Assembly (NCBI GenBank): GCA_964474825.1
Contig: CAYYWQ010000001.1
Location: forward strand, 1,033,606-1,097,605
Direction of reading: 5' to 3'
Length of the DNA: 64,000 nt
DNA from: an uncultured Candidatus Saccharibacteria bacterium
GTDB taxonomy: Bacteria; Patescibacteriota; Doudnabacteria; UBA920
How positions within the stretch are numbered: the stretch's first letter is position 1; each line of letters starts with the position of its first letter. The position numbers were made by a program, and so were the translations under genes. Below are positions 1 through 64,000 of the stretch, in pieces. A model generated the notes under the pieces. That model saw only the letters and a list, made by a program, of their open reading frames with translations. It ran no database searches and was not told the origin of the DNA.

Positions 1-41
1 TAATTAAATTTAATCTTTTTGGCTTCCCAAGCAACGTTTTA

Positions 42-1136
42 ATGGCTTGGGTCTTTTTGTTTTGGATAATTTTTGCTATTTGGCTAATTGCAAAAAAACA
101 GATATCAGCATTTCTGACGGTCGTCAAAAACACTGATAGTAAAATCCTAATTTTAACCGGATTATTTTTTACATCGGGAATAATCAGCTTGTGGGTAGGC
201 GACCTTGACCGCGCGAAACTGGGACAATTTATTGTTCTTTTCCTTCAGCCGATAGGTATTTTTTTCATCGGAAAATTCCTAAACGAAAGTTTTCCAAATA
301 CAAAATACATAATACATAATACTTTATACGCCTTGCTTGGTCTTGCTGGCGCTTACGCCCTAATCCAATACCTCACCCTCTTAGGCCTGCCTCCCGCGTG
401 GTGGGGGAACAACGAGGAACCCAAACGCGCTTTAAGTTTTTTTATACATCCCAACTTTTACGCCCTGTGGTGCGCACCACTTCTGGCGTTTTTGTTGCCA
501 GATTTAGGATTTAAGATTAAAGATTTACGAAAGAACCATCTTGCCGTTATTGCTTGGGTGCTTGGATCAATCGGATTGTTTTTATCTTTGTCCCGCGCCG
601 GTTGGCTTGGGCTCGCGGCCGCAATTTTAACTTATCTGATTGTTGCTGCGGATAAAAAAATTAGGCAAACAGTTTTTGCCGCAGTTATTATTATGATCAT
701 AATTATTTTTGCAGTCCCTAACTTCCGCTACCGTGTATTACTGCCTTTTTACGGAGAGAAATCCGCTGTGTCGCGTTTTTCGCTCTGGGACACAGGTTAC
801 AAAGGCATAAAGCAGTCGCCTCTAACCGGTCTTGGACTCACAGGCTTTTCCAAACAATGGAATACCTTAAACACAGACCCAGGCCTAACAGAAACCCACA
901 ACTACCCGCACAATATTTTTTTGGACTTGTGGGTAGAAACGGGCTTAATAGGACTAATAAGTCTAACAGGACTCATGGGACTCTATATTTTCCGCGGCCT
1001 TAAAAACAAAAGCAATCTTATTGCGCTATCTGTTAGTCTATTTTTAATAACCCTTCTGGTCCAAGGCCAAATAGACAACCCCTATTTTAAAAACGATTTG
1101 GCAATGGTGTTTTGGATAATTTTGACCTTTATTTAA
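42..1136 (+). CDS. Polytopic membrane protein, O-antigen ligase/polymerase (WaaL/Wzy_C)-like
   Basis: About 10 predicted TM helices. The LSLSRAGWLGLAAAIL segment is typical of the Wzy_C/O-antigen ligase loop. No homology search was run. Confidence 0.5.
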   Translation: MAWVFLFWIIFAIWLIAKKQISAFLTVVKNTDSKILILTGLFFTSGIISLWVGDLDRAKLGQFIVLFLQPIGIFFIGKFLNESFPNTKYIIHNTLYALLGLAGAYALIQYLTLLGLPPAWWGNNEEPKRALSFFIHPNFYALWCAPLLAFLLPDLGFKIKDLRKNHLAVIAWVLGSIGLFLSLSRAGWLGLAAAILTYLIVAADKKIRQTVFAAVIIMIIIIFAVPNFRYRVLLPFYGEKSAVSRFSLWDTGYKGIKQSPLTGLGLTGFSKQWNTLNTDPGLTETHNYPHNIFLDLWVETGLIGLISLTGLMGLYIFRGLKNKSNLIALSVSLFLITLLVQGQIDNPYFKNDLAMVFWIILTFI

Positions 1137-2314
1137 AAAAGACAATTAATAAAAAATTTATGAAATTAAAATTTTTTATTGCCCTTCTAATAATTGCCAC
1201 TGCCTGGGGTCTGGTTTATTTCAAAAATAAAAAAAGCCTACCAAACAGCGAACAGGCGCAAGAAATAAAAATTGGATTTATTGCCCCCTTAACAGGAAGC
1301 GCGGCGTCTTACGGCGAAGAGACGCGCAATGCCGCTTTAATGGCGCAAGAGGAAATTAACTCGCAGGGCGGCATTAACGGAAAAAAGTTAAACATAATTG
1401 TTGAAGATGGGAAATGTGATGCTTCCGCGGCCCTGGGCGCGTGGCAAAAATTAACCGAAACCGACAAAGTCAATATAATTTTAGGCGGTCATTGCAGCAC
1501 GGAAACAGTTGCGCTAGCCCCTAAAACTGCGGGGAAGAAAGTGTTACTGCTGGCAAATATCACTTCCAAATCCGAAATTGCGAATGAAGGCACGTGGGTT
1601 TTTAGGAACTCTCCTCCAAACAGCTATTACGCGGAACAGGCGGCCAAACATGCTTTTAGCCAAGGCTACAAAAGAATGGCTGTAGTAACCGAACTCAAAG
1701 ACTACACTAAAGATTTTAACCAAACTTTTATTAAGGTTTACCAAGATTTAGGGGGAGTGGTAGTGACCGAGGAACAGGTCACCCCTGACAGTACGGATTT
1801 TAGGACAGTCATGGCAAAATTAAAAACAGGTTCTTTTGACGCAGTACAGGCATCTTTTCAAGGCCCCGCCACTATGGGCATATTTGCCAAACAAATGACC
1901 GAAGCGGGAATAGACAAACCCTTGCTCCTAGACGCCGCTTTTAACGGCAAGCAATTCCTTAGCGCTTCGGGCAACCAAACACCCAAAGTTTTTTACGGCA
2001 TCACCGGGTACACAGACCCGATCCAACCGGCAGCTAAAATTTTTGTTGATAACTATAAATCTAAATATAACAAAGATATTAATTTTAGCCTGTTTTACAT
2101 TGCCGCTACATACGACATGGTCTACCGCCTAAAAAACGCAATTGCGAATTGCGGCTCCACGGAAACCGCTTGCATACAAAGCCGTTTTCAAAAAACTGAA
2201 CCAATTTCAGGCGCGGCCGGCACCATTACTTTTGACAGCTTGGGAAGACCTCGGTCACCCATAGCTGTCGCTACTATAGTAGACGGCCTAGCCCAATACA
2301 CTTTAATAAAATAA
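1112..2314 (+). CDS. Periplasmic-binding-protein family 6 substrate-binding protein (Leu/Ile/Val-binding LivK-like), with an N-terminal TM anchor
   Basis: The N-terminus FIAPLTGSAASYGEETRNAALMAQEEINSQGGINGKKLNIIVEDGKCD is the hallmark start of branched-chain amino-acid-binding proteins. A hydrophobic anchor precedes it. Confidence 0.7.
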   Translation: MDNFDLYLKKTINKKFMKLKFFIALLIIATAWGLVYFKNKKSLPNSEQAQEIKIGFIAPLTGSAASYGEETRNAALMAQEEINSQGGINGKKLNIIVEDGKCDASAALGAWQKLTETDKVNIILGGHCSTETVALAPKTAGKKVLLLANITSKSEIANEGTWVFRNSPPNSYYAEQAAKHAFSQGYKRMAVVTELKDYTKDFNQTFIKVYQDLGGVVVTEEQVTPDSTDFRTVMAKLKTGSFDAVQASFQGPATMGIFAKQMTEAGIDKPLLLDAAFNGKQFLSASGNQTPKVFYGITGYTDPIQPAAKIFVDNYKSKYNKDINFSLFYIAATYDMVYRLKNAIANCGSTETACIQSRFQKTEPISGAAGTITFDSLGRPRSPIAVATIVDGLAQYTLIK

Positions 2315-2345
2315 AAAAAACACCCTCACGAGAGGGTGTTTTAAA
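2312..2345. terminator. Bidirectional intrinsic terminator (acaccctc-acgag-agggtgt flanked by A/T runs)
   Basis: A perfect hairpin sits between the convergent genes 1112-2314(+) and 2347-2817(-), with an A-run on one side and a T-run on the other. Confidence 0.5.
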
Positions 2346-2346
2346 T

Positions 2347-2817
2347 TTATCTTTTAAGCCTTATAACCACTTGGCGGTAGGGGTCTTGGCCCAGACTTTC
2401 ACTAAAGACTTCGGGGCAGTTTTCTTGAAGGTAGGCATGGACCAAGCGGCGTTCGTAGTTGGGCATGGGCTCCAGGGCTTGTCCGCGTCCGGTTTTTTTA
2501 AGCTGCTCCACAGCGGCTTTGGCTGTTTCTTTTATATACCACTCGCGCTTACGTTTGTAGTCGTCTACATCGAGCGAAAACCAGAACGGTTCCTGAGAGT
2601 GAAATTTTTTAGAAGCCAGAGCCTGAACTAAAATTTGCAAAGAGTGCAGAGTCGCTCCCTGGCGGCCAATGAGCAAGAAAGAGTCAGGGGAGCTAATGTT
2701 AAATATTAACCCTTTGGTAATGCTTTCTTCAAACTCCACCTGAGCTTTAACACCAAGGTAACCGAGCAATTCATTTATTATTGTTTTTACTTGTTCAATT
2801 TTGTCGTAGTCGGTCAT
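2347..2817 (-). CDS. jag: Jag/KhpB RNA-binding protein (KH + R3H domains)
   Basis: It has the C-terminal R3H motif region RRLVHAYLQEN. It sits immediately downstream of yidC in the conserved rnpA-yidD-yidC-jag cluster. Confidence 0.75.
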   Translation of the reverse strand: MTDYDKIEQVKTIINELLGYLGVKAQVEFEESITKGLIFNISSPDSFLLIGRQGATLHSLQILVQALASKKFHSQEPFWFSLDVDDYKRKREWYIKETAKAAVEQLKKTGRGQALEPMPNYERRLVHAYLQENCPEVFSESLGQDPYRQVVIRLKR

Positions 2818-2900
2818 AGGAATGTAGTTAGTAGTAAGTAGTTAGTAGCCAAAATTCCTGACTACTACCTACCAGCTACTTACTACGGACTAACAGACTG

Positions 2901-3710
2901 TTACTTTGTATTTTTTTCTTCATTTTTTGACCAAATATGACCAGAAGCCATGACCCTAGCCCCTGGAGTAATCCCATCTTTTCCAGTTTTAAGTATCCAA
3001 TACTGCTGGGCTATTGTAAAAACTGTGGTCGCGGTCCAGTAAAGGGAAAGTCCGGTAACAAAGCGGAGTGACAAGTAAACAAAGAATACCGGGAAAAAAT
3101 ATGTCATCTGCATTTGCATAATTTTAGCCGTAGCATCCACCGGGCCTTTGGCTGTTGTCAGCATTAGCTTAGACTGCCAGAACTGGCTAAGTCCGGTAAG
3201 CACTGCCAGCACCACTCCCGGCCAATACCAAACACTACCAACCCAGGGGATTTTAGACAAATCTAAAAAGTGCAAAAACATAAAGCTAATATGTTCCGGC
3301 GCTTTAACAAAAGTATACAGGCCTTCAATCTGTCCGGTACCTAAAGCCGCGCGGAAAACCTGGTTTAAGGCCAAGAGTAAAGGAAGCTGGATTAACAAAG
3401 GCAAGCAGGAAGCAAAAGGGTTAATCTTGTGCTCTTTGTAGAGGTCCATCATGGCTTTAGCTTCAGCCTCTTTATTACCTTTATGCTTTTCCCGCAGTTC
3501 AGTAAGCTTTGGCTGCAAGTCGTTCATGGCCTTTTGGCTTTTGAGAGACTTGTGGAAGCTGGGCGCCAAAGCCAAACGAATAAGTACAGTAAGTAAAATA
3601 ATAACCACGCCAATGTCGTGGCCCGGAATGACATTGTAAAAAAAGATCAGCAGGTTAAGCAGAGGGCGGTAAACGGATTCGTGATATAAAACACTAATAA
3701 AATGGAACAT
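2901..3710 (-). CDS. yidC: Membrane protein insertase YidC/Oxa1 family
   Basis: It carries the conserved YidC core LPLLIQLPLLLAL and has several TM segments. It sits in the rnpA-yidD-yidC synteny. Confidence 0.85.
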   Translation of the reverse strand: MFHFISVLYHESVYRPLLNLLIFFYNVIPGHDIGVVIILLTVLIRLALAPSFHKSLKSQKAMNDLQPKLTELREKHKGNKEAEAKAMMDLYKEHKINPFASCLPLLIQLPLLLALNQVFRAALGTGQIEGLYTFVKAPEHISFMFLHFLDLSKIPWVGSVWYWPGVVLAVLTGLSQFWQSKLMLTTAKGPVDATAKIMQMQMTYFFPVFFVYLSLRFVTGLSLYWTATTVFTIAQQYWILKTGKDGITPGARVMASGHIWSKNEEKNTK

Positions 3711-3720
3711 TCAAATAAAA

Positions 3721-3987
3721 TTAAGGAACTAAATCTACCGAAGGCTCGGCCCAAGGGTGGCAATGAGCTAATCTTTTTGCTGATAAAAACAAACCTTTAA
3801 ACACTCCATGCTTAAGCAAGCTTTGCCTGCTATATTCGCTGCAGGAAGGGTAGTGCCGGCAAAAACCATAAGGAAAACTGGCAGAAAGCCAGCTATGGTC
3901 TGGGGACAGGAGTAGCTGATAAAGACTAATTAACAAAGACAGGGCCTTTGTTGGTAAGCTTATAAAGTTTTGAAAAATTTTTTTCAT
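3721..3987 (-). CDS. yidD: Membrane protein insertion efficiency factor YidD
   Basis: It has the CRHYPSCSEY...HGxxKGxxLxxxRLxxCHPW signature of YidD. Confidence 0.8.
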   Translation of the reverse strand: MKKIFQNFISLPTKALSLLISLYQLLLSPDHSWLSASFPYGFCRHYPSCSEYSRQSLLKHGVFKGLFLSAKRLAHCHPWAEPSVDLVP

Positions 3988-3990
3988 TTT

Positions 3991-4329
3991 TTATGTCAGA
4001 AGCTTGCCGGACCTGCACAGCTCTTCAAATTTTTTTACGAGTTCTTTACTTTCCTTGGCCGCGGCTGCCGGTTTTATAACAATCGCGTAATCGCCTGTGC
4101 GAAAACTCTTTATATTTAAGCGAATAAATTCCCGAATTAAGCGCTTAAGCCTGTTTCTTTTAACAGCGCTTTTGGAAACTTTAGTGGAAACCACAACCGT
4201 GAACCGGGAAGGCTCGTTAGTTATAGCCAAAAATTTTACTGTAAACAATGGGTTAAAAAAAGCCCTCCCTCGCGCAAACACACGCTGTACTGCTGTTGTC
4301 TTGCCCAAGCGATGCTCTTTTTTAAACAT
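3991..4329 (-). CDS. rnpA: Ribonuclease P protein component
   Basis: A small basic protein with the N-terminus KKEHRLGKTTAVQRVFARGRAFFNPLFTVKF, which is the RnpA RNR-like motif region. It sits between rpmH and yidD. Confidence 0.85.
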   Translation of the reverse strand: MFKKEHRLGKTTAVQRVFARGRAFFNPLFTVKFLAITNEPSRFTVVVSTKVSKSAVKRNRLKRLIREFIRLNIKSFRTGDYAIVIKPAAAAKESKELVKKFEELCRSGKLLT

Positions 4330-4339
4330 AAACCTTAAA

Positions 4340-4474
4340 TTAAACCGTCAGTTTCTTGCGGCCTTTTGCCCTGCGGCGAGCCAAAACATTGCGGCCAGTC
4401 TTGGTTTGCATGCGCTTTAAAAAGCCATGCCTGACTTTGCGCCTTTTGCTTTTGGGTTGGTAAGTTCTTTTCAT
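4340..4474 (-). CDS. rpmH: 50S ribosomal protein L34 (missing from the ORF track; 44 aa)
   Basis: Reverse-complement translation of 4340-4474 gives [44 protein letters not shown], a textbook L34 sequence. It lies directly upstream of rnpA, as in most bacteria. Confidence 0.8.
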
Positions 4475-4778
4475 AATAAAGTTAATTATCTTCCTCGCGG
4501 CTGCATCCGCGGCTAATAAATCTTAAATAATTATACAGAAAAAACCTCTTGCAGTCAATTGGCAAAAAGACTAAAACTCAAAAAAATAATTGGACACATC
4601 TTGTCCACAGGATGTTAACAGACTTTGCATTTTCCCTTTTATTTAAGGCCTGTTTTGCCTTGTTTACATGTTGATAACTCCCTGTTACAATGAAATACAC
4701 AACTAAAAAATATTTGAAATCTAACACCTAAACCCTAAGAAACAGAAATAATAATACCGAAAATCCCTAAAGGACATT

Positions 4779-6125
4779 ATGAATAACCAACAACTCTGGC
4801 AAGCAATTTTAGGAAGCATGGAAGTATCCCTTAGCAAAGGGAGTTTTAACACCTGGTTTAAAGGAACAGGCATTATTGAGCATGGGGCGGACTATATCAT
4901 TGTTGGTGTTCCCAGTGATTTCCACAAAAATTGGATTTCCGGAAAATATCACCAGGAAATGCTAAAATCCTTAAAAACTATTTCCCCTGAAATTAAAGAA
5001 ATCCGCTACCAATTAGGCAACACCCCGCAAGCTGCAGCGCCGGCTAAGACCACCAGCAAAAACGAGGGGACCACGCATCACCACAAAGAAGCAGGGGGCT
5101 CTGGGTTTTCCGGCTTAAACCCCAAATACACTTTTGAAACGTTCATTATTGGCAAAAATAACGAATTAGCCCACGCGGCTTCCATTTCCGTGGCCAAAAC
5201 GCCCGGAACACAGTATAATCCGCTATTTATTTATGGAGGTGTGGGTTTGGGTAAAACCCATTTAATGCAGGCTGTTGGCCACAGACTGCTCCAAACCAAC
5301 CCCCAGGCCAAAGCCATGTATGTAACTTCCGAAAAATTCACAAATGACTACGTAGACGCCATAAAACAGAACCGAATGGAAGATTTTAAGAAGAGTTATC
5401 GCCATTTGGATATTTTAATGATAGACGACATCCAGTTTATTGCCGGCAAAGAAGGTACCCAGGAAGAATTCTTTCACACCTTTAACGAACTGCGTGATAA
5501 AGGCAAACAAATCTTAATTACTTCAGACCGTTTGCCAAAAGATATCCCCGCTATTGAGCAAAGACTAGTCTCCCGCTTTGAATGGGGGATGGTGGCAGAC
5601 ATTCAGGCGCCGGACCTGGAAACCCGCATGGCCATACTCCGCACCAAAATGGAAAAACGCGGCACCCAGATTTCCGAAGATATTTTATTTTACATTGCGG
5701 AGAATATTCAGAACAACGTGCGCGAACTGGAAGGTGCCTTAAACCGTTTAGCGGTCTACCAGCAAATGGAAAACCGCGGGCTGGTACTTGACCAGGCTAA
5801 AAGCATTTTAGCCAGCATTATAGGCACTAAAAAGAAGATTACCTCGGCAAAGAAAATAGCTGAATCTGTTGCGGAATTTTACAATATTACCACTGAAGAC
5901 CTTATAAAACAGTCGCGAAAGAAAGAATTTGTTAAGCCTCGCCAGATTGCCATGTACTTAATTCGCAAACAACTGGAAAACTCTTTCCCTTCCATTGGTG
6001 ATTTTTTTGGGGGCCGCGACCACACCACAGTTATGCACGCTGTAGAAAAAGTGGAAAAGCTGGTGATAGAGAAGGACCAATTCAAACAAGAGATGGATTT
6101 AATACTGGATAAGCTGTTCACATAA
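4779..6125 (+). CDS. dnaA: Chromosomal replication initiator protein DnaA
   Basis: It has the Walker A GVGLGKTHLMQAVGH, an AAA+ domain III and a C-terminal DNA-binding domain (QIAMYLIRK...FGGRDHTTV). Confidence 0.95.
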   Translation: MNNQQLWQAILGSMEVSLSKGSFNTWFKGTGIIEHGADYIIVGVPSDFHKNWISGKYHQEMLKSLKTISPEIKEIRYQLGNTPQAAAPAKTTSKNEGTTHHHKEAGGSGFSGLNPKYTFETFIIGKNNELAHAASISVAKTPGTQYNPLFIYGGVGLGKTHLMQAVGHRLLQTNPQAKAMYVTSEKFTNDYVDAIKQNRMEDFKKSYRHLDILMIDDIQFIAGKEGTQEEFFHTFNELRDKGKQILITSDRLPKDIPAIEQRLVSRFEWGMVADIQAPDLETRMAILRTKMEKRGTQISEDILFYIAENIQNNVRELEGALNRLAVYQQMENRGLVLDQAKSILASIIGTKKKITSAKKIAESVAEFYNITTEDLIKQSRKKEFVKPRQIAMYLIRKQLENSFPSIGDFFGGRDHTTVMHAVEKVEKLVIEKDQFKQEMDLILDKLFT

Positions 6126-6313
6126 CTGTTAATAACTTTACAAGTTGGGTATAAAAAATATTCCAGGTGATATTTAAAAAGGTTTCCGGTTTATTATCAA
6201 CAGCTAATTTCACACCAAGTACCATTATTTATTACTTAAGCAAGGCTTATCCCCAAATCCACAAGACTTATTATTACTATCTATTTATACTTTATATTTA
6301 AATACTAAGTAAC
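6126..6313. promoter_or_regulatory. Candidate oriC: the dnaA-dnaN intergenic region has three near-consensus DnaA boxes and an AT-rich unwinding-like stretch
   Basis: TTATCAACA (6194-6202), TTATCCCCA (6247-6255) and AAATCCACA (6256-6264) each differ from TTATCCACA by 1-2 positions. A very AT-rich run (ctatttatactttatatttaaatac) follows. A second weaker cluster (TTGTCCACA at 4601-4609, TGTTGATAA at 4669-4677) lies upstream of dnaA. Confidence 0.4.
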
Positions 6314-7408
6314 ATGAAAATAATTTGTACCCAAGAAAATTTAAAGAACGGGTTACTGACTGTTGGAAGGATTATTTCATCTAGCAACAGTTTACCTATC
6401 TTAAATAATATTTTAATAAAATCTGAAAATGGTTTATTAAAGCTTTCCTCAACAAACCTGGAAATTGGGATCACTACCTATATTCGCTGTAAAATAGAAG
6501 AGGAAGGGGAAATTACCATACTTTGTAAAACCATAACAGAGTTGATTGGTAGTTTTCCAAACCAAAACATTGAGCTTAAAACTGAAAACGGGCAAATGAA
6601 GGTGGAGACCGAAAATTACCATACCCAAATTAAAACCTTGCCGGCCGAAGAATTTCCTTTGATCCCGGTTTTGGAAAACAACAACACTTTGGAGCTGGAT
6701 GCGCAGGAGTTAAAGCAGGCGCTGGATCAAGTGGTGTTTGCGGTTTCCACAAACCAGACCCAGCCGGAGATTTCTGGGGTATTACTTTCTTTTGAAGGCA
6801 AGAATTTAACCATAGCAGCTACTGATCGTTACCGTTTAGCCGAAAGAAAATTGGTTTTACCTAAAAACGACAGCGGCGACCAGCAGATTATTGTGCCGCA
6901 TAAAACCATTTTAGAAATCTCTAGGGTTATTGGCGGACAAAAGGGTAATATAGAAGTTAAATTTACAACCAGCCAGATTGCTTTTAAGTTTAATAACACG
7001 GAAATTATTAGCCGTCTAGTGGATGGACAGTATCCGGACTATAAACAAATTATTCCCACGGAATTTCCTACTCAAGTAACAGTGAAAAAGCCGGAACTTC
7101 TTAGTGCCTTAAAAGCCAGTAGTATTTTTAGTCAAACAAGTAATAGCGTAAAATTTGAATACGGAGATAATTCCCTTAAGCTCAGTACGGAATCGCAGGA
7201 CTTGGGAAAAAGCGAGGTGGATATAGCGGCTACAGTTGAGGGAAAATCCGGCATGGTAATGCTAAATTACCATTATATTATTGACTGTTTAAACAGTATA
7301 AGTTCTGAAAATGTTATAATGAAAATCATTGACGACAGTTCCCCGAGTTTGATTTTGCCCGAAAGCCAAAGCGATTATTTATATTTAGTAATGCCTATTA
7401 AATCATAA
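6314..7408 (+). CDS. dnaN: DNA polymerase III beta sliding clamp
   Basis: Its position is immediately after dnaA. It has the N-terminus MKIICTQENLKNGL and a three-domain clamp length of 364 aa. Confidence 0.9.
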   Translation: MKIICTQENLKNGLLTVGRIISSSNSLPILNNILIKSENGLLKLSSTNLEIGITTYIRCKIEEEGEITILCKTITELIGSFPNQNIELKTENGQMKVETENYHTQIKTLPAEEFPLIPVLENNNTLELDAQELKQALDQVVFAVSTNQTQPEISGVLLSFEGKNLTIAATDRYRLAERKLVLPKNDSGDQQIIVPHKTILEISRVIGGQKGNIEVKFTTSQIAFKFNNTEIISRLVDGQYPDYKQIIPTEFPTQVTVKKPELLSALKASSIFSQTSNSVKFEYGDNSLKLSTESQDLGKSEVDIAATVEGKSGMVMLNYHYIIDCLNSISSENVIMKIIDDSSPSLILPESQSDYLYLVMPIKS

Positions 7409-7409
7409 T

Positions 7410-8495
7410 ATGAGAATAAAAAGCATAGTAATAAAAAACTTTCGCAACTATCCAAGTTTAGACATAGATATAAATAGTGATGTGGTGGTGTTAACCGGCC
7501 CCAACGCTGTTGGTAAGACTAACCTGCTAGAGTCGGTGTATTTTGCCTCGTTGTTTAAGTCTTTTAGGGACGACACCGAATTTATTTTCTTAAAAGACAG
7601 TTCTAATTTGGAACTAAAAATGCTGGTGGAAAAAGGCGATCAAACTTTCAGTTTTGAGGTTTTTTTGGAACGACGTGAAAAGATTTACGCCAATTTTTTA
7701 CTGGACGGAGTAAAAAAGAAAAGAAGGGAAGCACAGGGTTTTATTAGTGTGGTAATTTTTGACCCTACTGACGTGGATATGTTTAGTAAGACTCCAGAAG
7801 CCAGGAGAAAATATTTAAACATGGTTTTGTCCCAAAAGAGGATAGATTACCTGGACGCACTTGTAAACTATAAAAAAGTTTTATTCCAGAAAAACAAGTT
7901 GCTTCAAGATATAAAACAAGGACGTGGGAACCGAGAAGAGCTTGAGTCATGGAACGAACAATTGGTTAGTTTTGGCAGTCTAATAATGTACGAGAGGAAA
8001 AAATTTGTAAATTTTTTGAATAATAGTATTGCAGAAATTTATTCCAGCATTTCCGGGTTCCACCGCCCTGTTGAAGTGGCTTTGGAGAGCCTGCCGGGTG
8101 ACAGTTTTGAGGAATTGGCAGAAAACTTCCGATTAAAACTTGCGGCCGTAGGTCAAAAAGAACAGCTGGTTGGTATGTGTTTGGCTGGACCTCATCGGGA
8201 CGACTTCTTTTTAAAAAGCGAAGGCTTGTATTTGTCCCCGTTTTCCTCCCGGGGTGAGTTACGCAGCCAAATTTTGTCCTTAAAAATTTTAGAACTGGAA
8301 TATTTAAGTAAAGACGGAGAAAAGCCGATTTTGCTACTAGATGACGTGCTGAGCGAATTAGATGATACCCGGAGAACGTTCCTGCTCAAATATTTACAAG
8401 GAAAATTTCAAACCTTTATTACCACCACTCACCCGCTGGAAATGCCTGCCCAGCACATTACCTTAACACCTGCAGTAGAAGAAGAGGCAAAGTAG
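7410..8495 (+). CDS. recF: DNA replication and repair protein RecF
   Basis: It has the Walker A VLTGPNAVGKTNLLESVYF and the SMC-like signature region LLLDDVLSELDDTRR. It sits after dnaN. Confidence 0.9.
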   Translation: MRIKSIVIKNFRNYPSLDIDINSDVVVLTGPNAVGKTNLLESVYFASLFKSFRDDTEFIFLKDSSNLELKMLVEKGDQTFSFEVFLERREKIYANFLLDGVKKKRREAQGFISVVIFDPTDVDMFSKTPEARRKYLNMVLSQKRIDYLDALVNYKKVLFQKNKLLQDIKQGRGNREELESWNEQLVSFGSLIMYERKKFVNFLNNSIAEIYSSISGFHRPVEVALESLPGDSFEELAENFRLKLAAVGQKEQLVGMCLAGPHRDDFFLKSEGLYLSPFSSRGELRSQILSLKILELEYLSKDGEKPILLLDDVLSELDDTRRTFLLKYLQGKFQTFITTTHPLEMPAQHITLTPAVEEEAK

Positions 8496-8676
8496 AATTT
8501 ACACACCGCCGCCTTTTGGGCTGGCGGAGCCAGTCCCTTTAGGCGGCTCTGGCCAATTTCTTCGTTATTTTCTTCCGGTGTTTGTCACCGTAAGTAAATT
8601 ACGTCTCCAAGCATCCTCAGAAAATGCCTCGAACTTGACTCAGTGTTTAAATTCTAACTATCTATAAATAAAAATT

Positions 8677-8988
8677 ATGTCGCCAAAACCAAAACAGGGT
8701 TTTACATCAATCCAAAAAGTTCTGCCAAACAAACTAAAACAATACAAATTAGAAGCCGCGTTCTATAAACACCAGGCCATAAAACACTGGAACGAAGCTG
8801 CAGGAAAATTCATTAACCAAGCTAAAGACCAAACAAAGGCAATAGATTTAAAAAACGGAATTTTAGTAGTCGCCTGTTTGTCCAAAGAGTTGGCTTATGA
8901 AATAAGAATGATTGTAGAAAGAATAGTTTACGAAATAAACAAACTCATAGGAAAATCTGTGGTGTTTGGGATACATATGGAAATATAA
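8677..8988 (+). CDS. DUF721 / DciA-like small protein (candidate helicase-loading factor)
   Basis: A 103-aa protein with the pattern W..aaG..i...t...d.knGiLvV.c.s...a.El......i...iN...G...V..I, typical of DUF721. It sits at the ori-proximal position after recF, where DUF721/DciA genes are commonly found. Confidence 0.5.
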   Translation: MSPKPKQGFTSIQKVLPNKLKQYKLEAAFYKHQAIKHWNEAAGKFINQAKDQTKAIDLKNGILVVACLSKELAYEIRMIVERIVYEINKLIGKSVVFGIHMEI

Positions 8989-9019
8989 AAAAACACCCCT
9001 AGTCAGGGGTGTTTTTTTA
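8986..9019. terminator. Bidirectional intrinsic terminator (acacccct-agtc-aggggtgt + T7)
   Basis: A perfect GC-rich hairpin flanked by A- and T-runs sits between convergent genes. Confidence 0.5.
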
Positions 9020-9469
9020 TATTTTTTCTTTAGCTTTTTTTACCAGCTCGCTCGAGCTTTGTATTTTACCGCTTTTACCAACATTGAAAACTAATTCTAT
9101 TCCCAGTTTTTGGCAGAGGGCTTGCTCGGGGTTTAAGGAAGATGTTGTGGTGTCGGCATCTTTTTTGTCACGGTCCCCGCCGTTGGCGAAAATGTCGGGC
9201 TTTAGGGTTTCCAGTTCCGCGCAGACTGACATGTCGGTAGGGTTTTCCTGGTGGCCTGTAATTACAACCTCGTCTACGTAGCGGATTGCCTCCACAATGG
9301 CTTTTCGCTCGTCCTGGTTCATAAAGACAAAGCCTTTTTTCTTGTTCAGCCAGTTGTCGTTGTTTATAATTACAACTAATTTGTCGCCGAGTTGTTTGGC
9401 TTCCTGCATCATTTCTACGTGGCCAACATGGATTGGGTCAAACCCTCCGGAAATCGCTACGGTTTTCAT
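9017..9469 (-). CDS. Cytidylyltransferase-like nucleotidyltransferase (HxGH family; RfaE domain II / TagD-like)
   Basis: It has the N-terminal motif GGFDPIHVGHVEMMQEAKQLG, which is the (T/H)xGH signature of the nucleotidylyltransferase alpha/beta phosphodiesterase superfamily. At about 150 aa its size fits adenylyl/cytidylyltransferases. Confidence 0.6.
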   Translation of the reverse strand: MKTVAISGGFDPIHVGHVEMMQEAKQLGDKLVVIINNDNWLNKKKGFVFMNQDERKAIVEAIRYVDEVVITGHQENPTDMSVCAELETLKPDIFANGGDRDKKDADTTTSSLNPEQALCQKLGIELVFNVGKSGKIQSSSELVKKAKEKI

Positions 9470-10026
9470 ATTTTTTCATTCTCCCTTCCTTCTTTAGCAA
9501 AGTTGGAATTTTTTTCGTAAAGATCCAGTATAACTCTTTCTATTTCCGCGGGGTTAGGGACGTCAGAAAATTCAAAGCGTTCCACCTTACCCGCGGTTTG
9601 CACAAAAACATCGCCGTAGTTAAAAATTGTTCCAAAAATTCCCGTGGTTTCGCTGGTGACATCTTCTATTTTGTCTATGTGTAGTTCGGAAATGGTGTGG
9701 TTAAACAGTCCGACCTGGTCAATGTCCACAATGCGGATATTGGTAATAATTTGAATGTTTAAATAATAGAAAACAAAAATTAAAAACAAACTTAAGGAAA
9801 GGAACATCGTATAAACCTGGGTGAATAAATGTGTTATGTCGCCGGCGCTGTCCACAAACAAGTCCGGGGCGTAGCGGGGCATGTAATGGTTAAACAACAA
9901 CAGGGCCGCGGTAAAAAAAATCCAAACCAAAATTTTTAGGAAAAAATGAAACCAATGCTCGCGCACCACCAAATAAATGGTTTCTTCTTCTAGCTGGCTG
10001 GGAAAAAGTTTGTGAAATGAAGGCAT
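9466..10026 (-). CDS. Membrane protein with a bacterial PH (bPH_2/YdbS-like) domain
   Basis: It has two N-terminal TM helices followed by RIVDIDQVGLFNHTISELHIDKIEDV...GDVFVQTAGKVERFEF, which resembles the bPH_2 beta-sandwich pattern. Confidence 0.45.
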   Translation of the reverse strand: MPSFHKLFPSQLEEETIYLVVREHWFHFFLKILVWIFFTAALLLFNHYMPRYAPDLFVDSAGDITHLFTQVYTMFLSLSLFLIFVFYYLNIQIITNIRIVDIDQVGLFNHTISELHIDKIEDVTSETTGIFGTIFNYGDVFVQTAGKVERFEFSDVPNPAEIERVILDLYEKNSNFAKEGRENEKI

Positions 10027-10054
10027 AAATTATAACGGACAAAAGTGGTAAAAG

Positions 10055-10267
10055 TTACTGCAAAATAGACTGCAATGTTTGGTAGGATGTGCCAAGAATG
10101 GACAAAAAAATAAAAGCGTAGAACACGCTAATGCTAAAAGAGAGTAAAGTGGATTTGCCGTAGCGAATAAGGACGTAAACGCCAAAAATAGAAAACAGGC
10201 TCAGGATGCCAACAATAATATAGTATATGGAAGCAATAAGCAGGTTTAAGGGTTCCGAAAGATTCAT
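10055..10267 (-). CDS. Small two-TM membrane protein, hypothetical
   Basis: A 70-aa ORF that is hydrophobic throughout. It sits upstream of, and in the same orientation as, the bPH gene. Confidence 0.3.
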   Translation of the reverse strand: MNLSEPLNLLIASIYYIIVGILSLFSIFGVYVLIRYGKSTLLSFSISVFYAFIFLSILGTSYQTLQSILQ

Positions 10268-10271
10268 AAAA

Positions 10272-11321
10272 TCAAATTAACTTTTGTTGGATAGACGCGG
10301 GCATAGAGGCTCCGAGATGTTTATAGCCTGCTTCTGTTGCTTGTCTGCCTTTGGGGGTTTTAGTAATTAATCCTAAGCGGATTAAAAACGGTTCGTGAAC
10401 GTCTGTGATAGTGTCTTCTTCTTCGCCTGTGGCCGCGGCAAGAGTGGTAAGGCCCACCGGCTGCCCGTTAAACTTATGAATCAAAGTTTCCAAAATTCTG
10501 CGATCGTTTTTGTCCAAGCCAAGCTCGTCCACCTCCATTAATTCCAAGGCTTTGGCCACAACTTCTTTGTTAATTGTATCATGGTCGTGGACCTGGGCAA
10601 AGTCCCTTGTGCGCTTAAGAAGGCGGTTAGCAATGCGCGGAGTAAAGCGGCTGCGGACAGAAAGAAGGGCCGCGCCTTCGTGGTCAATTTTGGCGTTAAG
10701 AATTTTAGCAGAGCGCACAATAATTTTTTCCAACTCCTCCGCCGTGTAATATTCCAGCCTATATGTAGCGCCAAAGCGGTCGCGTAGCGGGGAGGAAATA
10801 AGTCCCATTCTTGTGGTTGCGCCAATTAAAGTAAATTTTGGTAAGTCCATTCTAATGCTTCGGGCGCCTGGGCCTTTACCTAAAATAATATCCAGCGCGA
10901 AATCTTCCATGGCAGGATATAAAACTTCTTCCACAACTTTGTTTAAGCGGTGAATTTCGTCTATAAATAACACATCACCCTGGTTTAAATTGGTAAGGAG
11001 AGACGCCAGGTCCCCGGCGCGTTCAATGGCAGGACCCGAAGTAACGCGAATATTAACTCCCATTTCCTTGGCAATAATAAAAGACAGGGTGGTTTTGCCT
11101 AAGCCCGGCGGGCCGTAGAACATTAAGTGCTCTAAAATTTCCCCGCGCTGTTTGGAAGCTTCCATAATAATCCCAAGGTTTTTTTTCACTGATTCCTGAC
11201 CCACATATTCACCCAAAACAGCCGGCCGTAAATTTTGGTCCAGGCCCTTTTCGTCTTCGTCCACAACGGCTGCGTCCAGCGGAGCCGCTATATCACTTTC
11301 TTCTTTGTTAGACTGTATCAT
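10272..11321 (-). CDS. ruvB: Holliday junction branch migration ATPase RuvB
   Basis: It has the Walker [23 protein letters not shown], sensor/arginine-finger regions and a C-terminal winged helix, all typical of RuvB. Confidence 0.9.
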
Positions 11322-11405
11322 ATTACTATAATACTATATTTTTCTGCGCGTTGACAGGTGGCCGAAAACGGCACATACTAAAGACCAGATTATTAAGTTT
11401 TTGAT

Positions 11406-12290
11406 ATGAAAAAACTATTTATATTTGCTACGGTTTTGCTTTTGGCAGCCGCATGCAACAGCTCAAAGCCTGTGGTTAATCCTCCGGCCCCAACCCCGTC
11501 TGACACCGCTTCAAATTGGAAAACTTATACAAATGCTAAGTATGGGTTTGAGGTAAAGTATCCGGCGGCCTGGGGTGTTATTAGTAATACTGAAGCAGGG
11601 GCGAATATTGGAGACCCGGCCAATCCCGACACAGCAAGAATGTCTGTTTTTGTGGAAACAGAAGACCCCGAAGCAAAAATTTTAGACACATATGGAATTG
11701 CTAATTCCGAGGCGTATGTTTTTCAAGGCGTTGAAGGCAAAAAACTTACCGGTGAAAGCGGAGTTACGGGCAAGCCGGTTAATGTTTTGGTTGTAAAAAA
11801 AGGCAACTTATATTATGAAATAAGCACTCCCCCGGAAATATTTGAACAGGTGCTCGCAGGTTTTATGTTTGGGCCGCAAGCAGTAGAATACAAGAATACT
11901 CAGTATGGTTTTACTTTTTCTTTGCCGGCAAGCTGGCAAGGGTATTCGATTTTTACACAGACCAGCGGCGGCTGGAGTTGGCAGGCTCACGACGTCAACG
12001 ATTCGCAAAAGATCGTTGCCAAAGGTCCTGCCTTAGTTATTCGCAACCCTAACTGGACCGTGCAAAAACCCTACCAGGATATTCCAGTCCTTATTTTTAC
12101 CATTCAACAATGGAGCGATATCCAAAGTGAAAAGATTTTATACAGTACAGCAGCGCCTATGTTGCCCAGCGAACTGGGTCGAAACACCAGATATGTTTTT
12201 GCCTTGCCCGCCCGTTATAATTTTGCGGATGCCGATGGTATACGGGAAGTGGATGACATTATTCAAAGTCACCCTTTAAAAGGGTTTTAA
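11406..12290 (+). CDS. Lipoprotein, hypothetical
   Basis: It has a signal peptide with the lipobox LLAAAC. There is no recognisable catalytic motif. Confidence 0.5.
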   Translation: MKKLFIFATVLLLAAACNSSKPVVNPPAPTPSDTASNWKTYTNAKYGFEVKYPAAWGVISNTEAGANIGDPANPDTARMSVFVETEDPEAKILDTYGIANSEAYVFQGVEGKKLTGESGVTGKPVNVLVVKKGNLYYEISTPPEIFEQVLAGFMFGPQAVEYKNTQYGFTFSLPASWQGYSIFTQTSGGWSWQAHDVNDSQKIVAKGPALVIRNPNWTVQKPYQDIPVLIFTIQQWSDIQSEKILYSTAAPMLPSELGRNTRYVFALPARYNFADADGIREVDDIIQSHPLKGF

Positions 12291-12296
12291 AAGGAA

Positions 12297-12335
12297 TAAA
12301 AAAATCCCTCTCGTCATGGCGAGAGGGATTTTTAG
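12297..12335. terminator. Bidirectional intrinsic terminator (atccctctcg-tcatgg-cgagagggat)
   Basis: A 10-bp perfect stem sits between convergent genes, with A/T runs on both sides. Confidence 0.5.
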
Positions 12336-12337
12336 TT

Positions 12338-13567
12338 TTAATTTGTTTTTGGAATTTGTAATCCGCTGCTTGGCGTGCCGGTGGCGCTGACAAAGCTTTC
12401 GGTTTTGTGGTAAAGCGCTGGGGATTGGTAGACAGATTTAAAAACATCTGTTTTAGTTTGGCCGTTGTTGGTAACTTCTCGCGTCCAGGTGGCCTTCATG
12501 GAGCCGTCTGTTTGGCGGTCGTAAACTACGGGTTTTTCTAAGGTGACCTGACGGCTGTCTTTAGTGCCGTAAAAATCAAATATTAGAGTGTTCTTGTCTT
12601 TTAGGTACGGCCAAATTAAAATTGCGGCAGGAGTATTGTTTGTAAATTTTAAATCCACAATGCCTGGGTAAATGGTGGCGTCTGTGCCTTGGGGCGCGTA
12701 ATACTGTACCGCATAAGCGTGGTTGCGGCGTTCTGTAATTGGAAGTCCTGCAGCCATGGCCGCACGGAATGTAGTGGAAGAAACCTGACAAAGGCCGCCG
12801 CCAAATTCCGGCACAGTACCGGTTTTTTTTATTACTAGCTCGGGCAGGAAGCCATGTTCGCCGTCCACATCGCCCAGGTTGTCGTTAAAGCTAAAGGTTC
12901 CGCCTTGGGGCACGATTATCCCTTTCATTTTTTCCACGCCCACGGCAATGTTGTGGCGGCGGTTGTTGGGGCTGCCCGCAAACCCGGAAACCCCCTGAGC
13001 CACCAGTTCGGTGATCCCTAAGTTATTTGTGTCAGCCAAATTTTTGGTTGGCCTGACTTCGTTTACCGCAAGTTCGGCTTTGGTTTGGCGAGCCTCCAAA
13101 GCATTTAAAACATTAAAAGTGCTAGCATAAACATTCAGGCTTAGGCCGGTTTGCGGCGGTGTGAATTTGGTGACGCGTCCGTTCTCTATAATAAGCTCGG
13201 GCTCAACCATGGTTTGGTTGGTGGTGCTGGCAATGGTTGTTTGCAAATATGAATAGATTTTGTCGGGTGAGAAATGGTAAATTTGGAATGCCTGGGGCTC
13301 GGGGCTTGAGGGCAGTCCCAGCCAGGAGCCGATTTGCAGAGGCAGGGAGTTTGGTGATTCCTGCAGCGGGGAAAATTTGGGCCAGGCATTTAAACCCTGC
13401 CAGCCAGTAACTGTGTCGGCATCCACAGTAAAAGTTTTGTCGTCCACTGTTAAAGTAAGCGGCTTGTTGTCATAGTCAAAACCCCGCGGCTGGACTTGCG
13501 CGTGGGAGGCTGGGGCAATTACCAGTGAGCTGATAATTAGTAAAAAAAATAGTAATAGTTTTTTCAT
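12338..13567 (-). CDS. VanW family protein (secreted/anchored)
   Basis: The central segment GGGLCQVSSTTFRAAMAAGLPITERRNHAYAVQYY matches the conserved VanW core. The start is probably the internal Met preceding the signal peptide MKKLLLFFLLIISSLVIAPASHA, so the ORF-track start at 13642 would overlap tsaE. Confidence 0.7.
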   Translation of the reverse strand: MKKLLLFFLLIISSLVIAPASHAQVQPRGFDYDNKPLTLTVDDKTFTVDADTVTGWQGLNAWPKFSPLQESPNSLPLQIGSWLGLPSSPEPQAFQIYHFSPDKIYSYLQTTIASTTNQTMVEPELIIENGRVTKFTPPQTGLSLNVYASTFNVLNALEARQTKAELAVNEVRPTKNLADTNNLGITELVAQGVSGFAGSPNNRRHNIAVGVEKMKGIIVPQGGTFSFNDNLGDVDGEHGFLPELVIKKTGTVPEFGGGLCQVSSTTFRAAMAAGLPITERRNHAYAVQYYAPQGTDATIYPGIVDLKFTNNTPAAILIWPYLKDKNTLIFDFYGTKDSRQVTLEKPVVYDRQTDGSMKATWTREVTNNGQTKTDVFKSVYQSPALYHKTESFVSATGTPSSGLQIPKTN

Positions 13568-13574
13568 TCGGATC

Positions 13575-13970
13575 CTAATGTTCAAAATAAATAAAGCTGG
13601 TTTTTTTGGGTAAATGTTTTTTAACTTTGTCCGCCCATTCAATTACCGTTATGGTTTTGGGCTTTCCCCATAATTCGGTAATTCCTAAAGCTTTTACTTC
13701 TCTAAAATTTTTAGCCCTATAAAGGTCTAAGTGATAAACAATCATGGGTCTGCTTTTGGTCCCGGCCGGGAAGACATTCATTAAGTTAAACGTCGGGCTG
13801 GTGATTTTGTTCCTGATTTTTAAAGCTTTGCCCAAACTTTGCGTAAAAGTGGTCTTTCCGCTGCCCAAAGGCCCGACTAAAGCTAACACTTCTCCGCCTT
13901 TGAGTTGCCCGGCAATTTCTTTCGCAGTTGTTTTTACTGCGGATAATTTAATGAGTTGGGACTTAATCAT
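13575..13970 (-). CDS. tsaE: tRNA t6A37 biosynthesis ATPase TsaE (YjeE)
   Basis: It has the P-loop VLALVGPLGSGKTTFTQSLGKAL and the size and layout of YjeE. Confidence 0.75.
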   Translation of the reverse strand: MIKSQLIKLSAVKTTAKEIAGQLKGGEVLALVGPLGSGKTTFTQSLGKALKIRNKITSPTFNLMNVFPAGTKSRPMIVYHLDLYRAKNFREVKALGITELWGKPKTITVIEWADKVKKHLPKKTSFIYFEH

Positions 13971-14121
13971 AATAGGATTTTAGCATCAATTGACCGAAAT
14001 GGTAAAATCCGATATACTAATCAATCGTACTGATTCTTTGTTAAATAAAATACACCAAAGTTACGAAAGTTTTTAATGTTAGGGTTAGTATTTTTAGTAT
14101 AATTTAGTATTTAGTAGAAGT

Positions 14122-15288
14122 ATGGAAATGTCCGTTCGCCAACAAATTTTTGACCAGCTGCGTAAGAGCGAGAAAATTCTTATTGCCTTGCCGGAAAAAC
14201 TTACAGCCGACAGTCTTTCTGCCGGCCTGGCTTTGCAGTTGTTTTTGCGTAAATTACAAAAAGAAGCTGTGGTGGCCAGTAGCGGCAGTTTGCCGGAAAA
14301 CCTGCGGTTTTTGCCCGGAGCCGATGGGATTAAGTCTAGTATTGGCAGTGGCAGCGGCCTTGTAGTAACGGTAGATGCTACTATAAAAAAACTGGAAGAA
14401 ATAAGCTACCACACCACGGACGACAAAGTCCATATTTATTTAAAATCTAAAAACCAGCCGTTTACTCCGCAAGACTTGAGTTTTACAGAAGACAAGTTGC
14501 CACTGGATTTAATAGTTGTTTTAGAAGCCCAGTCTTTGGAAAGTCTTGGCGCGCTGTTTCGTGACCATGCGGATTTGTTTTACCAAACTCCAAAAATTAA
14601 TATTGACCACAAAGCCGGCAACGAACTTTTTGGCGCTGTTAATTTGGTGGAACTGGCCGCAACTTCTATTGGCGAAATTTTAGCCGGGCTTTTGGAAGAG
14701 TTTGAACAGGGTCTCATAGACGAAGATATTGCCACCTGTCTCTTGGCAGGAATTATTACCAAGACACGCAGTTTCCAGCAGGCCCAAACTACGCCGGAGG
14801 CATTTTTAAAAGCCTCGCGTTTAATTGGCGCTGGCGGCAGGCAACAGGAAATAATTAAAAATATTTATAAAACCAAGTCTTTGGCCTTACTGAAACTTTG
14901 GGGCCGATGTTTGGCTCGTTTAAAAACAGTGGGTGATTTATCTTTAGTTTATTCTTCCCTAAATGCTGGGGACTTTGAAAAGTCCGAAGCTTCGGGCGAG
15001 GAAATTTTGCCTGCCTTAAAAGAATTGTTAGACAATTTGTCCGGGTACCAAGTAGCAGGGATTTTTGCGGAGCAGGTTCAAGGCGTCGTGCGTTTGGTGT
15101 TAGCAATTTATTCCACATTGCCGCTGGAAAAAATAACAGAAGCCTTAGAAATTAAAACCAAACCAGTAACAGAACTGGGACAATACCAAATTTTTGAAGT
15201 TGAGTGGAAGGACTTAAGTTTGGCAGAAGCTGAACAGCGACTGCTTTTTGCCCTACAGCCGCTCAAAACTTTTTTGGGTTCAGTTTAA
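14122..15288 (+). CDS. DHH/DHHA1-family (NrnA-like) protein with degenerate catalytic motifs
   Basis: Its overall layout resembles NrnA, but motif I is LPEKLTADSLSAG instead of HxxPDGDAxGS. The DHH triad reads IDHK, and GGGH is replaced by GAGGRQ. Confidence 0.4.
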   Translation: MEMSVRQQIFDQLRKSEKILIALPEKLTADSLSAGLALQLFLRKLQKEAVVASSGSLPENLRFLPGADGIKSSIGSGSGLVVTVDATIKKLEEISYHTTDDKVHIYLKSKNQPFTPQDLSFTEDKLPLDLIVVLEAQSLESLGALFRDHADLFYQTPKINIDHKAGNELFGAVNLVELAATSIGEILAGLLEEFEQGLIDEDIATCLLAGIITKTRSFQQAQTTPEAFLKASRLIGAGGRQQEIIKNIYKTKSLALLKLWGRCLARLKTVGDLSLVYSSLNAGDFEKSEASGEEILPALKELLDNLSGYQVAGIFAEQVQGVVRLVLAIYSTLPLEKITEALEIKTKPVTELGQYQIFEVEWKDLSLAEAEQRLLFALQPLKTFLGSV

Positions 15289-15379
15289 GGATTTTAAGGA
15301 AGAAGTTTCTAAGCTCTTTGGAAATTTTTTCTTTCAAATCCGCAAGTAGTACAGTGCGGAGAAGGAAGGAGGAGAAGGA

Positions 15380-15889
15380 ATGGAAGCTGAAATTACTCTG
15401 GCAAAGGCAATACATTGGTCAGGGGCGGAAAAGGTAATGGCCCGGTTGGCATGCGAGTTGGTTGCCCGCGATATCCAGGTTGAAACCCTGGGATCAGAGA
15501 TGTCGGCCCTGCGCGCAGAATTGTTGAGGTTGCAGGAGATAAAGCGGGGGCATGAAAGCGAATTGTTGGAAGTCGGGAAGCGCAATTCTGCTCTGGGCCA
15601 GCAGCTCGTGGAAGCACACGCGCAGATTGCGTCTCTCCTGCAGGCTGTAGACTTGTGGAAGTCGCAGCTCACAACTTTGTCGGACCGGAGGTTTGTCTTA
15701 TACGGTTTGTTGGAGGACAAAAATCCGATCTGGAAAACCCGCACAATTTCGTCTAAGGTCATCCGTGACCTATTGCTCGTAATTATGGACACCGGCGCCA
15801 CGCCCCAGGCAGTGTCCGATGCCAAAACTCAGTTCCTGCGGCTCGCGGCGGCCAAGAAGCCGCGCGGCCGCAAAAGCCGCAAGTCCTAG
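15380..15889 (+). CDS. Hypothetical coiled-coil protein on a short GC-rich patch
   Basis: A strong SD (aggaggag) lies 7 nt before the ATG. The protein has heptad-like Leu/Glu/Gln-rich composition and a basic tail KKPRGRKSRKS. The fully overlapping antisense ORF 15334-15825 has a Ser/Cys-rich, implausible composition. Confidence 0.45.
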   Translation: MEAEITLAKAIHWSGAEKVMARLACELVARDIQVETLGSEMSALRAELLRLQEIKRGHESELLEVGKRNSALGQQLVEAHAQIASLLQAVDLWKSQLTTLSDRRFVLYGLLEDKNPIWKTRTISSKVIRDLLLVIMDTGATPQAVSDAKTQFLRLAAAKKPRGRKSRKS

Positions 15890-16012
15890 TTTCGTCGAGG
15901 TTCCTATGGAATCTCCTATCAGCCGGCGCCGCCCACCAGGGACGACGCCGGTATTTTGTTGGCGAAATTATGTTATAATTACTAAAGACAAATCAAATAT
16001 CCAGAAACAAAA

Positions 16013-17668
16013 ATGAGTAAGAATTTTTTAGCTAGCACGCCAAAACAACTGCAGGAAGCGCTGGACGATGTTAACCGCAAAATGGCGGAGGAAGAAACGC
16101 AGGCCAAGGCCGGATCCCTTGGCTTGCCTTATATTGATTTGCATAATTTCCCTGTGGATTTAATAATTTTGGGCATGTTTACCGAAGAAGAGGCTAAGGA
16201 AATAGGCGCGGTGCCTTTCTATAAAGAAGGGAAAGATTTACGTTTGGGTGTTACGAATCCGGACCACCCGCTTCTTTTGGAAAAAATTAATGAGTTTAAA
16301 AAAGAGGGCAACAAGATTACCTTGTACATGATTTCCAAACGCAGCCTGGCTCAGGCTATGCGTTTTTACAGTAAAGTTCTTCGCCCCAAAGCCGCGCATG
16401 AGGAAGCCGTTAGGGTTGGTGAAGGCCGGGATTTTGTAGAGGAGATAAAAATACTTCAAGCAGAGGAAGAGCAAAAGAAAAAAACAGCCAGCGAGCTCAT
16501 GGAAGTAATGTTTGGCGGCGGACTTTTTTACAAAGCTTCAGACATTCATTTGGAACCAGAAGAACATTTTGTTAAACTTCGCTTCCGTGTGGACGGAGTC
16601 TTGCAAGACGTTTTACATATTAGCAAAGACTTGCAGCGCTCTTTAGTTACCCGCATAAAAATTTTGGCGCAAATGAAATTAAACGTGGAGAACGTTCCCC
16701 AGGACGGGCGTATTACTTTTTACTATTTGGACAAACCCATAGACGTCCGTGTTTCTGTGTTGCCTAGTGCATACGGCGAGGAAATAGTTATGAGACTTTT
16801 AGGGACTGGTGCCGTAGAACTTCATTTGAAAGATTTGGGTTTCCGGCAGCAGCATCAGGACGCGGTGCATAGAATTTTAAACAAGCCTAACGGCGCAATT
16901 ATTACTACTGGCCCCACGGGCAGCGGAAAAACCACAACGCTTTATGCTTTTTTAAATGAACTCAATGAGCCAGGCGTAAAAATTATTACTTTAGAAGACC
17001 CGGTGGAATATAAACTGGAGGGGATAGTGCAAACGCCAATAGACCACACAGCAGATTTTGATTTTGCCAAAGGCCTTAGAGCAATTCTGCGGCAAGACCC
17101 GGACGTAGTTATGATTGGTGAAATCCGCGACCAGGAAACTGCTGAGGTGGCGCTTCAGGCCGCTCTTACCGGACACACGGTGCTTTCTACTTTGCATACT
17201 AACGACGCGGCTGGTGCCATTCCTCGTTTAATAAATATGGGAGTAAAACCTTTTATAATCGGCCCCGCGCTTTCTGCCGTGTTGGCCCAGCGTTTGGTGC
17301 GCCGCTTATGCCAAGACTGCAAAACAAAAACAGCGCTTGCTCCAACTGTAATGGAAAAAATAAATTATGTGTTAAAGCAATTACCCAAGGCTTCAGGAAT
17401 TGAATTGCCAAAAGAAATGCAATTCTATCACAGCCCGGGCTGCGAACAGTGTCACAAGCTCGGCTACAAAGGCCGCTTGGGCATATACGAAATTTTGGAA
17501 GTTACAGACGCAGTCCAAAAGTTGGTTATGAAAGAATCTTCCATGTCGGAGTTTAAGGAAGAGGGTATAAAGCAGGGAATGATAACTATGCTGCAAGATG
17601 GATTACTAAAAGCGTTAGATGGTTTAACAGATGTAGAAGAAGTGTTTAGGGTTGCGGGGGAGGGATAA
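16013..17668 (+). CDS. Type II/IV secretion system ATPase (GspE/PilB family)
   Basis: It has the Walker A GPTGSGKTTTLYA, Asp and His boxes, a tetracysteine CxxC...CxxC motif (CQDC...CEQC), and an N-terminal GspE_N-like domain. Confidence 0.85.
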   Translation: MSKNFLASTPKQLQEALDDVNRKMAEEETQAKAGSLGLPYIDLHNFPVDLIILGMFTEEEAKEIGAVPFYKEGKDLRLGVTNPDHPLLLEKINEFKKEGNKITLYMISKRSLAQAMRFYSKVLRPKAAHEEAVRVGEGRDFVEEIKILQAEEEQKKKTASELMEVMFGGGLFYKASDIHLEPEEHFVKLRFRVDGVLQDVLHISKDLQRSLVTRIKILAQMKLNVENVPQDGRITFYYLDKPIDVRVSVLPSAYGEEIVMRLLGTGAVELHLKDLGFRQQHQDAVHRILNKPNGAIITTGPTGSGKTTTLYAFLNELNEPGVKIITLEDPVEYKLEGIVQTPIDHTADFDFAKGLRAILRQDPDVVMIGEIRDQETAEVALQAALTGHTVLSTLHTNDAAGAIPRLINMGVKPFIIGPALSAVLAQRLVRRLCQDCKTKTALAPTVMEKINYVLKQLPKASGIELPKEMQFYHSPGCEQCHKLGYKGRLGIYEILEVTDAVQKLVMKESSMSEFKEEGIKQGMITMLQDGLLKALDGLTDVEEVFRVAGEG

Positions 17669-17700
17669 AAGAGTAATAAAGTTCGTAAAGTTAAAAAGTA

Positions 17701-17727
17701 AAAACCGCTTGTTTAGGCGGTTTTTTT
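17701..17727 (+). terminator. Intrinsic terminator after the GspE/PilB gene
   Basis: aaaaccgcttgtttaggcggttttttt: a hairpin followed by T7. Confidence 0.5.
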
Positions 17728-17738
17728 AATTGGGAGGG

Positions 17739-17767
17739 TTGACAATTAGATTGAAATAATGTATAAT
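17739..17767 (+). promoter_or_regulatory. Perfect sigma70 consensus promoter (TTGACA-N17-tgTATAAT)
   Basis: TTGACA is at 17739-17744, the spacer is exactly 17 nt, and TATAAT is at 17762-17767 preceded by TG. It points into the GC-rich gene at 17993. Confidence 0.55.
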
Positions 17768-17992
17768 TGCGGGTCATAATCCAAAATTGTGGGTTGTGCA
17801 TTTTTTGGTCTTTAAAAGTCTTTAGGAGGATTTTTTAAGGACCCTGAACCAGTCAGCGAAAGCTTCCGGTTTAGGGCAAGGAAGAAATTATATTCCCTGG
17901 GCAGGTTTGGCTATTATTTTAGTACCCAATCCCGCCCAGGGAACAGTCGCGAAGTTCCTTGGTTGTTGTTATCTCACGTTCAAAGGATCCAG

Positions 17993-19030
17993 ATGAAAAA
18001 TTTACTGAAGTTCGGTTTGCTGTGGCTCACGTTCACCACAGTCGTTTTTTCACAGAACAACATCCAGCCAGCCGGGGGCAGTGATTCCCAGCCGAAGGGC
18101 TGCAACGGGACGGTAATGTATGTTACGGAGATCCAATCGCAGACAGTGTATCAAGTCTGCATTGAGAAGAACGGGACGCGTTTCCGTTCTGTTGGGTACT
18201 CCGGCTATTCTTATCGGCTGGCCCTGACGAATGACGAACAGGTCGCCGCCTACGAAGCGACCGGACGATTGTTCCGTTACTGGACGGGCGTCTTCCAGGG
18301 ACAGCACTATCTCCCGGGGAACGGCCGCATTACCCAGCTCGAAGGCAACACCATCTCGTTCGAGTATCCCAATGCCGCACCCCGCACTTTCGCCCTGTAC
18401 TACGACGGCGAATTTTCCACGTTCCGGACAGGTCCTATTACCGGCTTTCCGAAGCCTACCCAGAATTGCCTCAGAGCTGTCGACAACGGCGGCTACTGGT
18501 GTCTGATGCCAGACCGCAAGCTGTTGTTTTGGCAGCGTGGGTTCGCCGGGTTCAACACGCTGGAAGGGGCCCGGGTGGTTGCTGAGGGGGTGGGAGGGTT
18601 GGTCTCATTGGAGTTGGGTTCCGTGCTCTACACGACCGTTAACGAACTCAATTGCGGCGTACCTAGCTCCAGGCCCCAGCCTTGCAGGTTGCAGAAGCCG
18701 GCCCAGATAATTCGGGCAAGCTTCAACTACGGCAGCTTGCAGTTCGACCGCAAAACTTTGGGGTCGGGGTATATAAACGACAACCCCTACTCCGATGGAC
18801 TTGCGGTGTCGGACGGCAACCTGTACTACATTGACTACGACCCCTCCATCGGATCCCGCATCATTCAGTTCGACCTGAAGACCAACCGGTCCAGGGTTGT
18901 TCTGGACGGCAACCTGTTCAGGCTTCGCCGTGATGATGGTACGCGCATTATGCCGGGGTTTGGCGCACTTGTTGTTGCGCCGAATCTCAATCCGGCGATG
19001 GCCGCGCCTGCCCTTCCGACCGTTCGGTAG
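17993..19030 (+). CDS. Secreted hypothetical protein, GC-rich, possibly beta-propeller-like
   Basis: It has the signal peptide MKNLLKFGLLWLTFTTVVFSQNN; the ORF-track start at 17963 is upstream. G+C is much higher than in its neighbours. The blade-like segment GNLYYIDYDPSIGSRIIQFDLKTNRSRVV is weak evidence only. Confidence 0.5.
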   Translation: MKNLLKFGLLWLTFTTVVFSQNNIQPAGGSDSQPKGCNGTVMYVTEIQSQTVYQVCIEKNGTRFRSVGYSGYSYRLALTNDEQVAAYEATGRLFRYWTGVFQGQHYLPGNGRITQLEGNTISFEYPNAAPRTFALYYDGEFSTFRTGPITGFPKPTQNCLRAVDNGGYWCLMPDRKLLFWQRGFAGFNTLEGARVVAEGVGGLVSLELGSVLYTTVNELNCGVPSSRPQPCRLQKPAQIIRASFNYGSLQFDRKTLGSGYINDNPYSDGLAVSDGNLYYIDYDPSIGSRIIQFDLKTNRSRVVLDGNLFRLRRDDGTRIMPGFGALVVAPNLNPAMAAPALPTVR

Positions 19031-19105
19031 TTTCTTCTCCCAGCCCGACTCCATCAAACATTTTTCGTGTAGAGTCGGGGCCGTTCTCGGCGGTTTTCTC
19101 GAGGT

Positions 19106-19138
19106 GCAGGCAATCCAAGTGGTTGCCTGCGTTTTTTT
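19106..19138 (+). terminator. Intrinsic terminator (gcaggcaa-tccaagtgg-ttgcctgc + T7)
   Basis: A perfect 8-bp stem followed by a T-run, immediately after the GC-rich gene. Confidence 0.55.
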
Positions 19139-19167
19139 ATTGTCATAAATAGTTTATAATACTGAAT

Positions 19168-21951
19168 ATGACATCTCCCAAAACTGCCCGCTATATGTTA
19201 ATAGACGGTAACGCGTTAATTCACCGCGGTTACCATGCTATTCCGGTTTTAAATACTAAAAGTGGTGAGCAAACCAACGCGGTTTATGGCTTTAGTTTAA
19301 TTTTGCTAAAAGCCATGGCCGACATTAAGCCCACGCATATTGCCTGCACGTTCGATTTAGCAGGCCCGACTTTTAGGCATGAGCAATACAAAGAATATAA
19401 AGGCACGCGTGTTAAGGCCGACCAGGAACTTTATAACCAAATTCCTCGGGTAAAAGAAGTGGTGCGAAGTTTAAATATTCCAATTTTTGAAAAGCAGGGT
19501 TTTGAGGCGGACGATTTACTCGGGACTTTGGCTTGCGGCATTCACAAAGGTTTTCCTGAAGCAGAAGTTTTAATTGTTACCGGGGATTTAGATACGCTGC
19601 AATTAGTGAATCATAAAATCAAGGTGTATACCATGCGGAAGGGTATTTCTGACGTGGTAATTTATGATGCTAAGGCAGTGCGGGAGCGTTACGGCCTTTT
19701 GCCTGAGCAAATGGTGGACTATAAAGCCCTCCGCGGCGACCCCAGTGACAACATTCCTGGCGTAAAAGGTATTGGAGAAAAAACTGCTGAGGAATTAATT
19801 AAAGAATTTAAATCTTTGGACGGTTTATATCAAGCGATTAGAGAAAAGAGAGTAGAGAATAGGATAAAGCCACGGATATTGAATTTACTTACTGAACAGG
19901 AGGAGCAGGCAAGGATGTCTTATAAATTATCCGTAATAGACTGCAACGTACCGGCAGACATAACTGTTCCGGCCTACGATTTTGACGCGCCGCATTTACA
20001 GCAAACAGTAAAGCTGTTTCAGGAACTGGAGTTTAGGAGTTTGATAAATAAGCTGCCGAAACAAGATTCAAGATTTAAGATTCAAGATTCAAGTCAGACC
20101 GACACAGAGCTATTAGCTTCTGAGGAAGACGTCGTTTCACAAAGTAAGATAGGGACACAAGATTATAAGTTAATAGATACAGAAGAAAAACTTGAGCAAA
20201 TTTTAAAAGTATTATCTTCCGCAAAAGAAATTTCTGTAGACACTGAGACAACAAGTTTAAATACTATAGACGCTAAATTGGTTGGTGTTGGTTTGGCTAT
20301 GGAGCCTGGGCAAGCCTATTATCTTCCGGCCAATATTGTGTTTAATTCCCCTGACTTAAAGCAAATTTTAGAAAATCCGGAAATAAAAAAAATCGGCCAC
20401 AACATAAAATACGACCTGCAGATCCTGAGCACTGAGCACTTAGCACTGAGCACTGTTTCTTTCGACACCATGATAGCCTCCTACCTTTTAAACGCGGGCA
20501 CTCGCCAGCACGGCTTGGACGCTTTGGCTTTTAACGAATTTGGTTACCAAATGCAGCCAATAGAAGATTTAATTGGCAAAGGTAAAACGCAGATTACCAT
20601 GGATAAGGTGGACCCGGAAAAAGTTTCCTGGTATTGCTGTGAAGACGTAGACATAACCTTGCGCCTTAAAGAATTGTTTGAGCCGCAACTGAAAAAAGAA
20701 GGTTTGGAAAAAGTTTTTTACGAAATAGAAATGCCTTTGCTGGAAGTTTTATCTGCCATGGAGATGGCGGGCATTAAAGTAGATGCTAAGTTTTTAAACA
20801 AACTTTCCTCGGAAGCGGAAATTGAAATTAAAGATCTAGAAAGAAGTATTTATAAGCTCACAGGCGAGGAGTTTAATATAAACTCGCCTAAGCAAATGAA
20901 GGAAGTGCTGTTCGACAAGCTAAAGTTGGAACCCATTGCTAACAAGAAGAATAAGAGTGGACTTAGTACTGCCGCGGGAGAGCTGGAAAAAATGTTGGGA
21001 CAGCACCCGGTTATTCCAAAAATTTTAGAATACCGGGAAATTTCCAAGCTGCAAAATACTTATTTGCTCGCTTTGCCTGAATTGGTTAACAAAAAAACTG
21101 GACGTATTCACACCAGTTATAGCCAAACTATTGCCGCAACAGGCAGGCTTTCTTCTATAGACCCAAATTTACAAAATATTCCTGTACGCGGTGAAGGCAT
21201 GGGCAGTAAAGTGCGCCAGGCTTTTGTAGCGGAAAAAGGTTATAAACTTTTAAGTTTGGACTATTCTCAAATTGAACTGCGCATTGTGGCACACTTAGCG
21301 CAGGACAAAACCATGCTGGAAGTTTTTAAGAATGACCAGGATATTCACAGTAAAACTGCAATGGAAATTTTTGGAGTGAGCGCAGACAAAATTACACCAG
21401 ACATGAGGCGCGACGCTAAAACTATTAATTTTGGAATTTTATACGGTTTATCATCTTTTGGACTTTCGGCCCGCATTGGTGAAGTTAATCGTGCCGAAGC
21501 CAAAGAATTTATTACCAAATATTTTGCGGCTTACCCAGGTGTGGCTGAATATATAGAGCAAATTAAACTTCAAGTTAACGAAGAAGGATTTGTAAAAAAT
21601 GAGCTTGGACGCATACGCAAATTTCCGGAAATAAAATCTTCTCAGTTCTTTATTCGAGCCGCAGCAGAAAGAGCAGCTGTTAATTTTCCAATTCAAAGTT
21701 TGGCAGCAGATGTAATTAAGGTGGCGATGATAAATATACACAAGCTAATCAGCGAATCAGCGAATCAGCCGATCCGCATGCTACTGCAGGTGCACGACGA
21801 ATTGGTGTTTGAGGTTCAAGAAGATAAAGTGGAAGAATGGGCAAAAAAGCTCATACCTTTAATGGAAAATGCAATTAAACTCTCTGTTCCCATTAAAGTA
21901 GAAGGTAAGGTCGGGGATAATTGGGGAGAAATGGAGAGGTTAAATGAGTAA
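19168..21951 (+). CDS. polA: DNA polymerase I
   Basis: It has a 5'-3' exonuclease N-terminus, 3'-5' exo motifs (ISVDTETTSL, YDLQIL...FDTMIASYLLN), and polymerase motifs A/B/C (LLSLDYSQIELRIVAHL, RRDAKTINFGILYG, LLQVHDELVFEV). Confidence 0.95.
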   Translation: MTSPKTARYMLIDGNALIHRGYHAIPVLNTKSGEQTNAVYGFSLILLKAMADIKPTHIACTFDLAGPTFRHEQYKEYKGTRVKADQELYNQIPRVKEVVRSLNIPIFEKQGFEADDLLGTLACGIHKGFPEAEVLIVTGDLDTLQLVNHKIKVYTMRKGISDVVIYDAKAVRERYGLLPEQMVDYKALRGDPSDNIPGVKGIGEKTAEELIKEFKSLDGLYQAIREKRVENRIKPRILNLLTEQEEQARMSYKLSVIDCNVPADITVPAYDFDAPHLQQTVKLFQELEFRSLINKLPKQDSRFKIQDSSQTDTELLASEEDVVSQSKIGTQDYKLIDTEEKLEQILKVLSSAKEISVDTETTSLNTIDAKLVGVGLAMEPGQAYYLPANIVFNSPDLKQILENPEIKKIGHNIKYDLQILSTEHLALSTVSFDTMIASYLLNAGTRQHGLDALAFNEFGYQMQPIEDLIGKGKTQITMDKVDPEKVSWYCCEDVDITLRLKELFEPQLKKEGLEKVFYEIEMPLLEVLSAMEMAGIKVDAKFLNKLSSEAEIEIKDLERSIYKLTGEEFNINSPKQMKEVLFDKLKLEPIANKKNKSGLSTAAGELEKMLGQHPVIPKILEYREISKLQNTYLLALPELVNKKTGRIHTSYSQTIAATGRLSSIDPNLQNIPVRGEGMGSKVRQAFVAEKGYKLLSLDYSQIELRIVAHLAQDKTMLEVFKNDQDIHSKTAMEIFGVSADKITPDMRRDAKTINFGILYGLSSFGLSARIGEVNRAEAKEFITKYFAAYPGVAEYIEQIKLQVNEEGFVKNELGRIRKFPEIKSSQFFIRAAAERAAVNFPIQSLAADVIKVAMINIHKLISESANQPIRMLLQVHDELVFEVQEDKVEEWAKKLIPLMENAIKLSVPIKVEGKVGDNWGEMERLNE

Positions 21952-22657
21952 TGAGGGGCAAAATCTAGGCCGAGTTCCTTTTGAGCTTGGTGAAAAAATT
22001 GGTTCTGGTACGACTGCGGAAGTTTTTGAGTCCGTGAAGAATCCAAATTTGGTTGTCAAAAAATTTAAAATAATTTGGGCAGAAGGAGATGAGTCAGAAA
22101 ATTATTCTGAGGAGACTTTTAAAAGGATTTTTAAAAGAAATTTTGACCAAATGGCTGAAGCTTTTGGTGAGTATTTTCCAAAAGGACAGTTGGTGTTTGG
22201 AGAAGAGGAAAAAGGGCAGACTGTAGGTTACTTAATTCAGGAGAAGATATTTAAAGACCGCCCCTTGTTTTTTACCAAGGAAAAAAAACAGAAACTAGAG
22301 GCTTTGGATAGTGTTCTTAGTCATATTGTAGAAAATTTTAAAAGACTAAGTGCGGAAAAAGAGAAGGTGTCCGGAAAATTAGGCACACGGACTTGGAATT
22401 ATTTGCCAGAGATGTTGTCGCAAGATGAAAATAAGGAAACGCGGGTTACTATGCCGGACTTTATGGGTCCAGACGATATGGTATATGGTCACACTGCGGA
22501 CAATCCAAAACCACGATATCTTTTACACGACATTTATCGTTTCGTGGCAATAAACCAGGATAATTTGCTAAAGTTTGTTAAAAGTACAGTGGCTTTTAAA
22601 ATTTATGATTTTCCTAAAACCCGCGCTGCTTTGGAATCATTAAAAAGTATTGAATAA
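21944..22657 (+). CDS. Hypothetical protein, possibly with a protein-kinase-like fold
   Basis: The N-terminus LGEKIGSGTTAEVFESVKNPNLVVKKF resembles a kinase Gly-rich loop followed by a VxxK lysine. I found no clear catalytic HRD/DFG motif. It overlaps the polA stop by 8 nt. Confidence 0.3.
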   Translation: MSNEGQNLGRVPFELGEKIGSGTTAEVFESVKNPNLVVKKFKIIWAEGDESENYSEETFKRIFKRNFDQMAEAFGEYFPKGQLVFGEEEKGQTVGYLIQEKIFKDRPLFFTKEKKQKLEALDSVLSHIVENFKRLSAEKEKVSGKLGTRTWNYLPEMLSQDENKETRVTMPDFMGPDDMVYGHTADNPKPRYLLHDIYRFVAINQDNLLKFVKSTVAFKIYDFPKTRAALESLKSIE

Positions 22658-22662
22658 AGTTT

Positions 22663-23265
22663 ATGGATTTAACTGAGTATCATCAAAAATATATTAACAT
22701 GCCCCAAGATTGGGTGGAGTTTGGTCTTAGGGCCAAAGATGCCCAATTAAAACAGGTCTTTGAGGAAATTAACTGGCAGCCAGCGGCCGACGCTGTAAAG
22801 ATTGCGGTTTTAGGCTGCGCGGACAAGCGCTTTGTTGCTGGCCATAAACAACTTTTTAAAAAGTTTCTAAAAAAAGAAGTAGAGGTTACAACTTTTGACA
22901 TTACAACCGAGCATCTTTCTGGCGCGGAAAATGTAGTTGAGCACGACTGCACCAAACCTTTTCCCGGCGCGTCGTTTGATTTAATTTTTTCTCACATTCT
23001 ACTTAAGTTTATGCCTGCAGATTCGCAATGGTTGGTTTTAGAAAACTCTTTTAACGCTTTAGCGCCAGGTGGTGTGGCATTACATTTTATGGACGTACAA
23101 GGCCAGACCGTGCCAACAAGCATGATAGCAGAAGGTTTTTTTCAAATTCCTTTGGCGGAATTTAAAAATCGTCTTACAGAAAAAGCAATTAAATTTCAAA
23201 GCTGTATAGTCAAGTCTAAGGCAGAACAAAATAGAGATTTGGAATGCCTGGCGTTGTTTAAATAG
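22663..23265 (+). CDS. Putative class I SAM-dependent methyltransferase-like protein
   Basis: IAVLGCADKRF looks like motif I and DLIFSHILLKF like post-II, followed by LAPGGVALHF. The assignment is weak. Confidence 0.3.
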   Translation: MDLTEYHQKYINMPQDWVEFGLRAKDAQLKQVFEEINWQPAADAVKIAVLGCADKRFVAGHKQLFKKFLKKEVEVTTFDITTEHLSGAENVVEHDCTKPFPGASFDLIFSHILLKFMPADSQWLVLENSFNALAPGGVALHFMDVQGQTVPTSMIAEGFFQIPLAEFKNRLTEKAIKFQSCIVKSKAEQNRDLECLALFK

Positions 23266-23266
23266 T

Positions 23267-23914
23267 ATGCAAATATTAGAAATTTATAAAAAATATAAAA
23301 TAATGCCGCAATTGGCTGAGCATCAGTTTGCTGTTGCGGCAGTGGCTGATGTTATTTGCGAGAATTTTAAAATTGATATCGATCGTGAAAATATAATCAA
23401 AGCGTGTTTGCTACATGACATGGGGAATATTGCCAAGTTTACTTTTGACGAACCTAGTAAATATTTAATTCCAGAAAGTGAACAGGGTAGACTCGAATAT
23501 TGGCAACAGGTAAAAGACGAATTCATACAAAAATACGGCAGCGGCAGTCATAATGTAACCATGAAGATAGTGGGGGAGCTGGGGGTGAGCGCAAGAATTA
23601 TAGAATTAGTAGACTGCGTGGGGTTTGAGCAGGGCGTGGACAACGAGGCAACAAATGATTTTGGTAAAAAGATTTGCGCTTACAGCGACATGCGGGTGGG
23701 GCCGAAAGGAGTGTTCAGTTTGGAAGAAAGGCTGGCGGATTTAAGGGTGCGTTATAAAAACCACAGTGAGGGAACGCCGGAGAGGGATTCTTTTGAGCAA
23801 GCTCTGCGGCAAATAGAAAAACAAATTTTTGAACATTGCAGTATAAAGCCGGAAGACATCACCGCACATGCAGTAGGGGAAAGGAAAGAGGGGCTTAAGA
23901 GTTTTGAGATTTAA
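23267..23914 (+). CDS. HD-domain phosphohydrolase-like protein
   Basis: It has the ACLLHDMGN (H...HD) metal-binding motif and a later D residue region, which fits the HD superfamily. Confidence 0.5.
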   Translation: MQILEIYKKYKIMPQLAEHQFAVAAVADVICENFKIDIDRENIIKACLLHDMGNIAKFTFDEPSKYLIPESEQGRLEYWQQVKDEFIQKYGSGSHNVTMKIVGELGVSARIIELVDCVGFEQGVDNEATNDFGKKICAYSDMRVGPKGVFSLEERLADLRVRYKNHSEGTPERDSFEQALRQIEKQIFEHCSIKPEDITAHAVGERKEGLKSFEI

Positions 23915-24069
23915 ATAATTTTAAAGTGGATAAATAAGGCAGAAAATATATTTTTGCCTTATTTTATTGGGTTTGACTAACGGTGAACGATTGTATACTA
24001 TAATAATATAGCGAAAAGGGAATAGCGAAGAGGGAAGAGGAAAGCGCAAAGATTAAAGTATGTTCCAAA

Positions 24070-25155
24070 ATGGAACATAGTGAAAAACCTCATAAACAAG
24101 CCAATGTGCAAAAAATGCATATTGGCTTAAACAAAAGGAGCTATATGCAAGAAGAAATAAAAAAAGGAGAAATTGTTATCTATAAAGCCCCAGAAGGCCC
24201 GGAATTACAGGTGCAGATGGATGGGGAGACAGTTTGGATGACTCAAGATCAGATTGCTAAGCTTTTTAGTACCCAAAGACCGGCAATCACAAAACATTTA
24301 AATAATATTTATAAATCCTCTGAGTTAAGCGAAAAAAGCACAAGTTCCATTTTGGAACATATGGGTGGCTTAGGGCAAAGATATAAGACCAAGTCTTACA
24401 ATCTTGATGCCATAATATCAGTGGGTTATAGGGTTAATTCTGCAAGAGCTACTCAATTTCGTATTTGGGCAACGCAGAGGTTGAAGGATTTTTTGCTTAA
24501 AGGTTATGCAATTAACCAGCACAGGCTGGACCAATTAAAGCAGGAACATAATAGCCAGGTAAAGGAACTGCAGTCTACGGTTAAGCTTTTTCAGAATGTA
24601 ATAGAGGCACAGAGGACTGAGGGGTATGAAAAGGAATTTTTGAATATTATTGTTGACTACGCTAACACGTGGACGGTCCTTCAGGAATACGACGAAGGCA
24701 AATTAGAAATTTCTAATGTTAGCAAAAAAACTTCTAAAGCTTTAGACCATAAAGAAATACAAAAATCCATTCAGCGGTTTAAAAAACGCTTAATGGACAA
24801 AAAACAGGCCAGCGGTTTGTTTGGCCAGGAAGTTGGCGGCAAGTTTGAAGCTGTGCTTGGCAGCATTTACCAAACTTACGGCGGTAAAGAATTGTATGCA
24901 AGCCTGGAAGAAAAGGCCGCGCACCTATTTTATTTTGGTATTAAGGACCACCCGTTCGTGGACGGTAACAAACGCATTGCCAGCTTACTATTTTTATTAT
25001 TTTTAATAGAAAATAACTATTTACTCAACAAAAAAGGCGAACGTAAGGTTAATGACACCGCGTTAGTTGCATTGGCTCTCCTTATTGCAGAGAGTAAGCC
25101 TCAGCAAAAAGATGTAATGGTAAAGTTGATAGTAAATCTTATAAACAAAAAATAG
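24070..25155 (+). CDS. Fic/Doc family protein with an N-terminal RhuM-like (virulence protein) domain
   Basis: The N-terminal half has the RhuM-family pattern IAKLFSTQRPAITKHLNNIY...AIISVGYRVNSARATQFRIWAT. The C-terminal half has the Fic/Doc core HPFVDGNKRIASLLF (HxFx(D/E)GNxR). Confidence 0.65.
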   Translation: MEHSEKPHKQANVQKMHIGLNKRSYMQEEIKKGEIVIYKAPEGPELQVQMDGETVWMTQDQIAKLFSTQRPAITKHLNNIYKSSELSEKSTSSILEHMGGLGQRYKTKSYNLDAIISVGYRVNSARATQFRIWATQRLKDFLLKGYAINQHRLDQLKQEHNSQVKELQSTVKLFQNVIEAQRTEGYEKEFLNIIVDYANTWTVLQEYDEGKLEISNVSKKTSKALDHKEIQKSIQRFKKRLMDKKQASGLFGQEVGGKFEAVLGSIYQTYGGKELYASLEEKAAHLFYFGIKDHPFVDGNKRIASLLFLLFLIENNYLLNKKGERKVNDTALVALALLIAESKPQQKDVMVKLIVNLINKK

Positions 25156-25224
25156 GGCTTGTTACTTGTCTTTAACTTTAACAAAGAGTAAATTAGTGGT
25201 ATTATATAAGGGACAAAAAATCTG

Positions 25225-26940
25225 TTGAAACAAAAAATGTTCCTCTATAACTGGTACCAAAAATTTAAAGTAATTAAGCGTTTTAATTATATTTTGATAG
25301 TCCTGTTTCGGGCGGGGTTTTCGGCGTTCTTGTATAACGCGGGACTTAAGAAAAATATTCCAGTTGCTCAGAGGCTGGACAGGCACGGAAAAACCGTAGA
25401 TGAATCTATTTTGCCTGTAAAGCTTCGCCAAACTTTGGAAAAATTGGGTCCGGTATTTGTAAAGTTCGGGCAAATTTTAAGCACTCGCACGGACTTGTTG
25501 CCAAAGCCTTATATTGAAGAATTAACAAAGCTCCAGTCGCAAGTGCCGCCGTTTTCCTACAAAGAGGCGGAAAAAATTATCCAGAAGAATTTGGGCAAAC
25601 CGGCCGGGGAGATTTTTAAACATTTTGAAACAGTGCCTTTTGCTTCAGCCTCTTTGGGGCAAGTTTATAAAGCTGCTTTAACAACCGGGGAAACTGTGGC
25701 GGTTAAAGTCCAGCGGCCAAAAGCCAAGGAACAAATTAAGTTGGATATAGCGGTGCTTTTAATGCTGGCGCATTTTGTTGAAAAACATATACCCGGAGCA
25801 AAAGAACGCGGCATTGTAGGCGTGGTAAAAGAGTTCCAGCGCTGGACAGTGAATGAAATAGATTACCGCAAGGAAGCCACAAATTGCGAGGTTTTTGCCA
25901 ACTTTTTTAAGGACGACAAAAATGTTTACAGTCCAAAGGTGTATTGGGATTATTCCGGCGACAGTGTTTTGTGTTTAGAATACGTGGAAGGAATGTCCTT
26001 GGGAAATGTGGTAAAAGACCTGAATAATAAAAAGCTTAACAAAAAGCTAATTGCCCACCGCTTGGCTGACTCATTCATAAAGCAGTATTTTGATTACGGC
26101 TACTTCCACGCGGACCCGCACCCCGGAAATATTTTTGTGCTTCCGGGCAATAAGTTAATGTTTTTGGACTTTGGCATGGTGGGCCTTTTGGATAGCCAAC
26201 TTACTGCTTTGGCTTCCGGAGCTTTTTTGGCGCTGCTCCAGCGTGACGTGGAAAAAATTGTGGCAATACTTGTGCAAATTGAGCAGAACTATGACGAGCG
26301 CGCGCAGACTAAAGACGTAAGGGATTTGGTAAATGTTAATGGCCTGCGGAAAGAAATTACACAAATTGTACTTCAGTGGGCCAGCGTGGGCCAAGCGGGG
26401 CAGTTTACTAAATTGTTTTACCAAATAGTGGACGCGGCCATTCAAAACGGTATTGCCGTGCCTGTGGACTTAACTTTGTTTAGTAAATCCATAATGACAC
26501 TGGACGCCGTGGCTCATGACTTGGACCCGGGGCTAAAAATAGAAGAGTGGGAGAAGCCACTGGTTGAAAAAATTGTAATGGAGCGGTTTAAAGCGGAAAA
26601 AATAAAAGACCGTACTCAAGGCGCGGCGCTGGCCTTGGACGAGCTTCTTAAAAAATTGCCGGATTCCACGGCTACTATAGTTAACAATTTAGAACGCGGC
26701 AAGTTTGGTATGGAAATAAATACCGACCAACTTTTGGAATATGAAAAGCTTCTTAATGCCAATTCCCACTTTAGCACTTACGGGACATTTTTTGCGGCCA
26801 TACTTATTGCCGGCGCCTTAATTTACCAGAGCGGCACGCATCCGTTAGTTTGGGACATTGCCATACCTGGTTGGGGGCTTTATGTTGGCTTAGGGTTGAT
26901 TATATTATTTTTCTTCCGAGTCCGCAGCCGAAGCGTCTAG
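25225..26940 (+). CDS. ABC1/UbiB-family atypical kinase with a C-terminal TM region
   Basis: FETVPFASASLGQVYKAALTTGETVAVKVQRP is the ABC1 Gly-rich/Lys motif. It also has catalytic HADPHPGN and DFG-like LDFGMVG motifs, and two C-terminal TM helices. Confidence 0.8.
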   Translation: MKQKMFLYNWYQKFKVIKRFNYILIVLFRAGFSAFLYNAGLKKNIPVAQRLDRHGKTVDESILPVKLRQTLEKLGPVFVKFGQILSTRTDLLPKPYIEELTKLQSQVPPFSYKEAEKIIQKNLGKPAGEIFKHFETVPFASASLGQVYKAALTTGETVAVKVQRPKAKEQIKLDIAVLLMLAHFVEKHIPGAKERGIVGVVKEFQRWTVNEIDYRKEATNCEVFANFFKDDKNVYSPKVYWDYSGDSVLCLEYVEGMSLGNVVKDLNNKKLNKKLIAHRLADSFIKQYFDYGYFHADPHPGNIFVLPGNKLMFLDFGMVGLLDSQLTALASGAFLALLQRDVEKIVAILVQIEQNYDERAQTKDVRDLVNVNGLRKEITQIVLQWASVGQAGQFTKLFYQIVDAAIQNGIAVPVDLTLFSKSIMTLDAVAHDLDPGLKIEEWEKPLVEKIVMERFKAEKIKDRTQGAALALDELLKKLPDSTATIVNNLERGKFGMEINTDQLLEYEKLLNANSHFSTYGTFFAAILIAGALIYQSGTHPLVWDIAIPGWGLYVGLGLIILFFFRVRSRSV

Positions 26941-26989
26941 ACAAAAAAATAATTAGGGTTATAATTAAGGCAATTAACCAACTATTACC

Positions 26990-27235
26990 ATGGACAAAAG
27001 AGTAGAAAAAGCGTTTCGTATCAGTGATGGGCTAGCTAGTCTGGCTCATAAAAAAGTTACGGGTCTTGTTAAGGAGCTGCAAGGCGAAGGGGTGTTAACT
27101 GCCGCTGAAGGCCAAAAAGTTTTAAAGGGTCTGGGCAAAGTTAAAAAAGCTTTGTACGACGACGTTAGTGGCGAACTCAAGAAAGCTTTGAATAAGAAAG
27201 CTCCTGCTAAAAGTAAAGCTAAGAAACGAAGATAG
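26990..27235 (+). CDS. Small basic hypothetical protein
   Basis: An 81-aa Lys-rich protein followed by a clean terminator. There is no clear SD. Confidence 0.35.
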   Translation: MDKRVEKAFRISDGLASLAHKKVTGLVKELQGEGVLTAAEGQKVLKGLGKVKKALYDDVSGELKKALNKKAPAKSKAKKRR

Positions 27236-27237
27236 AA

Positions 27238-27270
27238 TAAAAAAACCACCCTTATCAGGGTGGTTTTTAA
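27238..27270. terminator. Bidirectional intrinsic terminator (accaccc-ttatc-agggtggt)
   Basis: A hairpin flanked by an A-run and a T-run, between convergent genes. Confidence 0.5.
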
Positions 27271-27272
27271 AT

Positions 27273-27536
27273 TTACTTAAGCTTGGCCAAAGCTTTGGCC
27301 ATTCTGGATTTTAAGCGGGAAGATTTGCCTTTCTTAATCACGTTTTTCTTGGCGGCTTTGTCTAAGCTGGACATGGCTTTTTTCATGGCTTCCATTGCAT
27401 CGCTCTTTTTGCCGGCAACAATAAGTTTGCGGACTTCCTTTACGGCTTCTTTGAAAACATCTTTAGTCTTTAAATTCCGCACATGGCGGCGAATGCTTTG
27501 TCTCATGGCCTTAGCGGCCGACTTGGTATTAGGCAT
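27273..27536 (-). CDS. rpsT: 30S ribosomal protein S20
   Basis: It has the N-terminus MPNTKSAAKAMRQSIRRHVRNLKTKDVFK and an all-helical basic 87-aa protein. Confidence 0.85.
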   Translation of the reverse strand: MPNTKSAAKAMRQSIRRHVRNLKTKDVFKEAVKEVRKLIVAGKKSDAMEAMKKAMSSLDKAAKKNVIKKGKSSRLKSRMAKALAKLK

Positions 27537-27704
27537 AAATAGTATTTAGTAGATAGTAATTAGTAGTTAGATTGTTGCGACACGCTTGTCCCGTAAAGTT
27601 TGCAGCAACTTTTACTGGGATAAAAAGAGTTTAGCAGAAAATAATAAAATAATCAAGGGTGGGTGGGAGGCGAAACGTTAGACGTCCGCCTCCACCGAAG
27701 CGAT

Positions 27705-28382
27705 CTACCACTCGAGCGAGACGCCGAACTTGGCGCCGAACTTGGAAGGGCTGTGCTCCTCTTCCTTGTGCTCGAAGGGCGATCTATAAACACTGTGAGT
27801 GACACCGGCCGTGAGCCGGTACTTTAACCTGTTGTGGAAATGGGCTTCCCAACGGACCGCGCCGACGGCCTCCGCCTCCCATTTTTCGTTGATTCCGAGG
27901 TAGCCGCCTTCAGCTACGGCAAAGAAGTTGTGGTACAGGTGCCGTGCGTATTCGGCTCCAGGATTGCCGATCTTTATAGAGCTTGATCGGAATTGGAGAT
28001 GGCGGTAGTTACCGGTCAGTTCGTGGAGTGGATGGTGGCTTTTGTCGAAGAATTCCACGTAGGCACCCGCTTCCACCATGGCGCCAACCAGTCCTTTCTC
28101 TGAGAACAAGGGACCTGCATTGGCCCGAATTCTCCATTCCCGGTCTTCTTTCCCTTCAGGGTTCTTCCAGGAATAACCTAGAGTTGCTGCCCCAAACTGC
28201 TGGGGATGGCCCTCGTCGGCTAAGCGGAGCCAGGTGGCTCCGACGGAAACGTTTCCAGTTAGCTTTTGGTGTGTGCTAACCAGTTGCGTTCCGCTCTGGT
28301 AGATGGCGTTGATCTGGTAATCCTCGGCAAACATCTCCGAAGACAAAATAAAAACTGCTACAGTCAGCAGTGTTAGTCTCAC
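27705..28382 (-). CDS. Predicted outer-membrane-type beta-barrel protein (OmpW/PagL-size), GC-rich
   Basis: It has the signal peptide MRLTLLTVAVFILSSEMFA, alternating hydrophobic beta-strand patterns, and a C-terminal beta-signal ...KFGVSLEW ending in an aromatic residue. Its G+C is well above that of its neighbours. Confidence 0.4.
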   Translation of the reverse strand: MRLTLLTVAVFILSSEMFAEDYQINAIYQSGTQLVSTHQKLTGNVSVGATWLRLADEGHPQQFGAATLGYSWKNPEGKEDREWRIRANAGPLFSEKGLVGAMVEAGAYVEFFDKSHHPLHELTGNYRHLQFRSSSIKIGNPGAEYARHLYHNFFAVAEGGYLGINEKWEAEAVGAVRWEAHFHNRLKYRLTAGVTHSVYRSPFEHKEEEHSPSKFGAKFGVSLEW

Positions 28383-28442
28383 TCGCGTCTCTCCTTAGAG
28401 TTTTTTCGGTATCGTATAATACCACCAAAATATTAAATAAAA

Positions 28443-28475
28443 TACGCACTTGTGTCAAGACATAGGGGGGTTGAC
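28443..28475. promoter_or_regulatory. Perfect 11-bp-arm palindrome ACTTGTGTCAA-N12-TTGACACAAGT upstream of the beta-barrel gene (candidate operator)
   Basis: The inverted repeat is seen directly in the sequence. Each arm contains a TTGACA hexamer. It lies between the gene start at 28382 and the terminator of the upstream SBP gene. Confidence 0.4.
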
Positions 28476-28476
28476 A

Positions 28477-28501
28477 CAAGTAGAAAAAAGCCCTCAATGA
28501 G
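28477..28501 (-). terminator. Intrinsic terminator of the SBP gene (aagccctca-atg-agggctt + T-run on the - strand)
   Basis: The hairpin lies immediately after the stop of 28512-29609(-) and is followed by ttttttct on the - strand. Confidence 0.5.
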
Positions 28502-28511
28502 GGCTTTTAAG

Positions 28512-29609
28512 TTATTTTACCAATTCCGGTTTCCCGTTTGTGATTTTAAATATTTTTTCTACTTTTTCCGAATACTGTTTTCCGTCCATGTTAATTGGAG
28601 AGCCTGTACCTTGTATTTTTACCTGTGTTAGAGCGTCTCTAAGAGAAATGCTTTTATTTAAAGATATTCTATGAGCTTCCCCTATGGTTTTAATGCCATC
28701 GTATCCAAAGGTGACAAATTCTGCCGCCGACGCTTCTGTTCCGTACTTGGCTTTATATTTAATTAGCAAATTAGTAGCGTTGTCCGCAAAAATATTTGTT
28801 TGGTAAACATTTTCCGCAGCTTTCCCGGCCGCATCAATTTCGTCTTGAATTAAGCCGTCCGCGCTTAAAAGTTGTCCGTTAAATTTAAGTTCTTTGGCTT
28901 GGGTAATAATGCGGCTCCCTCCGGGAGGATTTACCGGAAAATAAATACCTTGAGCTCCGGCGTTTTTTGCCTTGGTAATTAAAGTCCTGAAGTCTTGTTC
29001 TGTAACTATAACTTTTTCATTCATTACCACCACGCCTCCCAAAGCTTGGAATTTTTTTATAAATGCCGCGGAAATCAATTCTGACCAGGCGTCGATTTGT
29101 TCTATTACTGCCACCTTTTTTACTCCAAGTTTGTTAAAACCATACTCAGCCATTTTTTCACCAGTGGCCTCTGTGTTAAAGCCAATGGAAAATATATAGT
29201 CTCCCGCTGTCTTCATGTAGTCATTGCTGTCCCAGGTTCCTAATATTGGTATTTTAGCTTTATTAAATATTGGCGCTACCGGCTTAATTTCTTCTATGGC
29301 CATGGTAAACACCGCGTCTACTTTGTTTCGTGATATCAGCTTATTGGCGGCATTTACAGAGTCGGTTGCTTTAAACTGGTCGTCTTCTACAATGTACTCG
29401 ATTTTTTTCCCAGCTGTATTTTCTTCTTCCACGGCCAATAAAGCACCCCGGTTTACTTCTTCCGCTATAGAGCTGTAGCCTCCTGTCATTGGCAAAATAG
29501 CTCCAATTTTCAGGGTAGCGGTGGTTGCGCTTTGTTTGCTATTATTTATTTTTATGACCACGAAGGCCAAAATCGCTAATACCGCAATGACTAAAATTTT
29601 GTTTCTCAT
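28512..29609 (-). CDS. Periplasmic-binding-protein family 6 substrate-binding protein (LivK-like), second copy
   Basis: It has an N-terminal anchor and then IGAILPMTGGYSSIAEEVNRGALLAVEEEN. Its architecture is the same as the gene at 1112-2314. Confidence 0.7.
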   Translation of the reverse strand: MRNKILVIAVLAILAFVVIKINNSKQSATTATLKIGAILPMTGGYSSIAEEVNRGALLAVEEENTAGKKIEYIVEDDQFKATDSVNAANKLISRNKVDAVFTMAIEEIKPVAPIFNKAKIPILGTWDSNDYMKTAGDYIFSIGFNTEATGEKMAEYGFNKLGVKKVAVIEQIDAWSELISAAFIKKFQALGGVVVMNEKVIVTEQDFRTLITKAKNAGAQGIYFPVNPPGGSRIITQAKELKFNGQLLSADGLIQDEIDAAGKAAENVYQTNIFADNATNLLIKYKAKYGTEASAAEFVTFGYDGIKTIGEAHRISLNKSISLRDALTQVKIQGTGSPINMDGKQYSEKVEKIFKITNGKPELVK

Positions 29610-29674
29610 TTTGTTTTTATGAAGCTTTTTAACTTATGTAATCTAATTTTACTTAATTTAAGCCAAATTAGCAA

Positions 29675-31765
29675 TTATTTCTTTCCTTGCAAATGTTTTA
29701 TCTTTTTTATTTCTTCTATTCTGTCGCGGAGGCGGGCAGCGAGTTCAAATTCCAGGTTTTGGGCGGCTAAGTCCATTTGTTCTTCTAGCTCGCTTACGTA
29801 GAATTTTAATTCTTCCGGAGTCATTTTGGAGGAATCTACCTGGCGTTCTTTTTCGTCTTCTATTTCTTTATGACTACCGGCAAGGCGTGAGTCGGCTATG
29901 GCTTTTTGAATACTTTGGGGGGTTATGCCGTGTTTGGTGTTGTAAATTTCCTGAAGTTTTCTGCGCCTATTTGTCTCATCTATCGCTCGTTTCATTGAGC
30001 CGGTAATTTTGTCCGCGTACATTACCACATGGCCTTTAAGGTGCCTGGCGGCGCGGCCCATCATTTGCATAAAGAAAGTCTCGCTGCGTAAAAAACCTTC
30101 TTTGTCGGCATCTAAAATTGCCACCAAAGAAACTTCTGGTAAATCTAATCCTTCCCTAAGCAGGTTAATGCCAACTAGTACATCGTAAATACCTAGGCGT
30201 AAATCGCGTAATATTTCCAAGCGTTCAAATGTGTCTACATCAGAATGCAAATACTGAACTTTAACCCCGTCTTCTTTTAAGTATTCGGTAAGTTCCTCAG
30301 CCATGCGTTTGGTTAGGGTTGCCACTAACACGCGCTGATGTTGCCCAACTCTTTCTTTAATTTGCTCTATTAAATCATCCACCTGGTTTTTAATGGGCTT
30401 TATTTCTATGCTTGGGTCTAAAAGGCCTGTGGGTCGAATAATTTGTTCTACAATTGTGGGAGGTTTTAACTCCTTTAGTTTTGGCCGCGCGTCTATAATG
30501 CTTTGTTCTTCTTCGGTGCGCTTGGATTTAGAAATAAATTTAATGTCTTTTTGGGTCAGGCTTCTTTCTATTTCAAATTCCGCTGGGGTGGCCGAAACAA
30601 ACACGGCTTGGGTAATTTTTTTCTCAAATTCTGTAAATTTTAATGGGCGATTGTCTAAAGCACTGGGCAGTCTAAAGCCGTAATCTACTAAGGTTGTTTT
30701 TCTGCTTTTATCTCCTTCGTACATAGCGCCAATTTGGGGGATGCTCTGGTGGGACTCGTCTATAAATAGCAGGAAGTCGTCCGGGAAATAATCTATTAGC
30801 GTAGAAGGTGGATCGCCGGCATTTCGGCCGTCTAAGTGCCTGGAATAGTTTTCTATACCCGCAACAAAGCCGGTGTTGGTGAGCATTTCCAAGTCAAAGT
30901 TGGTTCTTTGTTCCAGTCTCTGGGCTTCTAAAAGCTTCCCTTCTTTTTTAAATTCTTTGAGTCTTTCAGCAAGCTCCTCGCGTACTTTTTCCATGGCTTC
31001 TTTTAATTGCTCCTCAGGAGCAACAAAATGCTTGGCAGGGAAAATTGTGAATTCTTCTAAGGTTTCCAGTTTATGTCCGCTGACTGCGTCCAGGCGTTCT
31101 ATTTTTTCCAACTCGTCGCCATTAAAATCCATGCGGATTATTGTGTCTTCGGAAGACAGGATAATTTCTAACACATCTCCTTTGGCTCGGAAGCTTCCGC
31201 GTTCAAGTTCTAGGTCGTTCCTATGGAACTGCAAATCTGTAAGCCTTCTTAAAAGCTTGTCGCGTTTAAAGCTTTCTCCCCTTTTTATTTTAAGGGAAAG
31301 CTCCAAATAGTTGGCCGGATTGCCTAAACCGTAAATGCAGGAAACACTGGCTACAATCAACACATCTTTTCTAGAAAGTAGCGACTGGGTAGCAGCGTTA
31401 CGAAGCCTGTCTATCTCTTCGTTAATTTGCGTGTCTTTCTCTATGTATGTGTCTGTGCGGGGAATATAGGCTTCCGGCTGGTAGTAGTCGTAGTAGGAAA
31501 CAAAATAGTGAATGGCATTGTCCGGGAAAAATTCCTGGAATTCCGCGGCCAGTTGCGCGGCTAAAGTTTTGTTGTGGCTAATGATTAAAGTAGGTTTTTG
31601 AAAATGCTGAACCACATTGGCCATAGTAAAAGTCTTGCCGCTTCCGGTAACGCCAAGTAAAGTTTGGTATCTGCGTCCGGCTTCTATAGACTTAATTAAG
31701 CCCGCAATTGCAGCGGGTTGGTCGCCAGCTGGTTTAAATTTAGATTGTAATTTAAATTTACTCAT
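29675..31765 (-). CDS. uvrB: Excinuclease ABC subunit B
   Basis: It has the Walker [10 protein letters not shown], helicase motifs, a beta-hairpin region, and the C-terminal UVR domain [22 protein letters not shown]. Confidence 0.95.
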
Positions 31766-31811
31766 AAAATATATAAAGAGAATACGACTTATATCATAAC
31801 ATCATAGACGC

Positions 31812-31850
31812 ACAAAAAAAAGTGCCGAACGGTGGATCAAACCGTTCGGC
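31812..31850 (-). terminator. Intrinsic terminator on the - strand (gccgaacgg-tttgatcca-ccgttcggc + T8)
   Basis: A perfect 9-bp hairpin is followed on the - strand by an 8-T run, 45 nt upstream of the uvrB start. It ends a - strand transcript coming from the 31.9-32.4 kb region. Confidence 0.5.
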
Positions 31851-31859
31851 GTAGGCCAT

Positions 31860-32420
31860 CTCGCATAAGGATGGCTAAAAAGGAGTGGCCCAATAGGGCC
31901 ATGGAGGAGCCAGTGGAGGCCAGAGGATTATGTGGGGGATCCTCACGAAATGGGGCAAAAGATTTTTTTCATCACTCACCAACCCAGGAAAGTGATTACT
32001 CATCTCTAGTCTCAGTTCCGTATGACCTCCGGACAGATACTATGCGGATTGGTGTGCAGGCACCATTCGGTACAGTAACTGCTTTTCAGGTTATGATGAA
32101 CGCGAGGCTGCGTTCCTCAAGCCTGATATCCCTTCTTTGAATTATTTGTGAGCGGACGCTCTTGCAAGCGCCCGCTCCAAATCCGGTTGCAGAATGTGCC
32201 TCATTCCATCCTGCTATCCTGTGGAGTCTCGAGCCACAAGAAACCGGAAAACTTTTTGGTGCCGGACGACTGTAGAGTTCTTCCTCGTACAACCTTAGGA
32301 AGGTCTCTAGTTTGCCGTCCGGCGTGTTAAGCCGGGCTTGGGTGGTCGCGCAACCACCATATTCTGCCTCGGAGGTGGCAGAAAAGACCCGGCTTGTCGG
32401 AGTTAGACCATTTTTGCATT
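31860..32420 (-). ncRNA. Candidate structured non-coding RNA; identity unresolved (RNase P RNA, tmRNA or other)
   Basis: The region is GC-richer than the flanks and densely self-complementary. It contains only short, mutually overlapping ORFs with poor composition. It carries an RNase-P-P4-like AGACCCGGCTTGTCGG (+ strand, about 32385) and ends in the - strand terminator. The strand is uncertain. Confidence 0.3.
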
Positions 32421-32565
32421 TGCCGGCCGCTTTGTCAATGGTGGGTATTGGTGTTAAAATATTATAAGCTAATCAGTAAATCAGCTGATCAGTTAATTAG
32501 TAGAGGGATCCAGTTATGTAGTGCTGATCCGCTGATTAGCTGACATACTGATGCGTTTTCCCTAT

Positions 32566-33123
32566 ATGATTGCTTATTTAAAAGGAACAATTTTAGAAAA
32601 AGGATTAACATATCTCATTGTTTTAAATGGAGGCATGGGTTATAAGGTTTTTGTAACGCCTGAGAATTTGGAAAAAAAGATTGGCGACGAAGTTTCCATG
32701 TTTACCTACCATAAAGTCTCGGACGACGGACAGAGTTTGTTTGGCTTGCCGGATTTTTCTACGCTGCAGTTTTTTGAAATGTTAATTACTGTTTCCGGAG
32801 TTGGCCCTAAGGTTGCACTGGCGATTTTATCTGCGGCACGCGTAGACGCGGTAAAGTCCGCCATTGCCAACCAGGACGCCGGAGCGTTTACAAGAATTGC
32901 CGGTGTGGGAACAAAAACGGCGGAAAAAATTATAGTTGAGTTAAAATCTAAAGTTGGGGTTTTGGGGACAGATAATCAGCAATCTAATAATGACGTGTTC
33001 GACGCATTGTTGGCTTTAGGTTATGGCCAGAAGGAAGTTCGCGAAGTAGTAAGTAAATTAGACGGCAAACTTTCTCAGCAAGAACAAATTAGGGAAGCGT
33101 TAAAAATACTGGGAAAGCATTAA
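32566..33123 (+). CDS. ruvA: Holliday junction DNA helicase RuvA
   Basis: MIAYLKGTI... is the canonical RuvA N-terminus, so the true start is probably the internal Met at 32566. It has OB domain I, a helix-hairpin-helix domain II (GVGPKVALAIL) and a C-terminal domain III. Confidence 0.85.
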   Translation: MIAYLKGTILEKGLTYLIVLNGGMGYKVFVTPENLEKKIGDEVSMFTYHKVSDDGQSLFGLPDFSTLQFFEMLITVSGVGPKVALAILSAARVDAVKSAIANQDAGAFTRIAGVGTKTAEKIIVELKSKVGVLGTDNQQSNNDVFDALLALGYGQKEVREVVSKLDGKLSQQEQIREALKILGKH

Positions 33124-33127
33124 ATTA

Positions 33128-34183
33128 ATGAAGTTAGTTGAATTAACATCTTCAGATAAAGAACAATACAACCGCTTTGTTGCCTCGCAGCAAGCGGGTA
33201 GTTTTTTGCAGGCTTGGGAATGGGGAGAGTGGCAGGTTCGCCTTGGACGAACTGTTAGCAGATTTAAGATTTCAGATGACAGTGGGAATCAGGCCGGATC
33301 TATCCAGCTAATTAAAATGCCCTTGCCGTTTGGGAAGTATTATTTATACGCGCCATATGGACCGGTTGTAAGTGGGCAGTGGGCAGTGGGCAGTGGTCAG
33401 TTGTTAGACCAATTAAAACAGAAATTTCCGGAAGCAATATTCATTCGCCTTGAGCCAAAAACCTCTTTTCTATCCACTACTCACTATCCAGTACTCACTA
33501 AGTCCGCCAACATTCAACCCACAAAAACTTTAGTTTTGGATTTAGCCAAGACTGAGGAGCAGTTACTTGCAGAAATGCACCCAAAGACACGCTACAACAT
33601 TAAGTTGGCGCAAAGGCATAACGTAGAAGTCAGTTGCGATTTAATGGTAGTTCCCGGATATGGTTTGTATTTAAAGGAAGCGCTGGATTTGTTAGTACAA
33701 ACTGCCGGAAGGCAAAGCTTTCAAACTTTTCCGCGAAGTTATTATGAACAGCTTTTAAACTTCTTCGCACTTCACAATTCAAATGGTGATGTAAAACTTT
33801 ATGTTTATAAAGCGTTAAAAGACAAAGAGCTTTTGGTAACCGCGGTTATGGTAGACTTTGGGGGAACAAGGACTTATTTGTTTGGCGGCAGCAGCCCGCA
33901 CCATAGGGAAGTTATGGCGCCGTACGCGCTACACTGGCAGGCAATTTTAGATGCCAAAAATTTAGGATTAAAACTTTATGATTTCTGGGGAATAGAAACT
34001 AGCTCTGGCGACACTCCTGGGTTTGTTAGGTTTAAAATGGGTTTTGGGGGAGAGGAACTGGTTTATGCAGGCGCATACGATATTAGCAACAAGAAATTGT
34101 GGTATCATGGCTACAAGGGATTGCGCGGAATTAATAGGTCTTTATTACATATCAAAAATTTTACCTCCAAGACTTATAAATAA
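33128..34183 (+). CDS. FemAB-family peptidoglycan interpeptide-bridge aminoacyltransferase
   Basis: It has the conserved KTRYNIKLAQRHNVEV block and a two-GNAT-like-domain layout of about 350 aa. Confidence 0.7.
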   Translation: MKLVELTSSDKEQYNRFVASQQAGSFLQAWEWGEWQVRLGRTVSRFKISDDSGNQAGSIQLIKMPLPFGKYYLYAPYGPVVSGQWAVGSGQLLDQLKQKFPEAIFIRLEPKTSFLSTTHYPVLTKSANIQPTKTLVLDLAKTEEQLLAEMHPKTRYNIKLAQRHNVEVSCDLMVVPGYGLYLKEALDLLVQTAGRQSFQTFPRSYYEQLLNFFALHNSNGDVKLYVYKALKDKELLVTAVMVDFGGTRTYLFGGSSPHHREVMAPYALHWQAILDAKNLGLKLYDFWGIETSSGDTPGFVRFKMGFGGEELVYAGAYDISNKKLWYHGYKGLRGINRSLLHIKNFTSKTYK

Positions 34184-34211
34184 AAGAACCCCTTCTGGGG
34201 TTCTTTTATTT
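34183..34211. terminator. Bidirectional intrinsic terminator (agaacccc-ttct-ggggttct)
   Basis: A perfect hairpin with A/T runs on both sides, between convergent genes. Confidence 0.5.
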
Positions 34212-34778
34212 AGTATTATTTCTTAATTCCTTATCAATGTCTTTAATACTATCCTCTATGTCTTCCCTAAAATTTTTTATTGATTCCATCCATAGGTCAT
34301 CTCTCGAAGTTTCTTTTATCCGTTCTAGGAAAAGCTTTAATGTCGGTTTATTTTTATCTTTTATTTGCTCAGGAATTTTATTTAGGGGAGTCCAAGGGTG
34401 TACATCCAAGCTTTTAATTTCTTCCACCAGCTTAGTCAGTCGTTCTTTGCGTTTAATCAAATCTTTTTTTTGTTGTCTTTCGTTACCAGATCGTGTTTCA
34501 TTTCTATCTTTAGTTGCCTTTTCTCCGTCCTTAGTGCTGTACTCAATAACTTTGTCTATATCATTGGTTCCAAGACGCTTATTTAATTCTTTTCCTAGCT
34601 GCGTTGGAGTTTTTTCTCCCAGTTCCCCCAAGGTCTTCTTAAAAGACCCTGACTCAGTCGACGAACCAAATAACTCTTGATCAATTTTTTCATCGGCTCC
34701 TGGGGCAGTTAGGTCGTCAAGCTTAGGATACCCACGTTTTTTAAAGGGATTAGTAAATATATCTCTTCTGTTGAACAT
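34206..34778 (-). CDS. Hypothetical, highly charged protein
   Basis: A Lys/Glu/Asp-rich 190-aa ORF with no motif I could recognise. It is bracketed by a terminator and has a coding-like composition. Confidence 0.35.
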   Translation of the reverse strand: MFNRRDIFTNPFKKRGYPKLDDLTAPGADEKIDQELFGSSTESGSFKKTLGELGEKTPTQLGKELNKRLGTNDIDKVIEYSTKDGEKATKDRNETRSGNERQQKKDLIKRKERLTKLVEEIKSLDVHPWTPLNKIPEQIKDKNKPTLKLFLERIKETSRDDLWMESIKNFREDIEDSIKDIDKELRNNTK

Positions 34779-34871
34779 ATTGGTGTTTTAGTCTATGTTT
34801 TAAAGACTTTATGTTTATTAAGTATATAATATTTTTTCTTATTTTGCCATTTCAGTTATAATGTTATTGTT

Positions 34872-36191
34872 ATGGTTAATCTTATAAAAAGTTTTATTCC
34901 CAAAAGTTGGTTAAAAATTTTCAGGCCTTGGTATCACGGCATGGTTGCCTGGGATGCTAATATTTATTATGACCAACCGAGTGAACATTTAACAGTAATT
35001 GGTGTTACTGGTACAGCAGGGAAGTCTACCACTGTGGCAATGCTGGCTCATATTTTAAATTTTGCCGGTAAAAAAACCGGCTACATTACTACGGTAGATT
35101 TTTTTGACGGCAAACACCAGTTTATGAATAAGCACGGGCTTTCCATGCCCAATGAAATTAAGCTGCAAAAACAGCTTAAAACTATGGTAACGCGCGGTTG
35201 CAAATACGCAATTGTAGAATGCACCAGTGAGGGCCTTGAGCAGAACCGTCACATTGGAATTAATTTTGACGTAGCTTTGTTTACTAATTTGTCCCGCGCG
35301 CATTTGGAAGCACATGGCGGTTATGGAAATTATCAGGAAGCAAAGGGCAAGTTGTTTACATCCTTGTCCCGCGGCAAACGCAAAAAGTTTTTTCCGGAAA
35401 AAATAATTGGTGTGAATTTTGACGACCAGACTTCCGGATACTTTTTTAGTTTCCCGGCCGACAAAAAATTCGGAGTAACTTTTAGTGGTATTCAGCTAAC
35501 AGGCGGGCAAAAAGTTTTCTTTGCGGAAACCACAAAGTCCAGTCAGGGCTTAGGGTTTATTTTAGAAGGCCAGCAGTTTAATTTGGAAATGCTGGGAGAG
35601 TTTAATGTAAAAAATGCCGCACTTGCCTCGGCCTGTGCTGCTTCTTTGGGTGTAGACTTAGCTAAAGCTGCTGAAGCTTTAAAGAATTTTCATGGCGTTC
35701 GTGGCCGTATGGAACAAGTGCAGAATAATAGAGGTTTAAAAATAATTGTGGACTACGGCTGTGAGCCCGAAAGTTTTAAAGCCGCCGTGGAAGCTGCGGC
35801 TTTGCTGCCACATAACCGTTTAATACATGTTTTTGGCAGCACAGGCGGACACAGAGACACCAGTAAACGCTTTGAGTTCGGTAAAATTTCCGCCGCCTAT
35901 GCCGACCATATTATTATTACCAATGACGACATTTACGACTCTGACCCAAAAGAAATTGCGGCAAATATTGAACAAGGGATAAAAAGCAACGCGCTCCGCA
36001 AACCTTCCTATGAAATAATCTTAGACAGAAGATCGGCCATTACCAAAGCATTATCTACCGCTCAAAAAAATGACATAGTCCTAATTACCGGAAAGGGGAG
36101 CGAACAGTTCTTGGTCTTGCCTGGGAATAAAAGGGTAGAGTGGGACGAAGTTTCCGTGGTTAACCATGAATTACTAACACCTAACACCTAA
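34872..36191 (+). CDS. Mur ligase family protein (MurE-like UDP-N-acetylmuramoyl-tripeptide synthetase)
   Basis: It has the ATP-binding P-loop VIGVTGTAGKSTTVAMLAHIL, central-domain motifs (DVALFTNLSRAHLEAHG) and a C-terminal domain. Its specificity was not determined. Confidence 0.7.
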   Translation: MVNLIKSFIPKSWLKIFRPWYHGMVAWDANIYYDQPSEHLTVIGVTGTAGKSTTVAMLAHILNFAGKKTGYITTVDFFDGKHQFMNKHGLSMPNEIKLQKQLKTMVTRGCKYAIVECTSEGLEQNRHIGINFDVALFTNLSRAHLEAHGGYGNYQEAKGKLFTSLSRGKRKKFFPEKIIGVNFDDQTSGYFFSFPADKKFGVTFSGIQLTGGQKVFFAETTKSSQGLGFILEGQQFNLEMLGEFNVKNAALASACAASLGVDLAKAAEALKNFHGVRGRMEQVQNNRGLKIIVDYGCEPESFKAAVEAAALLPHNRLIHVFGSTGGHRDTSKRFEFGKISAAYADHIIITNDDIYDSDPKEIAANIEQGIKSNALRKPSYEIILDRRSAITKALSTAQKNDIVLITGKGSEQFLVLPGNKRVEWDEVSVVNHELLTPNT

Positions 36192-36499
36192 TGACTCTTT
36201 ACATAGACACAACGGATTTTAATAAAATGGTTTTTGGTGTTTTTGATGGGAAAAAAACTATCAAGCGGACATATAAAATAGATCCGCACAAATCAAACGA
36301 GACTTTGGGAAAGCTAGATGAATTTATAAAGGGATTAAAGATTAAGGATTTAGGATTAAAGATAAAACAGATTGTAGTTAACAAAGGCCCTGGTTCCTAT
36401 ACCGGCGTGCGCGTGGGCGTAACTATCGCCCAAGCTTTGGGGTTTGCCTGGAACGTACCGGTAAAAGCTGTGGTAAAAGATAAATTTATCATTAGTTGA
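36191..36499 (+). CDS. tsaB: TsaB (YeaZ)-like protein, short form
   Basis: MTLYIDTTDFNKMVFGVFDGK...VNKGPGSYTGVRVGVTIAQALGFAWNVPV matches the N-terminal ASKHA half of TsaB (GPGSFTGxRIG). It is only 102 aa. Confidence 0.55.
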   Translation: MTLYIDTTDFNKMVFGVFDGKKTIKRTYKIDPHKSNETLGKLDEFIKGLKIKDLGLKIKQIVVNKGPGSYTGVRVGVTIAQALGFAWNVPVKAVVKDKFIIS

Positions 36500-36511
36500 T
36501 TGTTGTAAATA

Positions 36512-36545
36512 AAAACGCTGATCTTTTGAGATCAGCGTTTTTTAG
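36512..36545. terminator. Bidirectional intrinsic terminator (acgctgatc-ttttga-gatcagcgt + T-run)
   Basis: A perfect 9-bp hairpin between convergent genes. Confidence 0.5.
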
Positions 36546-36555
36546 TATTTATCGA

Positions 36556-37299
36556 TTATTCCTTTAATCTAAACAACCAAAAAGTCAAAACCAGCATTAC
36601 CGCCAGCCATATGGCGAGAATTAAAATATCAAAACCAATTGTGGCAAAGTTAAATGGGTATAAATAGGCTTGGCGCAGGCCGTCGGCCAGGTAGGTAATG
36701 GGTAGGAAGCGCGCCACAACTTGCAGGCCGTGCGGCAGGGTTTCAATAGGGTAAAAAATATTTCCTAAAAATGTTAATGGCAGGCCAATGGCTGAGGTAA
36801 TAGGCGCGGCAGAGTCATAGCTTTTGGCAAAAGTGGAAATGAGCAGGCCACAGAGCAGAAAAATAGAACCGCCTAACAGGACAAGAATCAGCGTAGAAAT
36901 TATATTGCCAACAAATTGGGCTTTAAAAACTAAAGCGCCTAACAGGGTTAAGATAACCACTTGGGCAATAACAATAGTTAGCCTGGCGCAAACCAAACTC
37001 AAGGCCAGTTGCCATTGTTTTAATGGAGTGGCCAAAAGGCGTTTAATAATTCCCCGGGCTTTTAAGTCCACCATCCAGTAAGCCAGGGAATAAATGCCGC
37101 CTTGCATAATGGTCATGGCAATTATTCCGGGCAAAACGTAATTGGAATATTTTAAATTGGTGTTTATTATTTTACCAACCGGTAAAACTGAAAGCACAAT
37201 ATAAATAAAGGAAGGCATTAGCACAGTCCAGTAAAAGCCTTCTTTTTCCCGGTAAAACATTTTGAAGTTGGATTTGAAAAGTTGCCAAAAGCTATTCAT
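36556..37299 (-). CDS. ABC-2 type transporter permease
   Basis: It has six TM segments and the ABC-2 layout. It overlaps the upstream ATPase gene by 8 nt. Confidence 0.7.
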   Translation of the reverse strand: MNSFWQLFKSNFKMFYREKEGFYWTVLMPSFIYIVLSVLPVGKIINTNLKYSNYVLPGIIAMTIMQGGIYSLAYWMVDLKARGIIKRLLATPLKQWQLALSLVCARLTIVIAQVVILTLLGALVFKAQFVGNIISTLILVLLGGSIFLLCGLLISTFAKSYDSAAPITSAIGLPLTFLGNIFYPIETLPHGLQVVARFLPITYLADGLRQAYLYPFNFATIGFDILILAIWLAVMLVLTFWLFRLKE

Positions 37300-38251
37300 T
37301 TTCCTCCTCTTCCCCGTAAGCGCGGCCTGTTAAGTCCAAGTAGACGTCTTCCAGAGTTGCTGTTTTAACAGTAAAGCCGTAAAAAACAATGTTGTGGGTT
37401 TTTAATAAATTAACAACGGCGGAAATTTTGTCTAAGCTGGTAATTTCCAAAATAACTTTGGGAAAATCAGCGTGGACTTTTTTTATTTCCGGCATTTTAG
37501 AAAAAAGTTTTTCGTCCACCTGGTTGTCCGTAAAAAAAGAAATCTGCGTAGTGTCGGAAAGTCTGTCTATTAGTTTTTTTGGCTCGTCTATTTCCAGTAT
37601 TTGCCCTTGGTCCATAATAGCCACGCGGTGGCAAAGGTATTCCGCCTCTTCCATGTAATGAGTGGTAATAATAATTGTAATGCCGCGGGAATTTATTTTT
37701 TTAATTAACTGCCACATGTCCCTCCGGGCTTTTGGGTCCAGTCCTGTAGTGGGTTCGTCTAAAAACAAAATTTCCGGTTCGTTAACCAGGGAAGTGGCAA
37801 TTGTAAAGCGCTGTTTTTGCCCGCCGGAGAGGTTGGAAAACTCCTCGTGCTCTTTGTCTATTAAATTTACTAAGCCAAGCAGTTCTTGTTTGTCGGCCTT
37901 TAGGTTATAGAAAGAGGCAAAGAGGTCTAAGAGTTCCCATAAACTTAAATGGTGCAGGTATTGGCTGCTTTGAAGCTGAATGCCAATCCGTTTTTTTATT
38001 TCTTCAACCTGTTTTAGGTTATCGAACCCTAAAACTTGCACAGTTCCGGAAGTCTGCGGCTTTAATCCCTCTATAATCTCTAGTGTTGTGGTCTTTCCAG
38101 CTCCATTTGGCCCTAAAATCCCAAATATCTCCCCCTTCTCTACGTTAAAGCTTGTTCCCTTAACTGCCTCAAAAACCCCTTTGCCTTTTGGCAGGGGGTA
38201 AGTTTTTTTAAGATTTGTAACTTCTATAACTTTGTCCATTGTTAAATGCAT
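37292..38251 (-). CDS. ABC transporter ATP-binding protein
   Basis: It has the Walker A GILGPNGAGKTTTLEII, the signature LSGGQKQRFTIA, the Walker B ILFLDEPTTGLD and a C-terminal accessory domain. Confidence 0.85.
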   Translation of the reverse strand: MHLTMDKVIEVTNLKKTYPLPKGKGVFEAVKGTSFNVEKGEIFGILGPNGAGKTTTLEIIEGLKPQTSGTVQVLGFDNLKQVEEIKKRIGIQLQSSQYLHHLSLWELLDLFASFYNLKADKQELLGLVNLIDKEHEEFSNLSGGQKQRFTIATSLVNEPEILFLDEPTTGLDPKARRDMWQLIKKINSRGITIIITTHYMEEAEYLCHRVAIMDQGQILEIDEPKKLIDRLSDTTQISFFTDNQVDEKLFSKMPEIKKVHADFPKVILEITSLDKISAVVNLLKTHNIVFYGFTVKTATLEDVYLDLTGRAYGEEEENE

Positions 38252-38288
38252 TATAGCATTTTGTCTTTTTTATAGGTATAATAATTTT

Positions 38289-40601
38289 ATGAATACAGAA
38301 TTTAATCCCATTGAGAAATATGGGCCAACTACTTTACCGGAGTCAAAATCAGAGCATGAACTGCGGGAATCAAAGGCAGAAGTTTTGGAATTAGGGAAAA
38401 GATTTATTCAAGGACGGGATTGGAAAGCACTGGAAGATTTAGTTAGATCTTTGCCGGACAATGATTTTCTTGTCACTCAAACTACTTTGTTACAGGAGTT
38501 AAATGATGGTTTATTTGATGTTCAACTGAAGCCTGGACCTGCCAATAGATATTTTGAAGAAGGGGACGGTTGGGAAACTTTACGCTGCGCCACAGAAATT
38601 ATAAGGAAAATGGGAAATAATCCCAGCTCATCCAAATATTTGCATAAGGTTATGGAGATGGACAGGATTCCTAAGGTTGTTTTAAAAGAAGGGCAAGCTG
38701 CCATTACTAATGATATAAATGCAGGAGCTGATTTAGATATTGATGTTCGTTGGTTTTATTATAGGGCATTGACAGAGGCTTTTTTAAAATTTCCAGACGA
38801 TCGAGCCCTGCTCGCGGTAAAGCAAATTTTAAATAAGATTGACCAGCAGGTACTTGAAAATACCAGACATTATTACTACCCTGAGGGAAAAGATATAACA
38901 GGGAGTTTTGAAGAAACGCCACAGGAGTTGTTTGACTATCAGTTCAAGGCTGCGGAATCTAATATGCCCAGTGACTTAATTGCAGGCATATCCGCCGGTG
39001 ATATGGCAGTTGGCACTAAGTCTTTTATAATAAAAAAATTAGGGGGAGCCAAACAGCCGGAATCACTTCCTATGTTTTTAGAAGTGATAAAGCTCGAAGG
39101 CTCAGATGCCCCAATATATTTTCATCCTATATTGGAGGCTCTTAGGCAATTGGACCAAAATTTGGTGGCGGACAAGCTCTTAAATTTGGTTAAGAGCGGA
39201 AACCCATTTGAAAAAAGAAGCGCATTATGGCTGCTATATAGGTTGGAAATTGGACAAGTTGGGGTTTCTGAAGAAGGCGTACATTATTTGCATAAAGTTT
39301 ATGACGTGGGAAACTATAATAATCCTAATTATTATGTACAACGCTTAACTTCCGGTGGGCAGGTTGGTATTTTTTCCCAAGAGGGAAAATTTGAGAAATA
39401 TTTTAATTTGGAGGGATTGGGCAGTGAAGAACAGCGCATTAGAGCTAAATTGTTGGACATTACCTACGCTACTTTGTTTGGGCATCACGCTAAGGAGAAG
39501 CCGGAAGAACGCAAACAAAGAACAAAGTTATTAGAGGAGTTTCAGTTAAAATATTTTGAATTTTTACAACACGATTTTTTCAATGATCTTCCAGTAAAGT
39601 TTTCTGATTTAACTTTTCCGGAACAAGGGCAGTTTTTAAAATTTTATTCTGACTCTGAGGAGTCAGAAAGAGCGAGACTGAAAGATTATTGTAAGAAGTT
39701 TGGGCTAACTGGGTTTCGTTCATTAATGTCTTTGGATTATGATGGGGGTGTCGCCGCCAAGCTTTTAGACATGGCCGAAAGTTTGCCTCAGTCACGAATG
39801 CAGATGATTTTAGATAAATATGTGGCAATAGTTTCCGCAGCTGATACCGCGGAAATGGCACTTTGGGAAAACTTACCTCAATCCGCAAATGCTTCTCCAG
39901 ATTTAAAAGAACGGGTAAGAGAATTTATTATGGAAAAAGGTAGTAGATTTTTAAGGCATTTAGGGCTGGACGAATCTGAGGCATTTTCACACAAAGACAC
40001 AATCATGTATTTAAGTGGAATTCGTACAGAAGTAATGATTTATGCCGCTTTATTTAAAGAACTTTCTAAAATTAACAAACTTTCTATAACTGACATTAAA
40101 GACGCTAGGTTTGACATCGTCCCAGCTAAATTACTTTCTGAAGATGATAAAAAACAGATGTTGGAAATTTTTGCAAATAATAGAGACGAGAGCTATCCTT
40201 TAAAGTTGAGAGAAGCGACGTTAAGAAGTTTTGAGCAAACTTTACAAGCAGAAGGGCCGGTTTTTAGAGTGCTAAAGTACAAAGGAAGTATTGTGTCGTT
40301 TTTCCACGCTCAACCACAAGGAGAGGATGCTATTTATGTTGGATCTTTGAATTTGAGTCCTGACGCCCAAGACAGCTCTATTGCAGTTAGTATGGTAGTT
40401 GCGGCTTTGGAACAGGCCGGGACAGAAAAAAATATAACAGCTAAGGTTTGGTCTAAAAATGAAAAACTTTATAAATTTTATAAGCGCTATCTACATTTTC
40501 AAGATGATGGGGTAGAAGAGAATTATGAAGGAACGGGGGAAAATTATTACAAGCTAAAAAAACCAAAGCAGGAAGAATCTACTTTTGCAGTAGCGGCTTA
40601 A
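38289..40601 (+). CDS. Large hypothetical protein
   Basis: A long ORF with coding-like composition. The likely start is MNTEFNPIEK at 38289; the track start at 38232 overlaps the divergent ABC gene. I recognised no motif. Confidence 0.5.
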   Translation: MNTEFNPIEKYGPTTLPESKSEHELRESKAEVLELGKRFIQGRDWKALEDLVRSLPDNDFLVTQTTLLQELNDGLFDVQLKPGPANRYFEEGDGWETLRCATEIIRKMGNNPSSSKYLHKVMEMDRIPKVVLKEGQAAITNDINAGADLDIDVRWFYYRALTEAFLKFPDDRALLAVKQILNKIDQQVLENTRHYYYPEGKDITGSFEETPQELFDYQFKAAESNMPSDLIAGISAGDMAVGTKSFIIKKLGGAKQPESLPMFLEVIKLEGSDAPIYFHPILEALRQLDQNLVADKLLNLVKSGNPFEKRSALWLLYRLEIGQVGVSEEGVHYLHKVYDVGNYNNPNYYVQRLTSGGQVGIFSQEGKFEKYFNLEGLGSEEQRIRAKLLDITYATLFGHHAKEKPEERKQRTKLLEEFQLKYFEFLQHDFFNDLPVKFSDLTFPEQGQFLKFYSDSEESERARLKDYCKKFGLTGFRSLMSLDYDGGVAAKLLDMAESLPQSRMQMILDKYVAIVSAADTAEMALWENLPQSANASPDLKERVREFIMEKGSRFLRHLGLDESEAFSHKDTIMYLSGIRTEVMIYAALFKELSKINKLSITDIKDARFDIVPAKLLSEDDKKQMLEIFANNRDESYPLKLREATLRSFEQTLQAEGPVFRVLKYKGSIVSFFHAQPQGEDAIYVGSLNLSPDAQDSSIAVSMVVAALEQAGTEKNITAKVWSKNEKLYKFYKRYLHFQDDGVEENYEGTGENYYKLKKPKQEESTFAVAA

Positions 40602-41380
40602 ACAGCTTTTGCATTTTGCCACAGTGCTTCAAATACAGTTTTGTGCATTTTGTAAATTGCAGGGTGTTCTATGGTCATACTGACAATTTTTCCGGCTTCC
40701 ATGCTAATGTAAGAAATCTTGCCGTCGTAAATGTACATTATGGTGGAAAAGGCCGCGGGCGCCGGTATAACGCGAACCTGGGTAACGTTGGGGTTAAAAG
40801 TTTTAGCGTGCTGCCGCACAAAAGCGGAGTCCACCATAATAATTTTTTTCTTTATGCCTTTAGTTGTCCGCGCTTCCGTAAAGTTTTTGTTAAGTTCAGG
40901 AAATTGTTTATTTAGCGCCTCGCTGTCTATGTAAGAATAAATTTCCGTAGCTGAAGTTAAAGAATCCTCCACGACCTGTTGTGCTCCGTCCAATCCTTCG
41001 AAAAATTTAATTGTTGGTTTGGTTGCCGCGAGTTGATAAAGACTTCTAAGTCCCGGTAAGGTTTTGCCCAATTCTTCCTCCGCCGTTGTAATGGCGGATT
41101 TTTGTTTAGCTAAAAGAAGTTCCAGGTGCTCTGGATGTTTGGCTATAAATTTGGTGGTGGTTTTTGGCAAGTCTTGTTTTTCTACTAATCCTTTGGCTAC
41201 TAAGCTGTCCAGGTGGTAGTAAGCGTTGCCGCGCTTTAACTTGGTGTGGAATAAAATTGGCTTCATGCTTTGCGGACCCAAGTTTAAAAGCAGCTCGTAG
41301 ATTTGGGCTTCGTTTTTGTTGAGGCCTAGTTTTTCCAGGAGGGGGATATAAGGGGATTGTTGTATTTGATTATTATCCAT
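40598..41380 (-). CDS. TrmB-family transcriptional regulator (N-terminal wHTH)
   Basis: The N-terminus KNEAQIYELLLNLGPQSMKPILFHTKLKRGNAYYHLDSLVAKGLVEK matches the TrmB winged-helix pattern. Confidence 0.55.
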   Translation of the reverse strand: MDNNQIQQSPYIPLLEKLGLNKNEAQIYELLLNLGPQSMKPILFHTKLKRGNAYYHLDSLVAKGLVEKQDLPKTTTKFIAKHPEHLELLLAKQKSAITTAEEELGKTLPGLRSLYQLAATKPTIKFFEGLDGAQQVVEDSLTSATEIYSYIDSEALNKQFPELNKNFTEARTTKGIKKKIIMVDSAFVRQHAKTFNPNVTQVRVIPAPAAFSTIMYIYDGKISYISMEAGKIVSMTIEHPAIYKMHKTVFEALWQNAKAV

Positions 41381-41500
41381 ATACCCTTATTATGCGCCCT
41401 TTTTAGAATTTTGTCAAGTTAAAACTGACATTTTACTATTAATTTAAGCCATTTATTTAAAAGAAATATAGAGTTTATATATTATTACATCAGTATATTA

Positions 41501-41529
41501 TTGACATTTTGTCAAATTTAGACTACAAT
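41501..41529 (+). promoter_or_regulatory. Near-consensus sigma70 promoter (TTGACA-N17-TACAAT) pointing into the GC-rich island
   Basis: TTGACA is at 41501-41506, the spacer is 17 nt, and TACAAT is at 41524-41529. Confidence 0.5.
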
Positions 41530-41536
41530 GCGTAGT

Positions 41537-43240
41537 TAACATAAAAACAGCAAAAAGCACCTTTTACAATATATATGACTTTCTGAGGAGAGAGTCGGCA
41601 ATAGGCGCCGAAAAGCCTGGTAAATTAAGTCTTTTTGTCGCAATAAGCGGCTAATTGGTTATCTCTCCCAAAGAAATAGCTTGTTAGCCGCTTTTTTGGT
41701 AGAAGGGGATTTGGAGAAGAATACACCACATATTTCTTCTTCAAGTCTCTCTCTATAAAGAGGAGAGAGCCTGCGCTTAAAAAGAGCAGGTAAAAAATTC
41801 TTTTAAAACCATTTGTCTTGCTCAAAGGTTGGAGTAAGGATTAGAAACCCTAAAACAACCCCGCTCCATGCTCAGCATGGAGAAAGTAGACTTTAGCTAG
41901 AGTAGGTAAGTTACAGTGTTAAGCGCTTCGGCTTACAGGAAGCCGCGGCCCTGACCGCTTACCTATGGACCTAGCAATGAGTGCACCCTTCATAACCCAA
42001 AAGGTTGTGAAGGGAACAGTCATTGTTATAAGTAGAATATAGAATCTAGAAGATAGAATTTAGGAAATAGGTGCGTGCGGAAATTTTTATCGCCTGTGGT
42101 AAATATTTCTGCCCTCGCTACTACAGGAGTAGTGAGGTAGCACCTTAAAATTTTCAAATAAGATTTTAATTTTTGCTTAAGTTCGTCTTAAGCGTATTAG
42201 ATTTTGTCGGCAGCGTTGAGCAGCAAAGCTATGTCTTTGCTTTTTTAAGCTGCCGACAAGCCATGCATCTTTTTGGCGCATGGCAGCAGAAAAGGAGGCG
42301 GATATCGTGGAATACCCGCCGGGCAAGCAATAAAATTGCCGGGGTACAGCGTGAACCCTATCCCAAATTCGCTCGACAACTTCTGTGGCCTTTGCAGAAG
42401 ATCGTATTGATAAGGCAACCGGCAAGCAATTCTTGCCAAAGGAGGGTGGAAATGAAAACTCCACCTGGAAATAGGGGTAACTGGAAGAGGCCCAAAAAAC
42501 CAGCAACCGGAAACCTAGGGTATTAGTTGTCCCTAAGTGGAAGGTAAAAACCCGTCGCCGACAACTAAATGTGCTGCAGGAGTAAGGTAAGACTAGTAGT
42601 TATATTAGTAGGCTTGGATAAGGGCGTATGATCCTGGACTGAGTTAAAAGTATAATGAAGTGCTTATCTGAAACTGCACACATGGCAAGGAAGAGTCCTC
42701 CCTCCAGGAGGTGAGCGAGCTTGGGATAGTATCTCCGGGCCGCCTGCCTGGAGAAACTGCTCTATACCCCGAGGATCCGATGCTTCATGATTTGGGGTGA
42801 ACTTCCAGACGCCCAGGCACTTTGTTTTAGGAGGTGTGTTATGTTGAAACTTCCGTTTTAGCCCGGTCTCTGGATCCGGGCGAAGCCTGCCGCAAGGTAG
42901 GAAAACCAGCAACCAACCTATAGCAACAGATAGCTATGGGAAGGTTTACCCTAGGCCGTGTCTGTATGTTTTGTTAAGTAGTTTACGGAAAGGCGGATGA
43001 TCTGGAACGTAAACGAAAGGCGAGGCATGGTCGTGTGGTCCCGTGCGGCAACGGGACAAGGAAGAAAGTCTCTCCGCGTCTGTGGAGAGGATGGGCGAGC
43101 TCGGGACACAATTCCGCGGCTCGGCCTGTCCGAGTCCGCGGGAGAATGCCCAGAATCTTTCAGACGCCCGAGCGTTTTTGTTGTAAAAATCAAAACCGCC
43201 CGCGGCGCCGGATGATGCGCCAAGGGCAAAGGAGCTTGTC
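41537..43240 (+). other. About 1.7-kb non-coding, hairpin-dense leader / candidate large structured RNA preceding the Ubl-conjugation operon
   Basis: There is no ORF with credible composition. I saw at least ten perfect 5-10-bp hairpins by eye. Two 26-nt direct repeats lie at 42803-42828 and 43158-43183. G+C rises sharply from about 41830 onward. Confidence 0.3.
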
Positions 43241-44308
43241 ATGGTTGAGGTAAAATGGGGTGCAAATGCGGATCGTCCGTATTGGTTTCCCTTTAGTGAT
43301 CAGATAAAAGAATGGCTCTCTAATAACGAGAGCCTGCCAGACACTTTGTTGTACCTGCGCCCAACGTATAAGGAGGGGCAGCAGGAGCAAGTGGCTGGAC
43401 GTTTGGTTGTTGTGCTGGGTCGTGATGATTGGCCGAGCACAAAAGGGACCCTTGAGGCGGAAGGGAGCTTGAAGATTGACTTCATTCCGCAGGGTAATTT
43501 TCTTCGGATTTGGGGGCTACCAAATTGTCCCGACCGGAGAGACGGCGAGGAGGTGGTGAGGATTCTGAGTCGTCTGTTGCCCGAGGTTGCAAAGACTGAC
43601 CCACAAAAAAAACTTGCAATAATGGCAATGGTCTCTGAGGCCTATGTTAAAGAGTGCTCGAAGAGATTTGAAAAAACCCTTGAAGGAACCCGCAAGGCGA
43701 TCAAAGACGGTAACGCAGCCGTGGCCAAGCTCCAAGTGGAGCTCGTGAAAAAGATTCGCGAGACCCGAGGGGCTGAGCGCAAGCTTGAGCAAATGGAGTC
43801 CTCGCGCGAAGCGCAGACCGAAGGATACGCGCAGGAGTTTAATAAACTCCTGCAGGTCCCTAAAGTCCGTAGGGTGGAGGCAAAGGAGGGCAAAGTGATA
43901 GTTTACACCGACGTTCTTTTTTGTACGGATCCCCGGACGGGGATATGTCACGAGATTGGCGCGTTCAGGATTGAACTAGTTGCGGATATGGGGATCCCGT
44001 ACTGGTTTAACTTAACCCGTTCCGTTGACGGGTACAACAATAGAATGCAGGCACCACATATTTACTCGAACGGGCAGGCCTGTCTGGGTAACGCCGCGGA
44101 AATCTTCCCGGAACTCATAGGTAACTATGAGTTTGCGGCCGCAGCCATGGTGGCTATCCAGTTCGTGGAGTCGGTGAACACCGACGACACGGCTGGAAAA
44201 CACATTGACAAGTGGCCGGTGGCGAAGGAGCAACCGGTCAAAATCGCAACCGCAACAAAGGTGGCAAATTTAGTGCCGCCACAACCGTCTTGGAGGAGCA
44301 ATGGCTGA
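43241..44308 (+). CDS. E2-like (UBC-fold) ubiquitin-conjugating enzyme homolog with a roughly 200-aa N-terminal coiled-coil extension
   Basis: The C-terminal segment IPYWFNLTRSVDGYNNRMQAPHIYSNGQACLGNAAEIFPEL parallels the E2 core YPF.PP...F.T.IyHPNI..nG.ICLdiL, with the catalytic Cys in the xCL position. An SD (aaggag) precedes the ATG. Its stop overlaps the next gene. Confidence 0.5.
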   Translation: MVEVKWGANADRPYWFPFSDQIKEWLSNNESLPDTLLYLRPTYKEGQQEQVAGRLVVVLGRDDWPSTKGTLEAEGSLKIDFIPQGNFLRIWGLPNCPDRRDGEEVVRILSRLLPEVAKTDPQKKLAIMAMVSEAYVKECSKRFEKTLEGTRKAIKDGNAAVAKLQVELVKKIRETRGAERKLEQMESSREAQTEGYAQEFNKLLQVPKVRRVEAKEGKVIVYTDVLFCTDPRTGICHEIGAFRIELVADMGIPYWFNLTRSVDGYNNRMQAPHIYSNGQACLGNAAEIFPELIGNYEFAAAAMVAIQFVESVNTDDTAGKHIDKWPVAKEQPVKIATATKVANLVPPQPSWRSNG

Positions 44309-45035
44309 AAAGTTAAGGCGTGAGTGGGGCGGCGCCAAGAAGTTTGCGCCTCATGAATTTTCCTCGCGAGTAGAACTCGCGGGAGGCTTGCCTCGGGTTC
44401 TCGTGACCCGCGATGCGTACGAAGATATGTACTGCATCGTTGACGCGGTCGACAAAGAGGTAGGTTGGCTTGGCGCTGTCCAGCGTCTCGGAAATGATTT
44501 TCTGATCACGGAGGTTTTCCTCTTTGACCAGGAGACGCACGCGACAACGTGTGAGATCACGCCCGACGGCATGGCGGAGTTCGCCATGCAGCTCATGTCG
44601 TCCCGACCGGACGGCATGGAAGTAGCCAACTCAATCCGCTTCTGGGGGCACAGTCACGTGAATATGGGGACCAGCCCTTCGGGGCAGGACGAGACCCAAT
44701 TGCGTGAGCTGGCGGCTTCGTGTGGTGATTTTTTCGTTCGGGGCATTTTGAATAAGTCCGGACGGATGGAGTGGACCATCGTACTTGCTTCTGTTGGCGT
44801 CGTAATCCGCGACGCCGCGTGGGAGCTTTACGAACCCGCCGCCGATGCCCGCCGCCGACAGCGGTGGGAGGCGGAAATCGCAACTAAAGTCCGGGAAAAG
44901 ACCTACCCGCAACCGACCTTCGGGTCGGAACGTCGGTGGTCATCAACGATTATTCCCGGACCGGTCGCCTCCGCGGTCCCGCTCTCCAAGCGGGCACAGC
45001 GGCGGCTAGAGAAAGCGGGCAAAAATGGCCATTGA
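44301..45035 (+). CDS. JAB/JAMM (MPN+) metalloprotease-family protein, a putative Ubl-processing/deconjugating peptidase
   Basis: It has a complete JAMM motif: E (LITEVF) ... HSHVNMGTSPSGQD, which is HxHx7Sx2D. It overlaps both neighbours, indicating translational coupling. Confidence 0.65.
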   Translation: MAEKLRREWGGAKKFAPHEFSSRVELAGGLPRVLVTRDAYEDMYCIVDAVDKEVGWLGAVQRLGNDFLITEVFLFDQETHATTCEITPDGMAEFAMQLMSSRPDGMEVANSIRFWGHSHVNMGTSPSGQDETQLRELAASCGDFFVRGILNKSGRMEWTIVLASVGVVIRDAAWELYEPAADARRRQRWEAEIATKVREKTYPQPTFGSERRWSSTIIPGPVASAVPLSKRAQRRLEKAGKNGH

Positions 45036-45732
45036 TCCGCTTCGGCATCTAAGCGTCTTTTCGCCGCATGCCTTTGGGCAGCGGCGGGTAGACGTAATTG
45101 GCTGCGGGGCCACAGGGTCCCGTATTGTGCTTTCTTTGGCGAAGCTCGGCGTGGAGAACATTCACGTGTGGGACTTCGACGTCGTCGAAGAGCACAACAT
45201 TCCGAACCAAGCGTTCTGGCAGGAAATGCACGTCGTGCACGATTCTGCCAAACCGAAGCTGGCGAAGGTCTCGGCCATGGCCGAGATCGTCGAGATCGCC
45301 ACGGGGACCAAAATCACCGTCCATCAGGAGAAGGTGGACGGCACCCAAAGCTTGGGTGAAGTAGTTTTTCTTCTCACCGACACCATGTTTTCGAGAAAGG
45401 AGATTTGGGAAGGAGCCTTGAAGTTCAAGCTCCGGACCGAACTCTTAATTGAGACCCGCATGGGTGCGGACTCGGGCCGGGTGTATAGCCTGGACCCGAA
45501 TAAGCTCGGCCAAATCAAAGCATACGAGGAGACTCTGTGTTCTGACGAAGAGGCCGAGGTTAGCGCTTGCGGCGCAAGTGTGTCGGTGGGGTCAACCGCG
45601 GAAGTGATTTCCGGACTCGCGGTCTGGCAAATGATTCGATGGTTTTCCATTGAGCAGGGAGGCGACGATGAGCTCGACAACGAGATCATTTTTGGCCTCC
45701 GCCCAATGCTGACCATCAGCAGGAAGTTTTGA
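45025..45732 (+). CDS. ThiF/MoeB-type E1-like activating enzyme
   Basis: It has the Rossmann/ATP motif VDVIGCGATGSRIVLSLAKLGVENIHVWDFDVVEEHNIPNQ, with Gly-rich GxGxxG and acidic DxD, and a downstream Cys-containing block ACGASVSVGSTAEVISGLAVW, which is the E1 catalytic-Cys region. Confidence 0.7.
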   Translation: MAIDPLRHLSVFSPHAFGQRRVDVIGCGATGSRIVLSLAKLGVENIHVWDFDVVEEHNIPNQAFWQEMHVVHDSAKPKLAKVSAMAEIVEIATGTKITVHQEKVDGTQSLGEVVFLLTDTMFSRKEIWEGALKFKLRTELLIETRMGADSGRVYSLDPNKLGQIKAYEETLCSDEEAEVSACGASVSVGSTAEVISGLAVWQMIRWFSIEQGGDDELDNEIIFGLRPMLTISRKF

Positions 45733-45733
45733 T

Positions 45734-46051
45734 ATGGGCTGGCTGGCGGGCCGTAACGAGATAATTCAACTTCGTCTCCAACCACCAAAGCCAACGGCCT
45801 ATGTTAATTTTGGTTCAGGTATTGAGTTCACTGCCGACTTCATTGTTGGTATGACACTTCGCAACCTGATCCAGTTTTTGCAGCAGAACTGTAGCTATCG
45901 TTCTATTCACGGCGATGAAATCCCGTGGTTGCATGACTTCCTGCGAACCGGCGACCTTAAGAATTTCCCGGCGGATTTGGACTATGTTATCCAGCCGGGT
46001 GACAAAATTGTTCTGGACTTAACGAAGTTGTTGAGTCCGGTAAGTAAGTAA
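45734..46051 (+). CDS. Small beta-grasp (ubiquitin-like/ThiS-like) protein without a terminal Gly-Gly
   Basis: It has the C-terminal beta-grasp-like DYVIQPGDKIVLDL pattern. Its start is 1 nt after the E1 stop. It ends ...LLSPVSK, with no GG. Confidence 0.4.
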   Translation: MGWLAGRNEIIQLRLQPPKPTAYVNFGSGIEFTADFIVGMTLRNLIQFLQQNCSYRSIHGDEIPWLHDFLRTGDLKNFPADLDYVIQPGDKIVLDLTKLLSPVSK

Positions 46052-46183
46052 ATGTAGTATAGAGGCCGGCATTGCCGCCCGTCGAATGTAGACGTTAAAA
46101 AATATGGGTCCCAAAGGGATTAAATTTAAAACCCATCCGCAGTTTGTAGAGCATTGGCAAACAGCGAAGACAGGAGTAAAACA

Positions 46184-46966
46184 ATGCGGAGTTTCATTAA
46201 CGTCAGAATCGGCCGGCTCCCCGGTCGGATTTCGGAAATTGTGCTTAATGGCGACCGCACGGTCGCTACCGCGTTGATGACCGCCGGCCTGGACAGCGCT
46301 GGCTACGATATCCGGGTGCAGGGTGCACCCGCGAGCATGACAACCGGACTCAACGAGGGGGACATTGTCCTCCTCGTGAAGAAGATCAAGGGGAACGGCG
46401 GGATTGAGGGCGCAACCTTCGTTCACGTCGGCCGCGTCCCCGGACCCGGTCTTGTCCAGTTTGCACTGGATGAGCCCACGGTCTTCATGGCTTTGTCTGC
46501 CGCTGGTCTCAATCTGGGGCCGGATGAGGTGGTTTACCGCAACGACCAGCTTTCTTCCATCGGGGAACCGGTGGAAGACGGCGACAAGATCGTCGTCCGG
46601 CATCCGATGCCGGCGATGGTCGCGGCTTCGCCGGAATTGCCGTCCGGCTTGCACCAGACTGCGCCGGTAGTTTCTGCCACGTTCGATTTCTCGGCCGTGG
46701 TCGGCACCGACCCGGCCCAGCTCTGCTCCAGCGCGGAACGGCTGACCCGCGAAGCGGAGGAGCTCGAGGCGGGAGCTCGCGCCGCGCTCGCCAGCGCGGC
46801 CGAGAAGAAGGTTGCGGCCTCGGCCCATTGGGCCAAAGCCGCGGCTATCGAGACCGCCAACGAGGCGTTGGCAAATGCCAGCGCCCAGCTCGAAACCCTT
46901 GGGGTTATTCGCCCCAAGGGCGAAGGACGGTGGACTGATATCCGCCGCCTCTTCGGCCTCTCGTAG
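46184..46966 (+). CDS. Tandem beta-grasp (multi-ubiquitin-like) protein with an internal KGNGG and a C-terminal Ala-rich coiled coil
   Basis: Module 1 is INVRIGRLPGRISEIVLNGDRTVATALMTAGL...EGDIVLLVKKIKGNGG, with a diglycine at the module end. Module 2 is ...GPDEVVYRNDQLSSIGEPVEDGDKIVVRHP. The SD (aggag) favours the ATG at 46184 over the track start at 46154. Confidence 0.5.
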   Translation: MRSFINVRIGRLPGRISEIVLNGDRTVATALMTAGLDSAGYDIRVQGAPASMTTGLNEGDIVLLVKKIKGNGGIEGATFVHVGRVPGPGLVQFALDEPTVFMALSAAGLNLGPDEVVYRNDQLSSIGEPVEDGDKIVVRHPMPAMVAASPELPSGLHQTAPVVSATFDFSAVVGTDPAQLCSSAERLTREAEELEAGARAALASAAEKKVAASAHWAKAAAIETANEALANASAQLETLGVIRPKGEGRWTDIRRLFGLS

Positions 46967-47376
46967 TAGACGAGGTGCGCGAAATTTTGTCACCGTCTTA
47001 GCAACAGATGGCGAGACAAGCAGGGGCAGACCTGCAAACATCAAATTAATAAAAAGGAAAATAAAAAAAGGTAAAAAAATAAATCTTCCCGCAAGGGTTG
47101 CCTGAAACCTTAAAGCACCACAGGCGTAAAAGCACGGGTACACTGATCGTAATGTCAACGAGTTTAATAAAATAGGTCTCTGCCACAAGGCGGAGGCCAT
47201 CGAGTCAAGAAGTAAATGGCAGGGTGATGCCCACCTGCCAGCCACGAAGTTGTGGCAAACAAAACGGGACAATGCACCAAGATTGGGGAGAGGTAGACTG
47301 CACACCTACCTTTCCTCTTTCCAATTTAGCGCACAAAATTTTTGTGAGCTGGATTGGGAGGTGAAGTATTAAAAAA

Positions 47377-47622
47377 TTACCAGAACTTCTTTGCCAGTTC
47401 TGCCAGCGCAAGCTGGAGGGCTGGGAAGATTACCGGCAGACGCACGAATGCGTCTGCGGAGCTAAGTACTTTGTCGTCTCGCATGACGACTTGTGTATGG
47501 CTCCGAGTTTGGCCCACGATGCCTTTGGTATTAAGGAAGAAGGCGCGGTCGAAGTCAGGGTCATCGAGAAGTTCGATGTCCTGACCGATGAAGGCCAGGT
47601 TCCGGAAGATGGGGATTGGCAA
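47377..47622 (-). CDS. Small hypothetical protein on the island
   Basis: An 81-aa ORF with an SD (aggaaggg) 9 nt upstream of the ATG on the - strand. It has no recognisable motif. Confidence 0.25.
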   Translation of the reverse strand: MPIPIFRNLAFIGQDIELLDDPDFDRAFFLNTKGIVGQTRSHTQVVMRDDKVLSSADAFVRLPVIFPALQLALAELAKKFW

Positions 47623-47699
47623 GACATGGTCTTTGCCCTTCCTAAAAAATAAAAAGCCCGGTTGGTGGACCGGTTAAATAAAACCGCTAAGCACTCAAA

Positions 47700-47752
47700 T
47701 TTGGGACGAGTGAGTTAACAGTCATTCGTCCCAAATTTATTTATTATTTATC
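47700..47752 (+). terminator. Intrinsic terminator (ttgggacga-N14-tcgtcccaa + T-rich tail)
   Basis: A 9-bp perfect stem at about 47703-47736, followed by tttatttattatttatc. It probably ends the Ubl operon transcript. Confidence 0.4.
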
Positions 47753-47918
47753 TTCAATCACCTGCCGGAATGACGGCTTAAGAGTAGTTGGGGAGCTGTA
47801 TGGTTTAGCCAATTAATTTTGGTACAAATCTCTCTCCTCAAGCGGCTCCTTAATGCTTTTAAACTTTTCATTTCGGCAGTTGGGTGGAGGAAAAATAAAA
47901 AAAACAAAGGTGAACAAA

Positions 47919-48500
47919 ATGTTTAGTTGGTTGTTAAGATGGTTGAACTTGGACAAACCAACGGCCACAGGTGCGGCCGTTGAACAAGTGACGACAGAAG
48001 TTGCGGTCGTCGAAAAACCAAAAACGTCAGAGCCCCCGCCTGCCCCGCGGGAGGAGGCGGACCGGGACACGCATGTACTTAATTCCCAGTATCGCAGCAT
48101 TCGGCCGTTTGTGCCGGCGGCTGAAGTTCCCAAGGCCGTTGTGGCGGCGGATCTTGTGGAGTTTGAGGCTATTCCCGCTGGAGACGGGAAAACGGCGCCC
48201 GGGGATTGCCGACCGACGCGATTCCCCAATGGGGCGATCCTTGAGGTTGTCCAGAAAAGGGAGGGGGTAGTAATGGTGCGGTGCTATGTGCCGTACCACT
48301 ACACCAACAGGAGGTGGTGGCGGCCAGAAAAATTGATGGGTCAAATTTTTTTGATGCCAACAGAGAGATTTTGTTGGCTGGCCCAGCAGAAGTACCCGCC
48401 GGGCCACTGGGCTTTGCGGGACTACCGGGACGAGGTGGCCCGTCGGCAAGCTCAGGGCTTGCTGGATTACATCAACCTGCCCCCGCCTGGGGGCAAATAA
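47919..48500 (+). CDS. Hypothetical protein on the island
   Basis: The start MFSWLLRWL is preceded by an SD (aaggtg). The track start at 47853 has no SD. It is Pro/Ala-rich N-terminally, and I could not identify a domain. Confidence 0.4.
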   Translation: MFSWLLRWLNLDKPTATGAAVEQVTTEVAVVEKPKTSEPPPAPREEADRDTHVLNSQYRSIRPFVPAAEVPKAVVAADLVEFEAIPAGDGKTAPGDCRPTRFPNGAILEVVQKREGVVMVRCYVPYHYTNRRWWRPEKLMGQIFLMPTERFCWLAQQKYPPGHWALRDYRDEVARRQAQGLLDYINLPPPGGK

Positions 48501-48517
48501 ACGAAGCATTCAGTTTT

Positions 48518-48565
48518 GGCCGAAAGCACGCACTTTCGCTTTCGGCCACTTCTTTCAGATTACGA
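48518..48565 (+). repeat. Copy 1 of a roughly 48-nt direct repeat (GC hairpin ggccgaaagc/gctttcggcc + ctttcagattacga), followed by a TTGACA promoter-like site at 48657
   Basis: It is more than 90 percent identical to 50052-50099. Both copies are followed about 80-100 nt later by ctgaaag and a TTGACA -35-like hexamer. Confidence 0.5.
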
Positions 48566-48789
48566 CTCATGTCGCGGTCTGAAAGTTGTCGAGGTTATAG
48601 TTTGGAACATCTGCTTTGTGAGCGCCCTTGCTTGGTAGATGTTCCGCATTTTGGCCTTGACAATAACAGTAGTTTGTGATAAATTAAGTAGTTAAAACTT
48701 AATATTTCTCAAGGGCGCATTTTGCGCCCTTTTTTTGTTTGCCTTTTTCTTTTAGCCCGCAGTGATGGCGGGTTGGAAGAAGGAGGAAT

Positions 48790-49104
48790 ATGGATAAGAG
48801 TGTTTTTGGATTTGTGTCCGCCTTTTTGGTGGACTCGGGATACAACTTGGAATGGAAAACCCAGGAAGGGCGGACATTCGAGGTTTCCGGTGACCCCAGG
48901 TTTCCGGAAATGTATTACGAGGTTTTTGATTCGGCCAAAAAGGTGATCCGTAAGCAGGAAGCGGATTTTGCTTTTGAGGCCGCTTCAGGAGATTTTTTTC
49001 TCTTTCTTTTCTCCGGCGAGGAGAAGAAAGGAGAGTCTTTGTCCAGGGAGCAATTTTTGGACCAGGTGCAGAATCGGTTCCCGGCATTTGTCCGGATCCG
49101 ATAG
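48790..49104 (+). CDS. Hypothetical small protein
   Basis: A strong SD (gaaggagg) lies 6 nt upstream of the ATG. The 104-aa protein is acidic. Confidence 0.45.
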   Translation: MDKSVFGFVSAFLVDSGYNLEWKTQEGRTFEVSGDPRFPEMYYEVFDSAKKVIRKQEADFAFEAASGDFFLFLFSGEEKKGESLSREQFLDQVQNRFPAFVRIR

Positions 49105-49142
49105 GCTAAGATGCTGGTACATAATTTAAAGAAGAAAGCAAT

Positions 49143-50027
49143 TTGAGAAAAGAAGGAGAGGTTTTGACTGTGCCGCGAAAAAAAGGGCCGCAGGCTAAAC
49201 AGAAACAGCGGGAGGCCGACGAACGGCGCAAAAAAGGTACGGCCAAACCGGCTAATGAGTCGGCAAGGGCGTATCTTAACAACAAGGAAATGGCGATGCC
49301 GCTCGACAAGCTGCATCAATATCTTCGTGACAAGAAGGGGTTTAATGTTTCCAGGGCGACCGCCTGGCGCGCCAAAAGGACGGGGTATTTTTATCCGCAA
49401 CACGTGCCGACGTTTGGCGCTAAGCGGATTAAATTGACCCTGGATGAGAGGTCTGCTTCGGTGGATTTTTTGGTCAAGCGGTTTGGCTTTACCCGTCAAA
49501 CCGCCCGGGAAGCCAAGCGGCGTGGGTGGTTTACGGTCGACGTGAACACACGCGGCCGTATTAGGATTCCGGCAGACCGTTATGTTCCGCCGGCGGAGCT
49601 CAAACCTGAGCTGGTGGTGGAAAGGGTAGACCTCACTCAGGAGGAGAGGCAGGCTTTTCCGGATTTTTTGGCAAAGCGGTTCGGGATTTCCCGTCGTACC
49701 GCCGCGGTAGCCAAGGAGCGCGGCTGGTTCAAAGTTTTGCCCGCAATGAGGGGGAAGCTGCGAATTCCCAATGACCGCAAAATGCCGAGCATTTTCCCGG
49801 GGAAAAAGGTGGAGCTGACCACCTCGGAAATGCAGACCAGCCTGGATTTCTTGGTTAATCGGTTCGGCATTCACCGCACTACTGCCGCGGTAGCCAAGGA
49901 GCGGGGGTTCTTTATTGTCATGTCGCAACATATGGGCAAGACAAGGATTCCCGTGAATCGAGTGGTGGGCATGGATGAGACGCGGTATTTCCGTCGCGGC
50001 CGGCCCCCAAAGCCTGGAAAAAAATAA
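49143..50027 (+). CDS. Protein with four tandem excisionase/AlpA-type HTH (HTH_17-like) repeats
   Basis: There are four repeats of about 35 aa: FLVKRFGFTRQTAREAKRRGWFTV...GRIRIP, FLAKRFGISRRTAAVAKERGWFKV...GKLRIP, FLVNRFGIHRTTAAVAKERGFFIV...GKTRIP, and a diverged first copy YLRDKKGFNVSRATAWRAKRTGYF. The real start may be the GTG at about 49170, after an SD (aaggagagg). Confidence 0.5.
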   Translation: MRKEGEVLTVPRKKGPQAKQKQREADERRKKGTAKPANESARAYLNNKEMAMPLDKLHQYLRDKKGFNVSRATAWRAKRTGYFYPQHVPTFGAKRIKLTLDERSASVDFLVKRFGFTRQTAREAKRRGWFTVDVNTRGRIRIPADRYVPPAELKPELVVERVDLTQEERQAFPDFLAKRFGISRRTAAVAKERGWFKVLPAMRGKLRIPNDRKMPSIFPGKKVELTTSEMQTSLDFLVNRFGIHRTTAAVAKERGFFIVMSQHMGKTRIPVNRVVGMDETRYFRRGRPPKPGKK

Positions 50028-50051
50028 GGAGGGGGCATGAGACTTGCAGCA

Positions 50052-50099
50052 GGCCGAGAGCACGCACTTTCGCTTTCGGCCATTTCTTTTAGAATACGA
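50052..50099 (+). repeat. Copy 2 of the roughly 48-nt direct repeat, followed by a TTGACA-N16-TATATT promoter (50132-50159)
   Basis: The match to 48518-48565 is seen directly in the sequence. The promoter hexamers are near consensus. Confidence 0.5.
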
Positions 50100-50399
50100 T
50101 AAGTATCGTGACCTGAAAGAAGTTCTAGTACTTGACAAACCCCCAATTCGTGCTATATTAGGTATACACATTGCACGATTTGGGGATGATATGTGCGCTT
50201 CCGATTCACCCGCTTTAGGCGTAAATATCGGATAAAATAATAAAACCTTAGACCGAAAACATTAAGTTTTCGGTAGGGTTAGTTTGTCGCCAGTTTTTAT
50301 TTTAATGGTAAAAAATCTGATAAACTCTTAATTTTAATAATACCTTTTATTTAAGCCATAAAAGGTATATTTTTAGTGTCTCTGCAACTTTCTTTTGTT

Positions 50400-50491
50400 G
50401 TCATCCCGAGCGACTGCTGAGTGCATCCGAAGCAGGAGTCGAGGGATCCCTCCACTCGCCCTCGGATGCACTCGGGCTCGGTCGGGATGAC
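50400..50491. repeat. Roughly 92-bp GC-rich imperfect palindrome centred on GGATCC, immediately upstream of rpoB (MITE/REP-like element or attenuator)
   Basis: The arms gtcatcccga...gagtgcatccga...gaggga and tccctc...tcggatgcactc...tcgggatgac are reverse complements apart from an internal indel. G+C is far above the surrounding AT-rich intergenic DNA. Confidence 0.5.
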
Positions 50492-50550
50492 ATCTGTAAA
50501 AATTTTTAATTTTTGTTTGTCAATTAATCAACTAATTAAAGGATATATAA

Positions 50551-53500
50551 ATGCCCGCCAAAGCATCAAACGTCGCCTTAGCTAAGCCTGAGCGCAAAAT
50601 CGTCCGCAAGTTTTTTACCAAAGACCACGAAACCAAGTTGCTACCCAACCTTATAGAGGTGCAGCTCGACTCTTATAAATGGTTTTTGGAAAAAGGCCTT
50701 AAAGAACTTTTAGGGGAAGTTACTCCTATTAGAGACTTTACTGGCAAGAATTTAGAATTGTTCTTTGGCGATTACTTTTTTGACAAAACCAAGTACGACG
50801 AATTCCTTTCCCGCGAACGCAACACCACTTTTGAAGCTCCTTTGTACGTGAGCGCTAAGCTTATTAACAAAGTTACGGGCAAAACGAAAACTCAAGACGT
50901 TTACTTTGGCGATTTTCCTTTAATGACCCCGCGCGGAACTTTTATAATCAACGGTGTAGAACGCGTTGTAGTTAACCAGCTTATAAAATCCCCGGGTGTA
51001 TTTTTTACTTCGGAAAATGTCCGCGGAAAAGTTTTGTACGGCGCGAAAATTATTCCTAACCGCGGCGCATGGCTGGAACTAGACACTGACAGCAGCGGCG
51101 TTATTGGCGTAAAAATAGACCGCAAACGCAGAATTCCTATTACAGCTTTAATCCGCGTGTTTGGTTTAACTTCTAACGAAGACATTTTAGCCGCTTTTAA
51201 AGATGTAGACACAGACCCGGACGTAAAATACATTCAATCCACTTTAGAAAAAGACGCTTCCACTAACGCAGACGAAGGTTTTAAAGAAGTTTATAAAAGA
51301 ATCCGCCCGGGAGACTTAGCCACAGTAGACAACGCTAAATCCCTCATCAGTGGTATGTTCTTTAACCTAGAAAGATACGATCTTTCCCCGGTTGGCCGCT
51401 ACAAATTTAACCAACGCTTGCATATAGACGAAAGCCGCGACAACGCACTGCTTCTTTTGGAAGATTTGCTCGCGGTTGTTAAAGAAGTTATTCGTTTAAA
51501 CAACACCCAAGAAACTCCGGACGACATTGACCACTTAGCCAACCGCCGCGTGCGCGCCGTGGGTGAATTAATCCAAACTCGCTTCCGCGTAGGTCTTGCT
51601 CGTATGGCCCGTATTGCCAAAGACAGAATGAGCTTGGCGGATTTAGAAAGCGTAACTCCGGCTCAGCTTATTCATGTCCGTCCTATTGTGGCCACTATGC
51701 AGGAATTCTTTTCCTCTTCCCAGTTGTCACAATTTATGGACCAAACAAATCCTTTGGCCGAACTGGAACACAAAAGAAGGCTCAGTGCCATGGGCCCTGG
51801 TGGTCTTAGCCGTGAACGCGCTGGGTTTGAAGTTCGTGACGTGCACCATAGCCATTACGGCAGGCTTTGCCCAATCACCACTCCTGAAGGACCAAACATT
51901 GGTTTGGTTGCCCACTTGGCTACTTATGCCAGAGTAAATGATTTTGGTTTTATTGAAACTCCTTACCGAAAAGTTAAAAAGGTCGCCAAGAACGACGGCA
52001 AAGACGCGGTAGGGGAAATTGCTTCGTTCGATATTAAAGACGAAAAAGGTAATGTTATTGTAGCTGCCGGAGCGGAAATTTCTGCTACCGCTGCCAAAGA
52101 AATTGCCAAGAACGAACAACTTTTGGAAGTTCCGGTTAAAGCCCGTGTTCTGTTTTCCGAAGTAATGTATTTGGATGCTTTTGAAGAAGAAGAGCTTATT
52201 ATTGGTGCGGCCGGTATTGCCTTTGACGAAAAAGGTTACTTTATAGAGCAGCGTGCTTCTGTAAGACTGCACACAGTGCCAAGTATTGCCGCCACTTCCG
52301 AAATAGACTGCATAGACGTGTCCCCAAAACAAATTATTTCCGTAACCACCTCCCTCATTCCATTCTTGGAACACGATGATGCTAACCGTGCGTTAATGGG
52401 CAGCAACATGCAACGTCAGGCCGTGTCCTGCATTAAGCCGGACGCGCCTTTAGTGGGTACTGGTATGGAAGCCAAAGCCGCGCGCGACAGCGGCACGGTT
52501 GTAGTTTCCGAAGAAGACGGGGAAGTTGTTTCTGTAACCGGCGACAAGATTGTAGTTGTTGGCGACAAAGGCAAAAAGAAAGAGTATCACTTATTAAAAT
52601 TTTTACGTACCAACTCAGCCACGGCTGTTAACCAAATCCCTAGAGTAAACAAAGGCCAAAAAGTTAAGAAAGGCGATTTGCTCGCAGACGGCGCCTCCAC
52701 CGAAGACGGAGAATTGGCTTTGGGACAAAACGTTTTAGTGGCTTTCCTTTCCTGGGAAGGTGGTAACTATGAAGATGCTATTTTGGTTTCTGAGCGCGTA
52801 GTTCAGCAGGACCGCTACAGCTCCATTCATATAGATGACTTTAAAATAGACGTGCGCGACACAAAACTCGGGCCCGAACAAGTTACCCGAGACATTCCTA
52901 ATGTTGGTGAAGAAAAGTTAAAAGACTTAGACGAAAACGGAGTCATCCGCATTGGCGCGCAAATTAAATCCGGTGACATTTTAGTCGGTAAAATTACGCC
53001 AAAAGGTGAGACCGATTTAACCGCAGAAGAAAAACTGCTTCGCGTAATTTTTGGTGAAAAATCCAGGGACGTAAAAGACACTTCCCTTACGCTTCCTCAC
53101 GGTGAATACGGAAAAGTTGTTAACATCCGCGAATTTACCAGGCAGGCCGGGGACAAATTACCTTCCGGTGTTATTCGAAGCATTCAGGTTTCTGTTGCTG
53201 TGCTTAGGAAAATCCAGGTAGGGGATAAAATGGCCGGACGCCACGGTAACAAAGGTGTTATTTCAAAAATTATTCCAGTTGAAGACTTGCCATTCATGAA
53301 AGACGGCCGCGCCGTGGACATTGTCTTAAACCCGCTTGGTGTTGTGTCCCGTATGAACCTGGGACAAATTTTGGAAACCCATTTGGGTATGGCCGCTTAT
53401 AAACTCGGCTACCATGTGGCTACTCCCGTTTTAGACGGAGTCACAGAAGGCGAAATTAAATCGGAACTCAATCGTGCCGGCGTGCCGGAAGACGGTAAAG

Positions 53501-54045
53501 TTGTTTTGTACGACGGAAAAACCGGCGAGGCTTTTGACGAAAAAGTTACGGTTGGTGTTATGTACATGTTAAAACTCCACCACTTAGTAGACGACAAAAT
53601 GCATGCCCGCTCAACCGGTCCGTACAGCTTAATTACCCAGCAGCCACTTGGTGGTAAAGCGCAGTTCGGTGGACAACGTTTTGGAGAAATGGAAGTCTGG
53701 GCTTTGGAAGGTTATGGCGCGGCTCACACTTTGCAGGAAATGTTGACCATAAAATCCGACGACGTAGTCGGCAGAAGCAAAACCTACGAAGCTATTGTTA
53801 AAGGCGAACCAATTAAGAAGCCAAACATTCCGGAAAGTTTCCGTGTTTTAGTTAAAGAATTACAAAGTTTAGGATTAGACGTAGAGCTGCTGGGAGCCGA
53901 CGGCAGCATAACTACTGCGGCGCAGGAACAGGAAATAGTAGTGCCGGGCGGCATGCAAATGCCATCCGCTGTCCCTGACCTTTCTCTGTTTGAGGATGAG
54001 CCAAAGAAAGAGAAAAAGTATAAAAAGGAGAAAAAAAGTAAATAG
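50551..54045 (+). CDS. rpoB: DNA-directed RNA polymerase subunit beta
   Basis: It has canonical RpoB blocks (FFGDYFFD..., [61 protein letters not shown]). Confidence 0.97.
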
Positions 54046-54097
54046 CGATAAGGCAATAGTCAATCTAAGAACTTATCACTAATCACTATATACAATT

Positions 54098-57000
54098 ATG
54101 TTAACTCAAACAGAAGATTTCAAAGGTGTCCGCATTAAACTGGCCAGCCCGGAAACCATTATGCAATGGTCTCACGGCGAAGTTACCAAGCCGGAAACCA
54201 TTAACTATAGAACACAGCGTCCGGAAAAAGACGGTCTTTTTGACGAGAAAATTTTTGGTCCTATTAAAGACTGGGAATGTTACTGTGGTAAATACAAGCG
54301 CATTCGCTACAAGGGGATTGTTTGCGACAAGTGTGGCGTAGAAGTTACAAAATCCAGTGTGCGCCGTGAACGCATGGGCCACATTAAACTGGCTGTGCCT
54401 GTTGGCCACATTTGGTTTTTGCGCGGCGTTCCTTCCCGCTTAGGGTTGGTGCTTGATTTAGGCGTGCAGGAATTGGAAAAAGTTGTTTATTTTGCTTCCT
54501 ATATTATTACAGAAGTAGATGAAGAATCCAGGCTGCAGACTTTGGAGCAGATTGAACGCGAATTTAAGGCTAAGAAAAAAGAAATAGAAGACAAGTTTGA
54601 AACTTTAATTGCCAAGACCAGAACCGCAGTCCAGCAAAAAGCCGGCAACAAAGACAAAGATTTGGTTGCCGCGGAAATTGATTCTGAAGTTACTAGACTC
54701 AAAGACGCCTGGAGCAAAGAACTGGAAGCTTTGGAAACCATTCGCGACCAAGCCCGCTCTGAACTTAAAGCCATTAGAAAAATGCAGGTTATTAGCGAAC
54801 TGCAATACCGCGACTTGTCTTTAAAATACGGACCGGTGTTTAGCGCTGGTATTGGCGCCGAAGCTTTAAAAGGACTTTTAGAACAAACTAATTTAGAACA
54901 GCTGGCTCAGGACTTGCAAACTAGTTTGCCGGAACTTGAAGGCCAGGCAGAACGCAAAGTTTTAAAGCGCCTTAAATTAATAAAATCTTTAATCAATGCA
55001 GGACTCCGCCCGGAATGGATGTTAATTACCATGCTGCCGGTTATTCCTCCGGATTTGCGCCCTATGGTGCAGTTGGACGGTGGCCGTTTTGCCGCATCTG
55101 ACTTAAACGATTTATATCGCCGCGTCATTAACCGTAACAACCGCTTAAAGAAACTTTTGGAAATTAAAGCTCCGGAAGTTATTACCAGAAACGAAAAAAG
55201 AATGCTCCAGGAAGCTGTGGACGCGCTTATCGACAACAGCATTCGCCACGGTAAAGAAGTAACGGCGTCAACTGGGCAAAAAAGAAAACTGCGTTCCTTG
55301 GCAGACATGCTTAAAGGTAAGCAGGGTCGTTTCCGTCAGAACCTTTTGGGTAAACGCGTAGACTATTCCGGACGTTCCGTAATTGTCGTAGGTCCTCACT
55401 TAAAATTACACCAGTGTGGTTTGCCGAAAATGATGGCCTTGGAATTATTCAAACCATTTGTTATTTCCAAATTAATTGCCCGCGAATACGCGCATAACGT
55501 AAGAAGCGCTAACCGCCTTATTGAACAGGCTCGCACTGAAGTTTACGACATCTTGGAAGAAGTTACCAAAGACCACTACGTATTACTTAACCGCGCTCCA
55601 ACCCTGCACCGCTTAGGTTTCCAGGCGTTCCAGCCGGTATTAATAGAAGGAAAAGCCATTCAGCTTCACCCCATGGTCTGTGCCGCTTTTAACGCTGACT
55701 TTGACGGTGACCAAATGGCCGTACACGTGCCCCTTACCGAACTTGCGCAAAAAGAAGCGCGCGAAATTATGGTCTCTGCCCATAACTTGCTTAAGCCTGC
55801 CAGTGGCGACCCGGTTATGACTCCTGACAAAGACGTAGTTGTAGGCTGTTACTATATTACCCGTATGCACCCAGGTGTTAAGGGCGAAGGAAAAATTTTC
55901 AGCAGCCCCGGCGAAGCCATAATGGCTTACAATAACAAGTATGTCCACATCCAGGCCAAAATTAAAGTTCGTTTGGAAAATGGCGAAATGGTGGAAACTT
56001 GTGTTGGCCGCTTAATTTTTAACAAAGTTGTACCTCCGGAACTAGGGTTCCGCAATGAAAATTTTGACAAAAAGAAACTCCAGGCTTTGGTCCGCGAAGC
56101 TCACCGCGCATTGGGCAACGAACGTACCGCGGAATTAATCGACGAAATTAAGCGCACGGGTTTTTACTACATGAAGCAGTCCGGTTTGTCCTGGGGTATG
56201 GATGACTTAATGGTTCCCCAAAGCAAGCACGCATTGTTCTTGGAAGCGGACAAAGAAGTAGACGCTACTTACCAGCAATACCGTGAAGGTCTTTTGACTG
56301 AAGAAGAACGCAAAAACCGCGTGGTGGAAATTTGGGCAGACATTTCTGAACAAATTGCCAAGAGTGTTACCGGCACAGTTACGGAATACGGTTCGGTTAA
56401 CTATTTCGTATCTTCCGGTGCTCGTGGTAGTTTTTCCCAAATTACCCAAATGTCCGGTATGAAAGGCTTGGTGGTAAACCCGGCCGGAGACGTTATTGAA
56501 CTTCCTGTTAAAGGCAGCTTTAAAGAAGGTCTGGCTGTGTTGGAATACTTTATTTCCACTCACGGTTCCCGAAAAGGTATGTCCGACACCGCTTTAAGAA
56601 CTGCCGATGCCGGTTACTTAACAAGACGTTTAGTAGACGTAGCCCAGGACATTGTTATTAACGCGGAAGACTGCGGTACGGAAGAATTTGATTACATTAC
56701 TTTGGAAGACAGCAAGAAAATGGGTAAACCATTTGACCGCCGTTTGTTCGGCCGCGTGTCCGCGGAAACAGCCAAAGACAAAGACGGTAATGTCCTAATA
56801 GAAAAAAACCAGGGCATAGACGACCAACAGGCAAAGGCTATTGTGGAAGCCGGCCTTACGGAATTAAAATGCCGCAGCGTGCTTAAGTGCAAACTGTCAC
56901 GCGGTATTTGCCGCTTGTGCTATGGTTACGACTTGGGTTTTAACGACATGGTCAAATCCGGAGCTGCCGTGGGAATTGTGGCCGCCCAGGCCATTGGTGA

Positions 57001-57994
57001 GCCTGGAACTCAGCTGACCATGAGAACTTTCCACACTGGTGGATCTGCTTCCGTAAAAGATATTACCCAGGGACTTCCCCGCGTAGAAGAATTATTTGAA
57101 GCCCGTGAACCTAAAGGTCAGGCCACGGTTTCCGAAGTGGACGGACAGGTTTATATTGCCAAGCCAAACAACAAAGAATATATAGTCAGAATCCAGGGAG
57201 CCGACGTTGCCAAAGACAGTTACGATTTAAGCGGCGCCAATTCCGTGCTTAAAGACGGCAGTAAAGTTGTTGCCGGAGAAACTTTATTCACAGACGGCAA
57301 AAATGAAAGCGTTAAAGCCAAGACCGCCGGCCACGTTAGGGTTGAAAAAAACAAGTTAATGGTCATTCACGAAAGTGATGACATTAAAGAATATGTTGTC
57401 CCGGCTTCTTATTCCCTTGCAGTTAAGGAAGGGGACTTGGTGACCAAAGGACAGCAGCTGACAGAAGGCAATTTAAACCCCAACCAAATTATGCAGCTCA
57501 GAGGTTTAGAAGCAGCCCAGCGTTACATTGTAAAAGAAGTCCAGGACATTTACGTTTCCCAAGGACAAAACATCCACGATAAACACATTGAAGTTATTGT
57601 CCGCCAAATGTTTAGCAAAATGCGCATGCAAGACGGCGGTGACAGCGAATTTGTGGTTACCGAAATTGTGGACAAAGCCAAGTTTAACTACATCAACGAA
57701 GAATTGGTTAAATCCGGCAAGCGTCCGGCCACTGCGGAACAGTTGCTTATGGGTATTACCAAAGTTTCCTTAAATACCGAAAGCTTCCTGGCCGCAGCGA
57801 GTTTCCAGGAAACCACCCGCGTGCTCATTGAAGCGGCGGTTACCGGCAAGACCGACTATTTGAGAGGTCTTAAAGAAAACGTTATTATTGGTAAGCTTAT
57901 TCCTGCAGGTACCGGTTTTACAGACCAAATTGCTAAAGAGAACTTAACTGTTCGGCACGAAGCAATTTTGTCCGCCGAACCTACAGCTGAATAG
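54098..57994 (+). CDS. rpoC: DNA-directed RNA polymerase subunit beta'
   Basis: It has the zinc-binding [23 protein letters not shown], the catalytic [12 protein letters not shown], and the bridge-helix and trigger-loop regions. Confidence 0.97.
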
Positions 57995-58008
57995 CCTGTT
58001 TCAAAAAG

Positions 58009-58043
58009 AAAACTCCTCCCTTTGATAGGGGAGGAGTTTTTTG
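58009..58043 (+). terminator. Intrinsic terminator after rpoC (aactcctcccc-tttgata-ggggaggagtt + T-run)
   Basis: An 11-bp perfect stem followed by tttttt. Confidence 0.55.
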
Positions 58044-58105
58044 ATATACTATAAATAGATAAAAAGTATGACAACATCATACTTTTAAATATTAACAAAT
58101 ATCAA

Positions 58106-59305
58106 ATGCCCAAATTAGAAGTTTCCAAGCGAGCTCAGAATGTTATTGCTTCCCCAATCAGAAAATTTTTGCCATATATGCAGCAGGCGGAAAAAGACGG
58201 GGTCAAGGTTTATAAAATAAACGTGGGCGATCCGGACTTGGAAGCGCCGCCGCAGTTTTTTAAAACAGTAAAATCTTACGCGGCTAAAACTTTAGGCTAT
58301 GCCCCTTCCCCCGGAATAATTTCGCACATGAAGGCCTGGCAAAAATATTACCAGCAGTTTGGGGTTAAGGTGGAATTAAATAACATGCTGCCAACCGTTG
58401 GCTGCGCCGAAGCTATTATGCTTGCTCTTCAGGCAGTGGCAGACCATGGCGATGAAATAATTGTTTTTGAGCCTTTGTATGCTTCGTATAAATCTTTTTC
58501 TGTTATTGCCGGAATCAAGCTTGTGCCGGTATTGCTTCCTATAGAAAAAAACTTTGCTCTTCCGGACGAGAAAGAAATTACCAAGCACATTAGCAAAAAA
58601 ACCAAGGCCATTGTGGTAATTAACCCGGACAACCCCACAGGCAAACTGTGGAGTGAAAAAGAACTGGCGACAATTATCAAGATAGCCAAAAAGCATAATC
58701 TGTTCATTATAAGCGATGAGACTTACCGCGAAATCCGCTTTGACGGCAAAAAACCTTCCTGCCTTTTAACTAACGTTTCTGCCAGGCAAAATATAATTGT
58801 TTGCGACAGTGTTAGTAAAAGGTTTTCTATGCCAGGCGCTCGCTTAGGCTGCGTGGTTAGCTTTAACAAAGAAGTAATGAACTCTGTTCTTAAATTCGCT
58901 CAAGCGCGATTATCAGCAGGTACATTAGAGCAACTTGGTACAGTCCCATTACTTTCCAACTCCAAAGGCTATACCACAAAAATTACCAAAGAATACAAGC
59001 TTAGGCGCAATGTGGTAGCTGAGGGCTTAAGCAAAATGCCAACAGTATTTAAGCCGGCAATGGGAGCGTTTTATCAGGCTGTTGGTCTTCCTGTTAAAGA
59101 TGCGGAAGATTTCGTAAGGTTTATGATTGGCGAATTTCGCTACAACAACCAAACCGTAATGGTGACCCCAATGCAGGATTTCTACATAACTCCAGGCCGC
59201 GGCAAAAACCAAATCCGCATTGCTTATGTTCTAAACGTAACAGAACTTAAAAAGGCTATGGATGTGCTTAAGAGGGGGTTGGAAGCATTTTTGAAAACGA
59301 AATAG
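58106..59305 (+). CDS. Class I/II PLP-dependent aminotransferase (aspartate/aromatic aminotransferase-like)
   Basis: It has SDETYREIRFDG, the PLP-lysine block SVSKRFSMPGARLG (SxSKxxxxxGxRxG), and an N-terminal INVGDPDL. Confidence 0.8.
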   Translation: MPKLEVSKRAQNVIASPIRKFLPYMQQAEKDGVKVYKINVGDPDLEAPPQFFKTVKSYAAKTLGYAPSPGIISHMKAWQKYYQQFGVKVELNNMLPTVGCAEAIMLALQAVADHGDEIIVFEPLYASYKSFSVIAGIKLVPVLLPIEKNFALPDEKEITKHISKKTKAIVVINPDNPTGKLWSEKELATIIKIAKKHNLFIISDETYREIRFDGKKPSCLLTNVSARQNIIVCDSVSKRFSMPGARLGCVVSFNKEVMNSVLKFAQARLSAGTLEQLGTVPLLSNSKGYTTKITKEYKLRRNVVAEGLSKMPTVFKPAMGAFYQAVGLPVKDAEDFVRFMIGEFRYNNQTVMVTPMQDFYITPGRGKNQIRIAYVLNVTELKKAMDVLKRGLEAFLKTK

Positions 59306-59361
59306 CTGGTAGCTGGCTTGCCCTGAGCATGTCGAATGGGTAGTGAGTAGGCAGTAGCCAG

Positions 59362-59396
59362 AAAAAAACCACCCCGCCAGGCGGGGTGGTTTTTTA
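59362..59396. terminator. Bidirectional intrinsic terminator (accaccccgcc-ag-gcggggtggt flanked by A7/T5)
   Basis: A perfect GC-rich hairpin between convergent genes. Confidence 0.5.
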
Positions 59397-59951
59397 AGCA
59401 GTAGCGGAGAATGATTTTGGTTTCATAAGTTTTGAGTGTTCTTTTGCGGTGTCTTGGTAAGCGACTTCCATGATTTTTGCAACCAGTTGGATTATTTGTT
59501 TTACCCTTTGTACTTCCTCAAAGGTAAGTTTTAAATGTCCACCGTTTTTTCGGTTTTTTCCCTCACTGTCAAAATTGGTAATTTTTTCCAGCTCCTGGGC
59601 GTAAAGTTTCAATGTGGATTCGTCGTCTAAACTTAAAGGTAGTCGTTCTAGCTTTAGAGTATTCCCAATTTCCAGGATGACTCCATTAATCAATCCTACG
59701 CGACACATATAACGGTTGTAGTTTTTGTCGCCAACTTTTAAAATTTCTGCTGGGGTGTTGTAAATAAATCCGGGCTTGCTGCCATCTTTGTCATCTTCAT
59801 CTGATGCGCCTTTTTCTAATAAGCGGTTTTGGAAAAAAGCCAGCTTATTTAAAAATTCCGGATTAGAATATTCCCGGTCAAAACTACTTTCAGCATGAGA
59901 ATGGCCTAAACTTGTTTCTCCAAAACCTCGCTGGTGTATTTTGAATGTCAT
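59394..59951 (-). CDS. Hypothetical protein
   Basis: A 185-aa ORF with coding-like composition and no recognised motif. Confidence 0.4.
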   Translation of the reverse strand: MTFKIHQRGFGETSLGHSHAESSFDREYSNPEFLNKLAFFQNRLLEKGASDEDDKDGSKPGFIYNTPAEILKVGDKNYNRYMCRVGLINGVILEIGNTLKLERLPLSLDDESTLKLYAQELEKITNFDSEGKNRKNGGHLKLTFEEVQRVKQIIQLVAKIMEVAYQDTAKEHSKLMKPKSFSATA

Positions 59952-59969
59952 AAAAAACTTTTTTATTAA

Positions 59970-62129
59970 TTACCTAGGCCACTCGGCGACCATTAATAAA
60001 TCTGTTTTTGTCAGGCTTCTTTCTTTCAACAGTTGCCAAATGTGTTCGGTTACAAAGGGCATGTAGGGGTGGAGGAGTTTTAAGACCATTATGAGGTTGT
60101 GGAGCAGGACTTTTTGGGTGTTCTCCTTTAATTTCCCATCATTTAGCTGTCCTTTACTGGCCTCTAAATAAATATCTGCCAAGTCATGCCAAGTGAATTG
60201 GTAAATGTCCTGGGCGGCTTCGTGAAGGTGCAAGCCTTCCATGTTTTTAGTGGCAGATGATATAACGGCTTCAAGTTTGGAAATTATTTCTTTGTCGGCA
60301 TCTGTTATTGCTTCCCATTTGTTATCACTCTTTTCCACATTAGTCATAATAAACCTGGCAATGTTCCAGAGCTTGTTGGCAAAGTGCTTCATGCCTTTAA
60401 TTTTGTCTTCTGCCAAGGGGATGTCGTTGCCCGCTGCTGTAGAGAAGATCAGTGCAAAGCGCAGTGCGTCTGTACCGTAGGTGTCTATAACACCTAACGG
60501 GTCCACCACATTGCCTTTGCTTTTGGACATTTTTTGTTTGTCTTTGTCGCGGACCAAACCGTGCAAATAAACTTTTTCAAACGGCGGCTTGCCGGTTTTA
60601 TAGTAGGACATCATTACCATTCTGGCTACCCAAAAGAATAAAATGTCCCAGCCGGTTTCCATTACTTGCGTTGGAAAATAAGTTTTTAAGTCTTTTTCGT
60701 CATGCGCTAAAAGCGTTGCATAAGGCCACTGACCACTGCTAAACCAAGTGTCAAAAGTATCCGGGTCTTTTTCTAAGTTTGCAGATGAGCATTTTGGACA
60801 AGCTGTTATATTATTAGCCGTGTCAACAACCACTTCTTGGCAATCGGCGCAGTATTTTACGGGAATGGGAATACCCCACCAAATTTGCCGGGAAATGGGC
60901 CAGTCGCGGATGTTTTCCATCCAGTGCATAAAGATTTTTTCAAACTTTTCCGTAACAATTTCCACTTCTTTGTTTTGTACAGCCTTCACTGCCATGTCGC
61001 GCAAGCTGGGTCGACCATCTTTAAGCGGTTTAGTCATGGCAATATACCACTGCGGAATAACTTGAGGTTCAACAACCTGGCCGCATTTGTAGCAAACATT
61101 TACATTGTGTTTGTAGTTTTCGTCTATTTTTTCCACTAAGCCTTTGCCCTGTAGTTTTTCTACAATTTTTGCTCGGGCCTCTGTAATTTTCATGCCAGCG
61201 AATTCTTCGGCAATAGGCAAAAGTTTTCCGCGTTGGTCAATAACTTTAACAATGGGTATATTATGGCGCTGGGCAATTTCGTAGTCTACTGCGTCGTGCG
61301 CTGGGGTTATGGTCATAACGCCGCTGCCGAATTCCATGTCTACGGCTTCGTCTTTAATAACTGTGGCGGTTAGGGGACCGTTAATCCATTCCAGTTCAAT
61401 TTGGTCGCCGTGTTTGTATTGGCTGTAGCGTTTATCGGCCGGGTGCATAACCACGTGTTTGTCCCCAAATTTGGTTTCCGGCCTGCTGGTGCCAATGGTA
61501 AAGGGCCCGTATTTAAAGTAGTAAAACGGCTCAACTCGTTCTTCGTATTTGGTTTCCAAATCTGCCAATCCCGTTTGATGTTTAACGCACCAGTTACAAA
61601 TTCTGTTGCCGCGGTAAATAAGGTCATCTGCATACATTTTTTGGAATGTGTCGTAAACAATTTCCACAATCCGTGGGTCCAGCGTGAAAATGTTGCGGCT
61701 CCAGTCGCAAGAAGCTCCTAGGCGTTTAATACCTTGTTCACTAATGTGTTTGTTCTCCTGCACAAAATCCCAGGTGCGTTTGTAAAATTCTTCGCGCGTC
61801 ATTTTAAAGCGGCTAGTACCTTCTTTGTCCAGCTTTTTTTCAAACACCACTTGGGTCTCAAACCCGGCGTGGTCTGTGCCCGGCAGCCACAGCGCTCTTT
61901 TGCCGTTCATTCTGTTGTAGCGAATTAAAATGTCTTCTATTGTCATACCCAAAGCATGCCCAACGTGCAGGGGAGCATTGGCATTCGGCGGCGGCATTAT
62001 TATAGTGTAAGGCTTCCGGCTTTCCGCGTTCGGCAAATTGTCCGGATTAAAATACCCTGACTCTTCCCACTGCTTGTAAATTTTTTCTTCGACCTTGCTG
62101 TGGTCGTAGGCTTTTTCTAGTTCTTGCAT
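59970..62129 (-). CDS. valS: Valine--tRNA ligase (short form lacking the long C-terminal coiled coil)
   Basis: It has the HIGH motif PPPNANAPLHVGHAL, the KMSKS motif KMSKSKGN, and the editing-domain signature GTSRPETKFGD (class Ia ValS TxRPET). Confidence 0.85.
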   Translation of the reverse strand: MQELEKAYDHSKVEEKIYKQWEESGYFNPDNLPNAESRKPYTIIMPPPNANAPLHVGHALGMTIEDILIRYNRMNGKRALWLPGTDHAGFETQVVFEKKLDKEGTSRFKMTREEFYKRTWDFVQENKHISEQGIKRLGASCDWSRNIFTLDPRIVEIVYDTFQKMYADDLIYRGNRICNWCVKHQTGLADLETKYEERVEPFYYFKYGPFTIGTSRPETKFGDKHVVMHPADKRYSQYKHGDQIELEWINGPLTATVIKDEAVDMEFGSGVMTITPAHDAVDYEIAQRHNIPIVKVIDQRGKLLPIAEEFAGMKITEARAKIVEKLQGKGLVEKIDENYKHNVNVCYKCGQVVEPQVIPQWYIAMTKPLKDGRPSLRDMAVKAVQNKEVEIVTEKFEKIFMHWMENIRDWPISRQIWWGIPIPVKYCADCQEVVVDTANNITACPKCSSANLEKDPDTFDTWFSSGQWPYATLLAHDEKDLKTYFPTQVMETGWDILFFWVARMVMMSYYKTGKPPFEKVYLHGLVRDKDKQKMSKSKGNVVDPLGVIDTYGTDALRFALIFSTAAGNDIPLAEDKIKGMKHFANKLWNIARFIMTNVEKSDNKWEAITDADKEIISKLEAVISSATKNMEGLHLHEAAQDIYQFTWHDLADIYLEASKGQLNDGKLKENTQKVLLHNLIMVLKLLHPYMPFVTEHIWQLLKERSLTKTDLLMVAEWPR

Positions 62130-62130
62130 A

Positions 62131-62330
62131 AAGAGTAGTTAGTGCTTAGAGAATAGAGATTAGGATAAAACAAAACACCACAAAAGTGGTGTTCACAAGC
62201 CCTCGCGGGCGGTACCATCGTGAAATTAACTTAATTTAATCGGGTAACGGTTGAATGCCGGCCAAGTCTACTAATCGATACTTCGATTTTCTTTTGGCGC
62301 TATTCCGGTGACAGCCGGAACATAAGCTTG
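62131..62330 (-). promoter_or_regulatory. Candidate T-box leader / transcription attenuator upstream of valS
   Basis: The - strand leader contains ...AATTTCACGATGGTACCGCCCGCGAGGG..., which is similar to the T-box AAUUAGGGUGGNACCGCG, with UGGU able to pair with the tRNA-Val ACCA end. This is followed by the hairpin acaccac-tttt-gtggtgt + tttgtttt, which ends about 50 nt before the valS ATG. Confidence 0.35.
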
Positions 62331-62335
62331 CCTAT

Positions 62336-62364
62336 ATTATAAATGAACGCGAATAAAGTATCAA
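62336..62364 (-). promoter_or_regulatory. Sigma70 consensus-like promoter TTGATA-N17-TATAAT on the - strand, driving the valS leader
   Basis: On the - strand the -35 TTGATA is at 62359-62364, the spacer is 17 nt, and the -10 TATAAT is at 62336-62341. Confidence 0.5.
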
Positions 62365-62376
62365 GGGTGAAAAGGT

Positions 62377-62408
62377 GATGGCGGCAGAACTGGGAGTTCT
62401 GCCGCCAT
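62377..62408 (-). terminator. 14-bp perfect-stem hairpin (atggcggcagaact-ggg-agttctgccgccat); probable terminator of the small - strand gene upstream
   Basis: A perfect palindrome seen in the sequence. On the - strand it is followed by caccttttcacc. Confidence 0.4.
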
Positions 62409-62447
62409 GATAGCGGACTAGCGAATTTGGGGCTTTTGCGTTGTCTC

Positions 62448-62675
62448 TTAGGCAACGACTGCTTCGGCAATGGGGACGGCCCTTACGGCTACCCATTTCA
62501 GGCCTGGTATTGCTTCGGTCCAGGCAAGTAGGTCTTTGCCGAAATGCTCACTGCAAGTCCTTTTTACATCTTCCAGTGACAGGCTGGGCATGAGCGTTTC
62601 AGAGTTTGGCCCGGTACTGTAAGCTTGCCAAACGCCTTTCTCTAAATTGATCACGTAGAGTGTTTTCATTTGCAT
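62448..62675 (-). CDS. Small hypothetical protein
   Basis: A 75-aa ORF followed by the strong hairpin. I could not assign it to a family. Confidence 0.3.
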   Translation of the reverse strand: MQMKTLYVINLEKGVWQAYSTGPNSETLMPSLSLEDVKRTCSEHFGKDLLAWTEAIPGLKWVAVRAVPIAEAVVA

Positions 62676-62966
62676 CCTCCTAAATTGATTTAGACGATTT
62701 TACTTCCCAAAAATTGGATTCCTTTGCCCAATTTTTGAAAAACAAAAAACCGCTCTTAGCAGAGCGGTTTTGATATCTTAGAAAATCAAAAACCTCACTC
62801 TGCGAGAGCAGTAGAGCAAGAGGAGGAGAAGCTGATCATGAATTGCAGGGAGGACTTTATCATTTATTTGGAGAAAGAGTTAACGTTGAAATTCATATAG
62901 GTAATATAGTAAAAGGTAAAAATTGTGTCAAGCCGCAGGCCCTGAGCAAAGTCGAAGGGTGGATAT

Positions 62967-64000
62967 CTAAAGGCTTAAATTTGGATCAGCTTTTATGGTT
63001 TTATAGCTTTTGGGTTTGTAGCCGTTGTACAGCATAAAGGCCGCGGCTAGGCCTATCATTTCGGCGTTGTCCGTGCATAAATTCATGGGCGGAGCCATGA
63101 ATTTAACATTTAACCTTTGACATTTAACATTTAACTCATCGCGCAGTTTTTTGTTAGCGGCAACTCCGCCAGATAAAGATATAGACTTGGCTTCAAATTC
63201 TTTAACTGCCTTAAAAGTTTTGCTTACTAAAACGTCTACCGCCGCCTCTTGGAAAGCTTTGCATAAATCAGCGGGTTTGGTTTTTGGGAAATCGCGGGTG
63301 CGGTAAAGAACCGCGGTTTTGAGTCCTGAAAAAGAAAAGTTATAATCTTTGCTATTCATCATGGGTCGTGGCAGTTGAAAATCTGGTTCGCCTTTTTCTG
63401 CTAATTTAGAAACTTCTGGTCCGCCCGGATAGGGGAGTCCTAGTAATTTTGCGACTTTGTCAAAAGCTTCGCCAGCTGCGTCGTCTACAGTTTGTCCTAG
63501 GACTTTGTAGTTTTTTTCGTCTTTCATTAGTACCAACAAAGTATGGCCTCCTGATACTATGAGAGCAATTTGTGGAAAAATATCTTTAATCTTTAATCCT
63601 AAATCTTCAATCTTGCCCATAGGGGAATAAAGATGTCCCGCCATGTGATTGACTGGGATTATTGGCTTGCCCGAAGCGAGTGAAAGCGCTTTGGCAAATT
63701 CTACTCCAACAATTAGGGAGGGGATTAAGCCAGGTCCTGCGGTAACTGCAAAGTAGTCTATGGCTTGTAGTGAGTAGGGAGTAGCTTGTAGGGCTTTTTC
63801 CACAACGGGGCGGATCCATTTAACGTGGGCTCTGGCCGCGGCTTCAGGAACAACGCCGCCCATTTTGCTGTGGAGTTTTATTTGGGATTTTACTATGGAC
63901 GATAAGGTTTTTATTTGTGGCCATTTTCCATTATCTGTCACAGACAAAATAGCCGCGGCAGTTTCGTCACAGCTGGTTTCTATAGCTAAAATAGTTTTAG
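62967..64000 (-). CDS. tsaD: tRNA N6-adenosine threonylcarbamoyltransferase TsaD (Kae1/YgjD), with the 5' end running off the window
   Basis: It has IPVNHMAGHLYSP, GGVAANKKLRDEL and the metal-binding HxxxH region. Reading upstream of the track's TTG start gives ...LILAIETSCDETAAAIL, the canonical TsaD N-terminus, so the gene continues beyond 64000. Confidence 0.85.
   Translation of the reverse strand, partial: KTILAIETSCDETAAAILSVTDNGKWPQIKTLSSIVKSQIKLHSKMGGVVPEAAARAHVKWIRPVVEKALQATPYSLQAIDYFAVTAGPGLIPSLIVGVEFAKALSLASGKPIIPVNHMAGHLYSPMGKIEDLGLKIKDIFPQIALIVSGGHTLLVLMKDEKNYKVLGQTVDDAAGEAFDKVAKLLGLPYPGGPEVSKLAEKGEPDFQLPRPMMNSKDYNFSFSGLKTAVLYRTRDFPKTKPADLCKAFQEAAVDVLVSKTFKAVKEFEAKSISLSGGVAANKKLRDELNVKCQRLNVKFMAPPMNLCTDNAEMIGLAAAFMLYNGYKPKSYKTIKADPNLSL

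What the first reader, a model, noticed from the sequence alone, without database searches (positions are those of the whole stretch)
48518..50165. Two-gene cassette flanked by a duplicated hairpin-plus-promoter module
The 48-nt segment ggccga(a/g)agcacgcactttcgctttcggcca(c/t)ttcttt(c/t)aga(t/a)tacga occurs at 48518-48565 and 50052-50099. Each contains a perfect 10-bp GC hairpin. Each is followed within about 100 nt by ctgaaag and a TTGACA -35 hexamer (48657; 50132, with TATATT at 50154). Between the copies lie a 104-aa acidic protein and the four-HTH-repeat protein. Direct repeats that carry promoters and bracket a DNA-binding-protein gene could be duplicated regulatory sites (the HTH protein's own operators), recombination sites of a small mobile cassette, or att-like scars.
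Basis: seen in the sequence. Interest (0 to 1): 0.55.

Follow-up and report, generated by a model that had tools for sequence, protein, structure and literature searches.

The report
Duplicated double-hairpin terminator–promoter module
A 68-base two-hairpin element sits in two copies on either side of a small two-gene unit at the edge of a foreign DNA island just upstream of the RNA polymerase genes of a Patescibacteria bacterium. It most likely marks transcript ends and restarts, not a jumping-gene boundary, and is an interesting but fairly ordinary kind of regulatory repeat.

Summary
The repeat is real. It is 68 nt long, 48518-48585 and 50052-50119, 82% identical, with only two close copies in the window and none expected by chance.

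Each copy folds into two adjacent hairpins, HP1 and HP2, joined by a U-rich linker. The fold is as good or better on the coding strand in every copy. Each copy starts 17-24 nt after a stop codon and is followed by one of the four best sigma-70-like promoters in 10 kb.

A homologous double hairpin lies about 200 nt upstream of a homologous HTH-repeat gene in an unrelated metagenomic contig (L085). It shows 8 compensatory base pairs. A sequence-diverged third double hairpin sits at 47285-47357.

The locus is a GC-rich foreign island (about 42.2-50.1 kb) abutting rpoBC in a roughly 42% GC Patescibacteria genome. The 104-aa protein is an orphan. The HTH protein is an N-terminally short member of an unannotated family.

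Best reading (about 0.5): composite transcript-end/insulator plus promoter modules acting on sense RNA, analogous to the PeSL cassettes of T4-type phages. No recombinase, cassette-minus variant or further exact copy was found in the public collections. Operator and recombination-site readings are not excluded. Uneven divergence (1/31 against 11/37 differences) hints at gene conversion or crossover in HP1.

Interest is moderate to low.

The parts
48518..48547 (+). Left copy, HP1: 10-bp GC-rich stem GGCCGAAAGC/GCTTTCGGCC with a 10-nt loop ACGCACTTTC. It starts 17 nt after the stop codon (48498-48500) of the 193/215-aa ORF.
   Evidence: -17.1 kcal/mol
48548..48585 (+). Left copy, U-rich linker (ACTT) plus HP2. 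The outer stem is CTTTCAGATT/GGTCTGAAAG and the inner stem is CGAC/GTCG. The U-rich tract after HP1 forms the 5' arm of HP2.
   Evidence: -17.2 kcal/mol
48586..48663 (.). Extra imperfect inverted repeat, present only in the left intergenic region (27-nt arms, 74% complementary). Its 3' arm carries the -35 hexamer.
   Evidence: I4
48657..48685 (+). Left sigma-70-like promoter, TTGACA-17-TAAATT, with a TG-extended -10.
   Evidence: 10/12 matches
48711..48740 (+). Canonical intrinsic terminator, AAGGGCGCATTTTGCGCCCTT followed by a T-run. It lies about 20 nt downstream of the predicted start of the left promoter's transcript, in attenuator position.
48742..48786 (+). Long hairpin, CCTTTTTCTTTTAGCCCGC / GCGGGTTGGAAGAAGGAGG, that sequesters the Shine-Dalgarno sequence of the 104-aa ORF.
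   Evidence: z = -5.9 for 48686-48800
48790..49104 (+). 104-aa mildly acidic ORF. It is an orphan with no Pfam, PHROG or PADLOC hit and no homologue other than itself.
49164..50027 (+). ORF with four HTH repeats, 287 aa from TTG 49164 (294 aa from 49143). It is an N-terminally short member of an unannotated family with 69 cluster representatives. The AlphaFold model has mean pLDDT 86, and each repeat is strand-helix-helix-helix-strand.
50052..50081 (+). Right copy, HP1. The stem has one G-U wobble (GGCCGAGAGC/GCTTTCGGCC) and the loop is identical to the left copy. It starts 24 nt after the HTH ORF stop codon (50025-50027).
   Evidence: -17.2 kcal/mol
50082..50121 (+). Right copy, linker plus HP2 (TTCTTTTAG..ACGATA/TATCGT..CCTGAAAGAA). 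Relative to the left copy it has one compensatory pair (C-G to U-A) and a U-G wobble.
50132..50159 (+). Right sigma-70-like promoter, TTGACA-16-TATATT, with a TG-extended -10. It reads into a 390-nt structured leader and then rpoB (50551).
   Evidence: (11/12 matches)
47285..47357 (+). Candidate third double hairpin, diverged in sequence but with the same layout (HP1, U-rich linker, HP2). It lies in the island's 0.9-kb non-coding stretch.
   Evidence: R2 24.9 bits; + strand -43.5 vs - strand -29.0 kcal/mol
47919..48500 (+). 193-aa ORF (215 aa from 47853), whose stop codon precedes the left copy. It is an orphan.

Best explanation
**What it is.** The repeat is a double-hairpin module that folds on the sense strand: HP1, a U-rich linker, then HP2. 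It closes two successive transcription units inside a GC-rich foreign island inserted directly upstream of rpoBC in a Patescibacteria genome.

**How it most likely works (inferred).** The module acts on the RNA.
- HP1 plus the U-rich tract acts as an intrinsic-type terminator or insulator for the gene that ends 17-24 nt upstream.
- HP2 uses the same U-rich tract as its 5' arm. It acts as a back-up terminator or as a stabilising or processing structure on read-through RNA.
- A sigma-70-type promoter just downstream restarts transcription. On the left it serves the 104-aa/HTH unit, which is further gated by a canonical terminator and a hairpin that sequesters the Shine-Dalgarno sequence. On the right it serves the long structured rpoBC leader.
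- The two copies therefore make the cassette a transcriptionally self-contained unit and shield rpoBC from island transcription. This is the same logic as PeSL terminator-promoter cassettes in T4-type phages.

**Shown here.** The repeat itself, its fold and strand bias, its position relative to stop codons and promoter-like sites, a homologue with compensatory changes in a related locus, and the foreign composition of the island.

**Inferred.** Termination, promoter activity, and the origin of the duplication. The duplication probably arose by module-to-module recombination or gene conversion.
For: - **Repeat is non-random.** 68 nt at 82% identity, and the core occurs twice against 0 expected.
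- **Fold.** Both copies fold into two adjacent hairpins with z = -5 to -7.5.
- **Strand bias.** The + strand folds as well or better in all copies: -38.6/-37.6, -33.7/-24.9 and L085 -37.6/-29.6 kcal/mol. The candidate third copy gives -43.5/-29.0. This bias comes from G-U pairs and favours RNA over double-stranded DNA.
- **Substitutions keep pairing.** Between the two window copies there is 1 compensatory pair and 2 wobble changes, with 94% of cells paired against 32-42% when partners are slid.
- **Homologue in L085.** A covariance model built from the two copies finds one clear match outside the window, L085 715-786 (28.7 bits, E about 1e-5). It lies about 200 nt upstream of a homologous HTH-family gene, on the same strand, and is followed by a canonical terminator and a hairpin that sequesters the Shine-Dalgarno sequence.
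- **Covariation with three sequences.** 8 pairs change on both sides and 94.6% of cells are paired.
- **Position.** The copies begin 17 and 24 nt after stop codons of + strand ORFs.
- **Promoters.** Each copy is followed by one of the four best promoter matches in 10 kb.
- **Similar double hairpins downstream of + strand ORFs in related islands.** L083 350-419 lies about 100 nt after the nearest ORF, L086 3388-3448 about 125 nt after, and L086 10606-10682 only 24 nt after a stop codon. The promoter/terminator scan was run on L083 only and lists the hairpin at 353-373, GGCGATTGGCACTCAATCGCC followed by ACCTTTTTCG, as terminator-like.
- **Island edge.** The right copy sits at the GC transition where the island meets the rpoB leader. 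Island GC3 is 0.55-0.75 against 0.33-0.47 for host genes.
Against: - HP1 is not a textbook terminator. Its loop is 10 nt and its U-tract is interrupted (ACUUCUUUC / AUUUCUUUU), and the consensus scan did not list it.
- Canonical terminators lie downstream of the module in L085 (10 nt away) and in the left copy (125 nt away). These would be partly redundant with a terminating HP1.
- In L085 no ORF was called upstream of the module.
- Terminated RNA would end inside the 5' arm of HP2, which leaves HP2 without a clear role.
- Covariation rests on 3 sequences in an alignment fitted to the model. A palindromic DNA operator would covary in the same way.
- There are no expression data.
- The identity of the HP1 loop (10/10) against heavy divergence of HP2 is explained better by recent recombination than by terminator function alone.
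Confidence: 0.5

Rival explanations
1. **PeSL-like recombination substrate.** The two homologous hairpin/promoter modules are the sites where the 104-aa/HTH cassette was inserted by homologous or module-targeted recombination. The cassette could be looped out again as a 1.5-kb circle carrying one module. This reading is compatible with the modules also being terminators and promoters.
For: - Direct repeats bracket an orphan gene unit.
- There is a run of 24 identical bases, within a 31-nt core that differs at a single position (48524). Divergence is significantly uneven, 1/31 against 11/37 differences (p=0.004). The 10-nt loop is fully identical, although it is unrelated in L085. This pattern fits crossover or gene conversion in HP1.
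- L086 also shows duplicated 60- and 42-nt leader modules at about 82% identity that bracket the HTH-family gene and its neighbours. Two small genes lie between modules that are adjacent at the other site.
- PeSL cassettes in T4-type phages behave in this way (PMC2839356, PMC4122927).
Against: - No cassette-minus or circular junction could be looked for. Both other assemblies of the locus are 100% identical and contain the cassette.
- There are only 2 close copies, not a dense array.
- The HTH gene with an upstream module is the ancestral-looking layout in L085, so the left copy need not be an insertion scar.
- No recombinase was recognised nearby.
Confidence: 0.2
2. **Double-stranded DNA operators.** The palindromes (GGCCGAAAGC-N10-GCTTTCGGCC and CTTTCAG-N20-CTGAAAG) are binding sites of the four-HTH-repeat protein, or of the divergent TrmB-like regulator. 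Binding would autoregulate the cassette and the neighbouring promoters.
For: - The palindromes lie next to promoters on both sides of a DNA-binding-protein gene.
- A homologous palindrome pair lies upstream of a homologous HTH gene in L085. Half-sites that covary are also expected for operators bound by a dimer.
- GAAAG/CTTTC pentamers recur five times within the left copy (read directly from the sequence).
- The protein is a confident multi-HTH model.
Against: - The strand asymmetry of folding and the G-U (not A-C) substitutions are not expected for double-stranded DNA sites.
- The modules lie 13-72 nt upstream of the -35 hexamer and do not overlap the promoters.
- The sequence of the sites differs strongly between the window and L085 (HP1 GGCCGAAAGC against GGGCGAGAAG).
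- Four tandem HTH repeats in one chain suggest an extended asymmetric site, not two short palindromes.
Confidence: 0.12
3. **Site-specific or single-stranded-DNA recombination sites.** The copies would be attL/attR scars, integron attC-like sites or IS200/IS605-like ends of a small element mobilised in trans.
For: - The copies are direct repeats in the same orientation, with a near-identical core and diverged arms.
- The hairpins are strand-specific, as is typical of single-stranded-DNA recombination substrates.
- The right copy lies at the compositional boundary of the island.
Against: - No integrase, transposase, TnpA/TnpB or HUH domain was found in the cassette or in the annotated neighbours.
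- There is no attC R''/R' consensus (GTTRRRY) at the ends, and the structure is two separate hairpins, not one bulged hairpin.
- The repeats bracket 1.5 kb and not the whole 8-kb island, and no matching repeat exists at the island's left edge.
- No exact copies occur in the viral, genome or metagenome collections.
Confidence: 0.05
4. **Coding sequence.** The repeat would be the start of duplicated small ORFs. A 63-aa ORF at 50044-50235 was called by an automatic annotation, and a 40-aa ORF lies at 48516-48638. Alternatively it encodes a leader peptide whose translation melts the hairpins.
For: - Both copies are open in the same frame (AESTHFRFRP...).
- A strong Shine-Dalgarno sequence, AAGGAGGGGG, precedes the right copy.
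- A gene was called there in the Logan annotation.
- 5 of the differences between the copies are synonymous in that frame (my own reading of the sequence).
Against: - The left copy has no Shine-Dalgarno sequence.
- The peptide is not conserved in L085, where only 3 of 13 aligned residues match (my translation), whereas the base pairing is conserved.
- The similarity stops at the end of HP2 and does not follow the ORFs.
Confidence: 0.04

Closest known systems
PeSL (promoter-early stem-loop) cassettes of T4-type phages (Arbiol et al. 2010, PMC2839356; Comeau et al. 2014, PMC4122927)
   Same: Both are roughly 70-100-bp intergenic modules that combine a stem-loop terminator or attenuator with a sigma-70-like promoter. 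Both occur as direct repeats flanking ORFan genes in variable DNA, and each cassette brings its own terminator and promoter. Recombination between modules is a plausible origin in both cases.
   Different: Here there are only 2 close copies (plus 1 diverged), in a chromosomal island of a Patescibacteria bacterium and not in a phage hyperplastic region. There are two tandem hairpins instead of one G/C-tract stem-loop. The hairpins lie upstream of the promoter at variable distance and do not overlap it. There is no sequence similarity to PeSLs. Mini-circle formation was not tested.
Intrinsic (Rho-independent) terminators, including tandem terminators
   Same: HP1 has a GC-rich stem of -17 kcal/mol. 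It lies in sense orientation 17-24 nt after a stop codon and is followed by a U-rich stretch.
   Different: The loop is 10 nt and the U-tract is interrupted. The U-tract is also the 5' arm of a second conserved hairpin. A canonical terminator follows further downstream in two of three cases.
Phage 'morons' (genes that carry their own promoter and terminator)
   Same: A small accessory gene unit is bounded by its own promoter and terminator-like structures inside horizontally acquired DNA.
   Different: Morons are not defined by homologous flanking repeats. Here the flanks are homologous.
Integron gene cassettes with attC sites
   Same: In both, a structured, strand-specific imperfect palindrome follows each ORF, the repeats are direct, and structure is conserved more than sequence.
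   Different: There is no R''/R' core consensus, no single bulged hairpin and no IntI or attI. The promoters are inside the unit here, whereas integron cassettes are mostly promoterless.
REP/BIME-type intergenic palindromic repeats
   Same: Both are intergenic GC-rich palindromes at the 3' ends of genes, with roles in mRNA stabilisation and termination.
   Different: REPs are dispersed in tens to hundreds of copies across a genome. This element was found only within one island in the 64-kb window and once in a related locus.

Membership tests
PeSL (T4-type phage promoter/stem-loop cassette) | Composite intergenic module made of a sigma-70-like promoter plus a stable stem-loop | tested here: met
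   Hairpins. Promoter-like sites with 10-11 of 12 matches directly downstream. Activity itself was not tested.
PeSL (T4-type phage promoter/stem-loop cassette) | Many copies clustered in hyperplastic regions of a T4-type phage genome | tested here: not met
   There are 2 close copies and 1 diverged copy. The context is a bacterial chromosome next to rpoBC. The only PHROG hits in the island are two unknown-function families to the E1-like ORF and a weak one to the HTH ORF; no recognisable phage function was found.
PeSL (T4-type phage promoter/stem-loop cassette) | Flanks ORFan genes and mediates their insertion or deletion, with mini-circle formation | not testable with these tools
   Orphan status of the 104-aa ORF was shown. 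No indel variants are available, because L001 and L002 are identical to the window.
Intrinsic terminator | GC-rich stem-loop immediately followed by a U-tract on the transcribed strand | tested here: inconclusive
   The stem is -17 kcal/mol. The tail is ACUUCUUUC or AUUUCUUUU, which is U-rich but interrupted.
Intrinsic terminator | Located downstream of a gene's stop codon in sense orientation | tested here: met
   The copies begin 17 and 24 nt after the stop codons at 48500 and 50027. In L085 no upstream ORF was called.
Integron attC site | R''(RYYYAAC)...R'(GTTRRRY) core sites closing a single bulged hairpin, with an IntI integrase and attI nearby | tested here: not met
   The ends are GGCCGA... 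and ...CTGAAAG, followed by GTTGTCG or AAGTTCT, so there is no GTTRRRY. The fold is two separate hairpins. No recombinase domain was found in the annotated ORFs from 28 to 64 kb. ORFs from 1 to 28 kb were not scanned.
Integrase-type attL/attR of an integrated element | Element-encoded recombinase, with repeats at both ends of the compositionally foreign segment | tested here: not met
   No recombinase hit. The repeats bracket 1.5 kb of an island of about 8 kb. No repeat is shared between the island's left edge and 46960-50560.
IS200/IS605-type element (subterminal hairpins) | TnpA (Y1 HUH) and/or TnpB between hairpin-bearing left and right ends | tested here: not met
   The two ORFs between the copies have no transposase domain. 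There are only weak generic HTH matches, below the Pfam cut-offs.
Any Rfam RNA family | Score at or above the family's gathering threshold | tested here: not met
   There are 0 hits at gathering score in the window. At E<=1 in 41300-50600 there is only a chance CRISPR-DR match inside the 104-aa ORF.

The most novel reading that the evidence does not exclude
The double hairpin would be a previously undescribed, strand-specific structured motif that marks cassette boundaries in a family of variable islands in Patescibacteria (TrmB-like regulator, long ncRNA, HTH-repeat gene, and so on). It would serve as the actual exchange point for modular gene shuffling, a chromosomal counterpart of PeSLs or integrons in ultra-small bacteria. 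It might be recognised by the multi-HTH family protein, whose relatives include an HNH endonuclease carrying the same repeats.
Probability: 0.12. Interest if true: 0.6.

Novelty: new variant of a known kind. Interest (0 to 1): 0.35.

Why it matters
**If the best reading holds.** This is a tidy example of how foreign DNA inserted directly upstream of the essential rpoBC operon of a reduced-genome Patescibacteria bacterium is kept transcriptionally insulated. It also adds a candidate structured RNA motif, absent from Rfam, for a phylum whose regulatory RNA is almost unknown.

**If the recombination reading holds.** It would extend PeSL-type modular shuffling from T4-type phages to bacterial chromosomal islands.

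**Other leads in the locus that may be of wider interest than the repeat itself.**
- An unannotated multi-HTH protein family.
- A conserved long structured ncRNA.
- A ubiquitin-like E1 operon.

Tried and rejected
- **Exact-pattern scans.** The 22-24-nt core found nothing in the viral, genome or metagenome collections. I could not count copies genome-wide, because the source genome is not in the searchable collections.
- **rpoB relatives.** The search for related loci with RpoB gave relatives no closer than 65% identity, and the genes upstream of rpoB are not conserved. No island-free close relative was available to define the insertion boundaries.
- **Scans with HTH alignments.** These failed or returned nothing. 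Genomic contexts had to come from exact-protein look-ups instead.
- **Extension of the duplication into the 3' ends of the upstream ORFs.** Both ORFs end in a similar way (...PPPGGK* and ...PPKPGKK*). The local alignment is not significant (322/1000 and 26/1000 shuffles), and the proteins are unrelated.
- **Direct repeats between the island's left edge and its right part.** None beyond chance 10-12-mers.
- **Rfam.** Nothing at gathering score or at relaxed thresholds.
- **Identifying the HTH protein.** A PDB sequence search and a Foldseek search with the HTH model gave no significant match. The best hits were non-significant lambda Cro, double-homeodomain and RepE.
- **Weak covariance-model hits in L083, L086 and L091** (E about 1e-3). 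I treated these as the same shape (generic tandem hairpins), not as proven homologues.
- **The 'GATTGAAAC' blocks upstream of the HTH genes in L083 and L085.** They are absent from the relevant window regions.
- **Source organism.** The accession could not be retrieved.
Full report
**Observation.** The direct repeat exists and is longer than reported. It spans 48518-48585 and 50052-50119, 68 nt, 82% identical, without gaps. The 31-nt core occurs exactly twice in the window even with 3 mismatches allowed, and never in shuffles.

Each copy folds into two adjacent hairpins:
- HP1 has a 10-bp GC-rich stem and a 10-nt loop. The stem is perfect on the left and carries one G-U wobble on the right.
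- HP2 has outer arms CTTTCAGA/TCTGAAAG.
- A short U-rich linker joins them, and this linker is also the 5' arm of HP2.

Both have a TG-extended -10, and both are among the four best matches in 41-51 kb. They lie 72 and 13 nt from the repeat. The left spacer holds an extra inverted repeat (I4). The two promoters resemble each other beyond the hexamers, but not significantly.

**Context.** The window is from a Patescibacteria (CPR) genome. The closest RpoB in 185,579 species representatives is 65% identical, and the best hits are Patescibacteria. The same sequence is on a 1.21-Mb NCBI contig.

A compositionally foreign island spans roughly 42.2-50.1 kb:
- Its GC is 52-60% and its GC3 is 0.55-0.75, against 0.33-0.47 for the flanking genes.
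- It ends at the right copy, about 430 nt upstream of rpoB (50551-54045). rpoC follows.
- It carries five ORFs around a ThiF/E1-like gene, a 0.9-kb non-coding stretch, an orphan 193/215-aa ORF, then left copy, 104-aa ORF, HTH-repeat ORF, right copy.
- Upstream of the island lie a divergent TrmB-like regulator and about 1.7 kb of strongly structured non-coding sequence.

**The genes between the copies.** The 104-aa and 193-aa proteins have no homologue other than themselves among 5.8 billion clusters. The HTH protein at first looked like an orphan. A profile built from its four internal repeats then retrieved 69 cluster representatives from 1.84 billion proteins.

Most members of this family are 300-420 aa. 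They have an extra N-terminal domain of about 190 aa, which weakly resembles sigma-70 region 4 in single members, followed by 2-4 repeats. The window protein lacks the N-terminal domain. An AlphaFold model is confident (pLDDT 86), and each repeat is strand-helix-helix-helix-strand. No PDB relative was found by sequence or by fold.

In other contigs the family gene heads a conserved set: a protein of about 260 aa, a DEAD-box helicase, a MoxR AAA+ protein and a VWA protein. In two contigs, as in the window, a TrmB-like gene lies upstream. In the window those downstream partners are absent and rpoB follows.

**Is the module conserved?** A covariance model built from the two copies (R1) found only those two in the window, plus their own reverse strands. 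It also found one clear outside match, L085 715-786 on the + strand (28.7 bits, E about 1e-5). That match lies about 200 nt upstream of an HTH-family gene that is 37% identical to the window's.

The layout in L085 matches the window's left side. HP1 and HP2 are followed by a canonical terminator, a promoter-like stretch (my reading of the sequence), a long hairpin that sequesters the Shine-Dalgarno sequence, and the ATG (compare for the window).

With three sequences, 8 of 25 pairs change on both sides and 94.6% of cells pair, against 36-46% when partners are slid. The alignment is fitted to the model, so this is supportive and not conclusive.

A rebuilt model (R2) also picks out a third double hairpin in the island, at 47285-47357. 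It is diverged in sequence but has the same layout. R2 additionally gives weak same-shape hits downstream of + strand ORFs in L083 and L086.

**RNA or DNA?** In every copy the coding strand folds as well or better: -38.6/-37.6, -33.7/-24.9, -37.6/-29.6 and -43.5/-29.0 kcal/mol. This is because the imperfections are G-U pairs, which become A-C mismatches on the other strand. The asymmetry favours a structure on the sense transcript, or on that single DNA strand, over a double-stranded operator. The position right after stop codons fits this too.

**Mechanism.** I favour a composite transcript-end/insulator plus promoter module. HP1 with its U-rich tail would act as an intrinsic-type terminator, and HP2 as a back-up or stabilising structure on read-through RNA. 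A promoter would then restart transcription.

The left unit is additionally gated by a canonical terminator (48711-48740) and by a hairpin that sequesters the Shine-Dalgarno sequence (48742-48786). The right promoter feeds a 390-nt structured leader in front of rpoB (z = -8.4).

Weak points:
- HP1 has a large loop and an interrupted U-tract, and the scan did not call it.
- Canonical terminators follow downstream in two of three cases.
- The role of HP2 is unclear.

Confidence is about 0.5.

**Rivals.**
- **PeSL-like recombination.** The main support is uneven divergence: 1/31 differences in HP1, including an identical 10-nt loop that is unrelated in L085, against 11/37 in the rest (p=0.004). 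L086 adds a parallel case, with duplicated leader modules of about 82% identity bracketing the HTH-family gene. Against this reading, no indel variant exists in the two other assemblies, which are 100% identical, and no recombinase was recognised.
- **Operators.** This reading is disfavoured by the strand asymmetry but remains untested.
- **attC, att and IS ends.** These fail their defining features (see the membership table).
- **Small ORF.** A small-ORF reading is unlikely because the pairing, not the peptide, is conserved in L085.

**Comparison with known systems.** The closest functional analogue is the PeSL terminator-promoter cassette of T4-type phages (PMC2839356, PMC4122927). The logic is the same, but the sequence, architecture (two hairpins placed upstream of the promoter), copy number and host context differ, so this element is not a member of that family. 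No Rfam family matches.

**Verdict.** The element is a new variant of a known kind, with moderate to low interest (0.35). The more novel possibility is that this double hairpin is a cassette-boundary exchange site in variable islands of Patescibacteria. That possibility remains open at roughly 0.12.

Noticed in passing
window 41501-43240: About 1.7 kb of non-coding sequence lies between the TrmB-like gene and the island. It begins with a near-consensus promoter (41501-41529, 11/12 matches). The stretch 41540-42170 folds with z = -10. Block 41932-41993 is 81% identical to L085 100-158, which lies upstream of that contig's HTH gene. There is no Rfam hit. This is a candidate long structured ncRNA.
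   Followed up: partly
window 42400-43245: Two tandem units of about 300-400 nt share conserved blocks (GGCGKATGATC, TGRGCGAGCTYGGGAYA, CTTYCAGACGCCC). They lie directly upstream of the 355-aa ORF and may be a tandem structured leader or riboswitch-like element. The Logan contig L001 begins at 42939, inside this repeat.
   Followed up: partly
window 43241-46966: A GC-rich operon encodes proteins of 355 aa, 244 aa, 235 aa (ThiF/E1-like, Pfam 3e-17, with weak PADLOC E1-E2 hits), 105 aa and 270 aa. The N-terminus of the last one reads like a beta-grasp/ubiquitin-like domain ending in ...KGNGG. This may be a ubiquitin-like conjugation (Bil/Bub-type) system in a Patescibacteria island. The other four proteins have no family hits.
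   Followed up: partly
window 50160-50555: The rpoB leader is strongly structured (z = -8.4). It contains a 92-nt near-perfect long palindrome (50400-50491, GTCATCCCGAGCGA...TCGGTCGGGATGAC) about 60 nt before the rpoB start codon.
   Followed up: partly
window 48711-48786; L085 about 797-985; L086 2976-3031 and 7542-7601: Leaders that combine a canonical terminator with a long hairpin burying the Shine-Dalgarno sequence recur in front of genes in these islands. In L086 the hairpin that sequesters the Shine-Dalgarno sequence is itself duplicated (60 nt at 82% identity, and 42 nt at 83%).
   Followed up: partly
P0003-P0071; loci L083, L085, L086, L088, L089, L092: An unannotated protein family has a sigma-region-4-like N-terminal domain plus 2-4 copies of a novel HTH repeat (R[IV]YLT.EE...FGIS..TA..AK.RGWF.V). 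It heads a conserved cluster: a protein of about 260 aa, a DEAD helicase, MoxR AAA+ and VWA. A TrmB-like gene often lies upstream. In L086 the cluster is GC-richer than its flanks.
   Followed up: partly
P0002 (345 aa, Logan): An HNH endonuclease carries two copies of the same HTH repeat at its C-terminus. The repeat is therefore also used as a DNA-targeting module of a nuclease.
   Followed up: no
L083 1940-2050 and L085 410-520: A conserved non-coding block (...GAGATGACGGCRA...GAGTGATTGARAC) lies upstream of the HTH-family genes in two contigs, and 'GGATTGAAAC' occurs again about 130-140 nt away in each. The block is not present in the window's island.
   Followed up: partly
L087-L090, L093: Several metagenomic contigs that carry HTH-family genes begin within 20-300 nt of the gene start. 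This suggests that assemblies systematically break in the upstream region, which may be repeated or variable sequence.
   Followed up: no
window 46967-47852: This 0.9-kb stretch has no called genes. It contains a 17-bp near-perfect hairpin (47697-47738), a minus-strand terminator-like site (47673-47658), and overlapping uncalled ORFs on both strands (47377-47622 on the minus strand, 81 aa; 47491-47652 on the plus strand, 53 aa).
   Followed up: no

Follow-up and report, generated by a model that had tools for sequence, protein, structure and literature searches.

A putative DNA-binding protein with four helix-turn-helix units in series, encoded in a GC-rich island upstream of rpoB

The open reading frame (ORF) at 49143-50027 of the window (the whole stretch of DNA that was analysed, 64,000 nucleotides) encodes a very basic protein with four tandem units predicted to be helix-turn-helix (HTH) domains. 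The protein almost certainly binds nucleic acid. More precisely, it is probably a regulator or a DNA-targeting protein of foreign DNA, contacting double-stranded DNA through the serial array of its four HTH units. Its family, known from uncultured bacteria, is rare and undescribed, with no Pfam, NCBIfam or PDB entry.

The gene lies on the + strand. Its longest ORF starts at the TTG at 49143 and gives 294 aa. The public gene calls, made on two read-set assemblies that are identical to the window, start at the TTG at 49164 and give a protein of 287 aa (P0001). Because a Shine-Dalgarno sequence (AAGGAG) sits 8 nt upstream of TTG 49164, we take 49164-50027 as the coding sequence, and this start is more likely than TTG 49143. 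The amino acid numbers follow the 294-aa ORF (Table 1).

The substitution pattern indicates long-term purifying selection on the frame 49143-50027. Compared with the 51%-identical homologue at locus L086, the codon positions 1, 2 and 3 carry 111, 88 and 170 nucleotide differences, respectively. Likewise, 68 of the 131 residues that are identical between the two proteins use different codons. The internal repeats of the gene, compared with each other, also differ most at third codon positions. The original prediction had considered that the repeats might come from translation in a wrong frame. The third-position excess and the identical residues with other codons exclude this artefact. An antisense ORF of 418 aa (48915-50171) is a mirror of the four-HTH gene.

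Table 1. Position of the four-HTH gene, its protein units and the neighbouring elements in the window.
Feature	Position	Strand	Remarks
Island	between trmB-like gene 40598-41380 and rpoB 50551		
68-nt repeat, copy 1	48518..48585	+	two tandem hairpins; 18 nt beyond the stop codon of ORF 47853-48500
Promoter-like site TTGACA-17-TAAATT with TG	48657..48685	+	precedes ORF 48790-49104 and, after it, the four-HTH gene
Intrinsic-terminator-like hairpin and T-run	48711..48731	+	between the promoter-like site at 48657-48685 and the genes
104-aa ORF	48790..49104	+	directly upstream of the four-HTH gene; probably co-transcribed
Basic N-terminal tail, aa 1-44	49143..49274	+	probably disordered; net charge +8
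Coding sequence of the four-HTH protein	49164..50027	+	probable; TTG and AAGGAG, public gene calls, selection on the frame
Repeat 1, aa 45-96, type-1 'wingless' HTH	49275..49430	+	'KGFNVSRATAWRAKRTGYF'; AF2 helices H54-64 and H71-80
Repeat 2, aa 97-149, type-2 HTH	49431..49589	+	C-terminal 'WFTV...RIRIP' strand/wing; alignment, HMM, AF2
Repeat 3, aa 163-215, type-2 HTH	49629..49787	+	pairwise alignment, DNA repeats, HMM
Linker between repeats 3 and 4	49788..49811	+	makes 'MPSIFPGKK' with M214 and P215 of repeat 3
Repeat 4, aa 224-276, type-2 HTH	49812..49970	+	pairwise alignment, DNA repeats, HMM
Basic C-terminal tail	49971..50024	+	with RRGRPPKPGKK
68-nt repeat, copy 2	50052..50119	+	25 nt 3' of the four-HTH stop; 12 nt before the -35 of the rpoB-facing promoter-like site

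Four tandem repeats had been proposed from the sequence alone, and the repeat HMM and the BLOSUM62 alignments bear them out as three clear units and a divergent one at the N-terminus. Repeats 2, 3 and 4 score 103-107 bits each with the repeat HMM. Their pairwise BLOSUM62 local scores are 108-140, and they are 49-57% identical to each other. The repeat length given at that time, about 35 aa, holds for a core pattern that is exact in these three units (aa 109-143, 175-209 and 236-270). However, the period is 61-66 aa, with start-to-start spacings of 198 and 183 nt at the DNA level, and the fourth unit departs from the pattern. This divergent unit, repeat 1, has no C-terminal 'RIP' wing and scores 11.9 bits. 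In the family alignment, units like it form a conserved repeat type.

All four domains retain the conserved residues of the family. The scaffold 'TA..AK.RG' is constant, and the positions that vary lie in the first and middle parts of the recognition helix, which would fit unit-specific sub-sites. The linker motif 'MPSIFPGKK' is kept in the relatives P0006, P0007 and P0008. The protein has an isoelectric point of 11.2, with 67 lysines and arginines in 287 aa. The motif in its C-terminal tail, read by eye, looks like an AT-hook, and the relative P0015 carries a comparable 'PKRGRPKK'.

By the topology of the AlphaFold2 (AF2) model, together with weak sequence matches, the units are HTH domains. 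The prediction from the single sequence has a pLDDT of 49.7 and shows helix-helix-helix-hairpin in each unit. With a 32-sequence core alignment, the two-unit core (aa 42-152) reaches a pLDDT of 93.2 and a pTM of 0.60. In the model, each unit opens with a short strand and a short helix; two longer helices, which make up the HTH, follow, and a strand closes the unit. The model contains the tri-helical core of the HTH superfamily, with the recognition helix after a tight turn. The divergent repeat 1 is also modelled as HTH with high confidence. Four winged-helix units were expected from the original prediction; the model agrees on the HTH nature of the two-unit core, but its first unit is wingless.

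Tested singly against Pfam, 42 type-2 units of the family spread over generic HTH families: HTH_23 (12 units), HTH_11 (11), DeoR (7) and HTH_28 (7), with 2 for HTH_17. Foldseek against the PDB gives nothing significant (best E 2.7). Lambda Cro, on top of that search, was rejected as a fold relative (E>2.7, TM about 0.4, and 6% in hhalign as an indicative value). The structure search in BFVD also gives nothing significant, the best match being a 'paired box' protein (E 0.55). Sequence-profile searches of the PDB with the repeat, core and long-form alignments return chance nanobody frameworks, weak HTH matches or nothing. Their best matches, ArgR and RpoN domains, are non-significant, and the same domains appear among the fold matches. 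The proposal of an HTH-type array is upheld by the two-unit model, by sub-threshold matches to many HTH families of Pfam and by the isoelectric point.

The units had been likened to the single HTH of phage excisionases, AlpA and HTH_17. In such a reading, a Xis/MerR-type architectural factor of four fused winged helices would act on att-like DNA, such as the 68-nt repeats that flank the gene, by bending it. It would direct the excision of the 1.5-kb module between these repeats or of the island. We consider this quite unlikely. The motif 'RGWF.V....G..RIP' does resemble the way in which HTH_17 domains end. In NCBIfam, aa 111-147 weakly match the N-terminal part of IS607 transposase (E 0.006), and one source labels the relative P0006 a 'predicted site-specific integrase-resolvase'. 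Nevertheless, HTH_17 (PF12728) does not match the window protein even at E<=10, where Pfam returns only sub-threshold generic HTH models (HTH_11, HTH_Tnp_4 and HTH_36). PADLOC and PHROGs give nothing meaningful for this protein. In the family, the HTH_17 matches among the 42 repeats have a best E of 0.066, and P0059 reaches 18.5 bits with this model, against a cut-off of 27. The hhalign values of the unit profile are 0.15% with lambda Xis, 12% with BldC and 6% with lambda Cro; they are indicative only. The model also differs in topology. In the excisionase type, a strand, two helices and a two-strand wing make up a two-helix HTH packed against a sheet of three strands, whereas the modelled units have three helices. 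Placing the units in the excisionase/HTH_17 family is therefore not supported.

Small basic units of HTH and beta wing form head-to-tail arrays on direct repeats and bend DNA strongly (PMC5859096, PMC11963761, PMC7498355). Such arrays are known for BldC and Xis (PMC5859096) and for RdfS (PMC11963761), and the 104-aa ORF and the four-HTH gene are bracketed by direct repeats. Lambda Xis, AlpA, TorI, BldC and RdfS share with our protein a small basic HTH unit followed by a beta wing, and a covalent four-unit chain would work like their arrays. However, none of them has a significant sequence, profile or fold match to the window protein. The HTH_17 systems assemble their arrays from monomers. In contrast, the window units have three helices and an N-terminal strand, are fused in one chain and lack a partner recombinase.

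The window is part of the chromosome of a patescibacterium (CPR), and its source contig measures 1.21 Mb. The genes around the island are housekeeping genes. The rpoB gene is 61-65% identical to those of Patescibacteria genomes, and the host background has a GC content of about 0.42. Over about 42.5-50.1 kb the GC content is 0.52-0.60. We regard the island as foreign and horizontally acquired. It encodes a 355-aa protein with an E2-like 'HIYSNGQACLG' motif (read by eye), a JAB-like protein with a weak Pfam match and a ThiF/E1 protein (3e-17) that the CBASS E1-E2 models match too. There are also two proteins that are ubiquitin-like by eye, and then two ORFs without assigned function before the four-HTH gene. 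The four-HTH gene is the last of the island, just upstream of rpoB. The island has a mosaic structure, in which several promoters and terminators occur. A link between its 355-aa protein and the ORF at 17963-19030 was checked and rejected.

Among the island ORFs, searches with Pfam, PADLOC, PHROGs and NCBIfam find no integrase, serine recombinase or transposase, so no recombinase stands beside the gene in an att-bounded element. A 19-nt pair at 41434/50341, considered as att sites of the island, is probably a chance match in AT-rich DNA. The GenBank phages and plasmids, and the viral contigs of IMG/VR (three usable scans), hold no relatives of the four-HTH protein. The idea of a recombination-directionality function loses its ground here: the island ORFs offer no partner, and the sole flanking repeat is a hairpin element. 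The protein is unlikely to be a recombination directionality factor.

The flanking repeats themselves are real, although longer than the segments first noted (48518-48565 and 50052-50099). Each copy is 68 nt, with sharp ends on both sides at 48585 and 50119 as the last positions, and the copies are 82% identical; zero matches are expected by chance. They had been suggested as binding sites for the protein. Nothing speaks for that use. On the + strand, both copies form tandem hairpins, and the distance from the preceding stop codon is 18-25 nt. The + strand folds have energies of -38.6 and -33.7 kcal/mol (z -7.1 and -6.2), each with two adjacent hairpins. The - strand fold of copy 2 has -24.9 kcal/mol (z -2.5). 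Two substitutions in copy 2 pair as G-U on the + strand and break the pairing on the - strand. A strong promoter-like site with an extended -10 follows each copy, at 48657-48685 and at 50132-50159, respectively. The 68-nt repeats look more like RNA 3'-end or terminator-like elements, or cassette boundaries, than operators. Behaving like + strand RNA hairpins, they also speak against an att-like role. The k-mer scans and the direct-, inverted- and tandem-repeat scans of the intergenic DNA of the island detect no iteron-like or regularly spaced arrays, in a search that degenerate sites would escape. Arrays of direct-repeat sites spaced by about one helical turn, which recombination directionality factors use, are likewise not seen in these scans.

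RNA binding is another conceivable function, given how basic the protein is and that structured RNAs lie next to its gene. The protein could recognise the tandem-hairpin 68-nt elements or other structured leaders, and affect termination, stability or translation. The RNA elements that flank the gene are strongly structured (z -6 to -10), and copy 2 of the repeat preserves its pairing on the + strand only. The Shine-Dalgarno sequence of ORF 48790-49104 lies inside a 19-bp stem (48742-48786). With Rfam, the window has no match that passes the gathering thresholds; for 41.3-50.6 kb, a limit of E<=1 adds nothing useful. We judge an RNA-binding function very unlikely. The 68-nt element is absent from the other family loci, and fusions to sigma regions and HNH nucleases in the family point to double-stranded DNA. 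HTH domains are overwhelmingly DNA readers.

The relatives of the protein are few. A word-indexed search with the whole protein in 5.8 billion proteins returned the protein itself and one weak relative, the HNH endonuclease P0002, which has two motif copies at its C-terminus. A search with the repeat profile gave P0006, a contig-edge fragment. Metagenome scans gave one locus, with a two-repeat protein of 125 aa; an earlier scan was empty. Genome representatives scanned with the repeat gave none. The exhaustive HMMER search with the repeat profile in 1.84 billion cluster representatives found 83 proteins within E<=1e-3, of which 21 reach E<=1e-10, the best down to 1e-46.

The family core is a type-1 unit and a type-2 unit with a short linker between them. 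The type-1 unit has the pattern '..G(Y/F).(V/I)SR.TA.RAK..G(W/Y)F', or in fuller form '..G(Y/F).(V/I)SR.TAWRAKK.GWF', and no wing. The type-2 unit has the pattern 'LT.EE......L...FGI...TA..AK.RG(W/F)F.V...N...V.IP..R', or in fuller form 'LT.EE..LS...L...FGIS..TA..AK.RGWF.V...N...V.IP..R'. With one type-1 and three type-2 units, the window protein is a member of this two-HTH repeat family. The pair of both types is the ancestral unit of the family.

We distinguish five architectures. In the first (A), an N-terminal helical domain of about 200 aa precedes two to four units, as in P0007 (417 aa, four units) and P0009. This domain has no Pfam or PDB relative in profile searches. The second (B) comprises proteins of about 130 aa with two units and a basic, proline-rich tail. 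The third (C) joins an HNH nuclease to the units, in at least five members (P0002, P0012, P0022, P0043 and P0050). In the fourth (D), one or two units are followed by regions 2 and/or 4 of an ECF sigma factor. Here, P0059 has Sigma70_r2 at 24.2 bits (cut-off 24), and P0071 has a sub-threshold Sigma70_r4 (23.2 bits, cut-off 24.1). The fifth (E) consists of four units alone: the window protein and P0008 (249 aa, with a basic tail). Because the pair occurs alone, with the N-terminal domain, with HNH or with ECF-sigma regions, it looks like a portable DNA-targeting module.

Over 251 aa, P0007 and the window protein share 51% identity, and P0007 has four repeats in the same order. Its units are 55-62% identical to the orthologous ones, compared with the 49-57% of the paralogous units. 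Orthologous units are thus at least as alike as paralogous ones, which indicates that the four-unit order is old and conserved. In long members, a linker joins the N-terminal domain (about 170-200 aa) to repeat 1. The end of the N-terminal tail of the window protein, 'GTAKPANESARAYLNNKEMAMPLDKL', matches this linker. The window protein therefore corresponds to architecture A minus the N-terminal domain.

The gene could then have arisen by truncation of a longer one and have little function left. In that case, it would be the 3' part of a long-form regulator gene that lost its N-terminal domain when the island was assembled, and that has no current function. We give this a low probability. The protein begins exactly at the inter-domain linker of the family, its start codon is TTG and the several promoters and terminators around it give the island a mosaic structure, as decay would have it. 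On the other side, the frame is intact with a good Shine-Dalgarno sequence, the conserved family residues are kept in all four domains and the sequence is the same in two read sets. The substitution pattern is that of long-term purifying selection. Besides, P0008 is an independent stand-alone homologue with four repeats.

The nuclease fusions raise a different reading. Here, the protein would be a nuclease-free derivative of the DNA-binding module of homing endonucleases, its NUMOD-like units occupying or protecting the site that HNH-repeat relatives cut, in immunity or competition. Homing endonucleases of the GIY-YIG and HNH types typically carry HTH units in tandem arrays (PMC1564403), and one of the matches, P0074, is a GIY-YIG protein with six such units. 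The NUMOD1 modules of homing endonucleases (I-TevI-like GIY-YIG and HNH enzymes) likewise consist of short tandem HTH units and serve modular targeting next to a nuclease (PMC1564403), a layout that several family members have with HNH. However, most family members have no nuclease fusion, and the HNH fusions occur only in relatives of the window protein, which itself has no nuclease domain. NUMOD1 falls outside the 25 Pfam families matched by the most repeats, and the pair of a wingless and a winged unit is particular to the present family. The window contains no nuclease gene of the family, and no intron, intein or free-standing homing context is seen at the locus. We hold the homing-module origin to be unlikely.

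A DNA-binding regulator or targeting protein is thus the preferred reading. The ligand (DNA, not RNA), the site length and a role in regulation are inferred. The role is suggested by the protein having DNA-binding parts only. As the loci of relatives share only the family gene with this island, it is read from the architecture. In the chain, three 'winged' type-2 units come after a single 'wingless' type-1 unit, and basic tails lie on either side. Each recognition helix, '(S/T/H)RxTAxxAKxRG', would enter one major groove, and the short conserved linkers would fix the register between units. In this way, the chain would recognise a composite site some 40-50 bp long. It would be the covalent counterpart of the head-to-tail arrays that small winged-helix proteins make on direct repeats. 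The protein would most likely serve as a repressor or occupancy factor for the acquired GC-rich island, or for a related mobile element.

Chains with several HTH domains are already known from Myb, paired domains, AraC and NUMOD arrays. To our knowledge, a covalent chain of four units is unusual in bacteria. Myb R1R2R3, the paired domain, AraC/MarA and the N-termini of mariner transposase also place several HTH of one chain in successive major grooves, and so read one long, asymmetric site. The best fold matches include 'paired box' and Mos1, at non-significant values. Nevertheless, no homology with these proteins is detectable, and the window protein differs in its basic tails and AT-hook-like motif. 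ECF sigma factors with extra DNA-binding extensions offer another comparison: in P0059, P0071 and similar members, the repeat stands N-terminal to sigma region 2 and/or 4. There it probably helps to choose promoters. The window protein has no sigma region, and it could only compete for such sites or mark them.

A wider conjecture, which we find fairly unlikely, is that the repeat pair is a new, portable DNA-address module of mobile elements in bacteria of the candidate phyla radiation. The number of units (2, 3 or 4) would set the length of the site, and the module would steer sigma factors, HNH nucleases and a putative N-terminal effector. The stand-alone four-unit protein by rpoB would be a dominant-negative or immunity form. 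If so, it would occupy the address of its effector-carrying relatives. Both the island and the hot spot for integration that lies between the trmB-like gene and rpoB would then be silenced or protected.

A multi-HTH protein is of a known kind; the family itself is undescribed. If the reading as a DNA binder holds, the protein is a compact natural chain of four HTH readers, and the first described member of an uncurated family in poorly known bacteria and mobile DNA. The sigma-region and HNH fusions suggest a reusable targeting module, the specificity of which could be mapped unit by unit and possibly re-used. For annotation, 'hypothetical protein' can become 'multi-HTH DNA-binding protein of a foreign island', and the unsupported excisionase label can be dropped. 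The finding is otherwise modest, as HTH regulators are common on acquired islands.

The relatives lie mostly on short metagenomic contigs with a GC content of 0.43-0.54, where the family gene alone is shared with the island. The E1, E2 and JAB genes that neighbour the four-HTH gene do not co-occur with the family at its other loci, and the role as a regulator of defence or anti-defence that was first suggested is speculative. At L086, P0007 is found 3' of a non-coding region of about 950 nt and heads a row of genes. This row continues with a 260-aa protein, a DEAD/ResIII helicase, a MoxR-type ATPase and a VWA protein. The contig of P0009 has the same beginning of the row. It adjoins a long + strand gene and a convergent trmB-like gene with a 4-nt overlap between them, an arrangement that the window also has. 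This gene pair hints at a shared host synteny or a common insertion region.

The GC-rich island lies on a Patescibacteria chromosome and ends directly upstream of rpoB. Its GC content is 0.52-0.60, compared with about 0.42 in the host (see table). Neither a recombinase nor a tRNA was found in the island.

The island contains an operon that resembles the bacterial ubiquitination-like (Bil-type) defence systems (PMC10557695). A 355-aa protein carries the E2-like motif HIYSNGQACLG, an E2 call made only by eye. The JAB protein presents the motif HSHVN...SPSGQD. The ThiF/E1 protein has a Pfam match (3e-17), and CBASS E1-E2 models match it too. Downstream of these genes are a 105-aa ORF and then a 270-aa ORF, both called Ubl only by eye. 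PADLOC called no system for this operon. The 270-aa protein contains 'GDIVLLVKKIKGNGG', then 'GDKIVVRHP', and seems to have two beta-grasp-like segments. An internal GG follows the first of them. It would suit a putative ubiquitin-like moiety freed by the JAB peptidase.

Features in the window and in a related locus
Feature	Position	Details
Second GC-rich patch	17963-19030	GC 0.57
Long gene (+) and convergent trmB-like gene	38232-41380	overlap of 4 nt
Stretch without ORFs	41381-43240	~1.8 kb
Promoter-like TTGACA-17-TACAAT	41502-41530	
Folded segment (+)	41500-42400	z -5 to -9 (200-nt windows)
GC-rich island	42500-50100	
Ubiquitination-like operon	43241-46966	
270-aa protein gene	46154-46966	
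Intergenic hairpin chain	48586-48795	z -10.7
Intrinsic terminator	48711-48731	
19-bp stem	48742-48786	
104-aa ORF	48790-49104	
Antisense ORF (-)	48915-50171	418 aa; rejected as a gene
Strong promoter-like site	50132-50159	
rpoB leader	50160-50555	~390 nt; z -8.4
Long hairpin in rpoB leader	near 50397-50500	
P0007 gene row	L086 2498-10347	

A ~1.8-kb stretch free of ORFs comes after a promoter-like site. In this stretch, one segment of the + strand folds much better than its shuffled versions (z, the folding score relative to shuffled sequence), and better than the - strand. Rfam gave no match for it. The segment is a candidate for a large non-coding RNA or a long leader of the island.

Structured RNA is also predicted around the four-HTH gene and rpoB. 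A chain of hairpins fills the intergenic region upstream of the 104-aa ORF. It includes a 78-nt hairpin whose 3' arm contains the -35 of a promoter-like site. Downstream of this hairpin there is an intrinsic terminator, followed by a 19-bp stem with the Shine-Dalgarno of the 104-aa ORF buried inside. The arrangement looks like RNA-level control. Further on, a strong promoter-like site precedes the structured leader of rpoB, which contains a long hairpin and matches no Rfam family. Unlike in many bacteria, rplJ/rplL are not found upstream of rpoB in the window.

An antisense ORF spans the entire four-HTH gene. It is not a gene: the GC-rich coding sequence on the other strand produces it as an artefact.

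The second GC-rich patch is flanked by a pilB-like ATPase gene and polA. Its product, also of 355 aa, is probably secreted and has no family match. We compared it with the 355-aa protein of the island, and they are unrelated.

On the contig of P0009, a long-form relative of the four-HTH protein, a gene pair arranged in the same way, with the 4-nt overlap, lies beside a related element carrying this long-form member. The comparison of the two pairs covered only the lengths and orientation of the genes and the Pfam match to TrmB. On this basis, it is no more than possible that related CPR genomes share an insertion region. The closest long-form relative, P0007, is the first in a gene row of its locus (L086). 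This row continues with a 260-aa protein without known function, a DEAD/ResIII helicase, a MoxR-type AAA ATPase, and a VWA protein. HicAB is close to it. The row may represent some kind of mobile element or defence locus.

Three unrelated proteins from the repeat-profile search present much longer tandem HTH arrays. P0057 has about 15 units, P0062 has 7, and P0074 joins a GIY-YIG nuclease to 6. Therefore, covalent HTH arrays are a recurrent design among metagenomic proteins.

Follow-up and report, generated by a model that had tools for sequence, protein, structure and literature searches.

What is a GC-rich palindrome doing directly in front of rpoB, in DNA that is otherwise AT-rich? Such an element interrupts the region upstream of the gene in the window, as we call the whole 64-kb stretch of patescibacterial DNA analysed here, and an initial annotation took it for either a miniature inverted-repeat or REP-like mobile hairpin or an acquired attenuator. 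The answer depends on how the element is built, on whether related rpoB leaders possess it and on where else it occurs.

Anatomy of the palindrome

The element spans positions 50399-50492, one nucleotide more on each side than the roughly 92 bp given by the initial annotation, whose description of a GC-rich palindrome centred on GGATCC is otherwise borne out. It is a near-perfect palindrome of 94 nt (TGTCAT...ATGACA) with no strand of its own, and its sequence, its folds and the match of both halves to a covariance model (R1, described below) identify it as a doublet of two hairpin repeat units that stand head-to-head, with their tags outward, and are joined at GGATCC (50444-50449) with no spacer between them. 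The left unit (50399-50448, plus strand; alignment A2) is 50 nt long and matches R1 with 66.7 bits (E 3e-18), and the right unit (50445-50492, minus strand), which reads TGTCATCCCGACCGAGCCCGAGTGCATCCGAGGGCGAGTGGAGGGATC on its own strand, is 48 nt long and matches R1 with 79.9 bits (E 2.5e-22). The arms are largely reverse complements apart from a short indel, as had been stated, without being mere complementary copies; the indel is accounted for by the lengths of the two arms, and the remaining differences are the inner stem and one G/C position. In the left unit, the TGTC tag is followed by an outer stem (ATCCC/GGGAT), the stretches GAGCGA...GAGTCGA, a 5-bp inner stem (CTGCT/AGCAG), the apex GAGTGCATCCGA and a 3' C. 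The unit in general, 48-50 nt in length, can be written as TGTC-AT-CCC-GA(S)CGA-[stem]-GAGTGCATCCGA-[stem']-GAGT(S')GA-GGG-AT-C. Compared in these terms, the two arms differ in a compensatory manner in their inner stems, CTGCT/AGCAG on the left versus GCCC/GGGC on the right, and S/S' is G..C in the left arm and C..G in the right one.

The composition of the element is as unlike its surroundings as had been claimed, with a GC fraction of 0.62 versus 0.22-0.38 in the flanking 100-nt windows, and its distance from rpoB, put at about 60 nt, is 58-59 nt when counted from the end of the element to the ATG at 50551. Folded as RNA, it reaches -63.9 kcal/mol on both strands (z -7.3 and -8.0), a value that none of 200 shuffles equalled; folded as DNA, it reaches -36.1 kcal/mol (z -7.5). 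A single arm folded alone reaches -15 to -18 kcal/mol, and the long hairpin between the arms is the thermodynamically favoured form within one strand.

Amplified and long-read libraries can yield long perfect palindromes. We nevertheless regard an assembly artefact, such as a chimeric fold-back, or else a palindrome formed by chance, as next to impossible. The palindrome is not an assembly artefact, since an independent Logan assembly (SRR14271365) is identical base for base over positions 42939-55342 of the window, palindrome included; moreover, the two arms differ in sequence, and each of them matches the same family on more than 30 other contigs. Against chance stand the z-scores of about -7 to -8.

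The rpoB leader in the window and in eight relatives

A sigma-70-like promoter at 50132-50159 (plus strand; TTGACA-16-TATATT, TG-extended), recognised by promoter scan and alignments, matches 11 of 12 consensus positions. It lies upstream of the palindrome and is conserved in relatives, so that the element is placed inside the presumed 5' UTR of rpoB. Between promoter and palindrome the alignments reveal a native AT-rich leader hairpin (50340-50368, plus strand), whose perfect 11-nt arms, ATACCTTTTAT at 50340-50350 and ATAAAAGGTAT at 50358-50368, are followed by a T-run. An AAGGA ribosome-binding site and the rpoB ATG (50539-50553, plus strand) follow further downstream, and these three features form the context of the element while lying outside it. 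When the whole leader is folded, the element folds autonomously at -64 kcal/mol, and the ribosome-binding site and the ATG are not paired with it.

The rpoB loci of eight relatives, with RpoB proteins 85-89% identical, served for comparison. The promoter and the conserved leader with its motifs ATACACATTGCACGATTTGGGGATG and CCCGCTTTAGGCGTAA are common to most of the eight, and the hairpin CCTTTT...AAAAGG with its T-run, which the initial annotation had rightly pointed out just upstream of the palindrome, is kept in all of them. Conservation of the leader ends about 15 nt past this hairpin, and the doublet starts about 15 nt beyond, in a variable stretch. The palindrome itself is absent from the orthologous leader in all eight relatives examined. 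Because these relatives have the same leader and the same AT-rich hairpin and lack the palindrome, the latter is, on the evidence of the alignments, an insertion rather than a part of the conserved leader. The possibility raised at the outset, that it might be unique and a conserved part of the rpoB leader, does not agree with this absence, nor with the dispersed family to which it belongs.

The leaders of the relatives diverge exactly within the insertion stretch and give no exact boundaries for the insertion; a TCTG target duplication together with a 14-nt extra segment on the left is only a guess. Just upstream of the rpoB promoter there is also a high-GC E1/ThiF island of 7 kb, which ends near 50100. 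It was considered as the source of the element and rejected, the conserved native leader lying between the two and no unit occurring in the island.

Other GC-rich hairpins, unrelated to the palindrome, occupy the same leader position in three relatives (-45 kcal/mol in L161, -41 in L003 and -16 in L160), and four of the eight (L002, L005, L006 and L159) have no comparable GC-rich hairpin there. Either such insertions are tolerated at this spot or hairpins are favoured, and the recurrence in three relatives would also be compatible with a strong hairpin that acts there at the RNA level. As a candidate rpoB attenuator, the conserved AT-rich hairpin with its T-run (50340-50375) is better than the palindrome.

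A dispersed hairpin family and its GIY-YIG partner gene

A search with a pattern in which the conserved blocks were fixed and the inner stems left free found the unit at 31 further loci, 11 of them in GTDB species-representative genomes, a collection that does not include the host genome, and 20 on metagenome contigs. All 11 genome loci are in Patescibacteria MAGs (three in Doudnabacteria, one in Saccharibacteria, four contigs of H52-bin092_1 and three of MFD03726.bin.1.241), and the metagenome contigs come from soil or peat, with 42-52% GC and differing flanks. The right arm of the window element is identical at 48 of 48 positions to units on the four H52-bin092_1 contigs. Covariance model R1, built from 20 distinct units, recognises 81 units in 39 CPR loci; run on the window with filters off, it returns the two arms, the next best match scoring 10 bits. 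Additional copies occur elsewhere and not nearby: mismatch searches, an inverted-repeat scan, regular expressions and R1 found no further copy within the 64 kb, and about 100 kb of sequence from relatives contained one further doublet, with the same apical motif, in the unusually long rpoB-rpoC spacer of L006, itself a relative of the host. With one doublet in 64 kb and one in about 100 kb of relatives, the family is sparse in the host lineage and could be a relic there.

Elsewhere it is denser. Locus L155 has at least eight units in 11 kb, distributed over the spacers that separate rseP, proS, mreB, mreCD and a PBP gene, and L138 has five. Nearly all of the 31 loci, like the window element, show tags-outward pairs; solo units also exist, for example in L130 and, at positions 2712, 4562 and 7483, in L138. 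A minority of units lie within long ORFs, among them an in-frame doublet within the tRNA-guanine transglycosylase (TGT) gene of L128 and L150 and a solo unit in the inter-domain linker of FolD in L130. A 20-mer and a unit-specific pattern had no match in viral contigs. The bare 14-mer GTCATCCCGAGCGA had 125 matches there, mostly by chance and inside genes; about two dozen of these, however, are simpler relatives of the unit, of the form GTCATCCCGAGCGA-[short hairpin]-CGAGGGATC, and pointed to the family. Rfam at gathering thresholds gave no match anywhere in the window; at E up to 10, the only matches to positions 50030-50560 were miRNA hairpin models, which are spurious, and L10_leader, which is not significant. 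A literature search with the sequence strings returned nothing but unrelated primers.

The pairing within the unit can be assessed from its variation. Among 20 distinct units, pairing holds in 93% of cells, six of the 12 pairs show double compensatory changes and none of 500 shuffles does as well, while slid controls of the same set are 29-65% paired. Since the conserved blocks were fixed by the search pattern, only the free positions of alignment A2 count as evidence here. The S-S' pair is CG in 16 of the 20 units, GC in four and mixed in none, and the second outer pair has switched from U-A to C-G in one unit. In a larger alignment of 62 distinct units, which was fitted to R1 and is hence biased toward it, 96% of cells are paired, ten of 12 pairs are compensatory and single-sided (wobble) cells number three of 610. 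Judged by these alignments, the unit hairpin is under selection, and the near-total lack of wobble pairs fits pairing at the level of DNA. As to the marks at the two ends, all 20 distinct units have the C at position 4 and 19 have the 3' C, and pairs 5-49 and 6-48 are A-U and U-A, respectively, in 19 each. The tag itself is TGTC in most units, CGTC in L145 and L149, and TTCC or TGCC in some CPR genomes. The stem is broken by three conserved GA/GA positions, presumably tandem sheared G.A pairs, and some inner stems are not of Watson-Crick type (CGAC/GGAG or GGAG/CGAC) and would read C-G, G.A, A.G, C-G. With such GA/GA positions, a stable hairpin would be expected on the tag strand only.

Two bodies of published work bear on units of this kind. 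Ssn proteins, single-domain GIY-YIG proteins of about 94 aa (cd10448), form a family (Chenal et al. 2025, Nat Commun, PMC11893778) whose Neisseria member binds the NTS repeat CGTCATTCCCGCGMAVGCGGGAATCYRG, which contains dRS3, and whose members generally bind Ssn-related motifs (SRM), hairpins of 20-50 nt. Binding is confined to ssDNA of the correct strand, neither dsDNA nor RNA being bound, and cleavage occurs a few nucleotides upstream of the tag; in NTS, it is controlled by the GTC 5' of the palindrome, and binding by the C 3' of the palindrome (PMC11893778). SRM flank 42% of the surveyed ssn homologues on both sides, the NTS-ssnA-NTS layout has been noted as IS-like, and in N. meningitidis the system lowers the integration of transforming DNA that carries NTS (PMC11893778). 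The partnership of an Ssn nuclease with hairpin repeats is, in other words, already published. Earlier, Di Nocera, De Gregorio and Rocco (2013, BMC Genomics, PMC3733652) described a superfamily of CGTC-tagged REPs (CGTC-1 to -4), mostly in Alphaproteobacteria, that includes dRS3 of Neisseria and RPE-4 and RPE-6 of Rickettsia. These repeats of about 25 nt have stems of 8-9 bp and loops of 4-5 nt, their tag is "changed to TGTC in many repeats", their first two stem pairs are A-T and they end in a short 3' tail. They occur mostly as head-to-head dimers, heterodimers included, that may fold separately or as one long stem-loop; some copies are intragenic and in frame, and no associated enzyme gene or transposase was found (PMC3733652).

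A link between our units and the first of these systems comes from L155, where one tags-outward pair encloses, in place of the spacer, an ORF of 95 aa. Its product is a GIY-YIG domain protein (PF01541, E 1.4e-13), 48% identical (E 6e-30) to the 94-aa protein of N. gonorrhoeae that is found among NTS repeats, and its homologues are common in CPR. Bracketed ORFs of 94-96 aa are present in L155, L172 and L173, which are syntenic (rseP-gene-proS), and in L162/L164 from a different organism (COX2-gene-COX1). About 10-13 nt separate the end of the plus-strand unit from the ATG, the minus-strand unit begins 8-25 nt past the stop, and the bracketing units share GAGTGCATCCGA and the CCCGA(S)CGA motifs with those of the window. 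Beyond CPR, a tblastn search of plasmid and chromid records brought up homologues in Rhizobium, Sinorhizobium, Shinella, Sphingobium, Novosphingobium, Azospirillum, Neisseria, Aeromonas and Planktothrix. CGTC- or TGTC-tagged hairpins bracket the gene in six of six loci opened, including those of Azospirillum (hairpin CGTCATCCCCGCGAAGGCGGGGATCCAG, gene between sufB and sufC), Sinorhizobium, Aeromonas, Novosphingobium and Planktothrix; in Neisseria the bracketing repeat is dRS3/NTS. Neither the 64-kb window nor any of the loci fetched from relatives encodes an Ssn homologue. A weak tblastn match of the Ssn queries at 27717-27815 of the window was dismissed, the 225-aa ORF there showing no GIY-YIG-like sequence.

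Our units resemble SRM in being oriented hairpins with a 5' (C/T)GTC tag, a stem whose first pairs are A-T and T-A and a C immediately 3' of the palindrome, in their length (48-50 nt, within the range of 20-50 nt), in the repeat-ssn-repeat bracketing of a gene for about 95 aa (L155, L172, L173 and L162) and in their near-absence of wobble pairs, which fits recognition as ssDNA. Both arms of the window element carry the HGTC tag and the 3' C that mark the orientation of an SRM (TGTC-AT...AT-C). In contrast to SRM described so far, the CPR units have a stem broken by GA/GA positions and a conserved apical block of 12 nt, GAGTGCATCCGA, they exceed NTS and the CGTC REP families in length and in the number of interruptions, and their hosts are Patescibacteria, which do not figure in the main text of the Ssn study (PMC11893778). 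The published SRM string, HGTCWYN(0-2)YYVSBRHN(0-5)WNVSBRGN(0-2)RNCYNB, applied as a regular expression to both strands of the window, finds no match. It does match NTS and the Azospirillum units, used as controls, and fails on an S. meliloti unit that flanks an Ssn homologue; it is a heuristic for searches and does not define the repeats in a biological sense. With the CGTC REPs our units share the TGTC or CGTC tag, the A-T first pairs, the short 3' tail, the head-to-head dimers, heterodimers among them, and the in-frame copies (here in TGT and FolD); they differ in their composite stem (5+2+4-5 pairs plus G.A positions), an apex of 8-12 nt and roughly twice the length. We therefore file them as a divergent CPR subfamily of SRM or TGTC-tagged REPs.

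A probably tolerated doublet and its alternatives

Taken together, the palindrome is most likely a doublet of DNA hairpin repeats of the type recognised by Ssn, lying in a tolerant stretch of the rpoB leader, and any effect on rpoB is probably incidental. Each unit would form a DNA hairpin in one strand only, namely the strand that reads TGTC-AT...AT-C. Whenever this strand was exposed as ssDNA, be it during transformation, replication or repair, it could be bound by a cognate GIY-YIG Ssn protein of about 95 aa, which, by analogy with Neisseria, would cut it a few nucleotides 5' of the tag. A tags-outward doublet would consequently be cut just outside each of its ends, once on either strand. 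The doublet would have arrived, by insertion or recombination, in the variable stretch of the rpoB 5' leader, past the promoter, the conserved leader and the AT-rich hairpin, where it is most likely a tolerated passenger. A side effect of its presence would be the addition of a very stable hairpin to the leader of the rpoB mRNA.

Intrinsic terminators do occur in rpoBC leaders, as does the rplL-rpoB attenuator of E. coli, and what the palindrome has in common with the latter is that it forms a strong stem-loop in transcribed sequence directly before rpoB. It could conceivably serve as an RNA-level regulator of rpoB, acquired or convergent, and have been kept because it attenuates transcription, is processed by RNase III or stabilises the 5' end. 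The position of the element within the presumed transcript, between promoter and ATG, would suit such a role, as would its autonomous fold within the whole leader, the unrelated GC-rich hairpins that follow the AT-rich one in L161, L003 and L160, and the family doublet in the rpoB-rpoC spacer of L006. However, no U-tract follows the stem on either strand, the sequence next to it being AUCUGUAAAAAUUUUU, and a scan of 49900-50700 returned no terminator-like site; the ribosome-binding site is not sequestered, and half of the relatives do without a comparable leader hairpin. Unlike the E. coli attenuator, the palindrome is not conserved in relatives and is a member of a repeat family, one that is indifferent to position and is found at arbitrary intergenic sites as well as in frame within genes. 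Its pairs almost never pass through G.U, and the characterised partner enzyme ignores RNA (PMC11893778). We thus consider a regulatory role of the element unlikely, and the "acquired attenuator" of the initial annotation, in particular, finds no support in a stem that lacks both U-tract and terminator and belongs to a family found in any intergenic region and in genes.

The other half of that proposal, a REP-like mobile hairpin, was right in kind, the element belonging to a dispersed family and being absent from orthologous leaders; the question is what sort of mobile hairpin it is. REPINs, classical REP doublets mobilised in trans by a RAYT, a Y1 HUH transposase, likewise consist of inverted hairpin units, are non-coding and dispersed, and are associated with a single-copy, repeat-flanked enzyme gene, so that both systems follow one logic (Bertels and Rainey 2011, PMC3116915; Nunvar 2010). 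Moreover, L006 encodes a PF01797 Y1_Tnp protein 2.2 kb upstream of rpoB, and one phage contig has both a family doublet and a Y1 gene. Their tag is, however, GTAG and not TGTC, tblastn with the Y1 protein found no copy adjoining any of about 80 CPR units, the Y1 gene of L073 is flanked by a different repeat (GCGCAGGCTTCAGCCTGTGG), the gene that our units do bracket encodes a GIY-YIG protein, and the CGTC-tagged REPs have been reported without any association with a transposase (PMC3733652). An origin of this kind is therefore largely refuted and, in our view, very improbable. A conventional MITE, that is a deletion derivative of a DDE insertion sequence with terminal inverted repeats and a target-site duplication, is an extremely improbable alternative as well. 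The TG...CA termini are inverted repeats, and the element is small, AT-flanked and dispersed; yet direct repeats flank none of about 30 copies inspected, units also occur singly (L130 and L138), each arm has a covarying hairpin of its own for which a plain terminal inverted repeat would have no need, and the only ORF seen between inverted units is that for the GIY-YIG protein, no transposase ORF and no insertion sequence with such ends having been encountered. The miniature inverted-repeat of the initial annotation, if taken as a MITE in the strict sense, is thus not supported, there being no visible target-site duplication, no parent insertion sequence and, instead of plain ends, two separately structured units.

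Starting from the preferred reading of a tolerated Ssn-type doublet, a more far-reaching one is conceivable, although we think it rather unlikely: the units could form their own extended class of Ssn-related hairpins in Patescibacteria (48 nt, G.A-interrupted, with the GAGTGCATCCGA apex) that co-evolves with the CPR Ssn proteins and is actively mobile, and the doublet at rpoB would be no mere passenger but the end-point mark of a tract or a tuner of rpoBC. Active mobility is suggested by units that agree at 48 of 48 positions in unrelated genomes and by the copies lying in frame within TGT and FolD; the latter also parallel the Rickettsia palindromic elements. If this were true, the doublet would be a signpost for ssDNA cleavage, marking where the recombination tract that introduced the 7-kb E1/ThiF island ends. 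Alternatively, the leader hairpin of -64 kcal/mol would tune rpoBC expression, in which case the recurrent insertions of hairpins in relatives would reflect selection and not tolerance.

For the biology of rpoB, the finding is an ordinary one, and for annotation it means that the palindrome should be labelled a repeat (an SRM or TGTC-tagged REP doublet) and not an rpoB riboswitch, attenuator or ncRNA gene. What it adds is the occurrence of Ssn and SRM in CPR and a class of units that the published string misses. Because that string does not capture the longer, G.A-interrupted type of unit, surveys relying on it under-count the family. A CPR Ssn together with its sequence-rich recognition hairpin of 48 nt could also enrich the panel of site-specific ssDNA nucleases. 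More generally, the partnership between Ssn nucleases and hairpin repeats would be extended to CPR, a host phylum new to it, whose members have very small genomes and are believed to rely strongly on the uptake of DNA.

The rpoB leader and the position of the doublet

The stretch at 50132-50385 of the window represents an rpoB leader that has been kept in common with the host's relatives, the shared parts being the promoter, two sequence motifs (ATACACATTGCACGATTTGGGGATG and CCCGCTTTAGGCGTAA), a hairpin ACCGAAAAC/GTTTTCGGT at 50252-50274 and an AT-rich hairpin with a T-run at 50340-50375. A search of this leader against Rfam gave no family match, the single hit, to L10_leader, being insignificant (E 7), and the CPR clade to which the host belongs may have here an rpoBC leader or attenuator that is as yet uncharacterised.

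At the leader position that is occupied in the window by the doublet, i.e. the head-to-head pair of TGTC-tagged hairpin units, three relatives carry GC-rich palindromes that are unrelated to it (L161, ~1205-1275; L003, ~5860-5975; L160, ~1735-1775); in one of them the palindrome reads TCGCGGATACGC...GCGTATCCGCGA and has a folding energy of -45 kcal/mol. The repeated occurrence of palindromes at one leader position would be explained either by an insertion hotspot or by selection for a hairpin.

Family units in other genes and in composite structures

Units of the same dispersed family are also found at other sites. The rpoB-rpoC spacer of another relative of the host (L006) is 540 nt long and holds a family doublet at 9605-9845, with an outer stem of the TGC/GCA type, the apex GAGTGCATCCGA, as in the window's units, and a spacer of roughly 170 nt. 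Further units lie in frame within coding genes, and in this respect they are like the Rickettsia palindromic elements: doublets are present in the tRNA-guanine transglycosylase gene (PF01702) of two other contigs (L128, 1131-1227; L150, 597-717), where they look to occupy one and the same site, and a solo unit is accommodated in the inter-domain linker of FolD (L130, 2089-2136).

In some CPR genomes, family doublets are nested within larger repeated structures (flanks, L129, L131, L135 and L151; L133, L143, L152 and L154), examples being an outer palindrome GGACTTACGCG...CGCGTAAGTCC and copies of CCTCGCAGCTCTGCTGCGGGG that serve as flanks; such mosaic elements resemble BIMEs or NIMEs. The window itself contains two more imperfect palindromes made of short simple motifs, at 2825-2892 and 32467-32541 (TAGTTAGTAGTAAG... 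and AGCTAATCAGTAAATCAGCTGATCAG...), which are reminiscent of the heptamer-like tracts that adjoin family units in some viral contigs.

A phage-like contig (L073, 1200-2800) has a truncated Y1 transposase-like gene flanked by another hairpin repeat, GCGCAGGCTTCAGCCTGTGG..., and at a distance of 1.3 kb there is a doublet of the simple TGTC type. On a Planktothrix plasmid (L178, NZ_LR882964.1 18447-19516), a homologue of the GIY-YIG nuclease Ssn is placed between an MmeI-type restriction-modification gene and the DISARM gene drmA, with clusters of TGTCATTCTGAGTGAAACGAAGAATC units to either side.

The region upstream of rpoB

In the window, ~12 kb (38232-50100) separate the ABC-transporter gene (37292-38251, minus strand) from the rpoB promoter; in relatives, the same gap measures just 250-900 bp. 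The right-hand 7 kb of this interval (43241-50100) have a GC content of 52-60%, as opposed to roughly 42% for the genome, and include a gene for a ThiF/E1-like protein (45025-45732; PF00899 and weak PADLOC ‘E1-E2’ matches), the ORFs around it being without a family match. This high-GC part has the look of an island for ubiquitin-like conjugation or defence that was acquired horizontally. Near the left edge of that part, at 42939, lies the left end of the Logan contig, an independent assembly with the same rpoB region. Between a TrmB-like gene and the island, the ~1.8 kb at 41400-43240 yielded no convincing long ORF, tRNA or Rfam match.

Another relative (L007, 1-5300) carries upstream of rpoB a Cas12a-Cas4-Cas1-Cas2 operon together with a CRISPR array and an rve-type IS. 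In the host's clade, insertions recur in the DNA upstream of rpoB.
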